Below are positions 1 through 64,000 of a stretch of 64,000 nt of DNA, in pieces. The stretch comes from Eledone cirrhosa (Eukaryota). The notes under the pieces are model-generated. The model was not told the DNA's origin, ran no database searches, and saw only the letters and a program-made list of their open reading frames with translations. The position numbers and the translations under genes are program-made. The first letter of the stretch is position 1; the number at the start of each line of letters is the position of its first letter. Location: the NCBI GenBank assembly GCA_964016885.1, contig OZ024745.1, forward strand, positions 3,348,001-3,412,000, written 5' to 3'.

Positions 1-3000
1 CTCCCACCTGTCCTTTAGTCCACCTTCTCCCACCTGTCCTTTAGTCCACCTTCTCCCACCTGTCCTTTAGTCCACCATCTCCCACCTGTCCTTTAGTCCA
101 CCTTCTCCCACCTGTCCTTTAGTCCTCCTTCTCCCACCTGTCCTTTAGTCCACCATCTCCCACCTGTCCTTTAGTCCACCTTCTCCCACCTGTCCTTTAG
201 TCTACCATCTCCCACCTGTCCTTTAGTCCACCTTCTCCCACCTGTCCTTTAGTCCACCTTCTCCCACCTGTTTTTTAGTCCACCTTCTCCCACCTGTCCT
301 TTAGTCCACCTTCTCCCACCTGTCCTTTAGTCCACCATCTCCCACCTGTCCTTTAGTCCACCTTCTCCTACCTGTCCTTTAGTCCACCTTCTCCCACCTG
401 TCCTTTAGTCCACCTTCTCCTACCTGTCCTTTAGTCCACCTTCTCCCACCTGTCCTTTAGTCCACCTTCTCCCACCTGTCCTTTAGTCCACCTTCTCCCA
501 CCTGTCCTTTAGTCCACCTTCTCCCACCTGTTTTTTAGTCCACCTTCTCCCACCTGTCCTTTAGTCCACCTTCTCCCACCTGTCCTTTAGTCCACCTTCT
601 CCCACCTGTCCTTTAGTCCACCATCTCCCACCTGTCCTTTAGTCCACCTTCTCCCACCTGTCCTTTAGTCCACCATCTCCCACCTGTCCTTTAGTCCACC
701 TTCTCCCACCTGTCCTTTAGTCTACCATCTCCCACCTGTCCTTTAGTCCACCTTCTCCCACCTGTCCTTTAGTCCACCTTCTCCCACCTGTTTTTTAGTC
801 CACCATCTCCCACCTGTCCTTTAGTCCACCTTCTCCCACCTGTCCTTTAGTCCACCATCTCCTACCTGTCCTTTAGTCCACCTTCTCCCACCTGTCCTTT
901 AGTCTACCATCTCCCACCTGTCCTTTAGTCCACCATCTCCTACCTGTCCTTTAGTCCACCTTCTCACACCTGTCCTTTAGTCCACCATCTCCCACCTGTC
1001 CTTTAGTCCACCTTCTCCCACCTGTCCTTTAGTCCACCATCTCCCACCTGTCCTTTAGTCCACCTTCTCCCACCTGTCCTTTAGTCTACCATCTCCCACC
1101 TGTCCTTTAGTCCACCTTCTCCCACCTGTCCTTTAGTCCACCTTCTCCCACCTGTTTTTTAGTCCACCATCTCCCACCTGTCCTTTAGTCCACCTTCTCC
1201 CACCTGTCCTTTAGTCCACCATCTCCTACCTGTCCTTTAGTCCACCTTCTCCCACCTGTCCTTTAGTCCACCTTCTCCCACCTGTCCTTTAGTCCACCTT
1301 CTCCCACCTGTCCTTTAGTCCACCTTCTCCCACCTGTTTTTTAGTCCACCATCTCCCACCTGTCCTTTAGTCCACCTTCTCCCACCTGTCCTTTAGTCCA
1401 CCATCTCCTACCTGTCCTTTAGTCCACCTTCTCCCACCTGTCCTTTAGTCCACCTTCTCCCACCTGTCCTTTAGTCCACCTTCTCCCACCTGTCCTTTAG
1501 TCCACCTTCTCCCACCTGTCCTTTAGTCCACCTTCTCCTACCTGTCCTTTAGTCCACCTTCTCCCACCTGTCCTTTAGTCCACCATCTCCCACCTGTCCT
1601 TTAGTCCACCATCTCCCACCTGTCCTTTAGTCCACCATCTCCCACCTGTCCTTTAGTCCACCTTCTCCTACCTGTCCTTTAGTCCACCTTCTCCCACCTG
1701 TCCTTTAGTCCACCATCTCCCACCTGTCCTTTAGTCCACCTTCTCCCACCTGTCCTTTAGTCCACCATCTCCCACCTGTCCTTTAGTCCACCTTCTCCCA
1801 CCTGTCCTTTAGTCCACCTTCTCCTACCTGTCCTTTAGTCCACCTTCTCCCACCTGTCCTTTAGTCCACCTTCTCCTACCTGTCCTTTAGTCCACCTTCT
1901 CCCACCTGTCCTTTAGTCCACCTTCTCCTACCTGTCCTTTAGTCCACCTTCTCCCACCTGTCCTTTAGTCCACCTTCTCCCACCTGTCCTTTAGTCCACC
2001 ATCTCCCACCTGTCCTTTACTCCACCTTCTCGCACCTGTCCTTTAGTCCACCATCTCCCACCTGTCCTTTAGTCCACCTTCTCCCACCTGTCCTTTAGTC
2101 CACCATCTCCTACCTGTCCTTTAGTCCACCTTCTCCCACCTGTCCTTTAGTCCACCATCTCCCACCTGTCCTTTACTCCACCTTCTCCCACCTGTCCTTT
2201 AGTCTACCATCTCCCACCTGTCCTTTAGTCCACCTTCTCCCACCTGTCCTTTAGTCTACCATCTCCCACCTGTCCTTTACTCCACCTTCTCCCACCTGTC
2301 CTTTAGTCTACCATCTCCCACCTGTCCTTTAGTCCACCTTCTCCCACCTGTCCTTTAGTCTACCATCTCCCACCTGTCCTTTACTCCACCTTCTCCCACC
2401 TGTCCTTTAGTCTACCATCTCCCACCTGTCCTTTAGTCCACCTTCTCCCACCTGTCCTTTAGTCTACCATCTCCCACCTGTCCTTTACTCCACCTTCTCC
2501 CACCTGTCCTTTAGTCCACCATCTCCCACCTGTCCTTTAGTCTACCATCTCCTACCTGTCCTTTAGTCCACCTTCTCCTACCTGTCCTTTTGTCCACCTT
2601 CTCCCACCTGTCCTTTAGTCCACCATCTCCCACCTGTCCTTTAGTCCACCTTCTCCCACCTGTCCTTTAGTCTACCATCTCCCACCTGTCCTTTACTCCA
2701 CCATCTCCCACCTGTCCTTTAGTCCACCTTCTCCCACCTGTCCTTTAGTCCACCATCTCCCACCTGTCCTTTAGTCCACCATCTCCCACCTGTCCTTTAG
2801 TACACCTTCTCCCACCTGTCCTTTAGTCCACCTTCTCCCACCTGTCCTTTAGTCCACCTTCTCCCACCTGTCCTTTAGTCCACCTTCTCCCACCTGTCCT
2901 TTACTCCACCATCTCCCACCTGTCCTTTAGTCCATCTTCTCCCACCTGTCCTTTAGTCTACCATCTCCCACCTGTCCTTTAGTCCACCTTCTCCCACCTG

Positions 3001-6000
3001 CCCTTTACTCCACCTTCTCCCACCTGTCCTTTTGTCCATCTCCCACCTGTCCTTTAGTCCATCTGCCACCTGTCCTTTAGTCTACCATCTCCCACCTGTC
3101 CTTTAGTCCACCTTCTCCCACCTGTCCTTTAGTCTACCATCTCCCACCTGTCCTTTAGTCTACGATCTCCCACCTGTCCTTTAGTCCACCTTCTCCCACC
3201 TGCCCTTTACTCCACCTTCTCCCACCTGTCCTTTAGTCTACCATCTCCCACCTGTCCTTTAGTCCACCTTCTCCCACCTGTCCTTTAGTCTACCATCTCC
3301 CACCTGCCCTTTACTCCACCTTCTCCCACCTGTCCTTTAGTCCACCATCTCCCACCTGTCCTTTACTCCACCATCTCCCACCTTTCCTTTAGTCCACCTT
3401 CTCCCACCTGTCCTTTAGTCCACCTTCTCCCACCTGTCCTTTAGTCCACCATCTCCCACCTGTCCTTTAGTCCACCTTCTCCCACCTGTCCTTTAATCCA
3501 CCTTCTCCCACCTGTCCTTTAGTCCACCTTCTCCCACCTGTCCTTTAGTCCACCTTCTCCCACCTGTCCTTTACTCCACCATCTCCCACCTGCCCTTTAG
3601 TCCACCTTCTCCCACCTGTCCTTTAGTCTACCATCTCCCACCTGTCCTTTAGTCTACCATCTCCCACCTGTCCTTTAGTCCACCTTCTCCCACCTGCCCT
3701 TTACTCCACCTTCTCCCACCTGTCCTTTAGTCTACCATCTCCCACCTGTCCTTTAGTCCACCTTCTCCCACCTGTCCTTTAGTCCACCTTCTCCCACCTG
3801 TCCTTTAGTCTACCATCTCCCACCTGCCCTTTACTCCACCTTCTCCCACCTGTCCTTTAGTCCACCATCTCCCACCTGTCCTTTACTCCACCATCTCCCA
3901 CCTGTCCTTTAGTCCACCTTCTCCCACCTGTCCTTTAGTCTACCATCTCCCACCTGTCCTTTACTCCACCTTCTCCCACCTGTCCTTTAGTCTACCATCT
4001 CCCACCTCTCCTTTAGTCCACCTTCTCCCACCTGTCTTTTAGTCCACCTTCTCCCACCTGCCCTTTACTCCACCTTTTCCCACCTGTCCTTTAGTCTACC
4101 ATCTCCCACCTGTCCTTTACTCCACCTTCTCCCACCTGTCCTTTAGTCTACCTTCTCCCACCTGTCCTTTAGTCCATCTATCACCTGTCCTTTAGTCCAC
4201 CTTCTCCCCCCTGCCCTTTACTCCACCTTCTCCCACCTGTCCTTTAGTCTACCACCTCCCACCTGTCCTTTAGTCCACCTTCTCCCACCTGCCCTTTACT
4301 CCACCTTCTCCCACCTGTCCTTTAGTCTACCACCTCCCACCTGTCCTTTAGTCCACCTTCTCCCACCTGCCCTTTACTCCACCATCTCCCACCTGTCCTT
4401 TAGTCCATCTCCCACCTGTCCTTTAGTCTACCCTCTCCCACCTGTCCTTTAGTCCACCTTCTCCCACCTGTCCTTTACTCCACCTTCTCCCACCTGTCCT
4501 TTAGTCCACCTTCTCCCACCTGTCCTTTAGTCCACCATCTCCCACCTGTCCTTTAGTCTACCATCTCCCACCTGTCCTTTACTCCACCTTCTCCCACCTG
4601 TCCTTTACTCCACCTTCTCCCACCTGTCCTTTAGTCCACCATCTCCCACCTGTCCTTTAGTCCACCATCTCCCACCTGTCCTTTACTCCACCTTCTCCCA
4701 CCTGTCCTTTACTCCACCTTCTCCCACCTGTCCTTTAGTCCACCTTCTCCCACCTGTCCTTTAGTCCACCTTCTCCCACCTGTCCTTTAGTCTACCATCT
4801 CCCACCTGTCCTTTAGTCCACCTTCTCCCACCTGTCCTTTAGTCTACCATCTCCCACCTGTCCTTTAGTCCACCTTCTCCCACCTCTCCTTTAGTCTACC
4901 ATCTCCCACCTGTCCTTTAGTCCATCTCCCACCTGTCCTTTAGTCCACCATCTCCCACCTGTCCTTTAGTCCATCATCACCCACCTGTCCTTTGGTCCAC
5001 CATCTCCCACCTGTCCTTTAGTCCACCTTCTCCCACCTGTCCTTTACTCCACCTTCTCCCACCTGTCCTTTAGTCCACCTTCTCCCACCTGTCCTTTAGT
5101 CCACCTTCTCCCACCTGTCCTTTAGTCCACCTTCTCCCACCTGTCCTTTACTCCACCTTCTCCCACCTGTCCTTTAGTCAACCATCTCCCACCTGTCCTT
5201 TAGTCCACCTTCTCCCACCTGTCCTTTAGTCCACCTTCTCCCACCTGTCCTTTACTCCACCTTCTCCCACCTGTCCTTTAGTCTACCATCTCCCACCTGT
5301 CCTTTAGTCCACCTTCTCCCACCTGTCCTTTAGTCCACCTTCTCCCACCTGTCCTTTAGTCCACCATCTCCCACCTGTCCTTTCTCCACCTTCTCCCACC
5401 TGTCCTTTAGTCTACCATCTCCCACCTGTCCTTTAGTCCACCTTCTCCCACCTGTCCTTTAGTCCACCTTCTCCCACCTGTCCTTTAGTCCACCTTCTCC
5501 CACCTGTCCTTTATTCTACCATCTCCCATCTGTCCTTTAGTCCACCTTCTCCCACCTGTCCTTTAGTCTACCATCTCCCACCTGTCCTTTAGTCCACCTT
5601 CTCCCACCTGTCCTTTAGTCCACCTTCTCCCACCTGTCCTTTAGTCCACCTTCTCCCACCTGTCCTTTAGTCTACCATCTCCCACCTGTCCTTTAGTCCA
5701 CCTTCTCCCACCTGTCCTTTAGTCCACCTTCTCCCACCTGTCCTTTAGTCCACCTTCTCCCACCTGTCCTTTAGTCTACCATCTCCCACCTGTCCTTTAG
5801 TCCACCTTCTCCCACCTGTCCTTTAGTCCACCATCTCCCACCTGTCCTTTAGTCCACCTTCTCCCAACTGTCCTTTAGTCCACCATCTCCCACCTGTCCT
5901 TTAGTCCACCTTCTCCCACCTGTCCTTTAGTCCACCATCTCCCACCTGTCCTTTAGTCCACCTTTTCCCACCGGTCCTTTAGTCCACCATCTCCCACCTG

Positions 6001-9000
6001 TCCTTTAGTCCACCTTCTCCCACCTGTCCTTTAGTCTACTATCTCCCACCTGTCCTTTAGTCCACCTTCTCCCACCTGTCCTTTAGTCCACCATCTCCCA
6101 CCTGTCCTTTAGTCCACCTTCTCCCACCTGTCCTTTAGTCCACCTTCTCCCACCTGTCCTTTAGTCTACCATCTCCCACCAGTCCTTTAGTCCACCTTCT
6201 CCCACCTGTCCTTTAGTCCACCTTCTCCCACCTGTCCTTTAGTCTACCATCTCCCACCTGCCCTTTACTCCACCTTCTCCCACCTGTCCTTTAGTCCACC
6301 ATCTCCCACCTGTCCTTTACTCCACCATCTCCCACCTGTCCTTTAGTCCACCTTCTCCCACCTGTCCTTTAGTCTACCATCTCCCACCTGTCCTTTACTC
6401 CACCTTCTCCCACCTGTCCTTTAGTCTACCATCTCCCACCTGTCCTTTAGTCCACCTTCTCCCACCTGTCCTTTAGTCCACCTTCTCCCACCTGCCCTTT
6501 ACTCCACCTTTTCCCCCCTGTCCTTTAGTCTACCATCTCCCACCTGTCCTTTACTCCACCTTCTCCCACCTGTCCTTTAGTCTACCATCTCCCACCTGTC
6601 CTTTACTCCACCTTCTCCCACCTGTCCTTTAGTCTACCATCTCCCACCTGTCCTTTAGTCCACCTTCTCCCACCTGTCCTTTAGTCCACCTTCTCCCACC
6701 TGCCCTTTACTCCACCTTTTCCCACCTGTTCTTTAGTCTACCATCTCCCACCTGTCCTTTACTCCACCTTCTCCCACCTGTCCTTTAGTCTACCTTCTCC
6801 CACCTGTCCTTTAGTCCATCTATCACCTGTCCTTTAGTCCACCTTCTCCCACCTGCCCTTTACTCCACCTTCTCCCACCTGTCCTTTAGTCTACCACCTC
6901 CCACCTGTCCTTTAGTCCACCTTCTCCCACCTGCCCTTTACTCCACCTTCTCCCACCTGTCCTTTAGTCTACCACCTCCCACCTGTCCTTTAGTCCACCT
7001 TCTCCCACCTGCCCTTTACTCCACCATCTCCCACCTGTCCTTTAGTCCATCTCCCACCTGTCCTTTAGTCTACCCTCTCCCACCTGTCCTTTAGTCCACC
7101 TTCTCCCACCTCTCCTTTACTCCACCTTCTCCCACCTGTCCTTTAGTCCACCTTCTCCCACCTGTCCTTTAGTCCACCATCTCCCACCTGTCCTTTAGTC
7201 TACCATCTCCCACCTGTCCTTTACTCCACCTTCTCCCACCTGTCCTTTACTCCACCTTCTCCCACCTGTCCTTTAGTCCACCATCTCCCACCTGTCCTTT
7301 AGTCCACCATCTCCCACCTGTCCTTTACTCCACCTTCTCCCACCTGTCCTTTACTCCACCTTCTCCCACCTGTCCTTTAGTCCACCTTCTCCCACCTGTC
7401 CTTTAGTCCACCTTCTCCCACCTGTCCTTTAGTCTACCATCTCCCACCTGTCCTTTAGTCCACCTTCTCCCACCTGTCCTTTAGTCTACCATCTCCCACC
7501 TGTCCTTTAGTCCACCTTCTCCCACCTCTCCTTTAGTCTACCATCTCCCACCTGTCCTTTAGTCCATCTCCCACCTGTCCTTTAGTCCACCATCTCCCAC
7601 CTGTCCTTTAGTCCATCATCACCCACCTGTCCTTTGGTCCACCATCTCCCACCTGTCCTTTAGTCCACCTTCTCCCACCTGTCCTTTACTCCACCTTCTC
7701 CCACCTGTCCTTTAGTCCACCTTCTCCCACCTGTCCTTTAGTCCACCTTCTCCCACCTGTCCTTTACTCCACCTTCTCCCACCTGTCCTTTAGTCTACCA
7801 TCTCCCACCTGTCCTTTAGTCCACCTTCTCCCACCTGTCCTTTAGTCCACCTTCTCCCACCTGTCCTTTACTCCACCTTCTCCCACCTGTCCTTTAGTCT
7901 ACCATCTCCCACCTGTCCTTTAGTCCACCTTCTCCCACCTGTCCTTTAGTCCACCTTCTCCCACCTGTCCTTTAGTCCACCATCTCCCACCTGTCCTTTC
8001 TCCACCTTCTCCCACCTGTCCTTTAGTCTACCATCTCCCACCTGTCCTTTAGTCCACCTTCTTCCACCTGTCCTTTAGTCCACCTTCTCCCACCTGTCCT
8101 TTAGTCCACCTTCTCCCACCTGTCCTTTATTCTACCATCTCCCATCTGTCCTTTAGTCCACCTTCTCCCACCTGTCCTTTAGTCTACCATCTCCCACCTG
8201 TCCTTTAGTCCACCTTCTCCCACCTGTCCTTTAGTCCATCTTCTCCCACCTGTCCTTTAGTCCACCTTCTCCCACCTGTCCTTTAGTCTACCATCTCCCA
8301 CCTGTCCTTTAGTCCACCTTCTCCCACCTGTCCTTTAGTCCACCTTCTCCCACCTGTCCTTTAGTCCACCTTCTCCCACCTGTCCTTTAGTCTACCATCT
8401 CCCACCTGTCCTTTAGTCCACCTTCTCCCACCTGTCCTTTAGTTCACCATCTCCCACCTGTCCTTTAGTCCACCTTCTCCCAACTGTCCTTTAGTCCACC
8501 ATCTCCCACCTGTCCTTTAGTCCACCTTCTCCCACCTGTCCTTTAGTCCACCATCTCCCACCTGTCCTTTAGTCCACCTTCTCCCACCGGTCCTTTAGTC
8601 CACCATCTCCCACCTGTCCTTTAGTCCACCTTCTCCCACCTGTCCTTTAGTCTACTATCTCCCACCTGTCCTTTAGTCCACCTTCTCCCACCTGTCCTTT
8701 AGTCCACCTTCTCCCACCTGTCCTTTAGTCCACCTTCTCCCACCTGTCCTTTAGTCCACCTTCTCCCACCTGTCCTTTAGTCCACCTTCTCCCACCTGTC
8801 CTTTAGTCCACCTTCTCCCACCTGTCCTTTAGTCTACCATCTCCCACCTTTCCTTTACTCCACCATCTCCCACCTGTCCTTTAGTCCATCTTCTCCCACC
8901 TGTCCTTTAGTCTACCATCTCCCACCTGTCCTTTAGTCCACCATCTCCCACCTGTCCTTTAGTCCACCTTCTCCCACCTGTCCTTTAGTCCACCTTCTCC

Positions 9001-12000
9001 CACCTGTCCTTTACTCCACCATCTCCCACCTGTCCTTTAGTCCATCTTCTCCCACCTGTCCTTTAGTCTACCATCTCCCACCTGTCCTTTAGTCCACCTT
9101 CTCCCACCTGTCCTTTAGTCTACCATCTCCCACCTTTCCTTTACTCCACCATCTCCCACCTGTCCTTTAGTCCATCTTCTCCCACCTGTCCTTTAGTCCA
9201 CCATCTCCCACCTGTCCTTTAGTCCACCTTCTCCCACCTGTCCTTTAGTCCACCTTCTCCCACCTGTCCTTTACTCCACCATCTCCCACCTGTCCTTTAG
9301 TCCATCTTCTCCCACCTGTCCTTTAGTCTACCATCTCCCACCTGTCCTTTAGTCCACCTTCTCCCACCTGTCCTTTAGTCTACCATCTCCCACCTTTCCT
9401 TTACTCCACCATCTCCCACCTGTCCTTTAGTCCACCTTCTCCCACCTGTCCTTTAGTCCACCATCTCCCACCTGTCCTTTAGTCCACCTTCTCCCACCTG
9501 TCCTTTAGTCTACCATCTCCCACCTTTCCTTTACTCCACCATCTCCCACCTGTCCTTTAGTCCATCTTCTCCCACCTGTCCTTTAGTCTACCATCTCCCA
9601 CCTGTCCTTTAGTCCACCATCTCCCACCTGTCCTTTAGTCCACCTTCTCCCACCTGTCCTTTAGTCCACCTTCTCCCACCTGTCCTTTACTCCACCATCT
9701 CCCACCTGTCCTTTAGTCCATCTTCTCCCACCTGTCCTTTAGTCTACCATCTCCCACCTGTCCTTTAGTCCACCTTCTCCCACCTGCCCTTTACTCCACC
9801 TTCTCCCACCTGTCCTTTAGTCCATCTCCCACCTGTCCTTTAGTCCATCTCCCACCTGTCCTTTAGTCTACCATCTCCCACCTGTCCTTTAGTCCACCTT
9901 CTCCCACCTGTCCTTTAGTCTACCATCTCCCACCTGCCCTTTAGTCCACCTTCTCCCACCTGTCCTTTAGTCTACCATCTCCCACCTGTCCTTTAGTCCA
10001 CCTTCTCCCACCTGCCCTTTACTCCACCTTCTCCCACCTGTCCTTTAGTCCATCTCCCACCTGTCCTTTAGTCCATCTCCCACCTGTCCTTTAGTCTACC
10101 ATCTCCCACCTGTCCTTTAGTCCACCTTCTCCCACCTGCCCTTTACTCCACCTTCTCCCACCTGTCCTTTAGTCCATCTCCCACCTGTCCTTTAGTCCAT
10201 CTCCCACCTGTCCTTTAGTCTACCATCTCCCACCTGTCCTTTAGTCCACCTTCTCCCACCTGTCCTTTAGTCCACCATCTCCCACCTGTCCTTTAGTCCA
10301 CCTTCTCCCACCTGTCCTTTAGTCCACCATCTCCCACCTGTCCTTTAGTCTACCATCTCCCACCTGTCCTTTAGTCCACCTTCTCCCACCTGTCCTTTAG
10401 TCCACCTTCTCCCACCTGTCCTTTTGTCCACCTTCTCCCACCTGTCCTTTAGTCCACCTTCTCCCACCTGTCCTTTAGTCCACCTTCTCCCACCTGTCCT
10501 TTAGTCCACCATCTCCCACCTGTCCTTTAGTCCACCTTCTCCCACCTGTCCTTTAGTCTACCATCTCCCACCTGTCCTTTACTCCACCATCTCCCACCTG
10601 TCCTTTAGTCCACCTTCTCCCACCTGTCCTTTAGTCCACCATCTCCCACCTGTCCTTTAGTCCACCATCTCCCACCTGTCCTTTAGTCCACCTTCTCCCA
10701 CCTGTCCTTTAGTCCACCTTCTCCCACCTGTCCTTTAGTCCACCTTCTCCCACCTGTCCTTTAGTCCACCTTCTCCCACCTGTCCTTTACTCCACCATCT
10801 CCCACCTGTCCTTTAGTCCATCTTCTCCCACCTGTCCTTTAGTCTACCATCTCCCACCTGTCCTTTAGTCCACCTCATCCCACCTGTCCTTTTGTCCATC
10901 TCCCACCTGTCCTTTAGTCCATCTCCCACCTGTCCTTTAGTCTACCATCTCCCACCTGTCCTTTAGTCCACCTTCTCCCACCTGTCCTTTAGTCCACCTT
11001 CTCCCACCTGTCCTTTAGTCCACCTTCTCCCACCTGTCCTTTAGTCCACCTTCTCCCACCTGTCCTTTAGTCCACCTTCTCCCACCTGCCCTTTACTCCA
11101 CCTTCTCCCACCTGTCCTTTAGTCCATCTCCCACCTGTCCTTTAGTCCATCTCCCACCTGTCCTTTAGTCTACCATCTCCCACCTGTCCTTTAGTCCACC
11201 TTCTCCCACCTGTCCTTTAGTCTACCATCTCCCACCTGTCCTTTAGTCTACCATCTCCCACCTGTCCTTTAGTCCACCTTCTCCCACCTGCCCTTTACTC
11301 CACCTTCTCCCACCTGTCCTTTAGTCTACCATCTCCCACCTGTCCTTTAGTCCACCTTCTCCCACCTGTCCTTTAGTCTACCATCTCCCACCTGCCCTTT
11401 ACTCCACCTTCTCCCACCTGTCCTTTAGTCCACCATCTCCCACCTGTCCTTTACTCCACCATCTCCCACCTTTCCTTTAGTCCACCTTCTCCCACCTGTC
11501 CTTTAGTCCACCTTCTCCCACCTGTCCTTTAGTCCACCATCTCCCACCTGTCCTTTAGTCCACCTTCTCCCACCTGTCCTTTAATCCACCTTCTCCCACC
11601 TGTCCTTTAGTCCACCTTCTCCCACCTGTCCTTTAGTCCACCTTCTCCCACCTGTCCTTTACTCCACCATCTCCCACCTGCCCTTTAGTCCACCTTCTCC
11701 CACCTGTCCTTTAGTCTACCATCTCCCACCTGTCATTTAGTCCACCTTCTCCCACCTGCCCTTTACTCCACCTTCTCCCACCTGTCCTTTAGTCCATCTC
11801 CCACCTGTCCTTTAGTCCATCTCCCACCTGTCCTTTAGTCTACCATCTCCCACCTGTCCTTTAGTCCACCTTCTCCCACCTGTCCTTTAGTCTACCATCT
11901 CCCACCTGTCCTTTAGTCTACCATCTCCCACCTGTCCTTTAGTCCACCTTCTCCCACCTGCCCTTTACTCCACCTTCTCCCACCTGTCCTTTAGTCTACC

Positions 12001-13558
12001 ATCTCCCACCTGTCCTTTAGTCCACCTTCTCCCACCTGTCCTTTAGTCCACCTTCTCCCACCTGTCCTTTAGTCTACCATCTCCCACCTGCCCTTTACTC
12101 CACCTTCTCCCACCTGTCCGTTAGTCCACCATCTCCCACCTGTCCTTTACTCCACCATCTCCCACCTGTCCTTTAGTCCACCTTCTCCCACCTGTCCTTT
12201 AGTCTACCATCTCCCACCTGTCCTTTACTCCACCTTCTCCCACCTGTCCTTTAGTCTACCATCTCCCACCTGTCCTTTAGTCCACCTTCTCCCACCTGTC
12301 CTTTAGTCCACCTTCTCCCACCTGCCCTTTACTCCACCTTTTCCCACCTGTTCTTTAGTCTACCATCTCCCACCTGTCCTTTACTCCACCTTCTCCCACC
12401 TGTCCTTTAGTCTACCTTCTCCCACCTGTCCTTTAGTCCATCTATCACCTGTCCTTTAGTCCACCTTCTCCCACCTGCCCTTTACTCCACCTTCTCCCAC
12501 CTGTCCTTTAGTCTACCACCTCCCACCTGTCCTTTAGTCCACCTTCTCCCACCTGCCCTTTACACCACCTTCTCCCACCTGTCCTTTAGTCTACCACCTC
12601 CCACCTGTCCTTTAGTCCACCTTCTCCCACCTGCCCTTTACTCCACCATCTCCCACCTGTCCTTTAGTCCATCTCCCACCTGTCCTTTAGTCTACCCTCT
12701 CCCACCTGTCCTTTAGTCCACCTTCTCCCACCTGTCCTTTACTCCACCTTCTCCCACCTGTCCTTTAGTCCACCTTCTCCCACCTGTCCTTTAGTCCACC
12801 ATCTTCCACCTGTCCTTTAGTCTACCATCTCCCACCTGTCCTTTACTCCACCTTCTCCCACCTGTCCTTTACTCCACCTTCTCCCACCTGTCCTTTAGTC
12901 AACCATCTCCCACCTGTCCTTTAGTCCACCATCTCCCACCTGTCCTTTACTCCACCTTCTCCCACCTGTCCTTTACTCCACCTTCTCCCACCTGTCCTTT
13001 AGTCCACCATCTCCCACCTGTCCTTTACTCCACCTTCTCCCACCTGTCCTTTAGTCTACCATCTCCCACCTGTCCTTTAGTCCACCTTCTCCCACCTGTC
13101 CTTTAGTCTACCATCTCCCACCTGTCCTTTAGTCCACCTTCTCCCACCTCTCCTTTAGTCTACCATCTCCCACCTGTCCTTTAGTCCATCTCCCACCTGT
13201 CCTTTAGTCCACCATCTCCCACCTGTCCTTTAGTCCATCATCACCCACCTGTCCTTTGGTCCACGATCTCCCACCTGTCCTTTAGTCCACCTTCTCCCAC
13301 CTGTACTTTAGTCCACCTTCTCCCACCTGTCCTTTAGTCCACCATCTCCCACCTGTCCTTTAGTCCACCTTCTCCCACCTGTACTTTAGTCCACCTTCTC
13401 CCACCTGTCCTTTAGTCCACCATCTCCCACCTGTCCTTTACTCCACCTTCTCCCACCTGTCCTTTAGTCCACCATCTCCCACCTGTCCTTTAGTCCACCA
13501 TCTCCCACCTGTCCTTTAGTCCACCTACTCCCACCTGCCCTTTAGTCCACCTTCTCCA
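1..13558. repeat. 26-bp satellite (CTCCCACCTGTCCTTTAGTCCACCTT), ~520 units, open at the left edge
   Basis: Continuous 26-bp periodicity with point variants (ccttc/ccatc, tcc/tct, agt/act) and occasional 23-bp units; ends at ...cttctccaac. Confidence 0.99.
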
Positions 13559-13769
13559 ACTATTGTGATTGAACATTTTCCAATTGGATTAAACTCTGAA
13601 CTGTTTTTTTACCTACCCTGATGTGGATTATAAAGTCATATTTGAACTTGGAAATATTTTTTGCCTTTGTATGTGTGTATGTATGCATCTTTATATGTAT
13701 GTATGTATCTTTGTATGTATGTATGTATTTATGTACATGTTATTGCTTGATTCCCAGTCAGTCTTAATT

Positions 13770-13912
13770 GAGCTGGCTTATGATAAGTGTTCCAACCATG
13801 GCAATCCCATCTCTTTACATGTCAGAAACTATTTTATCCCATATGTTCTTTTTTTAAGATATTAGATTGTCATATGAGGAATATTTGACTGCTATTTCTG
13901 GCTGAATTAGTG
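13770..13912 (+). mobile_element. Degenerate fragment of a SINE-associated repeat body
   Basis: gaggaatatttgactgctatttctgg and tgttccaaccatggcaatcccatc resemble the reverse complement of 28650-28780. Confidence 0.45.
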
Positions 13913-14603
13913 GCTCCTTCATTGTTTATACATACATTGTTTACCCACTAACTTTATATGGTTGTCAAATTGTTGATGATTCTAAATTCAAAAGAGGACT
14001 TCATCTTCAAAATTCCATTTAAATTTTCAATATGTTCTTCAAGTCGTTGAAACCAGTTTTGCTTCTGCTGTCAACGCAAGGTGTGAAAACAACCAAATTG
14101 AAATGTTTAGAGAGGAAGAAGCAATTGAAGATCCTAGATATAAAAGTGATTGAGTTACTGAAAATCAATATAACTTTTGATAGTAGGGTCTCCAGTTTGT
14201 TGATGTTAAGAAAAATGGTGGAGAAAGAACAGTTTTAATGGAGTGACAATATTGGGAAAATATTGTTGAGGAAAAATGTTGGAAATTGTCACACTGCATT
14301 TCCCCCTCTCTCTGTCTCACACTATTTCTCTCATTCCCTCTTGCTCTTCGCTCTCTCCACCCAACTCTCTATTTCTCTCACTCCCTCTTGCTCTTTCCAC
14401 CCCCCTCTCTCACATAATCTTCCTTGGTCATCCCTTTGTGTTTGTGTATGTGTGTATAAATTCATATATACCGATAATGTATTAGTGGCTGTGTATGTAT
14501 AGATTTGTGTGTGCTCACGCATGCATGCCTCTAGAAATATATGGACCGAGGTGTCTAGAAATTCATATATACATGTCATACACAAGAAAGTCTTTCACTG
14601 TAT

Positions 14604-14630
14604 CTATGTGTGTGTGTATGTATGTATATA

Positions 14631-14661
<31 letters not shown>

Positions 14662-15160
14662 GTGTGTATATATGTATGTATGTGTATGTATTTATACATG
14701 TGTGTGTGTGTGTATGTATGTATGTGTGTGTATATATGTGTGTGTGTGTATGTATATATGTATATGTGTGTGTATGTATATATGTATGTGTGTGTGTATG
14801 TATGTAAGTATATATGTATGTGTGTGTGTGTGTATGTATATATGTATGTATGTGTGTGTGTATGTATATATGTGTGTGTGTGTATGTATATATGTGTGTG
14901 TGTATATATGTATGTGTGTGTCTGTGTATGTATATATGTATGTATGTGTGTGTGTGTGTGTATGTATATATGTATGTATGTGTGTGTGTATGTATATATG
15001 TATGTATGTGTGTGTGTGTATGTGTGTGTGTGTGTATATATGTATGTATGTATGTATGTGTGTGTGTGTATGTATATATGTATGTATGTGTGTATGTATA
15101 TATGTATGTATGTGTGTGTGTGTATGTGTGTGTATGTGTATATATGTATGTATGTATGTA

Positions 15161-15191
<31 letters not shown>

Positions 15192-15241
15192 GTGTGTGTA
15201 TGTATATATGTATGTATGTGTGTATGTATATATGTATGTAT
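14604..15241. repeat. Compound (TG)n/(TA)n/(TATG)n microsatellite
   Basis: Directly visible. Confidence 0.98.
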
Positions 15242-15348
15242 AATAACTGGGTTGGTCAGCAAATTATGTTCTTAAACAAGACAATATCTCACGTTTCTCA
15301 AATCCAGAAACATGAAAGAAAAGGTAAAATATTAAAATAAATATAAAT

Positions 15349-16139
15349 ATCCCTGTATGTCAATACACCCCTGTATGTCAATACATCCCTGTATGTCAAT
15401 ACACCCCTGTATGTCAATACATCCCTGTATGTCAATACACCCCTGTATGTCAATACATCCCTGTATGTCAATACATCCCTGTATGTCAATACATCCCTGT
15501 ATGTCAATACACCCCTGTATGTCAATACATCCCTGTATGTCAATACATCCCTGTATGTCAATACACCCCTGTATGTCAATACATCCCTGTATGTCAATAC
15601 ACCCCTGTATGTCAATACATCCCTGTATGTCAATACATCCCTGTATGTCAATACACCCCTGTATGTCAATACATCCCTGTATGTCAATACATCCCTGTAT
15701 GTCAATACACCCCTGTATGTCAATACATCCCTGTATGTCAATACACCCCTGTATGTCAATACACCCCTGTATGTCAATACATCCCTGTATGTCAATACAC
15801 CCCTGTATGTCAATACATCCCTGTATGTCAATACACCCCTGTATGTCAATACACCCCTGTATGTCAATACATCCCTGTATGTCAATACATCCCTGTATGT
15901 CAATACATCCCTGTATGTCAATACATCCCTGTATGTCAATACATCCCTGTATGTCAATACATCCCTGTATGTCAATACATCCCTGTATGTCAATACATCC
16001 CTGTATGTCAATACACCCCTGTATGTCAATACATCCCTATATGTCAATACACCCCTGTATGTCAATACACCCCTGTATGTCAATACATCCCTGTATGTCA
16101 ATACATCCCTGTATGTCAATACACCCCTGTATGTCAATA
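15349..16139. repeat. 18-bp minisatellite (CCCTGTATGTCAATACAY), ~44 units
   Basis: Near-perfect 18-bp period with one dimorphic C/T position. Confidence 0.99.
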
Positions 16140-16677
16140 TTAGGGTGTTCAGTTCAGGAGTGTAAGATTGTGAGTTCAATTCTTGGACTGGACCACATAT
16201 TTAAGTTTTGAACAATTGAACTGTTTTATTTTTCTTGTTACCTTTAATTATACACATTGGATTTTGTGCCCCTGCGTTGAAGTGTAATTTGTCGATAATT
16301 TGACCCTGAGAGGATATGGCTTTACTATTCTATATAACCAGAAAACTAGACTTTAGTTTGTAAAGCAGCCAACATATTTCCAATGTGAAAACACTGTAGC
16401 TTCTCATCAGTCCACTCAATTGGCAAACATGAATTGTGCCTGTAATTCAACCTTGTGACACATATTCTGTCATGCTGAATCTCCCTGAGAACTGCATTAA
16501 GGGTACATGTGTCTATGGAATGTGCAGCAAATTCGATGTTAATTTTACAAGTTCCAGTGATTGAATCAACTGGAGATCTTGTTGGAAGCAACAGATGTCC
16601 AACAACAACAACAAACATATACTGAGCCACAGAGCCAAGGTCATCATAAGATGCCACAACACTCGAGATCAGGTTAA

Positions 16678-16864
16678 CCCTTTAGCATTTAAAGTGGCTG
16701 TGTCCGGCCAGAATTGTCTCACCTCTTTCTGTTCAAAGCAGGCTTAACCGGCTGTTCATACTGATGTTACGGTTTTGTTCGCAAAATGTATAATTATTAT
16801 ATAAGATAAAGCCTTTATCAGTAAAATACAATAGTAAATATAGAGTAATGTAAATGCTAAAGGG
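16678..16864. mobile_element. piggyBac-like MITE with TTAA target duplication
   Basis: TTAA-CCCTTTAGCATTTA ... TAAATGCTAAAGGG-TTAA (14-bp perfect TIR); homologous copy at 55965-56172. Confidence 0.9.
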
Positions 16865-17229
16865 TTAAACATAGGCTAAGTCAAGGTCACCTTAAGATGC
16901 CATAAGACAGGTCAAGTTAAACATAGGCTGAGTCAAGGTCACCTTAAGATGCCATAACACAGGTCAAGTTAAACATAGGCTGAGTCAAGGTCACCTTAAG
17001 ATGCCATAACACAGGTCAAGTTAAACATAGGCTGAGTCAAGGTCACCTTAAGATGCCATAACACAGGTCAAGTTAAACATAGGCTGAGTCAAGGTCACCT
17101 TAAGATACCATAACACAGGTCAAGTTAAACATAGGCTGAGTCAAGGTCACCTTAAGATACCATAACACAGGTCAAGTTAAACATAGGCTGAGTCAAGGTC
17201 ACCTTAAGATACCATAACACAGGTCAAGC
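16865..17229. repeat. 52-bp minisatellite, ~7 units
   Basis: TTAAACATAGGCTGAGTCAAGGTCACCTTAAGATGCCATAACACAGGTCAAG repeated. Confidence 0.97.
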
Positions 17230-17719
17230 TAATTTTACTTATTAATTCATACGCAAATCACTTTGGCATTGAAAGTACAATTTTCTTTCTCATGAGTATT
17301 GTTTGGTTACCACTTGGTGGCCATGGGGGTGGGTACTGATGGTGGTGAGTACTGGTGGTGATGGTGGTGGGTACTGGTGGTAGTGGTGGTACTGGAGATG
17401 GTTGTGGTGGTAGTAGTGGTAGTGAGAGCAACAACCAAAATATTCTCTAACAACTTCCATTTATCCAGTGAACAGGTTATTGGTTCTTTTTTATTTTTTC
17501 CTCTGTATTTTATATTTGTACTCCACCACTACACCACCACCACTGGCCCCACCACCACCACCACCCCCACTCGGGATGAGCTGAGGATGATGGAACAACC
17601 CCAAATAAATAAATGAATATGAATCCACGAGTTACCAAGTGTCCATGTGAAGCTTTAATTCAGTGACAGAAAGCATACATATCCCCCACAAAAATTCACC
17701 CTTTCCCATGAGTGATGGC

Positions 17720-19682
17720 AAACTCTGAGTTGGAACCATCAACGTGAGCACAATGAAAGGAAGAGCAGGAGAAATTGTAGAGATGTTAGAGTGAAAGGAA
17801 ACTGATGTATGCTGTTTGCAAGAGAATAGATGGAGAGGAGAGTCTGCTAGAGTCCTTGTAGGCAAAAATCAGTGCTACAAATTTTTCTGGGTGGGAAATG
17901 GCAATGGGTTGGGTGGTGTAGGTATACTATTAGCTGACAAATGGGTAGATAAGGTAATCTCAGTGAACAAGGTGAATGCAAGAAACTCAGACTAGTCCTG
18001 TATAAAACAATTGCTACAATTATATCTGCTTACGCACCCCAATCTGGGTTGCCAGACGAACTTAAGATAAGTTATACGAGTCCCTACTGCACACTAGTGC
18101 CCTAACAAACGACAATGACTTCCTAATCATTGTAGGGGACTTTAACGGACACGTTGGGAATGACCATGACAGCTTCTATGGGGTCCATGGAGGCTACGGG
18201 TTTGGCACAAGAAATGAAGAAGGCTTCAGGCTTCTAGAATTCTGTGACACCAATGACATATCGATATGTAACACAAACTTAAAAAACCCGACAACCACCT
18301 GATCACCTATAGATCCGGGGAGCATACTAGTCAGATAGATTTTATTCTTACCGGAGGACGAGATAGATGGATGATTGTAAACACAAAAGCCTTCCCTGGT
18401 GAGGAATGTAGCTCTTAACATAACTTAGTTGTCAGCGACCTCATTGTCAGAACTAGAGGAACTTGGAAACAGAAGGCAACCTGGAGAAGAAAGATCTGGA
18501 AGCTGAAAGACCCCTCAGCCAGTAACAGATTTACTTGATGCTTACGACAGTAAAGAAGAACAGATAGAGACATTCAATATAGAAGAGCACTGGGAGTTCC
18601 TGAAAAATAACTTACTAGAGGCGACAGACAAGGTTTGTGGTTGGAGCAAGACCACAGGGAGAAGGAGAGTGACTTGGTGGTGGAACAATAAGGTAGATGA
18701 GACAATTAACGCCAAGAGATAGGCATGGAAAGAATGGAAGAATGGGGGAAGCAGGGTACATTACATAGAGACCAGGAGGGAAACTAGGTGACAAGTATAC
18801 TTAGCTAGGAGGGAAGGGGAGGATAGAAAGCATGTTTTGCAGCATGAGGACCAGAAACAGGAGGTGTTCAGGATTGCGAGTCAGTGTGTCAGAGAGAATT
18901 GTGATGTCATTGGTGAGAAGTGTATCCGGATTGATAAAGGTGAGCTTGCCCTCACAAGTGCCGAGAAGAAAGCTGCGTGGAAGAGCCATTATGAAAGATT
19001 ACTGAATGGGGAAAATGCATGGGTGAAAGAGACCCTACCCCTAGAGGGCCCAGCAGCAGTGTAGTAAGTAAGGCAATCAAAGATATGAAGATGGGGAAGG
19101 CAAGTGGTCCATTTGGTATAGCTGCCGAGATGCTGAAAACAATTGGATCGGTAGGTCACACTATAACCACACGAATTGTTAACCAGGTAATACTAGAGGG
19201 TATCATACCAAAGGATTGGTGCAGCAGCATCATTGTCAACTGCTACAAAGGTAAAGGTGATGCACTAGATAGAGCAAACTATAGAGGTATAAAGCTGATG
19301 GACCAGGTCATGAAAGTAACGGAGAGTTACAGCACAGCTGATTAAAGTTGGATAAATCTAGATGAGATGCAGTTTGGGTTTGTGCCAGGCAAAAGCACCA
19401 CTGATGCTCTCTTCCTTGTGAAGCAGTTACAGGAAAAGTACCTAGCTAAAAGTAAGCTGCTCTACCTGGCATTTATCAATATGGAAAAAGCCTTCAACAG
19501 AGTGCCCTGTGTGATAATCTAGTGGGCTCTTAGAAAACTTGGAGTAGATGAATGGTTTGAGAAGCTGTATAAGAGAGCAGTCAGCAAAGTTAGGATTAAC
19601 AATGTCTATAGCAAGGAGTTTAGCATACAGGTTCGTGTCTACCTGGGCTCTGTTTTTAGCCCTCTCCTGTTTATTATCGTAT
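17720..19682 (+). pseudogene. Degenerate RTE-clade LINE copy 1: APE endonuclease plus N-terminal RT, 3'-truncated
   Basis: Conceptual translation gives LRVGTINVSTMKGRAGEIVEML, DVCCLQENRWRG, GDFNGHVG, GGYGFGTRNEEG, VTWWWN, KGKGDALDRANYRGIKL, QFGFVPGKSTTDA, with many stops and frameshifts. Confidence 0.93.
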
Positions 19683-19699
19683 ACAGAGGAGTGTTATAG

Positions 19700-19807
19700 C
19701 CTGGGTACTTTTGTCATGTCACCTACATGACATTACAGTGGGGACTGGGTACTTTTGTCATGTCACCTACATGACCACATTACAGTGGGGACTGGGTACT
19801 TTTGTCT
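19700..19807. repeat. Short tandem duplication (~44-47 bp, ~2.3 copies)
   Basis: ctgggtacttttgtc occurs three times; atgtcacctacatgac twice. Confidence 0.85.
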
Positions 19808-20292
19808 TGGAACTAGGGAGGGGGGAGGAAGCTTTTGGAAATTGTGGACATAGGTAATGGGGGAGGGATGGTTACTGGAAAGGGAGGCATATAAGGGGGA
19901 AGAAGGTTGAGGTATTGCCTACTAGGTATAAGTCTCAGCCTGAGAATAATAGAGGGTAGGTTTTCTGTAATACTGCAAGGGAGAAACCTTTTGTGTCAGC
20001 AGTGGGTGTAGTTCTCTAAACTTCTTCCGTCCTATTCTTATTTTAGCTATTATCATCTCAGTGCACCCTCCCCCGCTACTAATTAGGTCACCTTTTTTCC
20101 ATGTATAGGGGTATTTTACCTGATTTTACTTATTATTTATATCAATCTATTGTGGTTACAGTTAGTTTCTCTGTTTAGGATCTCTACATTTTCTAAGGAT
20201 ATAATATATATATATATGTTTTTATATGTATATGGATATATGTTTGTGTGTGTGTATGTGAGTGTCTGTATATATATATATATATTGAAGAG

Positions 20293-21911
20293 GCACCACT
20301 GATGCCCTCTTCCTTGTGAGGCAATTACAGGAAAAGTACCTAGCTAAAAGTAAGCCACTCTACTTGGCATTTGTCGACCTTGAGAAAGCCTTTGACAGAG
20401 TTCCACGTGCTGTAATCTGGTGGGCTCTTAGAAAACTAGGAGTAGATGAATGGCTTGTGAAAGCGGTACAAGCCATGTATAGGGGAACAGTCAGCAAAGT
20501 TAGGATTAGCAATGAGTATAGCGAGGAATTTAGCGTACAGGTTGGGGTCCACCAGGGCTCTGTTCTTAGCCCCCTCCTGTTCATCATAGTCCTGCAGGCA
20601 ATAACGGAGGAGTTTAAGACCGGATGCCCATGGGAACTCCTGTATGCTGATGACCTCGCACTCATAGCTGAATCTATGGTAGAACTAGAGAATAAATTCC
20701 AAACCTGGAAGCAGGGACTAGAGAGAAAGGGTCTCAAAGTCAACATGACCAAGACTAAGGTCCTTGTAAGTAGACGAGAAAACAGAACCCAGATCCCCTC
20801 GGGGAAATGGCCTTGCTCAGTATGTAGGAAAGGTGTAGGTAGGAACTCCATTCTCTGCCCCAAATGCAAACAATGGGTGCACAAGAGATGTAGCGGGATC
20901 TCAGGAAGCTTAATTAAGAATGTAGGATTCACATGCAGCAGCTGTGCTGAAACAGCAAGCAGCAAACAGCCATAGGAAACAAGTACCACCAATCTCTGGG
21001 AGGGCCCTGTAGAAACAGTAGACAGCTTCTGCTACCTAGGTGACCAAATTAGCAACGGAGGTGGGTGTTCAGAAAGTACAATAACTAGGGTAAGAACGGG
21101 ATGGAAGAAGTTTAGGGAACTACTACCATTGCTAGCTGCAAAAGGCTTCTCTCTCAGAATGAAAGGCAGACTGTATGATGCGTGTATCCGAACAGCGATG
21201 TTGCATGGTAGTGAGACCTGGGCGCTGAAGGTGGAAGACTTACGTAGATTAGAGAGAAACGAAGCCTGCATGCTCCGATGGATGTGTAACAGTAATATAC
21301 GTGAACGACAAAGCATAAATGAATTGAGAGAGAGACTGAGCATAAGAGGAATCAAATGCTGTGTGCAGGAGAGGTGGTTGCGCTGGTATGGACATGTGAT
21401 GCGTATGAAGGATGACAGCTGCATAAAAAGGTGCAGAGCACTAGAAGTTGATGGAAACCGCGGAGTGGGGAGACCCGAGATGACCTGAGATGAGGTGATA
21501 AAAGCCGACCTTACCCAATTACACCTCTCAAAGACAATGACACACGACCGTGACTTCTGGCGTCACGCAGTAATACAGAGTACCCGACCTCCCATGGGTA
21601 CATGCTGAAGCATGTAGACAATATGCCCCCACGCCCCCCACCGCAAGGTGGTCGTGGAGGTGCCACGGCAAAAAAGCACCCAGCCCACACTGTAAAGTGG
21701 ACGTGTAGGCGCCACGAAAAAGCACCCAGCACTCACTGTAAATGAGGTTGGTGTTAGGAAGGGCATCCAGCTGTAGAAATCAAGCCAGATCAGTTCTTGT
21801 ATGAGCAAGACAAGGTCAGCCGACCGGACACTGCACACAACAGGACAACCCGTCTAACCCATGCTAGCGTGGAAGAACGGACGTAAAACGGTGATGATGA
21901 TGATGATGATG
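20293..21911 (+). mobile_element. RTE-clade LINE copy 2, 5'-truncated: RT, PHD-like finger, C-terminus, 3' UTR, (GAT)n tail
   Basis: ORFs 20316-20975 (FVDLEKAFDRVP, QGSVLSPLLF, YADD) and 21129-21488 (LRWYGHVMRM, GRP); internal stops; tail ggacgtaaaacggtgatgatgat. Confidence 0.95.
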
Positions 21912-21934
21912 ATATACGTAAAATGCTGATGATG

Positions 21935-22091
21935 ATATATATATATGTGTGTCTGTGTATATGTGAGTGTCTGTATGTATATATATATATGTGTGTGTGT
22001 ATATGTGAGTGTCTGTATATATATATATATATGTGAGTGTCTGTACATATATATATATATGTGTGTGTGTGTGTGTATATGTGAGTGTCTG

Positions 22092-22128
<37 letters not shown>

Positions 22129-22139
22129 ATATGTGAGTG

Positions 22140-22188
<49 letters not shown>

Positions 22189-23630
22189 ATATGTGAGTGT
22201 CTGTATACATATATATATATATATATGTGTGTGTATATGTGAGTGTCTGTATATATATATATGCTAGTGCGGAAAATGGACGTTAAACAATGATGTGTGT
22301 GTGTGCGTATAGTTGGAATCTAAACAGATAGTTCATTATACTTTATATATATATATATATGTGTGTGTATATATCTCTCTATATATATGTGTGTGTATAT
22401 CTCTCTCTATATATATGTGTGTGTATATCTCTCTCTATATATATGTGTGTGTATATCTCTCTCTATATATGTGTGTGTGTGTGTGCGTTTGTTTATATAT
22501 TTGTCACCACATTACTTTGTTACTCTCTCTCTCAAGTTCTTATTTCTATTATTTTTGTATCATTCTTTGTCTCTACTCCTCTTACCTTCCCCTCCCCCTC
22601 CTTCTCCCTAGTAAATATCTATTTTGTTCTCTACAGTTTTCTACTTAAGGTCACTCAATCACTCTCTGACGCACATACACACACACATACACACACACAA
22701 GCTCACACACACATACACACACACATACACACACACAAGCTCACACACATAAGCTCACACACATACACACACACAAGCTCACACACACATACACACACAC
22801 ATACACACACACAAGCTCACACACATAAGCTCACACACATACACACACACAAGCTCACACACACAAGCTCACACACATACACAAGCTCACACACATACAC
22901 ATAAGCTCACACACATACACACACACAAACAGACACACACTAACACACTCACACACTCTCACATACACACTAGCATAAACACACACTAACACACTCACAC
23001 ACTCACACACACACACACTAGCATAGACACACACTAACACACACACAAACATAGACACACACTAACACACTCACACACTCTCACACACACACACACTAGC
23101 ATAGACACACACTAACACACACACACACTCACACACACACTAACATAGACACACACTAACACACACACACACTAGCATAGATACACACTCACACACTAGC
23201 ATAGACACACACTAACACACACACACACTCACACTAACACTCACACACTAACACACTCACACTAACACTCACACACACACTAACACACTAACACACTCAC
23301 AATAACATAGACACACACACGTAGACATGACCCTACCAACACATCTTCATACACAAAAATACCAATATCCACACACTGATACACACACATGTACACATAC
23401 ATAATGATAGACATGTACCTATATGTACACACGTACACACACAACATATAAACAGCACATATAACACACACACACATACACACACACACAACACACAACA
23501 CACACACACACAACACACAACACACACACATATACACACACAACACACAACACACACACATATACACACACACACAACACACAGCATACACAGACATACA
23601 CACACACATACATATACACAACACACACAA
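21935..23630. repeat. Compound microsatellite field: (TA)/(TG) with atatgtgagtgtctgt motif, (TC), and (CA)n with aagct/ctaac spacers
   Basis: Directly visible; a short non-repetitive stretch at ~22500-22670. Confidence 0.93.
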
Positions 23631-23743
23631 TGTGAGACAATACATCAACAGAGATCCCCTCCTCCACTAAACACCATTACCTCCCACTTCTTCACATCAA
23701 ATGGCTGCCATCTGCAGATTTGGTAGTCTTCATCTATCAGTGT

Positions 23744-24895
23744 CTATTGCAGCCACCCCCTATATACCCCCCCCCCCACCTATTGCAGCCACCCCCTATA
23801 TACCCCCCACCTATTGCAGCCACCCCCTATATACCCCCCCCCCCCCACCTATTGCACCCACTACCTTATATCCCCCCCACCTATTGCAGCCACTGTCTTA
23901 TATCCCCCCCACCTATTGCAGCCACTGTCTTATATCCCCCCCACCTATTGCAGCCACTGCCTTATACCTCCCCACCTATTGCAGCCACTGCCTTATACCT
24001 CCCCACCTATTGCAGCCACTGTCTTATATCCCCCCCACCTATTGCAGCCACTGCATTATACCCCCCCCCCCACCTATTGCAGCCACTGTCTTATACCCCC
24101 CCCCCACCTATTGCAGCCACTGTCTTATACCCCCCCCACCTATTGCAGCCACTGTCTTATATCCCCCCCCACCTATTGCAGCCACTGTCTTATATCCCCC
24201 CCACCTATTGCAGCCACTGCCTTATACCTCCCCACCTATTGCAGCCACTGCCTTATACCTCCCCACCTATTGCAGCCACTGTCTTATATCCCCCCCACCT
24301 ATTGCAGCCACTGCCTTATATCCCCCCCACCTATTGCAGCCACTGTCTTATATCCCCCCCACCTATTGCAGCCACTGTCTTATATCCCCCCCACCTATTG
24401 CAGCCACTGCCTTATACCTCCCCACCTATTGCAGCCACTGCCTTATACCTCCCCACCTATTGCAGCCACTGTCTTATATCCCCCCCACCTATTGCAGCCA
24501 CTGCATTATACCCCCCCCCCACCTATTGCAGCCACTGTCTTATACCCCCCCCCCACCTATTGCAGCCACTGTCTTATACCCCCCCCACCTATTGCAGCCA
24601 CTGTCTTATATCCCCCCCCACCTATTGCAGCCACTGCCTTATACCCCCCCCCCCCACCTATTGCAGCCACTGCCTTATACCCCCCACCTATTGCAGCCAC
24701 TGCCTTATACCCCCCCCCCACCTATTGCAGCCACTGCCTTATACCCCCCACCTATTGCAGCCACTGTCTTATATCCCCCCACCTATTGCAGCCACTGCAT
24801 TATATCCCCCCACCTATTGCAGCCACTGCATTCTATAACCCCCCCCACACACACACAACACTATCAACATCTATTGCAGCCACTGCATTCTATAA
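23744..24895. repeat. ~30-bp minisatellite (ACCTATTGCAGCCACTGYCTTATA-Cn) with a variable C-run
   Basis: Repeated core cctattgcagccac separated by C-runs of different length. Confidence 0.97.
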
Positions 24896-25029
24896 CGTCC
24901 CCCCAACACTATCAGCGTTACTGCCACCCTTCGTTGCACCTTCCTGCTTCATACCACAGATCTAACACAATAAGAATTTCTCATTATTTACAACGCTGTG
25001 GATTGTCTGTAGAATCGGTAGAGCGTCGA

Positions 25030-26427
25030 ACAACACAATTACAACACAGTTACAGAGTTACAACACAGTTACAGAGTTACAACACAGTTACAACACAGTT
25101 ACAACATAGTTACAATATAGGTACAACACAGTTACAACACAGTTACAACACAGTTACAACACAGTTACAACATAGTTACAATATAGGTACAACACAGTTA
25201 CAACACAGTTACAACACAGTTACAACACAGTTACAACATAGTTACAACAGTTACAACATAGTTACAACACAGCTACAACATAGTTACAACACAGTTACAA
25301 CATAGTTACAACACAGTTACAACACAGTTACAACATAGTTACAACATAGTTACAACATAGTTACAACACAGTTACAACATAGTTACAACACAGTTACAAC
25401 ATAATTACAAGACAGTTACTACATAGTTACAACACAGTTACAACATAGTTACAACACAGTTACAACATAGTTACAATATAGGTACAACACAGTTACAACA
25501 CAGTTACAACACAGTTACAACATAGTTACAATATAGGTACAACACAGTTACAACACAGTTACAACATAGTTACAACACAGTTACAACATAGTTACAATAT
25601 AGGTACAACACAGTTACAACACAGTTACAACATAGTTACAATATAGGTACAACACAGTTACAACACAGTTACAACACAGTTACAACATAGTTACAATATA
25701 GGTACAACACAGTTACAACACAGTTACAACATAGTTACAATATAGGTACAAGACAGTTACAACACAGTTACAACACAGTTACAACATAGTTACAACATAG
25801 TTACAACAGTTACAACATAGTTACAACACAGCTACAACATAGTTACAACACAGTTACAACATAGTTACAACAGTTACAACATAGTTACAACACAGCTACA
25901 ACATAGTTACAACACAGTTACAACATAGTTACAACACAGTTACAACATAGTTACAACATAGCTACAACATAGTTACAACACAGTTACAACATAGTTACAA
26001 CACAGTTACAACACAGTTACAACACAGTTACAACATAGTTACAACATAGTTACAACACAGTTACAACATAGTTACAACACAGTTACAACACAGTTACAAC
26101 ATAGTTACAACAGTTACAACATAGTTACAACACAGCTACAATACAGTTACAACACAGTTACAACATGGTTACAACACGGTTACAACACAGTTACAACATA
26201 GTTACAACATAGTTACAACATAGTTACAACACAGTTACAACATAGTTACAACATAGTTACAACACAGTTACAACACAGTTACAACATAGTTACAACATAG
26301 TTACAACATAGTTACAACACAGTTACAACACAGTTACAACACAGTTACAACACAGTTACAACATAATTACAAGACAGTTACAACATAGTTACAACACAGT
26401 TACAACACAGTTACAACACAGTTACAA
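25030..26427. repeat. 11-bp satellite (GTTACAACAYA), ~127 units
   Basis: 11-bp period; variants atataggtac and gctac; some 9-bp units. Confidence 0.98.
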
Positions 26428-26476
26428 GCCATTCACAATAATTCCAAGACAGAATTTCTGAAAAACCATAAAAGAT

Positions 26477-26600
26477 ATTCCTTGTCTTAATGGTTTAAAG
26501 TAGCTGCTCTCTGGAAGATAAGGAGTTCAATTCCTTGTCTTAATGGTTTAAAGTAGCTGCTCTCTGGAAGATAAGGAGTTCAATTCCTCTTAGCAGCCAA
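26477..26600 (+). repeat. 53-bp tandem duplication of a tRNA/SINE-head-like sequence
   Basis: attccttgtcttaatggtttaaagtagctgctctctggaagataaggagttca twice; B-box-like GGAGTTCAATTCC. Confidence 0.55.
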
Positions 26601-26977
26601 TGGTAACTTCTTTTTCTGTCTTTAAGTGTCTTCATTATATGTGGTCTTATAACATCTCAGCAAATGGGCACATTACCTTTTATATTCATTTTATTCTCTC
26701 AGCACTTTGTAAAAGTCCAAGAGATCAGCTTCGTATACACAATGTTTATATCACTGTAAAATTTCCTGAATCTGAGGGTGCACCATTGAAAAGTATGAGG
26801 AAGGTTAGTGTCATGTAGTGCGTGCCATGTAGTGTCATGTAGTGCCATGTAGTGTCATGTGCTATGTAATGCTATGTAGTGACACTCACCTATCGTTAGT
26901 GATGGACCTTACATCAAACTAATGTTGAGAGGTGAGAGAATACTAGTTAATAATTTAACTACACAGAGTTATTTAGC

Positions 26978-27473
26978 GATAGGACATCTAGTCGTAGAAC
27001 ATCTACCACACAATAGGACAAAGAACCATTGAGCTGTGCCATAGACGTGGCAACCTCCCTAGTGTTAGTGATAGGACATCTAGTCGTAGAACATCTACCA
27101 CACAATAGGACAAAGAACCATTGAGCTGTGCCATAGACGTAGCAACCTCCCTAGTGTTAGTGATAGGACATAATAAATAATCACCCAGTACACTCAATAA
27201 AGTGGTTAATGATAGGAAGGGCATCCATTCATAGAATACCTGCCAAACAAAGGATTAGAGGATTCTTCAGCTGTGGTAAAGACATGACAACTTTCCATGA
27301 TAAAATGCACTTGGTAAAGCACAGAATTGTACGCCAGGTCCCCGTCGCCCCCTTCCCTGGTGGTCAGTGTCCGCCTGAGTAATGGCCCATGTGTGATGAC
27401 AAGTCCAACCTTTGCTAACTGGGAAAATGGACATTAAACGATAATAATCAGGATGATGATGATGATGATGATG
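26978..27473 (+). mobile_element. Non-coding element with an RTE-type 3' end and an internal 92-bp duplication
   Basis: gataggacat at 26978, 27070 and 27162; taaagtggttaatgataggaagggcatcca and ggaaaatggacattaaacgat...(gat)n match the 3' UTR of RTE copies 2 and 3. Confidence 0.75.
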
Positions 27474-27579
27474 TCTGCACTTGCAAAACTAAGAAGTGGT
27501 TGTAAAGCAAACTTGTTAACGACAAAACAAAGGGTGGGAAGGACTTCAGCTGTTGTATAGACAGGACAACCTTCCTACA

Positions 27580-27845
27580 TGATAAACACACCCATTAGAT
27601 TTTATAAAGGGGTTGGTGATAGGAAGGGCTTTCAGCTGAAGAAATCCTGACAAACAAGGAATCGAGATAACTATCTCCATAACTTGTGTTGATGCCATGA
27701 TAAAATACACTTGGTAGAGCAAAGGATCGGATGTCAGGCCCCATGGCCCAAGTGGAGGTCAGTGGCTCTGCTTCAGTACTGACCCATCTGTAATGAGACA
27801 TCCAACCATTGGTAACAGGGAAAACAGATGTGAAACGATGATGAG
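27580..27845 (+). mobile_element. Second diverged RTE-tail element
   Basis: ggttggtgataggaagggc ... catccaaccattggtaacagggaaaacagatgtgaaacgatgatg. Confidence 0.6.
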
Positions 27846-28362
27846 GGTGGGGAGGAGGTGGAGGACGGCGATGGTGGTGGTGATGGTGATGATGATCATG
27901 GTGGTGAGGATGGTGATGGTGGTGATGGTGATGATGATGAGGGTTTGAGGATGATGATGGAAATTATGGTGATGTTAATGGTGGTGATGCTGATAATGAT
28001 GTTTACACTCTACTAATGTATTGAGTACCTTACTTACTGTGGCTACCCATTGAACCTGGGACTTACATATATATTTATAAATCTTGTTGTGTTCCTCTAT
28101 TTCATAGTTGTTAGATAATAGATATGTTAAATCTATCATGGTTTATACCAGTCCTCCCAGTACTGGACTTACCTATAAGCTAAATAAATTATAGCTTAGG
28201 GTCACCCACCCTCAAGGGCCTCAATGAAGCCTGTGCTGGACCTACCTATAAACTATAGCTTAGGGTCACCCACCCTCAGTGGGCTCATTTTTTAATATAT
28301 ATTTTTATTTTATCCTTAGTTTTTATTCTTTAACTCTAAATCATAAAAAATTATATATAAAC

Positions 28363-28465
28363 CATCATCATCACCGTTTAACGTCCATTTTCCACACAAT
28401 CATGGGTTAGAGAGGTTGTCCTGTTTGAAGCAAGTCGACGTCAGCTGACCATATCTTGCTCATAC
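28363..28465 (-). mobile_element. RTE 3'-tail fragment
   Basis: catcatcatcaccgtttaacgtccattttcc...gggttaga...ggttgtcctg...tcttgctcatac is the reverse complement of 21795-21905. Confidence 0.8.
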
Positions 28466-28639
28466 ATATTTATTCTTCATTAACATTAATAGAAAAAATT
28501 ATTATTTTACCCCAAATTTTTTTAGAGAAGGGCCTCAAATTTTGTATTGCTTAGGTCCAGCTCAGCTGCCCTCCCTTTCTCCTCACAATCTCTCTACAAT
28601 AAACCACTATGAATTACAAACAACACTATGAGCCATAAT

Positions 28640-29040
28640 AGTTACATCTACATGCTAGAAATAGCAGTCGAAATTCCCTCAAATCCTGAAGAAAGGAAAG
28701 AAAGTATTGAATGCTTTATTTCTAAATACCCTCAAAAATGACAGGACGGTCGCTGCTGGAAAGCCTTTGATTGTAGATTCCCCTTGATGAAGGTTATGTA
28801 TTGTCCCATAACACCTGGCATTTCTTGGGTATTTTAAACCTGACTGCTTGGGTATTTTAAACCTGACTGAGCCCATCTCTTGCCAGGTCTGAACATAGCA
28901 GATTTCTTCCAGAGAAGGAAAGGGCGAGATAGGAAGAATTGACTCCAGTACTTGACTGGTGTGGGTTTTTTTAGAACCTCAAAAGGATGAAAAGCAAAGT
29001 TTACCTGAGCAGGATTTGAACTCAGAGAGCCAGAACAAAT
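28640..29040 (-). mobile_element. tRNA-derived SINE (long form)
   Basis: Minus-strand B box GAGTTCAAATCC followed by the core aactttgcttttcatccttt...accagtcaagtactgg; homologous to 62200-62500. Confidence 0.8.
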
Positions 29041-29080
29041 GCCACAAATCATTCTGAGAGAGAAAGGAATCTTATCTACA

Positions 29081-29312
29081 ATAACCCCTTTGATACCTAC
29101 CCCAAACCAGCTCTGGTTCTAGGAATCAAAACCACCCATTTTATAGAATTCCTATTTAAATAAAAATCTTCCAACATAATTTTATACAAGAACGATCTTT
29201 TAAGTTACTATTATTGTAATGAAATAATAATTTTCTTAAATCCTTCCAAATTGTTCATTAATTAAGTGAAATGGAATATATTTCATTAGAAATATGGTCA
29301 GGAAAGGGTTAA
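29081..29312. mobile_element. Degenerate TTAA-type MITE (second family)
   Basis: ataacccctttgatacc ... ggtcaggaaagggttaa imperfect TIRs around an AT-rich interior. Confidence 0.5.
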
Positions 29313-29429
29313 TGTCAACAATCTAGACATATTTTTATCACAAATAAACATTTAGGTAGAAAGAGGGTGTTTGAGAGAAAGTATGATGAGTGTTGTTGTA
29401 ACTAATTTTCACCTAATAAACTAAATAAT

Positions 29430-29616
29430 TGTTTCTACTTTTTGGCACAAGGCCAGCAATTACCCAGTGCATTACTGGTACTTTATTTTATCAACCCCGT
29501 AAGGATGAAAGGCAAAGTCAACCTTAGCGGGATTTGAACTCAGATCGTTAAGGGACGTAACTATGCTGGAAAGCATGGCGTTCGACCCTCTACCGATACT
29601 GCCAATCCACCGCCTT
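29430..29616 (-). mobile_element. tRNA-derived SINE (short form) with direct-repeat flanks
   Basis: Minus strand: GGCGGTGGAT-TGGCAGTATCGG (A box) ... GAGTTCAAATCC (B box), then gttgactttgcctttcatcc...gataaaataaagtaccag; aactaaataa on both sides. Confidence 0.88.
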
Positions 29617-29860
29617 TAACTAAATAAAACCTAATAAACTAAATAATAGCTGCTGAAAAACATATATTATCCTAACTAAAACATAATTTTTTACTTTAGA
29701 TCTGTGAATATTTCCATAGATAGAACTTTCTTTGTCTATCGTTTTACAATATAATTTTCTATGGACTAGATTACCAAAGAATTTAATCTGTTTTATGTTG
29801 TTATATATACTATATATAGTATATATACTATACATAGTATATATACTATATATACTGATA

Positions 29861-32179
29861 ATTAGCGACCTCATAGTCAGGACGAGACGTACTCGACAAC
29901 AGAAGAGGACTATCCTCAGGAGGAAAATATGGAAGCTAAAGGACCCCACAGCCAGGAATAAATTTCAAAGCATATTACTTGATGCTTTCGACAGTAAGGA
30001 AGAACATTTAGAGTCGGACAATATAGAGGGAGAGTGGGAATTTCTGAAAGCAAACCTGCTGTTGGCGACAGACGAGGTCTGTGGCTGGAGCAGGCCTGTA
30101 GGCAGGAGGAGAGTAACATGGTGGTGGAACAGTAAGGTGGAGGGGTCAATTAAGGCCAAAAAGCAGGCTTGGAAAGTATGGCGGGATGGGGGAAGTAGAG
30201 AGGACTATCAAGTGGCCAGGAGGGAAGCTAGGAGACAAGTGTACTTAGCAAGAAGGGAAGCTGAGGAAAGAAAGTTCAAGCATGTTCTACAACGCGATGA
30301 CCAAAAACGTGAGGTGTTCAGGATTGCTAGGCAATGCGTCAAGGAAAACCGTGATATTGTCGGGGAGAAGTGTGTACTAAACGACGATGGCACACTTGCC
30401 ATCACCGACGCTGATAAGAAGGTAGCTTGGAAGTGTCACTATGAAAGGCTACTAAATGAGGAGAATAATTGGGAGAAAGGCAGTCTCCCCCATATCGACC
30501 CAATAGAGGGACCAGCAGTGTTAGTCGAGGGGAGTATAATAAGTAAGGCAATCAAGGATATGAAGACTGGTAAGGCGGCTGGGCCTTCGGAAATAGTTGC
30601 TGAGATGCTGAAGGCATCTGGCACGGTGGGACACACCATGGTCACCCGCATAGTTAACCAAGTCGTACAGAATGGGGTTGTTCCGAAGGACTGGCATAGC
30701 AGCATCATCGTTAACTGTTATAAGGGTAAAGGAGACGCCCTAGATAGGAGTAACTATAGAGGCATTAAATTAATCGACCAGGTCATGAAGGTCACGGAAA
30801 AAGTAATAGCGCAACTAATCAGAGAGAGAATTGACCTAGATGAAATGCAGTTCGGGTTTGTGTCAGGCAAAAGTACCACAGACGCTCTTTTCATAGTACG
30901 ACAACTACAGGAGAAGTACCTAGCTAAAGGTAAACCCCTCTACTTAGCTTTTGTCGACTTGGAGAAAGCCTTCGACAGAGTCCCCCGCTCCATTATCTGG
31001 TGGGCTCTTAGAAAACTAGGCGTTGACGAATGGCTTGTGAGGGCTATACAAGCCATGTATAAAGAAACAGTCAGCAAGGTTAGAATTAACAACGAATATA
31101 GTGAAGAGTTTAGCGTAAAAGTTGGCGTCCATCAGGGCTCTGTTCTCAGTCCACTACTATTTATTATTGCCCTTCAGGCTATAACAGAGGAGTTCAAGAC
31201 AGGCTGCCCATGGGAACTCCTATACGCAGACGACCTGACACTCATAGCGGAATCAATGGCCGAGCTAGAGAAGAAATTCCAAACATGGAAGCACGGCCTA
31301 GAGTCAAAAGGACTTAAAATTAACCTGGCTAAGACCAAAGTACTAGTTTGTAGGAAAGAAAACAAGGCGGCGGTCCCTTCTGGGAAATGGTCGTGCTCGG
31401 TGTGTAGGAAAGGCGTAGGTAGAAACTCCATTTTATGTCCTAAATGCAAAGTATGGGTGCATAAAAGATGTAGTGGGATCACAGGTAAGCTAACTAAGAA
31501 CATAGATTTTACATGTGGCCGGTGCTCTGGTGCAATAAGTAGCAGCAAGTGCCCACAAACTACTAGCTCTTTCAATTGCGCAGAGGGTTCTATAGAAATA
31601 GTGGACAGCTTCCGTTACCTGGGCGATAAAATCAGCAGTGGGGGAGGGTGCTCTGAAAGTACTGTAGCTAGAGTCAGAACTGGTTGGAAAAAGTTCAGAG
31701 AGCTTATACCACTATTAGCTGCTAAAGGGTTCTCCCTAAAAATGAAAGGCAGGTTGTACGATGCCTGCATACGAACAGCAATGCTGCATGGCAGTGAGAC
31801 CTGGGCATTGTGTGCAGAGGATATACGCAGACTAGAGAGGAACGAAGCTTGCATACTCCGCTGGATGTGTAACAGTAATATACGTGAACGGCAAAGCATA
31901 AACGAACTAAGGAAAAAATTAGAGATAAGAGGGATCAGATGTTGTTTACTCGAGAGAAGGCTACGTTGGTATGGACACGTGATGCGCATGAAAGTCGATA
32001 GCTGTATAACAAAGTGCAGGGCAATAAAGATAGACGGTAGTCACGGAATAGGCAGACCTAGAAAAACCTGGGACGAGCTGATAAACTCCGACATCACACA
32101 CTTACACCTCTCCAAGACAATGTCACTGGACCGAGACCTTTGGCGGTACTCAGTAACAGAGAAGACCCGCCTTACCTAA
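29861..32179 (+). CDS. RTE LINE ORF (5'-truncated; linker, RT, PHD-like finger, C-terminus; endonuclease missing)
   Basis: Uninterrupted frame with KAAGPSEI, NYRGIKL, QFGF, FVDLEKAFDRVP, QGSVLSPLLF, YADD, FRYLG, RLRWYGHVMRM, GRPRKTW; the first 43 codons of the computed ORF are flanking TA-rich DNA. Confidence 0.9.
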   Translation: MSDLIVRTRRTRQQKRTILRRKIWKLKDPTARNKFQSILLDAFDSKEEHLESDNIEGEWEFLKANLLLATDEVCGWSRPVGRRRVTWWWNSKVEGSIKAKKQAWKVWRDGGSREDYQVARREARRQVYLARREAEERKFKHVLQRDDQKREVFRIARQCVKENRDIVGEKCVLNDDGTLAITDADKKVAWKCHYERLLNEENNWEKGSLPHIDPIEGPAVLVEGSIISKAIKDMKTGKAAGPSEIVAEMLKASGTVGHTMVTRIVNQVVQNGVVPKDWHSSIIVNCYKGKGDALDRSNYRGIKLIDQVMKVTEKVIAQLIRERIDLDEMQFGFVSGKSTTDALFIVRQLQEKYLAKGKPLYLAFVDLEKAFDRVPRSIIWWALRKLGVDEWLVRAIQAMYKETVSKVRINNEYSEEFSVKVGVHQGSVLSPLLFIIALQAITEEFKTGCPWELLYADDLTLIAESMAELEKKFQTWKHGLESKGLKINLAKTKVLVCRKENKAAVPSGKWSCSVCRKGVGRNSILCPKCKVWVHKRCSGITGKLTKNIDFTCGRCSGAISSSKCPQTTSSFNCAEGSIEIVDSFRYLGDKISSGGGCSESTVARVRTGWKKFRELIPLLAAKGFSLKMKGRLYDACIRTAMLHGSETWALCAEDIRRLERNEACILRWMCNSNIRERQSINELRKKLEIRGIRCCLLERRLRWYGHVMRMKVDSCITKCRAIKIDGSHGIGRPRKTWDELINSDITHLHLSKTMSLDRDLWRYSVTEKTRLT

Positions 32180-32577
32180 ATATATAGTAAAACCTACTCC
32201 AGCCAGTAGGCATCTCTAACAAAATACACCCCGTCCCACCACCACCACCCCCACCCGATCCACACCACCCCGTTCTATGTAAAGTTATGTTGGTGCCGCG
32301 CCATCGAGGCCGAAACAAATGAGATCGTGTAGGTGTCACGACAAAAAAACACACAGTCCACGCTGTAATGTGGCCGTGTAGGCAACACGGTAAAAACCTC
32401 CCAGACCCACACTGTAAATGTGGTTGGTGTTAGGAAGGGCATCCAACTGTAGAAAACCTGCCAGACAGTCCTATGCGAGCAAGACAATCACTCTTGCCTC
32501 AAGTGGGACTACCCCCGTCCAAACCCATGCAAGCGTGGAACACGGACGTTAAACGTTGATGATGATGATGATGATGA
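29861..32577 (+). mobile_element. RTE-clade LINE copy 3, 5'-truncated, young
   Basis: Open ORF, 3' UTR and ggacgttaaacgttgatgatgat tail; TA-rich flanks. Confidence 0.97.
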
Positions 32578-32644
32578 TACTATATAAAATATATATACTT
32601 TACTAAAGATTTTCACTTCTGTTTTAAATTGTTATATATTTTAT

Positions 32645-32881
32645 TTGTGGACATGTGGTTAGAATGTCTCAGGAAAGAATAACTGAACAGATTTTAAGGG
32701 CAAAACCAACCAGCAGGAGACCCAGAGGTAGACCCCGAGCAAGATGGTTGGATAACATCCATGAGCTTGGCTGGTCTCGCTTGGGGATCCAGCTGGATAA
32801 GTTGGAGATGGTTGCTTCTGAAATGACCTGCTGGAAGGAGTGTTTGAGGACTCTGCCCACAACCCTCAAAGGATTAAGTGG
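32645..32881 (+). mobile_element. 3' ORF fragment of a different RTE-type family
   Basis: GHVVRMSQERITEQILRAKPTSRRPRGRPRARWLDNI is a typical RTE-type C-terminus but differs from copies 2 and 3. Confidence 0.75.
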
Positions 32882-35800
32882 GCTCCGACATTTGGTAACT
32901 GACTTGGTAAAATCCCACAAAATTATTAACCATCTTGCCAACAACCCTGAGCACCTTTTTGATTTCTATGTGTCTAACATACGTGGACATGCCTACAAAA
33001 TCAGAAAACAGCACAGCTACCAGGGCTTTCGGAAACAATTTTTCACGCTCAGAGTTGTTGAAGCATGGAACAAACTACTTGCTTCAGTTGTTAGCTGTCG
33101 GGACACTGCATTCTTTAAAACCTCCATGGAACAAACTACCTGCTTCAGTTGTTAGCTGTCAAGACACTGCATCCTTTAAAACGTCCATGGAACAAACTAC
33201 CTGCTTCAGTTGTTAGCTGTCAAGACACTGCATCCTTTAAAACGTCCATGGAACAAACTACCTGCTTCAGTTGTTAGCTGTCAAGACACTGCATCCTTTA
33301 AAACCTCCATGGAACAAACTACCTGCATCAGTTGTTAGCTGTCGAGACACTGCATCCTTTAAAACCTCCATGGAGCAAACTACCTGCTTCAGTTGTTAGC
33401 TGTCGAGACACTGCATCCTTTAAAACCTCCATGGAGCAAACTACCTGCATCAGTTGTTAGCTGTCAAGACACTGCATCCTTTAAAACGTCCATGGAACAA
33501 ACTACCTGCATCAGTTGTTAGCTGTCGAGACACTGCATTCTTTAAAACCTCCATGGAACAAACTACCTGCTTCAGTTGTTAGCTGTCGAGACACTGCATC
33601 CTTTAAAACCTCCATGGAACAAACTACCTGCATCAGTTGTTAGCTGTTGAGACACTGCATCCTTTAAAACCTCCATGGAGCAAACTACCTGCTTCAGTTG
33701 TTAGCTGTCGAGACACTGCATCCTTTAAAACCTCCATGGAACAAACTACCTGCATCAGTTGTTAGATGTCAGGACACTGCATCCTTTAAAACCTCCATGG
33801 AACAAACTACCTGCATCAGTTGTTAGCTGTCGAGATACTGCATCCTTTAAAACGTCCATGGAACAAACTACCTGCATCAATTGTTAGCTGTCGGGACACT
33901 GCATCCTTTAAAACCTCCATGGAACAAACTCCTTGCATCAGTTGTTAGCTGTCTAGACACTGCATGCTTTAAAACCTCCATGGAACAAACTACCTGCATC
34001 AGTTGTTAGCTGTCAGGACACTGCATCCTTTAAAACCCCCATGGAACAAACTCCTTGCATCAGTTGTTAGCTGTCGAGACACTACATCCTTTAAAACCTC
34101 CATGGAACAAACTACCTGCATCCCTGCATCAGTTGTTAGCTGTCGGGACACTGCATCCTTTAAAACCTCCATGGAACAAACTCCTTGCATCAGTTGTTAG
34201 CTGTCAAGACACTGCATCCTTTAAAACCTCCATGGAACAAACTCCTTGCATCAATTGTTAGCTGTCGAGACGCTGCATCCTTTAAAACCTCCATGGAACA
34301 AACTACCTGCATCAGTTGTTAGCAGTCGAGACACTGCATCCTTTAAAACCTCCATGGAGCAAACTACCTGCTTCAGTTGTTAGCTGTCGAGACACTGCAT
34401 CCTTTAAAACCTCCATGGAGCAAACTACCTGCATCAGTTGTTAGCTGTCAAGACACTGCATCCTTTAAAACGTCCATGGAACAAACTACCTGCATCAGTT
34501 GTTAGCTGTCGAGACACTGCATTCTTTAAAACCTCCATGGAACAAACTACCTGCATCAGTTGTTAGCTGTTGAGACACTGCATCCTTTAAAACCTCCATG
34601 GAGCAAACTACCTGCTTCAGTTGTTAGCTGTCGAGATACTGCATCCTTTAAAACGTCCATGGAACAAACTACCTGCATCAATTGTTAGCTGTCGGGACAC
34701 TGCATCCTTTAAAACCTCCATGGAACAAACTCCTTGCATCAGTTGTTAGCTGTCTAGACACTGCATGCTTTAAAACCTCCATGGAACAAACAACCTGCAT
34801 CAGTTGTTAGCTGTCAGGACACTGCATCCTTTAAAACCCCCATGGAACAAACTCCTTGCATCAGTTGTTAGCTGTCGAGACACTGCATCCTTTAAAACCT
34901 CCATGGAACAAACTACCTGCATCAGTTGTTAGCTGTCGGGACACTGCATCCTTTAAAACCTCCATGGAACAAACTCCTTGCATCAGTTGTTAGCTGTCAA
35001 GACACTGTATCCTTTAAAACCTCCATGGAACAAACTACCTGCATCAGTTGTTAGCTGTCGGGATACTGCATCCTTTAAAACCTCCATGGAACAAACTACC
35101 TGCATCAGTTGTTAGCTGTCGGGATACTGCATCCTTTAAAACCTCTAATGAACAAACTAGCTGCATCAGTTCTTAGCTGTCGAGACACTGCATCCTTTAA
35201 AACCTCCATGGAACAAACTACCTGCATCAGTTGTTAGCTGTCAAGACGCTGCATCCTTTAAAACCTCCATGGAACAAACTACCTGCATCAGTTGTTAGAT
35301 GTCAGGACACTGCATCCTTTAAAACCTCCATGGAACAAACTACCTGCATCAGTTGTTAGCTGTCGAGATACTGGATCCTTTAAAACGTCCATGGAACAAA
35401 CTACCTGCATCAATTGTTAGCTGTCGGGACACTGCATCCTTTAAAACCTCCATGGAACAAACTCCTTGCATCAGTTGTTAGCTGTCTAGACACTGCATCC
35501 TTTCAAACCCCCATGGAACAAACTCCTTGCATCAGTTGTTAGCTGTCGAGACACTGCATCCTTTAAAACCTCCATGGAACAAACTACCTGCATCCCTGCA
35601 TCAGTTGTTAGCTGTCGGGACACTGCATCCTTTAAAACCTCCATGGAACAAACTCCTTGCATCAGTTGTTAGCTGTCAAGACACTGCATCCTTTAAAACC
35701 TCCATGAAACAAACTACCTGCATCAGTTGTTAGCTGTCGGGACACTGCATCCTTTAAAACCTCTAATGAACAAACTAGCTGCATCAGTTCTTAGCTGTCG

Positions 35801-38800
35801 AGACACTGCATCCTTTAAAACCTCCATGGAACAAACTACCTGCATCAGTTGTTAGCTGTCGAGACACTGCATCCTTTAAAACCTCCATGGAGCAAACTAC
35901 CTGCTTCAGTTGTTAGCTGTCGAGACACTGCATCCTTTAAAACCTCCATGGAGCAAACTACCTGCATCAGTTGTTAGCTGTCGAGACACTGCATCCTTTA
36001 AAACGTCCATGGAACAAACTACCTGCATCAGTTGTTAGCTGTCGAGACACTGCATTCTTTAAAACCTCCATGGAACAAACTACCTGCATCAGTTGTTAGC
36101 TGTTGAGACACTGCATCCTTTAAAACCTCAATGGAGCAAACTACCTGCTTCAGTTGTTAGCTGTCGAGACACTGCATCCTTTAAAACCTCCATGGAACAA
36201 ACTACCTGCATCAGTTGTTAGATGTCAGGACACTGCATCCTTTAAAACCTCCATGGAACAAACTACCTGCATCAGTTGTTAGCTGTCGAGATACTGCATC
36301 CTTCAAAACCCCCATCGAACAAACTCCTTGCATCAGTTGTTAGCTGACGAGACACTGCATCCTTTAAAACCTCCATGGAACAAACTACCTGCATCAGTTG
36401 TTAGCTGTCGGGACACTGCATCCTTTAAAACCTCCATGGAACAAACTCCTTGCATCAGTTGTTAGCTGTCGAGACACTGCATCCTTTAAAACCTCCATGG
36501 AACAAACTACCTGCATCAGTTGTTAGCTGTCAGGATACTGCATCCTTTAAAACCTCCATGGAACAAACTACCTGCATCAGTTGTTAGCTGTCGAGATACT
36601 GCATCCTTTAAAACCTCTAATGAACAAACTACCTGCATCAATTGTTAGCTGTCGGGACACTGCATCCTTTAAAACCTCCATGGAACAAACACCTTGCATC
36701 AGTTGTTAGCTGTCTAGACACTGCATGCTTTAAAACCTCCATGGAACAAACTACCTGCATCAGTTGTTAGCTGTCAGGACACTGCATCCTTTAAAACCCC
36801 CATGGAACAAACTCCTTGCATCAGTTGTTAGCTGTCGAGACACTGCATCCTTTAAAACCTCCATGGAACAAACTAACTGCATCAGTTGTTAGCTGTCAGG
36901 ACACTGCATCCTTTAAAACCCCCATGGAACAAACTCCTTGCATCAGTTGTTAGCTGTCGAGACACTGCATCCTTTAAAACCTCCATGGAACAAACTACCT
37001 GCATCAGTTGTTAGCTGTCGGGACACTGCATCCTTTAAAACCTCCATGGAACAAACTACCTGCATCAGTTGTTAGCTGTCGGGACACTGCATCCTTTAAA
37101 ACCTCCATGGAACAAACTCCTTGCATCAGTTGTTAGCTGTCAAGACACTGCATCCTTTAAAACCTCCATGGAACAAACTACCTGCATCAGTTGTTAGCTG
37201 TCGGGATACTGCATCCTTTAAAACCTCCATGGAACAAACTACCTGCATCAGTTGTTAGCTGTTGGGACACTGCATCCTTTAAAACCTCTAATGAACAAAC
37301 TAGCTGCATCAGTTCTTAGCTGTCGAGACACTGCATCCTTTAAAACCTCCATGGAACAAACTACCTGCATCAGTTGTTAGCTGTCAAGACGCTGCATCCT
37401 TTAAAACCTCCATGGAACAAACTAGCTGCATCAGTTGTTAGCTGTCGAGACACTGCATCCTTTAAAACCTCCATGGAGCAAACTACCTGCTTCAGTTGTT
37501 AGCTGTCGAGACACTGCATCCTTTAAAACCTCCATGGAGCAAACTACCTGCATCAGTTGTTAGCTGTCAAGACACTGCATCCTTTAAAACGTCCATGGAA
37601 CAAACTACCTGCATCAGTTGTTAGCTGTCGAGACACTGCATTCTTTAAAACCTCCATGGAACAAACTACCTGCATCAGTTGTTAGCTGTTGAGACACTGC
37701 ATCCTTTAAAACCTCCATGGAGCAAACTACCTGCTTCAGTTGTTAGCTGTCGAGACACTGCATCCTTTAAAACCTCCATGGAACAAACTACCTGCATCAG
37801 TTGTTAGATGTCAGGACACTGCATCCTTTAAAACCTCCATGGAACAAACTACCTGCATCAGTTGTTAGCTGGCGAGATACTGCATCCTTTAAAACGTCCA
37901 TGGAACAAACTACCTGCATCAATTGTTAGCTGTCGGGACACTGCATCCTTTAAAACCTCCATGGAACAAACTCCTTGCATCAGTTGTTAGCTGTCTAGAC
38001 ACTGCATGCTTTAAAACCTCCATGGAACAAACTACCTGCATCAGTTGTTAGCTGTCAGGACACTGCATCCTTTAAAACCCCCATGGAACAAACTCCTTGC
38101 ATCAGTTGTTAGCTGTCGAAACACTGCATCCTTTAAAACCTCCATGGAACAAACTACCTGCATCAGTTGTTAGCTGTCGGGACACTGCATCCTTTAAAAC
38201 CTCCATGGAACAAACTCCTTGCATCAGTTGTTAGCTGTCAAGACACTGCATCCTTTAAAACCTCCATGGAACAAACTACCTGCATCAGTTGTTAGCTGTC
38301 GGGATACTGCATCCTTTAAAACCTCCATGGAACAAACTACCTGCATCAGTTGTTAGCTGTCGGGATACTGCATCCTTTAAAACCTCTAATGAACAAACTA
38401 GCTGCATCAGTTCTTAGCTGTCGAGACACTGCATCCTTTAAAACCTCCATGGAACAAACTACCTGCATCAGTTGTTAGCTGTCAAGACGCTGCATCCTTT
38501 AAAACCTCCATGGAACAAACTACCTGCATCAGTTGTTAGATGTCAGGACACTGCATCCTTTAAAACCTCCATGGAACAAACTACCTGCATCAGTTGTTAG
38601 CTGTCGAGATACTGGATCCTTTAAAACGTCCATGGAACAAACTACCTGCATCAATTGTTAGCTGTCGGGACACTGCATCCTTTAAAACCTCCATGGAACA
38701 AACTCCTTGCATCAGTTGTTAGCTGTCTAGACACTGCATGCTTTAAAACCTCCATGGAACAAACTACCTGCATCAGTTGTTAGCTGTCAGGACACTGCAT

Positions 38801-41800
38801 CCTTTCAAACCCCCATGGAACAAACTCCTTGCATCAGTTGTTAGCTGTCGAGACACTGCATCCTTTAAAACCTCCATGGAACAAACTACCTGCATCCCTG
38901 CATCAGTTGTTAGCTGTCGGGACACTGCATCCTTTAAAACCTCCATGGAACAAACTCCTTGCATCAGTTGTTAGCTGTCAAGACACTGCATCCTTTAAAA
39001 CCTCCATGAAACAAACTACCTGCATCAGTTGTTAGCTGTCGGGACACTGCATCCTTTAAAACCTCTAATGAACAAACTACCTGCATCAGTTCTTAGCTGT
39101 CGAGACACTGCATCCTTTAAAACCTCCATGGAACAAACTACCTGCATCAGTTGTTAGCTGTCAAGACGCTGCATCCTTTAAAACCTCCATGGAACAAACT
39201 ACCTGCATCAGTTGTTAGCTGTCGAGACACTGCATCCTTTAAAACCTCCATGGAGCAAACTACCTGCTTCAGTTGTTAGCTGTCGAGACACTGCATCCTT
39301 TAAAACCTCCATGGAGCAAACTACCTGCATCAGTTGTTAGCTGTCAAGACACTGCATCCTTTAAAACGTCCATGGAACAAACTACCTGCATCAGTTGTTA
39401 GCTGTCGAGACACTGCATTCTTTAAAACCTCCATGGAACAAACTACCTGCATCAGTTGTTAGCTGTTGAGACACTGCATCCTTTAAAACCTCAATGGAGC
39501 AAACTACCTGCTTCAGTTGTTAGCTGTCGAGACACTGCATCCTTTAAAACCTCCATGGAACAAACTACCTGCATCAGTTGTTAGATGTCAGGACACTGCA
39601 TCCTTTAAAACCTCCATGGAACAAACTACCTGCATCAGTTGTTAGCTGTCGAGATACTGCATCCTTTAAAACGTCCATGGAACAAACTACCTGCATCAAT
39701 TGTTAGCTGTCGGGACACTGCATCCTTTAAAACCTCCATGGAACAAACTCCTTGCATCAGTTGTTAGCTGTCTAGACACTGCATGCTTTAAAACCTCCAT
39801 GGAACAAACTACCTGCATCAGTTGTTAGCTGTCAGGACACTGCATCCTTTAAAACCCCCATGGAACAAACTCCTTGCATCAGTTGTTGGCTGACGAGACA
39901 CTGCATCCTTTAAAACCTCCATGGAACAAACTACCTGCATCAGTTGTTAGCTGTCGGGACACTGCATCCTTTAAAACCTCCATGGAACAAACTCCTTGCA
40001 TCAGTTGTTAGCTGTCGAGACACTGCATCCTTTAAAACCTCCATGGAACAAACTACCTGCATCAGTTGTTAGCTGTCAGGATACTGCATCCTTTAAAACC
40101 TCCATGGAACAAACTACCTGCATCAGTTGTTAGCTGTCGGGATACTGCATCCTTTAAAACCTCTAATGAACAAACTACCTGCATCAATTGTTAGCTGTCG
40201 GGACACTGCATCCTTTAAAACCTCCATGGAACAAACTCCTTGCATCAGTTGTTAGCTGTCTAGACACTGCATGCTTTAAAACCTCCATGGAACAAACTAC
40301 CTGCATCAGTTGTTAGCTGTCAGGACACTGCATCCTTTAAAACCCCCATGGAACAAACTCCTTGCATCAGTTGTTAGCTGTCGAGACACTGCATCCTTTA
40401 AAACCTCCATGGAACAAACTAACTGCATCAGTTGTTAGCTGTCAGGACACTGCATCCTTTAAAACCCCCATGGAACAAACTCCTTGCATCAGTTGTTAGC
40501 TGTCGAGACACTGCATCCTTTAAAACCTCCATGGAATAAACTACCTGCATCAGTTGTTAGCTGTCGGGACACTGCATCCTTTAAAACCTCCATGGAACAA
40601 ACTACCTGCATCAGTTGTTAGCTGTCGGGACACTGCATCCTTTAAAACCTCCATGGAACAAACTCCTTGCATCAGTTGTTAGCTGTCAAGACACTGCATC
40701 CTTTAAAACCTCCATGGAACAAACTACCTGCATCAGTTGTTAGCTGTCGGGATACTGCATCCTTTAAAACCTCCATGGAACAAACTACCTGCATCAGTTG
40801 TTAGCTGTTGGGACACTGCATCCTTTAAAACCTCTAATGAACAAACTAGCTGCATCAGTTCTTAGCTGTCGAGACACTGCATCCTTTAAAACCTCCATGG
40901 AACAAACTACCTGCATCAGTTGTTAGCTGTCAAGACGCTGCATCCTTTAAAACCTCCATGGAACAAACTAGCTGCATCAGTTGTTAGCTGTCGAGACACT
41001 GCATCCTTTAAAACCTCCATGGAGCAAACTACCTGCTTCAGTTGTTAGCTGTCGAGACACTGCATCCTTTAAAACCTCCATGGAGCAAACTACCTGCATC
41101 AGTTGTTAGCTGTCAAGACACTGCATCCTTTAAAACGTCCATGGAACAAACTACCTGCATCAGTTGTTAGCTGTCGAGACACTGCATTCTTTAAAACCTC
41201 CATGGAACAAACTACCTGCATCAGTTGTTAGCTGTTGAGACACTGCATCCTTTAAAACCTCCATGGAGCAAACTACCTGCTTCAGTTGTTAGCTGTCGAG
41301 ACACTGCATCCTTTAAAACCTCCATGGAACAAACTACCTGCATCAGTTGTTAGATGTCAGGACACTGCATCCTTTAAAACCTCCATGGAACAAACTACCT
41401 GCATCAGTTGTTAGCTGTCTAGACACTGCATGCTTTAAAACCTCCATGGAACAAACTACCTGCATCAGTTGTTAGCTGTCAGGACACTGCATCCTTTAAA
41501 ACCCCCATGGAACAAACTCCTTGCATCAGTTGTTAGCTGTCGAAACACTGCATCCTTTAAAACCTCCATGGAACAAACTACCTGCATCAGTTGTTAGCTG
41601 TCGGGACATTGCATCCTTTAAAACCTCCATGGAACAAACTCCTTGCATCAGTTGTTAGCTGTCAAGACACTGCATCCTTTAAAACCTCCATGAAACAAAC
41701 TACCTGCATCAGTTGTTAGCTGTCGGGACACTGCATCCTTTAAAACCTCTAATGAACAAACTACCTGCATCAGTTGTTAGCTGTCGAGACACTGCATCCT

Positions 41801-44800
41801 TTAAAACCTCCATGGAACAAACTACCTGCATCAGTTGTTAGCTGTCAGGATACTGCATCCTTTAAAACCTCCATGGAACAAACTACCTGCATCAGTTGTT
41901 AGCTGTCGGGATACTGCATCCTTTAAAACCTCTAATGAACAAACTACCTGCATCAATTGTTAGCTGTCGGGACACTGCATCCTTTAAAACCTCCATGGAA
42001 CAAACTCCTTGCATCAGTTGTTAGCTGTCTAGACACTGCATGCTTTAAAACCTCCATGGAACAAACTACCTGCATCAGTTGTTAGCTGTCAGGACACTGC
42101 ATCCTTTAAAACCCCCATGGAACAAACTCCTTGCATCAGTTGTTAGCTGTCGAGACACTGCATCCTTTAAAACCTCCATGGAACAAACTAACTGCATCAG
42201 TTGTTAGCTGTCAGGACACTGCATCCTTTAAAACCCCCATGGAACAAACTCCTTGCATCAGTTGTTAGCTGTCGAGACACTGCATCCTTTAAAACCTCCA
42301 TGGAACAAACTACCTGCATCAGTTGTTAGCTGTCGGGACACTGCATCCTTTAAAACCTCCATGGAACAAACTACCTGCATCAGTTGTTAGCTGTCGGGAC
42401 ACTGCATCCTTTAAAACCTCCATGGAACAAACTACCTGCATCAGTTGTTAGCTGTCAAGACACTGCATCCTTTAAAACCTCCATGGAACAAACTACCTGC
42501 ATCAGTTGTTAGCTGTTGGGACACTGCATCCTTTAAAACCTCTAATGAACAAACTAGCTGCATCAGTTGTTAGCTGTCAAGACGCTGCATCCTTTAAAAC
42601 CTCCATGGAACAAACTAGCTGCATCAGTTGTTAGCTGTCGAGACACTGCATCCTTTAAAACCTCCATGGAGCAAACTACCTGCTTCAGTTGTTAGCTGTC
42701 GAGACACTGCATCCTTTAAAACCTCCATGGAGCAAACTACCTGCATCAGTTGTTAGCTGTCAAGACACTGCATCCTTTAAAACCTCCATGAAACAAACTA
42801 CCTGCATCAGTTGTTAGCTGTCGGGACACTGCATCCTTTAAAACCTCTAATGAACAAACTACCTGCATCAGTTCTTAGCTGTCGAGACACTGCATCCTTT
42901 AAAACCTCCATGGAACAAACTACCTGCATCAGTTGTTAGCTGTCAAGACGCTGCATCCTTTAAAACCTCCATGGAACAAACTACCTGCATCAGTTGTTAG
43001 CTGTCGAGACACTGCATCCTTTAAAACCTCCATGGAGCAAACTACCTGCTTCAGTTGTTAGCTGTCGAGACACTGCATCCTTTAAAACCTCCATGGAGCA
43101 AAGTACCTGCATCAGTTGTTAGCTGTCAAGACACTGCATCCTTTAAAACGTCCCTGGAACAAACTACCTGCATCAGTTGTTAGCTGTCGAGACACTGCAT
43201 TCTTTAAAACCTACATGGAACAAACTACCTGCATCAGTTGTTAGCTGTTGAGACACTGCATCCTTTAAAACCTCAATGGAGCAAACTACCTGCTTCAGTT
43301 GTTAGCTGTCGAGACACTGCATCCTTTAAAACCTCCATGGAACAAACTACCTGCATCAGTTGTTAGATGTCAGGACACTGCATCCTTTAAAACCTCCATG
43401 GAACAAACTACCTGCATCAGTTGTTAGCTGTCGAGATACTGCATCCTTTAAAACGTCCATGGAACAAACTACCTGCATCAATTGTTAGCTGTCGGGACAC
43501 TGCATCCTTTAAAACCTCCATGGAACAAACTCCTTGCATCAGTTGTTAGCTGTCTAGACACTGCATGCTTTAAAACCTCCATGGAACAAACTACCTGCAT
43601 CAGTTGTTAGCTGTCAGGACACTGCATCCTTTAAAACCCCCATGGAACAAACTCCTTGCATCAGTTGTTAGCTGACGAGACACTGCATCCTTTAAAACCT
43701 CCATGGAACAAACTACCTGCATCAGTTGTTAGCTGTCAGGATACTGCATCCTTTAAAACCTCCATGGAACAAACTACCTGCATCAGTTGTTAGCTGTCGG
43801 GATACTGCATCCTTTAAAACCTCTAATGAACAAACTACCTGCATCAATTGTTAGCTGTCGGGACACTGCATCCTTTAAAACCTCCATGGAACAAACTCCT
43901 TGCATCAGTTGTTAGCTGTCTAGACACTGCATGCTTTAAAACCTCCATGGAACAAACTACCTGCATCAGTTGTTAGCTGTCAGGACACTGCATCCTTTAA
44001 AACCCCCATGGAACAAACTCCTTGCATCAGTTGTTAGCTGTCGAGACACTGCATCCTTTAAAACCTCCATGGAACAAACTAACTGCATCAGTTGTTAGCT
44101 GTCAGGACACTGCATCCTTTAAAACCCCCATGGAACAAACTCCTTGCATCAGTTGTTAGCTGTCGAGACACTGCATCCTTTAAAACCTCCATGGAACAAA
44201 CTACCTGCATCAGTTGTTAGCTGTCGGGACACTGCATCCTTTAAAACCTCCATGGAACAAACTACCTGCATCAGTTGTTAGCTGTCGGGACACTGCATCC
44301 TTTAAAACCTCCATGGAACAAACTACCTGCATCAGTTGTTAGCTGTCAAGACACTGCATCCTTTAAAACCTCCATGGAACAAACTACCTGCATCAGTTGT
44401 TAGCTGTTGGGACACTGCATCCTTTAAAACCTCTAATGAACAAACTAGCTGCATCAGTTGTTAGCTGTCAAGACGCTGCATCCTTTAAAACCTCCATGGA
44501 ACAAACTAGCTGCATCAGTTGTTAGCTGTCGAGACACTGCATCCTTTAAAACCTCCATGGAGCAAACTACCTGCTTCAGTTGTTAGCTGTCGAGACACTG
44601 CATCCTTTAAAACCTCCATGGAGCAAACTACCTGCATCAGTTGTTAGCTGTCAAGACACTGCATCCTTTAAAACCTCCATGAAACAAACTACCTGCATCA
44701 GTTGTTAGCTGTCGGGACACTGCATCCTTTAAAACCTCTAATGAACAAACTACCTGCATCAGTTCTTAGCTGTCGAGACACTGCATCCTTTAAAACCTCC

Positions 44801-47800
44801 ATGGAACAAACTACCTGCATCAGTTGTTAGCTGTCAAGACGCTGCATCCTTTAAAACCTCCATGGAACAAACTACCTGCATCAGTTGTTAGCTGTCGAGA
44901 CACTGCATCCTTTAAAACCTCCATGGAGCAAACTACCTGCTTCAGTTGTTAGCTGTCGAGACACTGCATCCTTTAAAACCTCCATGGAGCAAAGTACCTG
45001 CATCAGTTGTTAGCTGTCAAGACACTGCATCCTTTAAAACGTCCATGGAACAAACTACCTGCATCAGTTGTTAGCTGTCGAGACACTGCATTCTTTAAAA
45101 CCTACATGGAACAAACTACCTGCATCAGTTGTTAGCTGTTGAGACACTGCATCCTTTAAAACCTCAATGGAGCAAACTACCTGCTTCAGTTGTTAGCTGT
45201 CGAGACACTGCATCCTTTAAAACCTCCATGGAACAAACTACCTGCATCAGTTGTTAGATGTCAGGACACTGCATCCTTTAAAACCTCCATGGAACAAACT
45301 ACCTGCATCAGTTGTTAGCTGTCGAGATACTGCATCCTTTAAAACGTCCATGGAACAAACTACCTGCATCAATTGTTAGCTGTCGGGACACTGCATCCTT
45401 TAAAACCTCCATGGAACAAACTCCTTGCATCAGTTGTTAGCTGTCTAGACACTGCATGCTTTAAAACCTCCATGGAACAAACTACCTGCATCAGTTGTTA
45501 GCTGTCAGGACACTGCATCCTTTAAAACCCCCATGGAACAAACTCCTTGCATCAGTTGTTAGCTGACGAGACACTGCATCCTTTAAAACCTCCATGGAAC
45601 AAACTACCTGCATCAGTTGTTAGCTGTCGGGACACTGCATCCTTTAAAACCTCCATGGAACAAACTCCTTGCATCAGTTGTTAGCTGTCGAGACACTGCA
45701 TCCTTTAAAACCTCCATGGAACAAACTACCTGCATCAGTTGTTAGCTGTCAGGATACTGCATCCTTTAAAACCTCCATGGAACAAACTACCTGCATCAGT
45801 TGTTAGCTGTCGGGATACTGCATCCTTTAAAACCTCTAATGAACAAACTACCTGCATCAATTGTTAGCTGTCGGGACACTGCATCCTTTAAAACCTCCAT
45901 GGAACAAACTCCTTGCATCAGTTGTTAGCTGTCTAGACACTGCATGCTTTAAAACCTCCATGGAACAAACTACCTGCATCAGTTGTTAGCTGTCAGGACA
46001 CTGCATCCTTTAAAACCCCCATGGAACAAACTCCTTGCATCAGTTGTTAGCTGTCGAGACACTGCATCCTTTAAAACCTCCATGGAACAAACTAACTGCA
46101 TCAGTTGTTAGCTGTCAGGACACTGCATCCTTTAAAACCCCCATGGAACAAACTCCTTGCATCAGTTGTAAGCTGTCGAGACACTGCATCCTTTAAAACC
46201 TCCATGGAACAAACTACCTGCATCAGTTGTTAGCTGTCGGGACACTGCATCCTTTAAAACCTCCATGGAACAAACTACCTGCATCAGTTGTTAGCTGTCG
46301 GGACACTGCATCCTTTAAAACCTCCATGGAACAAACTACCTGCATCAGTTGTTAGCTGTCAAGACACTGCATCCTTTAAAACCTCCATGGAACAAACTAC
46401 CTGCATCAGTTGTTAGCTGTTGGGACACTGCATCCTTTAAAACCTCTAATGAACAAACTAGCTGCATCAGTTCTTAGCTGTCGAGACACTGCATCCTTTA
46501 AAACCTCCATGGAACAAACTACCTGCATCAGTTGTTAGCTGTCAAGACGCTGCATCCTTTAAAACCTCCATGGAACAAACTAGCTGCATCAGTTGTTAGC
46601 TGTCGAGACACTGCATCCTTTAAAACCTCCATGGAGCAAACTACCTGCTTCAGTTGTTAGCTGTCGAGACACTGCATCCTTTAAAACCTCCATGGAGCAA
46701 ACTACCTGCATCAGTTGTTAGCTGTCAAGACACTGCATCCTTTAAAACGTCCATGGAACAAACTACCTGCATCAGTTGTTAGCTGTCGAGACACTGCATT
46801 CTTTAAAACCTCCATGGAACAAACTACCTGCATCAGTTGTTAGCTGTTGAGACACTGCATCCTTTAAAACCTCCATGGAGCAAACTACCTGCTTCAGTTG
46901 TTAGCTGTCGAGACACTGCATCCTTTAAAACCTCCATGGAACAAACTACCTGCATCAGTTGTTAGATGTCAGGACACTGCATCCTTTAAAACCTCCATGG
47001 AACAAACTACCTGCATCAGTTGTTAGCTGTCGAGATACTGCATCCTTTAAAACGTCCATGGAACAAACTACCTGCATCAATTGTTAGCTGTCGGGACACT
47101 GCATCCTTTAAAACCTCCATGGAACAAACTCCTTGCATCAGTTGTTAGCTGTCGGGACACTGCATGCTTTAAAACCTCCATGGAACAAACTACCTGCATC
47201 AGTTGTTAGCTGTCAGGACACTGCATCCTTTAAAACCTCCATGGAACAAACTCCTTGCATCAGTTGTTAGCTGTCGAAACACTGCATCCTTTAAAACCTC
47301 CATGGAACAAACTACCTGCATCAGTTGTTAGCTGTCGGGACACTGCATCCTTTAAAACCTCCATGGAACAAACTCCTTGCATCAGTTGTTAGCTGTCAAG
47401 ACACTGCATCCTTTAAAACCTCCATGGAACAAACTACCTGCATCAGTTGTTAGCTGTCGGGATACTACATCCTTTAAAACCTCCATGGAACAAACTACCT
47501 GCATCAGTTGTTAGCTGTCGGGATACTGCATCCTTTAAAACCTCTAATGAACAAACTAGCTGCATCAGTTCTTAGCTGTCGAGACACTGCATCCTTTAAA
47601 ACCTCCATGGAACAAACTACCTGCATCAGTTGTTAGCTGTCAAGACGCTGCATCCTTTAAAACCTCCATGGAACAAACTACCTGCATCAGTTGTTAGATG
47701 TCAGGACACTGCATCCTTTAAAACCTCCATGGAACAAACTACCTGCATCAGTTGTTAGCTGTCGAGATACTGCATCCTTTAAAACGTCCATGGAACAAAC

Positions 47801-50800
47801 TACCTGCATCAATTGTTAGCTGTCGGGACACTGCATCCTTTAAAACCTCCATGGAACAAACTCCTTGCATCAGTTGTTAGCTGTCTAGACACTGCATGCT
47901 TTAAAACCTCCATGGAACAAACTACCTGCATCAGTTGTTAGCTGTCAGGACACTGCATCCTTTCAAACCCCCATGGAACAAACTCCTTGCATCAGTTGTT
48001 AGCTGTCGAGACACTGCATCCTTTAAAACCTCCATGGAACAAACTACCTGCATCCCTGCATCAGTTGTTAGCTGTCGGGACACTGCATCCTTTAAAACCT
48101 CCATGGAACAAACTCCTTGCATCAGTTGTTAGCTGTCAAGACACTGCATCCTTTAAAACCTCCATGGAACAAACTACCTGCATCAGTTGTTAGCTGTCGG
48201 GATACTGCATCCTTTAAAACCTCCATGGAACAAACTACCTGCATCAGTTGTTAGCTGTCGGGACACTGCATCCTTTAAAACCTCTAATGAACAAACTACC
48301 TGCATCAGTTCTTAGCTGTCGAGACACTGCATCCTTTAAAACCTCCATGGAACAAACTACCTGCATCAGTTGTTAGCTGTCAAGACGCTGCATCCTTTAA
48401 AACCTCCATGGAACAAACTACCTCCATCAGTTGTTAGCTGTCGAGACACTGCATCCTTTAAAACCTCCATGGAGCAAACTACCTGCTTCAGTTGTTAGCT
48501 GTCGAGACACTGCATCCTTTAAAACCTCCATGGAACAAACTACCTGCATCAGTCGTTAGATGTCAGGACACTGCATCCTTTAAAACCTCCATGGAACAAA
48601 CTACCTGCATCAGTTGTTAGCTGTCGAGATACTGCATCCTTTAAAACGTCCATGGAACAAACTACCTGCATCAATTGTTAGCTGTCGGGACACTGCATCC
48701 TTTAAAACCTCCATGGAACAAACTCCTTGCAACAGTTGTTAGCTGTCTAGACACTGCATGCTTTAAAACCTCCATGGAACAAACTACCTGCATCAGTTGT
48801 TAGCTGTCAGGACACTGCATCCTTTAAAACCACCATGGAACAAACTCCTTGCATTAGTTGTTAGCTGTCAAGACACTGCATCCTTTAAAACCTCCAAACT
48901 ACCTGCATCAGTTGTTAGCTGTCGGGACACTGCATCCTTTAAAACCTCCATGGAACAAACTCCTTGCATCAGTTGTTAGCTGTCGAGACACTGCATCCTT
49001 TAAAACCTCCATGGAACAAACTACCTGCATCAGTTGTTAGCTGTCGGGACACTGCATCCTTTAAAACCTCCATGGAACAAACTCCTTGCATCAGTTGTTA
49101 GCTGTCGAGACACTGCATCCTTTAAAACCTCCATGGAACAAACTACCTGCATCAGTTGTTAGCTGTCAGGATACTGCATCCTTTAAAACCTCCATGGAAC
49201 AAACTACCTGCATCAGTTGTTAGCTGTCGAGATACTGCATCCTTTAAAACGTCCATGGAACAAACTACCTGCATCAATTGTTAGCTGTCGGGACACTGCA
49301 TCCTTTAAAACCTCCAAGGAACAAACTACCTGCATCAGTTGTTAGCTGTCGGGACACTGCATCCTTTAAAACCTCCATGGAACAAACTCCTTGCATCAGT
49401 TGTTAGCTGTCAAGACACTGCATCCTTTAAAACCTCCATGGAACAAACTACCTGCATCAGTTGTTAGCTGTCGGGATACTGCATCCTTTAAAACCTCCAT
49501 GGAACAAACTACCTGCATCAGTTGTTAGCTGTTGGGACACTGCATCCTTTAAAACCTCTAATGAACAAACTAGCTGCATCAGTTCTTAGCTGTCGAGACA
49601 CTGCATCCTTTAAAACCTCCATGGAACAAACTACCTGCATCAGTTGTTAGCTGTCAAGACGCTGCATCCTTTAAAACCTCCATGGAACAAACTAGCTGCA
49701 TCAGTTGTTAGCTGTCGAGACACTGCATCCTTTAAAACCTCCATGGAGCAAACTACCTGCTTCAGTTGTTAGCTGTCGAGACACTGCATCCTTTAAAACC
49801 TCCATGGAGCAAACTACCTGCATCAGTTGTTAGCTGTCAAGACACTGCATCCTTTAAAACGTCCATGGAACAAACTACCTGCATCAGTTGTTAGCTGTCG
49901 AGACACTGCATTCTTTAAAACCTCCATGGAACAAACTACCTGCATCAGTTGTTAGCTGTTGAGACACTGCATCCTTTAAAACCTCCATGGAGCAAACTAC
50001 CTGCTTCAGTTGTTAGCTGTCGAGACACTGCATCCTTTAAAACCTCCATGGAACAAACTACCTGCATCAGTTGTTAGATGTCAGGACACTGCATCCTTTA
50101 AAACCTCCATGGAACAAACTACCTGCATCAGTTGTTAGCTGTCGAGATACTGCATCCTTTAAAACGTCCATGGAACAAACTACCTGCATCAATTGTTAGC
50201 TGTCGGGACACTGCATCCTTTAAAACCTCCATGGAACAAACTCCTTGCATCAGTTGTTAGCTGTCTAGACACTGCATCCTTTAAAACCTCCATGGAACAA
50301 ACTACCTGCATCAGTTGTTAGCTGTCAGGACACTGCATCCTTTAAAACCCCCATGGAACAAACTCCTTGCATCAGTTGTTAGCTGTCGAGACACTGCATC
50401 CTTTAAAACCTCCATGGAACAAACTACCTGCATCCCTGCATCAGTTGTTAGCTGTCGGGACACTGCATCCTTTAAAACCTCCATGGAACAAACTCCTTGC
50501 ATCAGTTGTTAGCTGTCAAGACACTGCATCCTTTAAAACCTCCATGGAACAAACTACCTGCATCAGTTGTTAGCTGTCGGGATACTGCATCCTTTAAAAC
50601 CTCCATGGAACAAACTACCTGCATCAGTTGTTAGCTGTCGGGATACTGCATCCTTTAAAACCTCTAATGAACAAACTAGCTGCATCAGTTCTTAGCTGTC
50701 GAGACACTGCATCCTTTAAAACCTCCATGGAACAAACTACCTGCATCAGTTGTTAGATGTCAGGACACTGCATCCTTTAAAACCTCCATGGAACAAACTA

Positions 50801-53800
50801 CCTGCATCAGTTGTTAGCTGTCGAGATACTGCATCCTTTAAAACGTCCATGGAACAAACTACCTGCATCAATTGTTAGCTGTCGGGACACTGCATCCTTT
50901 AAAACCTCCATGGAACAAACTCCTTGCATCAGTTGTTAGCTGTCTAGACACTGCATGCTTTAAAACCTCCATGGAACAAACTACCTGCATCAGTTGTTAG
51001 CTGTCAGGACACTGCATCCTTTCAAACCCCCATGGAACAAACTCCTTGCATCAGTTGTTAGCTGTCGAGACACTGCATCCTTTAAAACCTCCATGGAACA
51101 AACTACCTGCATCCCTGCATCAGTTGTTAGCTGTCGGGACACTGCATCCTTTAAAACCTCCATGGAACAAACTCCTTGCATCAGTTGTTAGCTGTCAAGA
51201 CACTGCATCCTTTAAAACCTCCATGGAACAAACTACCTGCATCAGTTGTTAGCTGTCGGGATACTGCATCCTTTAAAACCTCCATGGAACAAACTACCTG
51301 CATCAGTTGTTAGCTGTCGGGACACTGCATCCTTTAAAACCTCTAATGAACAAACTACCTGCATCAGTTCTTAGCTGTCGAGACACTGCATCCTTTAAAA
51401 CCTCCATGGAACAAACTACCTGCATCAGTTGTTAGCTGTCAAGACGCTGCATCCTTTAAAACCTCCATGGAACAAACTACCTCCATCAGTTGTTAGCTGT
51501 CGAGACACTGCATCCTTTAAAACCTCCATGGAGCAAACTACCTGCTTCAGTTGTTAGCTGTCGAGACACTGCATCCTTTAAAACCTCCATGGAACAAACT
51601 ACCTGCATCAGTCGTTAGATGTCAGGACACTGCATCCTTTAAAACCTCCATGGAACAAACTACCTGCATCAGTTGTTAGCTGTCGAGATACTGCATCCTT
51701 TAAAACGTCCATGGAACAAACTACCTGCATCAATTGTTAGCTATCGGGACACTGCATCCTTTAAAACCTCCATGGAACAAACTCCTTGCAACAGTTGTTA
51801 GCTGTCTAGACACTGCATGCTTTAAAACCTCCATGGAACAAACTACCTGCATCAGTTGTTAGCTGTCAGGACACTGCATCCTTTAAAACCCCCATGGAAC
51901 AAACTCCTTGCATCAGTTGTTAGCTGTCGAGACACTGCATCCTTTAAAACCTCCATGGAACAAACTACCTGCATCAGTTGTTAGCTGTCGGGACACTGCA
52001 TCCTTTAAAACCTCCATGGAACAAACTCCTTGCATCAGTTGTTAGCTGTCGAGACACTGCATCCTTTAAAACCTCCATGGAACAAACTACCTGCATCAGT
52101 TGTTAGCTGTCAGGATACTGCATCCTTTAAAACCTCCATGGAACAAACTACCTGCATCAGTTGTTAGCTGTCGAGATACTGCATCCTTTAAAACGTCCAT
52201 GGAACAAACTACCTGCATCAATTGTTAGCTGTCGGGACACTGCATCCTTTAAAACCTCCATGGAACAAACTCCTTGCAACAGTTGTTAGCTGTCTAGACA
52301 CTGCATGCTTTAAAACCTCCATGGAACAAACTACCTGCATCAGTTGTTAGCTGTCAGGACACTGCATCCTTTAAAACCCCCATGGAACAAACTCCTTGCA
52401 TCAGTTGTTAGCTGTCGAGACACTGCATCCTTTAAAACCTCCATGGAACAAACTACCTGCATCAGTTGTTAGCTGTCGGGACACTGCATCCTTTAAAACC
52501 TCCATGGAACAAACTCCTTGCATCAGTTGTTAGCTGTCGAGACACTGCATCCTTTAAAACCTCCATGGAACAAACTACCTGCATCAGTTGTTAGCTGTCA
52601 GGATACTGCATCCTTTAAAACCTCCATGGAACAAACTACCTGCATCAGTTGTTAGCTGTCGGGATACTGCATCCTTTAAAACCTCTAATGAACAAACTAG
52701 CTGCATCAGTTCTTAGCTGTCGAGACACTGCATCCTTTAAAACCTCCATGGAACAAACTACCTGCATCAGTTGTTAGCTGTCAAGATGCTGCATCCTTTA
52801 AAACCTCCATGGAACAAACTACCTGCATCAGTTGTTAGCTGTCAGGACACTGCATCCTTTAAAACCCCCATGGAACAAACTCCTTGCATCAGTTGTTAGC
52901 TGTCGAGACACTGCATCCTTTAAAACCTCCATGGAACAAACTACCTGCATCAGTTGTTAGCTGTCGGGACACTGCATCCTTTAAAACCTCCATGGAACAA
53001 ACTACCTGCATCAGTTGTTAGCTGTCGGGACACTGCATCCTTTAAAACCTCCATGGAACAAACTCCTTGCATCAGTTGTTAGCTGTCAAGACACTGCATC
53101 CTTTAAAACCTCCATGGAACAAACTACCTGCATCAGTTGTTAGCTGTCGGGATACTGCATCCTTTAAAACCTCCATGGAACAAACTACCTGCATCAGTTG
53201 TTAGCTGTCGGGCCACTGCATCCTTTAAAACCTCTAATGAACAAACTAGCTGCATCAGTTCTTAGCTGTCGAGACACTGCATCCTTTAAAACCTCCATGG
53301 AACAAACTACCTGCATCAGTTGTTAGCTGTCAAGACGCTGCATCCTTTAAAACCTCCATGGAACAAACTAGCTGCATCAGTTGTTAGCTGTCGAGACACT
53401 GCATCCTTGAAAACCTCCATGGAACAAACTACCTGCATCAGTTGTTAGCTGTCAAGACACTGCATCCTTTAAAACCTCCATGGAACAAACTAGCTGCATC
53501 AGTTCTTAGCTGTCGAGACACTGCATCCTTTAAAATCTCCATGGAACAAACTACCTGCATCAGTGTTTAGCTGTCAAGACACTGCATCCTTTAAAACCTC
53601 CATGGAACAAACTACCTGCATCAGTTGTTAACTGTCAAGACACTGCATCCTTTAAAACCTCCATGCTTCCTGAGATTCACCAACACTACACCTTATATTC
53701 CCCCTCCATAGACACGCACACATGTATACCATGACTCATACACTGTTCACTTTACTGACATTTGTATATTATTCTATGTACTATACATGCACCTTTGATG

Positions 53801-53853
53801 AGTTGTAGTGCACCTGAGCACTGTACACAATAATTTCATTATTATTATTATTA
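32882..53853 (+). mobile_element. 5'-truncated CR1-clade LINE containing the 61-bp satellite
   Basis: 32882-33063 matches the reverse complement of ~59160-59350; 53662-53853 matches the reverse complement of ~58955-59102, including gagttgtagtgcacctgagcact and the (TTA)n tail. Confidence 0.95.
33064..53665. repeat. 61-bp LINE-derived satellite, ~337 units
   Basis: Consensus CATGGAACAAACTACCTGCATCAGTTGTTAGCTGTCGAGACACTGCATCCTTTAAAACCTC; the 20598-bp span equals 337x61 after allowing for six 8-bp insertions and one 7-bp deletion counted by eye. Confidence 0.99.
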
Positions 53854-53959
53854 CTATACTTTACTAAAACTTCTGTCATCACATTTCTAGCTGTCTTAAT
53901 ATAACTCACATAGAAACCTTACAACATTGGAGAGATTGAAGTGTGTGGGGGGGGGGGCT

Positions 53960-54070
53960 GTTTGTTCCAGATTTCTGGGCTTTGAGTTCAAATCCCATTG
54001 AGATCAACTTTGCTTTTTTTCCTTTCGGGGTCAATAAAATAAAAATACCAGTCAAGTTCTGGGATCAATT
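53960..54070 (+). mobile_element. tRNA-derived SINE fragment
   Basis: gagttcaaatccc...tcaactttgc...cctttcggggtcaataaaat...taccagtcaagttctgggatcaat. Confidence 0.8.
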
Positions 54071-54479
54071 CTTCCTCACTATCCCTTTCTCACCTCCTCA
54101 CTATCCCTTTCTCACCTCCTCTCTATTTCTTTCTCACTTCCTCACATTTTCTCTCTCTCCCCTCACCTCCTTTCTATCACTTTCTCCTCTCTTTCTCTCT
54201 CTGGAAGACATCGACTTGGAGTGATGGGCTGGGCTCCAGCAGGTTTAAAATGCCAACAAATGCTGTCGCTACCCCGCTACAACTCCATCAGAAGTTATAC
54301 TTTCATACATAATACAACTCCCACAGTTGCTATGACATTCTTTAACTTATAACAGCTTTTATCAGAAGCTTTACATTTCCATGAAACAATTCTTCTCTAA
54401 CTTCTAGTCCCCCCACCATCCCTCACTTCTGAAGAGAAAGAATTCCATGCTGAGGAAGAAAAGAACAGCTATTTTTATA

Positions 54480-54790
54480 TAATATCATTCATTGATGAAG
54501 AACACTTGGAAATTCTTGTAGCACAATTATTGAATATTAAATGTTCATTAATTATTGATGAAACTACAGATGTATCTACAAAAAAGCATCTTGTTTTTAA
54601 TTGCTAAATTTTATGAATGCCATATCTAAAAAACAAATAATAATAACTGACAAGTTTTTAGCTTTTTGGGAAATCAATTACTGCACAGCCGAAGGCATTG
54701 ACAATTCTATAGGATCTTTTGAAAAACATAACATCTCATTTAAAAATCTGATAGGGTTATGCAAATGATAATACAAGTGTAATGATGAAG
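54480..54790 (+). pseudogene. hAT-superfamily transposase relic
   Basis: Conceptual translation with frameshifts: SLIIDETTDVSTKKHLV/IAKFY ... DKFLAFWEINYCTAEGI ... FEKHNISFKNLIG/YANDNTSVMM (first catalytic Asp region and DNxSVM motif). Confidence 0.8.
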
Positions 54791-55440
54791 TAAAAACTGT
54801 TTTTTTTAAACCATCTGAAGCAAAAAGGGGCCATGTTACTTTGTACAAAGCTCCGTGTACTATTTAATGTTATTTGTGCATTCTAAGTATATCCTGAACT
54901 TCCTTAGAGAGGATCTCCCCCACCTATGCCACTCACATCCCTGGTCTCCCCCCCCCCTGTCCAACCCAGCACAATGAGACGGATGTACAACCAGCTGCCA
55001 CTCCCTTTAATAACACCTCTCTTTCTCACCCTCTCCCTTCAATAATACCTCTCTTTGTCACCCCCTCTCTTTAATAACACCTCTCTTTCTCATCCCCTCT
55101 CTTGGTTGATTCCTCACCCTTTTCCCTTCCTCGTCCAACCATGCCAGCATAGACAGACCTGCACCACACCCCAATATACAACCAGACATCTCTCTCTTAT
55201 CCCGTCCCTTGGGAAGCACTATATAGCTTTCCCACTGTCTCAGTCTGGCCAAGGATGACACAATGATCACCCTAGTGTTGACAAGTGCTGGTGCTGCAAC
55301 AAAATACATGCAGTCCACACTGCAAAGTGGTAGTATTGGTGCCACAGTAAAAAGCATCCAGTCCATTCTGTAAGGTGGTAGTGTCAGTCACAATATGATG
55401 CTCTAAGTAGACATAAAGTGGTTAAAATACATTTTATCAT

Positions 55441-55532
55441 GTCACCAACACTAGGGAAGTTGTGTCACCAACACTAGGGAAGTTATGTCACCAATGCTAG
55501 GGAAGTTATGTCACCAACACTAGGGAAGTTGT
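55441..55532. repeat. 23-bp tandem repeat, 4 units (GTCACCAACACTAGGGAAGTTRT)
   Basis: gtcacc at 55441, 55464, 55487 and 55510. Confidence 0.9.
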
Positions 55533-55795
55533 GATGTTGACACAACTAAGAAGTCCTACCAATCTCCAGTTTGGTAGGTTTCCTACTAAATGTTTCACTA
55601 GTATACTATTAGAGAATCTGTTATCACTTTACAGATGACTCATAATTCTTCAGTTAAAATATTTTCTAGCTTTTCTTTATAAATATTGTTTTTGCCACTA
55701 TTCAATATATAGATTTTATTCATAGACATTTAAAAAAAAAATTTTTTTACATTTTCCTGTATATAGCTGCTATAAATTATGTTTTTATATTTATA

Positions 55796-56295
55796 CAGGG
55801 TGTCTCCAAAACATTATCATTTCAGATGTAAATATCTGACTAATGACATCTTCTCTTCTTGAGTCCATCAAAGGTGAAACATTCATTTGACTTTTTCTAA
55901 CAGCTAGAATATACAGTATGTGGTTCACCACATGGTCTAGTCGAATAAAACCAAACAGGCTTAACCCTTTAGCATTCAAACCGGCCGTATCTGGCCAGAA
56001 ATGCCTCACTTCTTTCTGTTCAAACCAGTTGAAACTGGCCACTGATACTGATGTTAAGGTATTGTTCTCAAAATAAATAATATCAAAATCTCATAGATTC
56101 AATATTATGTGAGGTAAAGCCTTTATTGTGAAAATACAATAGTATATATAGAGTAATGTAAATGGTAAAGGGTTAATGTTGAGTAAAAGAAGATTTATTC
56201 ATCAAATTTTGAATGAGAAATTCAAAGGTAGATTTCATACTTTTGAATTTCTCATTAAAATTTTGAAATGGTGTCAATTTTTCTGAAACACCAAG
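55796..56295. mobile_element. Possible non-autonomous Tc1/mariner-like element hosting a nested MITE
   Basis: TA-CAGGGTGTCTCCAAAA ... TTTTCTGAAACACCAAG-TA imperfect TIRs; shares a ~40-bp motif with 62639-62677. Confidence 0.4.
55965..56172. mobile_element. piggyBac-like MITE, second copy
   Basis: TTAA-CCCTTTAGCATTCA ... TAAATGGTAAAGGG-TTAA; interior aligns with 16678-16864. Confidence 0.9.
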
Positions 56296-56402
56296 TATAT
56301 CTAGAACAGTGTTCATCCCTCTTTAATCTAAAGTCATAGAAGTTAATATGAGAAGCTAATGAAACTGTTTCATCCATGTTATAGTGTTTACAGCTAAATG
56401 TA

Positions 56403-56619
56403 CAGTGGAACCTCCACTCATGAACTTAATTCTTTCCTGATGGCCAGTGAGAGATTATGTGTGAAAAACATAGTAACTAACTATAAAACATGTGATGCTT
56501 TTCCACCAATACTCCAAGCTTGTTGCCAGCTTGTGTGTTTATTACTTGAGACTCCATTCATGAACTAAGAAGGAAAAATCGTTCATGATGAGAGACGTCC
56601 GTGAACCAAGGTTCCGCTG
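56403..56619. mobile_element. pogo/Tigger-like MITE with TA target duplication
   Basis: TA-CAGTGGAACCT ... AGGTTCCGCTG-TA. Confidence 0.75.
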
Positions 56620-56664
56620 TACTTCATTATAGTTTTCGTAATGGACACAACACAGCATTTGATG

Positions 56665-58953
56665 GGATATAGTCACCAACCTTACTAGTTATTATGATAT
56701 AGTCACCAACCTTACTAGTTATTAGGATATAGTCACCAACTTTACTAGTTATTAGGATTTAGTCACCAACTTTACTAGTTATTAGGATATAGTCACCGAC
56801 TTTACTAGTTATTAGGATATAGTCACCAACTTTACTAGTTATTAGGATATAGTCACCGACTTTACTAGTTATTAGGATATAGTCACCAACTTTACTAGTT
56901 ATTAGGATATAGTCACCGACTTTACTAGTTATTAGGATATAGTCACCAACTTTACTAGTTATTAGGATATAGTCACCAACCTTACTAGTTATTAGGATAT
57001 AGTCACCAACCTTACTAGTTATTAAGATATAGTCACCAACCTTACTAGTTATTAGGATATAGTCACCAACTTTACTAGTTATTAGGATATAGTCACCGAC
57101 TTTACTAGTTATTAGGATATAGTCACCAACTTTACTAGTTATTAGGATATAGTCACCGACTTTACTAGTTATTAGGATATAGTCACCAACTTTACTAGTT
57201 ATTAGGATATAGTCACCAACTTTACTAGTTATTAGGATATAGTCACCAACTTTACTAGTTATTAGGATATAGTCACCAACTTTACTAGTTATTAGGATAT
57301 AGTCACCAACTTTACTAGTTATTAGGATATAGTCACCAACCTTACTAGTTATTAGGATATAGTCACCAACTTTACTAGTTATTAGGTTATAGTCACCAAC
57401 CTTACTAGTTATTAGGATATAGTCACCAACTTTACTAGTTATTAGGGTATAGTCACCAACTTTACTAGTTATTAGGATATAGTCACCAACTTTACTAGTT
57501 ATTAGGGTATAGTCACCAACTTTACTAGTTATTAGGGATATAGTCACCAACTTTACTAGTTATTAGGGATATAGTCACCAACTTTACTAGTTATTAGGGA
57601 TATAGTCACCAACTTTACTAGTTATTAGGATATAGTCACCAACCTTACTAGTTATTAGGATATAGTCACCGACTTTACTAGTTATTAGGATATAGTCACC
57701 AACCTTACTAGTTATTAGGGTATAGTCACCAACTTTACTAGTTATTAGGATATAGTCACCGACTTTACTAGTTATTAGGATATAGTCACCAACCTTACTA
57801 GTTATTAGGATATAGTCACCAACTTTACTAGTTATTAGGGTATAGTCACCGACTTTACTAGTTATTAGGATATAGTCACCAACTTTACTAGTTATTAGTG
57901 TATAGTCACCAACTTTACTAGTTATTAGGATATAGTCACCAACTTTACTAGTTATTAGGTTATAGTCACCGACTTTACTAGTTATTAGGATATAGTCACC
58001 AACTTTACTAGTTATTAGGATATAGTCACCAACCTTACTAGTTATTAGGATATAGTCACCAACTTTACTAGTTATTAGGATATAGTCACCAACCTTACTA
58101 GTTATTAGGATATAGTCACCAACTTTACTAGTTATTAGGGTATAGTCACCAACTTTACTAGTTATTAGGATATAGTCACCAACTTTACTAGTTATTAGGT
58201 TATAGTCACCGACTTTACTAGTTATTAGGGTATAGTCACCAACTTTACTAGTTATTAGGATATAGTCACCGACTTTACTAGTTATTAGTGTATAGTCACC
58301 AACTTTACTAGTTATTAGGATATAGTCACCAACTTTACTAGTTATTAGTGTATAGTCACCAACTTTACTAGTTATTAGGATATAGTCACCAACTTTACTA
58401 GTTATTAGGTTATAGTCACCGACTTTACTAGTTATTAGGATATAGTCACCAACTTTACTAGTTATTAGGATATAGTCACCAACCTTACTAGTTATTAGGA
58501 TATAGTCACCAACTTTACTAGTTATTAGGATATAGTCACCAACCTTACTAGTTATTAGGATATAGTCACCAACTTTACTAGTTATTAGGGTATAGTCACC
58601 AACTTTACTAGTTATTAGGATATAGTCACCAACTTTACTAGTTATTAGGTTATAGTCACCGACTTTACTAGTTATTAGGGTATAGTCACCAACTTTACTA
58701 GTTATTAGGATATAGTCACCGACTTTACTAGTTATTAGTGTATAGTCACCAACTTTACTAGTTATTAGGATATAGTCACCAACTTTACTAGTTATTAGGT
58801 TATAGTCACCGGCTTTACTAGTTATTAGGATATAGTCACCAACTTTACTAGTTATTAGGATATAGTCACCAACCTTACTAGTTATTAGGGTATAGTCACC
58901 AACCATACTAGTTATTAGGATATAGTCACCAACCTTACTAGTTATTAGGATAT
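56665..58953. repeat. 30-bp satellite, left arm (GATATAGTCACCAACTTTACTAGTTATTAG), ~76 units
   Basis: 30-bp period; three 31-bp units near 57540-57600. Confidence 0.99.
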
Positions 58954-60834
58954 AATAATAATAATAATAATAATGAAATTATGTGTAAAGTGCTCAGGTG
59001 CACTACAACTCGTCAATATAGTACATAGAATAATACACAAATGTCAGGGAAGTACATGTGTGTATGTGTTAGCTGTAGTGTTGGCGGATCTCGGGAAGCA
59101 TGGAGGCCTTAAAGGGTGCAGTGTCTCGACAGCTAACAACTGATGCAGGTAGTTTGTTCCATGCTTCAGCAACTCTGAGCGTGAAAAAATGTTTCCGAAA
59201 GTCATGGGAACTGTGCTGTTTTCTTACTTTGTGGGCATGTCCACGTGTGTTAGACACATGGAAATCGAAAAGGTACTCAGGGTTGTTGTTGGCAACATGG
59301 TTAACAATTTTGTGGGTGTTTACCAAGTCAGTTGCCAGGCGTCGGAGCTTCAATGAATCCATGCCCAGGGAAGCAGGGCGCTCAGAGTATGGTAGATGCC
59401 TGATGGAGGGTATTCGCTTGGTTGCACGTCTCTGAACAGTTTCCAGGCGGTCAATGTCCTGAGCAAGATAGGGGTTCCAGACTGGTGATGCAAATTCTAA
59501 GTGTGGTCGCACCATAGCTGTATACAGCCTTAAATAGATATCTGGAGAGCGGCTGACAAAGGTCTTGCTGAGTGATGCTAAGACACCCTCGGCCCTCTTG
59601 ACAATTTTAGAGACGTGCCTCGTCCAACGCAAATCGCTGCTGACCGTAATGCCCAGGTCACGTTCACAGGAAGACTTGTTGATATTAGTGCTGTGCAGGG
59701 AGTATGTGGACGCTGGGTTTTTACTACCAAAATGCATGGCGGTGCACTTGTCCACAGCTAGCTTGAGTTGCCAGTCTGAGATCCATTGTTGCATTGTGTC
59801 CAGGTCAGACTGCAAGCAAGATCTATAGTGTTCAGGATCTGCCCTTTTTATCTCAAGGTACAGCTTGATGTCGTCTGCGTACTTTAGTACTGTGGCATTC
59901 CTTAAGTTGGCATCTATGTCATTAATATATGCCACAAACAAAAGGGGGCCAAGAACAGATCCCTGAGGTACACCAGATGACATCTCATATGGTGAAGAAT
60001 GCTGTCCCAGAACCGTGACTACCTCTCTTCGACTGAGAATGAAGGACTTCAACCAGTTAAAAAGATCATCCTTCACACCCATTGCAGAGAGTTTTGCCAT
60101 AAGCCTTTTGTGTGGCACAGAATTGAAGGCCTTCGCAAAGTCAAGGTAAACAACATCCACCCATGAGCCGCCATCAGTGATCCGGGTGATGTCCTCAAGA
60201 AACTCTATAAGTTGATCACAGCAGCTGGAGTTGGGGATAAATCCAAATTGCGAGGGCCGGATAAGACTGTGAGAGCTCCAGAAGTTCCAAAGTGTTTCTC
60301 TGACACAGGATTCCATCAGTTTGGCGATGCAACTAGTAAGACTGACTGGACGATAGTTCACAGGTGATGTGCGGTCACCCTTTTTGAACAGAGGAATGAC
60401 ACTGGCAGTTTTCCACTGTTCTGGAGTAGCACTGTTGTTGCGAAGAGGACCAACTGGAGAGTGAGGCCTCTGCTTTGAGTGAACATACTTCCAGAACACC
60501 TTACTGTCAGGGCTGGTTGCTATGCGCTGCTCAAATTGAAGCACTGCCTTTTTTGTCACCTGTTTGAGGTGGTTGGACGATCTATTTCGCCTCTTCCTAT
60601 TAATGTCTGATTTGTGAAGTTTGTACTCACGTTCAGCATTGCGCTGTTCTCTTCTGGCAAGACGGACTGCTGCAGTCTCCCAAATTGCGCTTTTGGGATG
60701 TTTTTTCCGCTTACGTGGCACCGATGCTGCACATGCTGTCCATATTGAGCTCAGGATGTTCTGGAGTACAGTGTTGACATCTCCAGAGTCATAGAACTCA
60801 AGCCAGTTTGGCCGTTGCAACTCGGTGCAGTAAC
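58953..60834 (-). mobile_element. CR1-clade LINE, 5'-truncated, inserted in the 30-bp satellite
   Basis: (TAA)n tail at 58953-58973, 3' UTR, RT ORF; satellite on both sides. Confidence 0.96.
59069..60820 (-). CDS. CR1-type ORF2 reverse transcriptase (5'-truncated, probable internal deletion)
   Basis: WKTASVIPLFKKG, NYRPVSLTS, QFGF, YLDFAKAFNSVPH, SGVPQGSVLGPLLF, YADD, ERDLGI, VRPHLEFASPVWNP, FFTLRVAEAWNKLP. Confidence 0.9.
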   Translation of the reverse strand: MQRPNWLEFYDSGDVNTVLQNILSSIWTACAASVPRKRKKHPKSAIWETAAVRLARREQRNAEREYKLHKSDINRKRRNRSSNHLKQVTKKAVLQFEQRIATSPDSKVFWKYVHSKQRPHSPVGPLRNNSATPEQWKTASVIPLFKKGDRTSPVNYRPVSLTSCIAKLMESCVRETLWNFWSSHSLIRPSQFGFIPNSSCCDQLIEFLEDITRITDGGSWVDVVYLDFAKAFNSVPHKRLMAKLSAMGVKDDLFNWLKSFILSRREVVTVLGQHSSPYEMSSGVPQGSVLGPLLFVAYINDIDANLRNATVLKYADDIKLYLEIKRADPEHYRSCLQSDLDTMQQWISDWQLKLAVDKCTAMHFGSKNPASTYSLHSTNINKSSCERDLGITVSSDLRWTRHVSKIVKRAEGVLASLSKTFVSRSPDIYLRLYTAMVRPHLEFASPVWNPYLAQDIDRLETVQRRATKRIPSIRHLPYSERPASLGMDSLKLRRLATDLVNTHKIVNHVANNNPEYLFDFHVSNTRGHAHKVRKQHSSHDFRKHFFTLRVAEAWNKLPASVVSCRDTAPFKASMLPEIRQHYS

Positions 60835-61713
60835 AGTTATTAGGGTATAGTCACCAACCTTACTAGTTATTAGGGTACAGTCACCAACCTTACTAGTTAT
60901 TAGGGTATAGTCACCGACCTTGCTAGTTATTAGGGTATAGTCACCAACCTTACTAGTTATTAGGATATAGTCCCCAACCTTACTAGTTATTAGGGTATAG
61001 TCACCAACCTTACTAGTTATTAGGGTATAGTCACCAACCTTACTAGTTATTAGGGTATAGTCACCAACGTTACTAGTTATTAGGGTATAGTCACCAACCT
61101 TACTAGTTATTAGGGTATAGTCACCAACGTTACTAGTTATTAGGGTATAGTCACCAACCTTACTAGTTATTAGGGTATAGTCACCAACGTTACTAGTTAT
61201 TAGGGTATAGTCACCAACCTTACTAGTTATTAGGGTATAGTCACCAACGTTACTAGTTATTAGGGTATAGTCACCAACCTTACTAGTTATTAGGTTATAG
61301 TCACCAACCTTACTAGTTATTAGGGTATAGTCACCAACGTTACTAGTTATTAGGGTATAGTCACCAACCTTACTAGTTATTAGGGTATAGTCACCAACGT
61401 TACTAGTTATTAGGGTATAGTCACCAACCTTACTAGTTATTAGGGTATAGTCACCAACGTTACTAGTTATTAGGGTATAGTCACCAACCTTACTAGTTAT
61501 TAGGGTATAGTCACCAACGTTACTAGTTATTAGGGTATAGTCACCGACTTTACTAGTTATTAGGATATAGTCACCAACTTTACTAGTTATTAGGGTATAG
61601 TCACCAACTTTACTAGTTATTAGGGTATAGTCACCAACTTTACTAGTTATTAGGATATAGTCACCAACTTTACTAGTTATTAGGGTATAGTCACCAACCT
61701 TACAACTAGTTAT
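60835..61713. repeat. 30-bp satellite, right arm, ~29 units
   Basis: Same unit with gggtat dominant and alternating aacct/aacgt. Confidence 0.99.
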
Positions 61714-61809
61714 CAAGTTAGTATCAACTGGGACATCAGAGTTGACAATATTAGGAAACTGCTTGAGAGTGGCAGTTTGACACTAGTATTTATTTGGCTC
61801 TTTACATTC

Positions 61810-61940
61810 CCATCAAGCTCAACTTTGCATTTCATCCTTCTAGGGTTGATAAAGTACCAGTTAAGTACTGGGGTTGATCTAATCAACATTGCCCTTCCTC
61901 GTAAAATTTGACCTCTTGTCTAAATTAGAAATCAATATTA
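61810..61940 (+). mobile_element. SINE core/tail fragment
   Basis: tcaactttgcatttcatccttctagggttgataaagtaccagttaagtactggggttgat. Confidence 0.75.
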
Positions 61941-62199
61941 TAGAAATGTCTTGTTATATTTTAGTTCAATGTTTTTATGGTCAGTATTTAAATGAGGGAG
62001 TGGTCAACTTTACCTTTGATACACCCAATTTCAACAAGACAAGTCCTGTTTAAATACTAGATGTGTCACCTTGTGCCAAAATCAATATTATAATATATTA
62101 GCATATTCTATGTATAAGAAACATTTAATTGTATTCACACATTCATTGAGTGAATATAAAATCTATTGTAATATTGTTTGTATGGGTGAATCTGCAACA

Positions 62200-62500
62200 C
62201 CTGATGTAGCTGTAGGAGAATGATAGTGACATATGGCACTTGGTAGGTCTTTTTTAAACTGGCAGAACCCATCCCCTCTCCAGGCTGGAACACAGTTGAT
62301 TTCTTCCAAAGGAGATAGAAAAACTGATAGAGGGGAAGCAAGAAAGAGATAGAGGGGAAGACTCGACCCCAGTATTGGACTGGTACTTCTTTTTATAAAC
62401 CTTGAAAGGATGAAAGGCAAAGTTGACCTCATATGAACACAGACTGCAAAGAGCTGGAAGGAATACCTCAAAGCATTCCATCCTATGTTCTAACAACTCT
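62200..62500 (-). mobile_element. tRNA-derived SINE (long form), diverged
   Basis: gaccccagtattggactggtact...aaaggatgaaaggcaaagttgacctc; body aligns with 28800-29040. Confidence 0.75.
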
Positions 62501-62692
62501 AATTCAACGCCTCATCCTAACATTACAAAAACTAAACATCTTAGTTTAGTCTTTAATCTCAAGAAACTCCATAAATTAAGATGTAAATATCCCAGAAACT
62601 ACAAAGTCTATGGCAACAAGACTTAACAGACTTAATGTAAGATTTATTCCTCAAATTTTGAATGAGAAATTCAAAGGATTGCATGAATGATT

Positions 62693-62920
62693 TCATAAAT
62701 TTTCAATATGCTGACCACTTGAAATAAGACACATGTCTTGTCACTAGTCTAGCTTCTTTCAAACATATTGCAGCAGATTTTGATTAACAGTGTCCAGTAT
62801 GGCACTGGTTCTCTGCTTGAGTTCCTCTATGTTTGCAGGAAGAGTGGGGAGGGAGCTGGGACATAGATCAGTTCATTCGCATTAACCTTAGGGAAAAAAT
62901 AGCTAGGTGTCAGGTGATGT
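62693..62920 (-). pseudogene. Tc1/mariner-superfamily transposase C-terminal relic
   Basis: Minus-strand translation: SPD/T..FF...IYVP..LPANIEELKQRTSAILDTVNQNLLQYV*KKLD**QDMCLISSGQHIENL*, resembling the SPDLTPxDFFLWG...G.HIEHL ending. Confidence 0.7.
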
Positions 62921-62951
62921 CACTGTAGACACCATTTTAACAGCAGTGTCT

Positions 62952-64000
62952 TCACCAGCAACACACCCAATATCACCACCACCACCAACACACCCAATAT
63001 CACCACCACCACCAACACACCCAATATCACCACCACCACCAACACACCCAATATCACCACCACCAACACACCCAATATCACCACCACCACCAACACACCC
63101 AATATCACCACCACCAACACACCCAATATCACCACCACCACCAACACACCCAATATCACCACCACCAACACACCCAATATCACCACCACCACCAACACAC
63201 CCAATATCACCACCACCACCAACACTCCCAATATCACCACCACCACCAACACACCCAATATCACCATCACCAACACACCCAATATCACCACCACCAACAC
63301 ACCCAATATCACCACCACCAACACACCCAATATCACCACCACCACCAACACACCCAATATCACCACCACCACCAACACACCCAATATCACCACCACCACC
63401 AACACACCCAATATCACCACCACCAACACACCCAATATCACCACCACCACCAACACACCCAATATCACCACCACCACCAACACACCCAATATCACCACCA
63501 CCAACACACCCAATATCACCACCACCACCAACACACCCAATATCACCACCACCACCAACACTCCCAATATCACCACCACCACCAACACACCCAATATCAC
63601 CACCACCAACACACCCAATATCACCACCACCACCAACACACCCAATATCACCACCACCACCAACACACCCAATATCACCACCACCACCAACACACCCAAT
63701 ATCACCACTACCAACACACCCAATATCACCACCACCAACACACCCAATATCACCACCACCACCAACACACCCAATATCACCACCACCAACACACCCAATA
63801 TCACCACCACCACCAACACACCCAATATCACCACCACCACCAACACACCCAATATCACCACCACCACCAACACACCCAATATCACCACCACCAACACACC
63901 CAATATCACCACCACCACCAACACACCCAATATCACCACCACCACCAACACACCCAATATCACCACCACCACCAACACACCCAATATCACCACTACCAAC
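62952..64000. repeat. 24/27-bp minisatellite ((CAC)3-4 CAACACACCCAATAT), open at the right edge
   Basis: Unit length toggles by one CAC triplet. Confidence 0.98.

Follow-up and report, generated by a model that had tools for sequence, protein, structure and literature searches.

About 1,000 tandem arrays in the genome of Eledone cirrhosa share one 61-bp register within copies of a LINE family. We consider it probable that a rare founding jump, probably aided by a hairpin, created the joint, that this joint was then passed among scattered copies, likely by ectopic recombination, and that the arrays expanded locally afterward. The case at hand lies in a 64,000-nucleotide stretch of contig OZ024745.1, which we analyzed as a whole and call the window (Table 1).

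Table 1. Features of the array and of the unexpanded LINE copy in the window
Feature	Position	Strand	Remarks
5′-truncated LINE ORF2 remnant, entry to array	32882..33063	+	182 bp, 87% identity to unexpanded copy
Left arm GAAGCATGGA	33060..33069	+	CATG at 33064-33067 opens unit 1; codes part of ORF2 C-terminal EAWN
61-bp head-to-tail units (n = 337)	33064..53661	+	74 distinct unit types; multi-unit blocks duplicated
Right arm TCCATGCTTC	53660..53669	+	CATG at 53662-53665
Final ORF2 codons, 3′ UTR (older AA type) and (ATT)n tail, same insertion as array	53666..53853	+	Assigned by sequence and UTR typing
Unexpanded 5′-truncated copy, young GG subfamily	58956..60834	-	Inserted in 30-bp satellite; RT frame open from stop to stop (59069-60850); Pfam RVT_1, E 1e-38
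Single unit between both arms, unexpanded copy	59095..59167	-	Left arm 59158-59167, right arm 59095-59104
Another perfect inverted repeat (10 bp), GG subfamily	59067..59138	-	Palindromic AGCT cores 60 bp apart; natural control, no array produced

An earlier note on this DNA described an array bounded by perfect inverted arms, with CATG cores 61 bp apart and mostly TCCATGGA junctions. All of this proved exact, the junction sequence being present at 271 of the 335 junctions. Each arm matches at just two places in the whole window (GAAGCATGGA at 33060 and 59095; TCCATGCTTC at 53660 and 59158). Since the unexpanded copy lies on the minus strand, its arm at 59095 is the right arm of the element; its CATG cores are offset by 61 bp, and both stem arms fall inside ORF2 coding sequence. 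We detected 336 unit starts with spacings of 61 (n = 328), 69 (n = 6), and 115 (n = 1), corresponding to 337 units. A target-site duplication of at least 6 bp was looked for around this array and not found. The element is a LINE by its reverse transcriptase ORF (a 593-residue open frame matching RVT_1), its fixed 3′ end with (ATT)n tails, and 5′ truncation points that are scattered among copies. An Atlas search returned RVT_1 clusters only. The copy in the window is truncated before any endonuclease, and its C-terminal motif RVxxAWNxLP would make the element a putative member of the CR1 clade.

Genome-wide, this single register accounts for at least 927 array starts and 804 array ends, found with different search patterns, and for 3,563 unexpanded copies; the sequence involved is estimated at ~2 Mb. 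The earlier note had asked for independent copies duplicated from CATG to CATG, and with at least 927 starts the case that no other such copy exists clearly does not apply. Arrays in this register occur in all three main subfamilies sampled. Among 90 arrays sampled by their starts, 81 contain both LINE ends in register and 4 others extend past the extracted stretch. In a tree of flanking LINE sequence the arrays are scattered (59 arrays in 113 rows), with 30 changes, 7 of which are forced by well-supported branches, although the bootstrap was unconverged. In a tandem-repeat scan of LINE-derived sequence (267 loci, ~146 kb aligned), the 61-bp register was the sole result. Separately, a locus-specific 27-bp array was spotted by eye at L168.

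Because a separate study has the junction in its raw reads as well (1,145 reads with a 61-bp back-jump and 4 shared letters, at ~38 start places) and the units are heterogeneous, an assembly artifact can be ruled out. One-off slippage is likewise ruled out, by the genome-wide starts and monomer counts in one register. A single, segmentally duplicated array is ruled out by the few shared flanks among the 90 start-selected arrays: the clear in-register cases are L048/L171, L143/L144 (5′ side), and L157/L179 (3′ side), and the remaining matches, read by eye, look like continued LINE or a common neighboring repeat. Among coded relatives A and C are listed with the 61-bp joint, whereas B, D, E, F, and G are not; as the data are mostly contigs, which drop variants, a missing listing need not mean absence. 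In B, D, and F, loose ends suggest that the right arm lacks the inner pairs. Among RNA data, no holder of the joint was listed. In a literature search that took in few subscription papers, we met no description of this repeat, nor of LINE copies turned into single-register arrays; an entry in a repeat library may already exist.

The subfamily variants mark donors and recipients. Of 20 ACT-ended arrays, 18 have a foreign last junction; among the 9 of these that were typable, 7 still have an upstream flank of ACT type. This typing used a two-site marker, as no diagnostic sites upstream came out of a strict search. An ACT tract occurs at the junction of five non-ACT elements, in four of them on both sides. 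The foreign tracts straddle the junction and have own-type flanks on either side. By hand count, 38 of the first 100 listed GG-ended arrays carry a non-GG last junction and 62 an own-type GG junction, which requires either that GG donors were preferred or that some events were de novo. In 36 dimers, only 1 of 33 rare variants is common to both units, where one third would be expected if duplication time were uniform (p = 3e-5). These unshared variants are also compatible with duplication at insertion time. Among 55 arrays of 2-4 units we found four rare variants that are present in all units.

Arrays favor chromosome ends and small chromosomes. On C1 and C2, 74 of 82 arrays lie within 35 Mb of a chromosome end, compared to 3 of 21 controls. 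GG-ended arrays number 9 on C1-C4 (1,617 Mb) and 37 on C20-C24 (166 Mb), against 34 and 6 controls. For one young subfamily, there is no listed GG-ended array among the 96 listed copies at 33-419 Mb of C1, compared to arrays in 2 of 4 copies at 0-33 Mb; overall, this contrast is 0/61 versus 17/56. Judging from their position, the array-rich places would be sites of high recombination. Arrays less than 5 Mb apart have unit variants in common (p = 0.0015), a modest neighbor effect; the monomer units and UTRs of neighbors gave no such sharing (p about 0.3). ACT-type junctions occur in seven places, three of them within 0.74 Mb on C12. Upstream LINE sequence is shorter in arrays than in monomers (median 150 versus about 400 bp), and unit number falls as upstream length rises (rho -0.26). 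Neither trend is accounted for by the history that we prefer, and both count against it.

How much of this can be ascribed to the hairpin? That the LINE contains some 10-bp stem is no surprise by chance, and the 73-nt piece from arm to arm folds no better than its shuffles (z -1.1). The stem is contained in the predicted RNA fold of the LINE 3′ end. That the breakpoints coincide with the stem by chance is unlikely: of 1,124 microhomology pairs (at least 4 bp shared, 20-200 bp apart) in the 1,860-bp copy, 3 fall in a perfect inverted repeat at least 10 bp long. The stem is predicted to be folded in AA copies (five of five, pair probability 0.68-0.99), to be weaker in context in GG copies, which expand readily, and to be mostly unfolded in ACT copies, whose inner stem is broken. 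ACT copies are expanded in ~21 of 1,200 cases compared to roughly 10-16% for GG, about tenfold less, which a continuing role of the stem fits as well as poor homology to donors. Compensatory change, proposed as a sign of stem conservation, was not seen; the ACT subfamily alters two inner right-arm bases and leaves the left arm unchanged. This result covers the inner pairs, since the outer 8 bp were preset by the search patterns. A second 10-bp stem with AGCT cores and the same geometry has given 0 junctions in 1,114 copies, and hairpin geometry alone is therefore insufficient. Plain microhomology slippage was tried and rejected, as a 7-bp repeat 27 bp apart has produced no duplication among 81 insertion variants (1-30 bp). 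The reciprocal 61-bp deletion gave 0 exact matches. Of the suggestion that the LINE family carries a built-in satellite seed, we retain that the family repeatedly carries this register and that the stem plausibly set it once; a hairpin acting anew in each copy is mostly unsupported.

These observations bear on several alternatives. If the hairpin were a standing hot spot, at which end-of-chromosome copies make a second unit from their own, de novo, in the course of replication or repair while imports are secondary, one could understand the 62 own-type GG junctions, the rarity of expansion in ACT copies with their broken inner stem, the predicted folding in AA and rarely in ACT copies, and the few small arrays with a rare variant in every unit. 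We nevertheless regard this as unlikely in view of the dimers with unlike units, the idle AGCT stem, the ready expansion of GG copies despite their weaker predicted stem, and the missing reciprocal deletion. Somewhat less likely still is spread by circles of 61n bases that are excised from arrays and integrate into a single unit via one crossover. Circles of satellite DNA are documented for Drosophila (PMC7403614), gain without reciprocal deletion would follow, and L278, L279, and L281, where each own marker is present once, fit a single crossover. However, L282-L286 and L300 contain part of their own unit twice, which is impossible from one crossover, and the neighbor bias suits tethered donors better.

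It is quite improbable that the LINE reverse transcriptase generated the arrays during insertion, by jumping from the left to the right CATG or by rolling on a 61-nt RNA circle. This route would account for the unshared dimer variants, the gain-only pattern, the shorter 5′ ends in arrays, and the stem in the predicted 3′-end RNA, and could explain the few interior dimers and the founding event. But array frequency varies with insertion site, as in the young subfamily on C1, and template changes are not confined to the junction; foreign tracts straddling it between own-type flanks would need three switches. The earlier note had considered repeated template jumping in reverse transcription or replication; as the main source, neither jumping in reverse transcription nor repeated de novo jumping in each copy is supported, given the position dependence, the imported junctions, the unlike dimer units, and the idle second stem. 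Hardly credible, finally, is a descent from a few master elements that were already multimeric and retrotransposed as such. An extra unit only replaces the last few ORF2 residues with EQTTCISC-stop, so dimers may stay mobile. Yet arrays form no clades and are biased in position, and the closest dimer pair (L048/L171) is a segmental copy with its flank in common. Array ends do not exceed starts (804 versus 927, with the pattern difference noted above), though 5′ truncation inside arrays would create an excess of ends.

We return to a founding jump followed by transfer and local expansion. In one or a few founding events, the growing strand may have folded on the 10-bp stem, bringing its CATG end beside the upstream CATG; resumption of synthesis there would produce the TC/CATG/GA junction. 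Movement of the joint between copies is evident from the marked variants. As to its chemistry, we infer that a strand inside a resident single unit would switch to an existing array, copy one or more junctions, and return home, either by gene conversion or by template switching in replication repair. The recipient would gain units and retain its own ORF2 flank and UTR. Such transfer would be favored at chromosome ends, on small chromosomes, between neighbors, and between similar subfamilies, and converted copies would act as new donors. Unequal exchange within the locus could then expand the array, as the 337 units with duplicated blocks in the window suggest. A bolder reading, which we offer tentatively as a possibility, is that the 61-bp junction is a selfish, gain-biased element that spreads through the LINE family like an epidemic, with the copies as docking sites, the converted ones as new donors, and the hairpin still triggering the breaks or the circle release from which transfer starts. 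If this were true, a retrotransposon family would become a dispersed satellite copy by copy where recombination is high, and transposition would be unnecessary.

Evidence on how a single satellite can reach many chromosomes, a long-standing problem, has usually been indirect. In this one genome there are ~1,000 arrays and more than 4,700 docking sites that are still unconverted. Donor and recipient can be told apart by three marked subfamilies, and the second stem, the longer unused repeat, and the broken-stem subfamily act as built-in controls. The direction, tract length, and distance and homology dependence of ectopic transfer can be counted from one assembly, and the fraction of converted copies may act as a historical recombination map.

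Variable unit numbers within many dispersed mobile-element copies are known from Xstir, tandem repeats on a Xenopus MITE, for which a stem-loop origin was reportedly proposed. Xstir arrays are moved by their carrier, a DNA transposon, whereas in our case the evidence suggests that units reached copies which were already inserted. Human subtelomeric minisatellites mutate by conversion-like transfer of units between alleles. They resemble the present arrays in their chromosome-end bias and in the patchwork of donor units with recipient duplication; here, transfer is non-allelic and begins from single units. The Rsp-like satellite spread through 1.688 clusters in Drosophila simulans and D. mauritiana, and PMC7403614 proposes interlocus gene conversion or circle reintegration, with the target sequence sometimes duplicated. 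In both systems a microhomology-born junction reaches many loci with an abundant, pre-existing repeat as the landing site, and in ours sequence transfer between loci is modestly stronger between neighbors. In that account, however, a satellite invades a satellite, whereas here the landing sites are single-unit retrotransposon copies, the cargo is a piece of the element itself, neither boundary varies, and donor and recipient are revealed by subfamily markers. Satellites derived from transposable elements, as reviewed in PMC6947457 and PMC9659126, include Alu/B1 minisatellites that arose between short flanking repeats (Haber-Louis model), the chicken HinfI and CR1-C centromeric repeats, and an L1-derived cetacean satellite. 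As in these cases, part of a non-LTR element between short direct repeats has become a head-to-tail unit that would expand by unequal exchange or conversion. A local origin of the Haber-Louis type does not agree with the foreign junctions, the unlike dimer units, and the unused 7-bp repeat, nor with a direct repeat of 4 bp inside a stem, compared to the 5-10 bp quoted there. The accounts consulted cover the origin of an array; here, one register recurs in ~1,000 dispersed and otherwise intact insertions.

Both 10-bp arms described in the earlier note lie where it placed them and are absent from the rest of the window. The array between them consists of 337 units of 61 bp (336 starts detected, one spacing of 115), shows TCCATGGA at 271 of its 335 junctions and contains block duplications. 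It sits within a LINE, a putative CR1 going by its C-terminal motif, with 182 bp of ORF2 upstream and the last codons, the UTR and an (ATT)n tail downstream. The minus-strand single-unit copy carries both arms within coding sequence. In folding, the 226-nt 3' end forms the stem (z -2.9), but the arm-to-arm piece alone has the stability of shuffled sequence.

Window features around the 61-bp array
Feature	Position in window	Strand	Basis
tandem array, 26-bp unit	1-13557		
tandem array, 18-bp unit	15349-16139		
tandem array, 52-bp unit	16864-17232		
two degenerate pieces of a different LINE type (presumably RTE-like)	~17700-21910		
tandem array, 32-bp unit	23771-24828		
tandem array, 11-bp unit	25030-26427		
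3' end resembling the degenerate LINE pieces	~32000-32580		
SINE-like pieces	53985-54070, 62300-62435		
30-bp satellite	56665-58954, 60835-61703		
single-unit LINE copy, RT frame open	58956-60834	minus	Pfam RVT_1
two interleaved 10-bp stems (GG subfamily)	59067-59167		
tandem array, 27-bp unit	62953-64000		

The unexpanded LINE interrupts the 30-bp satellite, and about 14 bp are repeated on either side of it, which fits a target duplication, though the satellite itself may account for it. Its two stems interleave like a pseudoknot, and the arm with an AGCT core has a second possible partner in the distal UTR. The six other tandem arrays are unrelated; many kinds of repeat expand at this chromosome end. 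The degenerate LINE pieces contain endonuclease- and RT-like stretches, the second terminating in a (GAT)n tail. At many sampled loci (L038, L045, L077, L124, L144, L151, L174, L230) one short repeat recurs behind the LINE tail at varied offsets, which suggests a SINE favouring these tails.

The window lies at 3.35-3.41 Mb of chromosome C5 in a genome of 3.0 Gb, where the exact junction 19-mer occurs 20,162 times. Since this 19-mer fits 596 of 968 sampled junctions, we put the total near 33,000 units (2 Mb). By strict patterns, arrays have 927 starts and 804 ends in the genome, against 3,563 single-unit copies (monomers); the start pattern recovered 35 of 47 arrays found by other means. From 100 starts among the matches listed, 90 arrays of 2 to >59 units were fetched, the flanks of most being unrelated. 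Both LINE ends are in register in 81 of these 90, bearing out the recurrence in independent insertions that the earlier note envisaged; four ran beyond the fetched stretch, four had other endings and one was without a left-end match. On a tree of the flanking LINEs with units removed (113 rows, all having 100 bp or more upstream and a UTR that could be read, the rest dropped; bootstrap unsettled), the 59 arrays require 30 changes, and well-supported branches force 7 of these. The junction was also found in another study's raw reads and in contigs of a second organism. The 61-bp register is real and genome-wide.

Arrays are biased in position. Of the 82 array starts on C1 and C2, 74 lie at most 35 Mb from an end, compared with 3 of the 21 monomers that served as controls (p 3e-11). 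On C1, arrays account for 17 of the 56 copies between 0 and 33 Mb and for 0 of 61 at 33-64 Mb. The subfamilies AA, GG and ACT are distinguished by the bases directly before the right CATG. Of the GG-ended arrays, 9 fall on C1-C4 and 37 on C20-C24, compared with 34 and 6 for the controls (p 1e-9), and their density is lower on longer chromosomes (rho -0.75, against -0.40 with p 0.06 for the controls). No array is listed among the 96 copies of the young GG subfamily listed for C1 33-419 Mb. This distribution suggests a tie to recombination rate. The first 13 Mb of C25 hold 22 GG-ended arrays, about 300 times the C1-C4 density, among the matches listed. Small interior clusters occur on the largest chromosomes (C2 at 215-219 and 269 Mb; C3 at 127-129, 235 and 291 Mb; C1 at 332 Mb) and might be segmental copies (L048/L171, L143/L144) or mark former chromosome ends that fusion has moved inward.

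Units have also moved between subfamilies. ACT has 1,200 matching units; of the first 100 listed, 99 are monomers and one is a dimer (two units). A search for ACT-ended arrays gave 24 hits, including 4 monomers; the last junction of the other 20 is non-ACT in 18, in two of which the foreign part is the last three bases only, hybrid in one and own-type in one. A marker lying upstream reads as ACT-type in 24 of the 26 ACT monomers typed and as non-ACT in 53 of the 54 others. Of the 9 typable arrays with a foreign junction, 7 carry its ACT-type form; foreign tracts stand amid own flanks. The ACT-type junction itself gave 13 hits across 7 places, namely two ACT elements on C12 and five non-ACT elements (four typable upstream, all non-ACT). 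The ACT tract spans one unit's end and the next unit's start in four of these five and the end only in L283. Units of 36 dimers differ by a mean of 3.8 bases versus 5.0 for random monomer pairs and have 1 of 33 rare variants in common. Arrays at most 5 Mb apart have more unit variants in common than shuffled positions (p 0.0015, or 0.0095 for at most 1 Mb; one segmental twin left out, leaving 89 arrays), an effect not found in monomer units (70), array UTRs (76) or monomer UTRs (65).

Some observations weigh against spread between copies. Among GG-ended arrays (first 100 of 158, hand count), the last junction is GG 62 times, AA 32 times and of another type 6 times, and like types cluster by region (on C21, GG in 11 of 11); this own-type majority needs GG-biased donors, terminal-unit conversion via the 8-bp CCTCCATG window, or fresh events. 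ACT expansion is about tenfold rarer than that of GG, and ACT is not younger (monomer UTR divergence 3.4% versus 2.7%); its stem is predicted to be mostly unfolded, and this and its seven mismatches to the common unit would explain the low expansion equally well. Upstream LINE sequence is shorter in arrays than in monomers (150 versus 406 bp; older subfamilies 150 versus 373), a difference that might come from the run length of the RT, or from long copies being selected against in regions of high recombination.

Of the element's 1,124 microhomology pairs, only 3 lie inside a 10-bp stem, which makes use of the hairpin in the founding event probable. Another of these three pairs provides a natural control: a perfect 10-bp stem of similar energy (DNA, -5.6 versus -6.0 kcal/mol) with palindromic AGCT cores 60 bp apart. 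Its duplication junction has no match in the genome, where 1,114 copies carry the stem; therefore stem geometry alone is not a frequent generator, at least over the young subfamily's age. The reciprocal 61-bp deletion gave no match, and a duplication of the 27 bp that separate the 7-bp repeats CTGCATC is absent from all 81 single-unit copies whose arms enclose 1-30 additional bases. At L238 (G000:C9:53499100-53499174, in coordinates of the genome under study) two left arms stand head to head, with 75 bp matching both strands, as a fold-back copy of the unit's first half and possibly a hairpin template-switch product. Upstream of the array at L168 (C3, ~38.96 Mb), a locus-specific array of ~27 bp derives from a different part of the same LINE's ORF2, the sole other register seen.

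We consider it fairly probable that a jump aided by the hairpin would have founded the arrays, that ectopic template switching would then have carried units between copies, and that unequal exchange would have enlarged them. The claim that the hairpin drives unit gain probably holds for the founding event but not for the geometry by itself as a frequent generator, and repeated local duplication by the hairpin seems unlikely. Circles, also proposed in the earlier note, fit three loci consistent with a single crossover; six loci carry part of their own unit twice, in keeping instead with a strand that switched out and came back at an earlier point, and we rate circles as a still less likely vehicle of spread. 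For jumping at insertion the landing site should be irrelevant, so the dependence of array frequency on it (C1/C2 ends, C20-C24) argues against this proposal, and RT jumping is a very improbable source of arrays. Derivation from multimeric master elements is hardly credible.

We found no description of this case in the literature within reach, which excluded subscription papers and supplements. The 61-bp arrays belong with TE-derived satellites (PMC9659126; PMC6947457), and their proposed mode of spread resembles the way Rsp-like repeats have moved through 1.688 clusters (PMC7403614). Here, in contrast, single-unit LINE copies act as docking sites, and the cargo is a piece of that very LINE with fixed ends.
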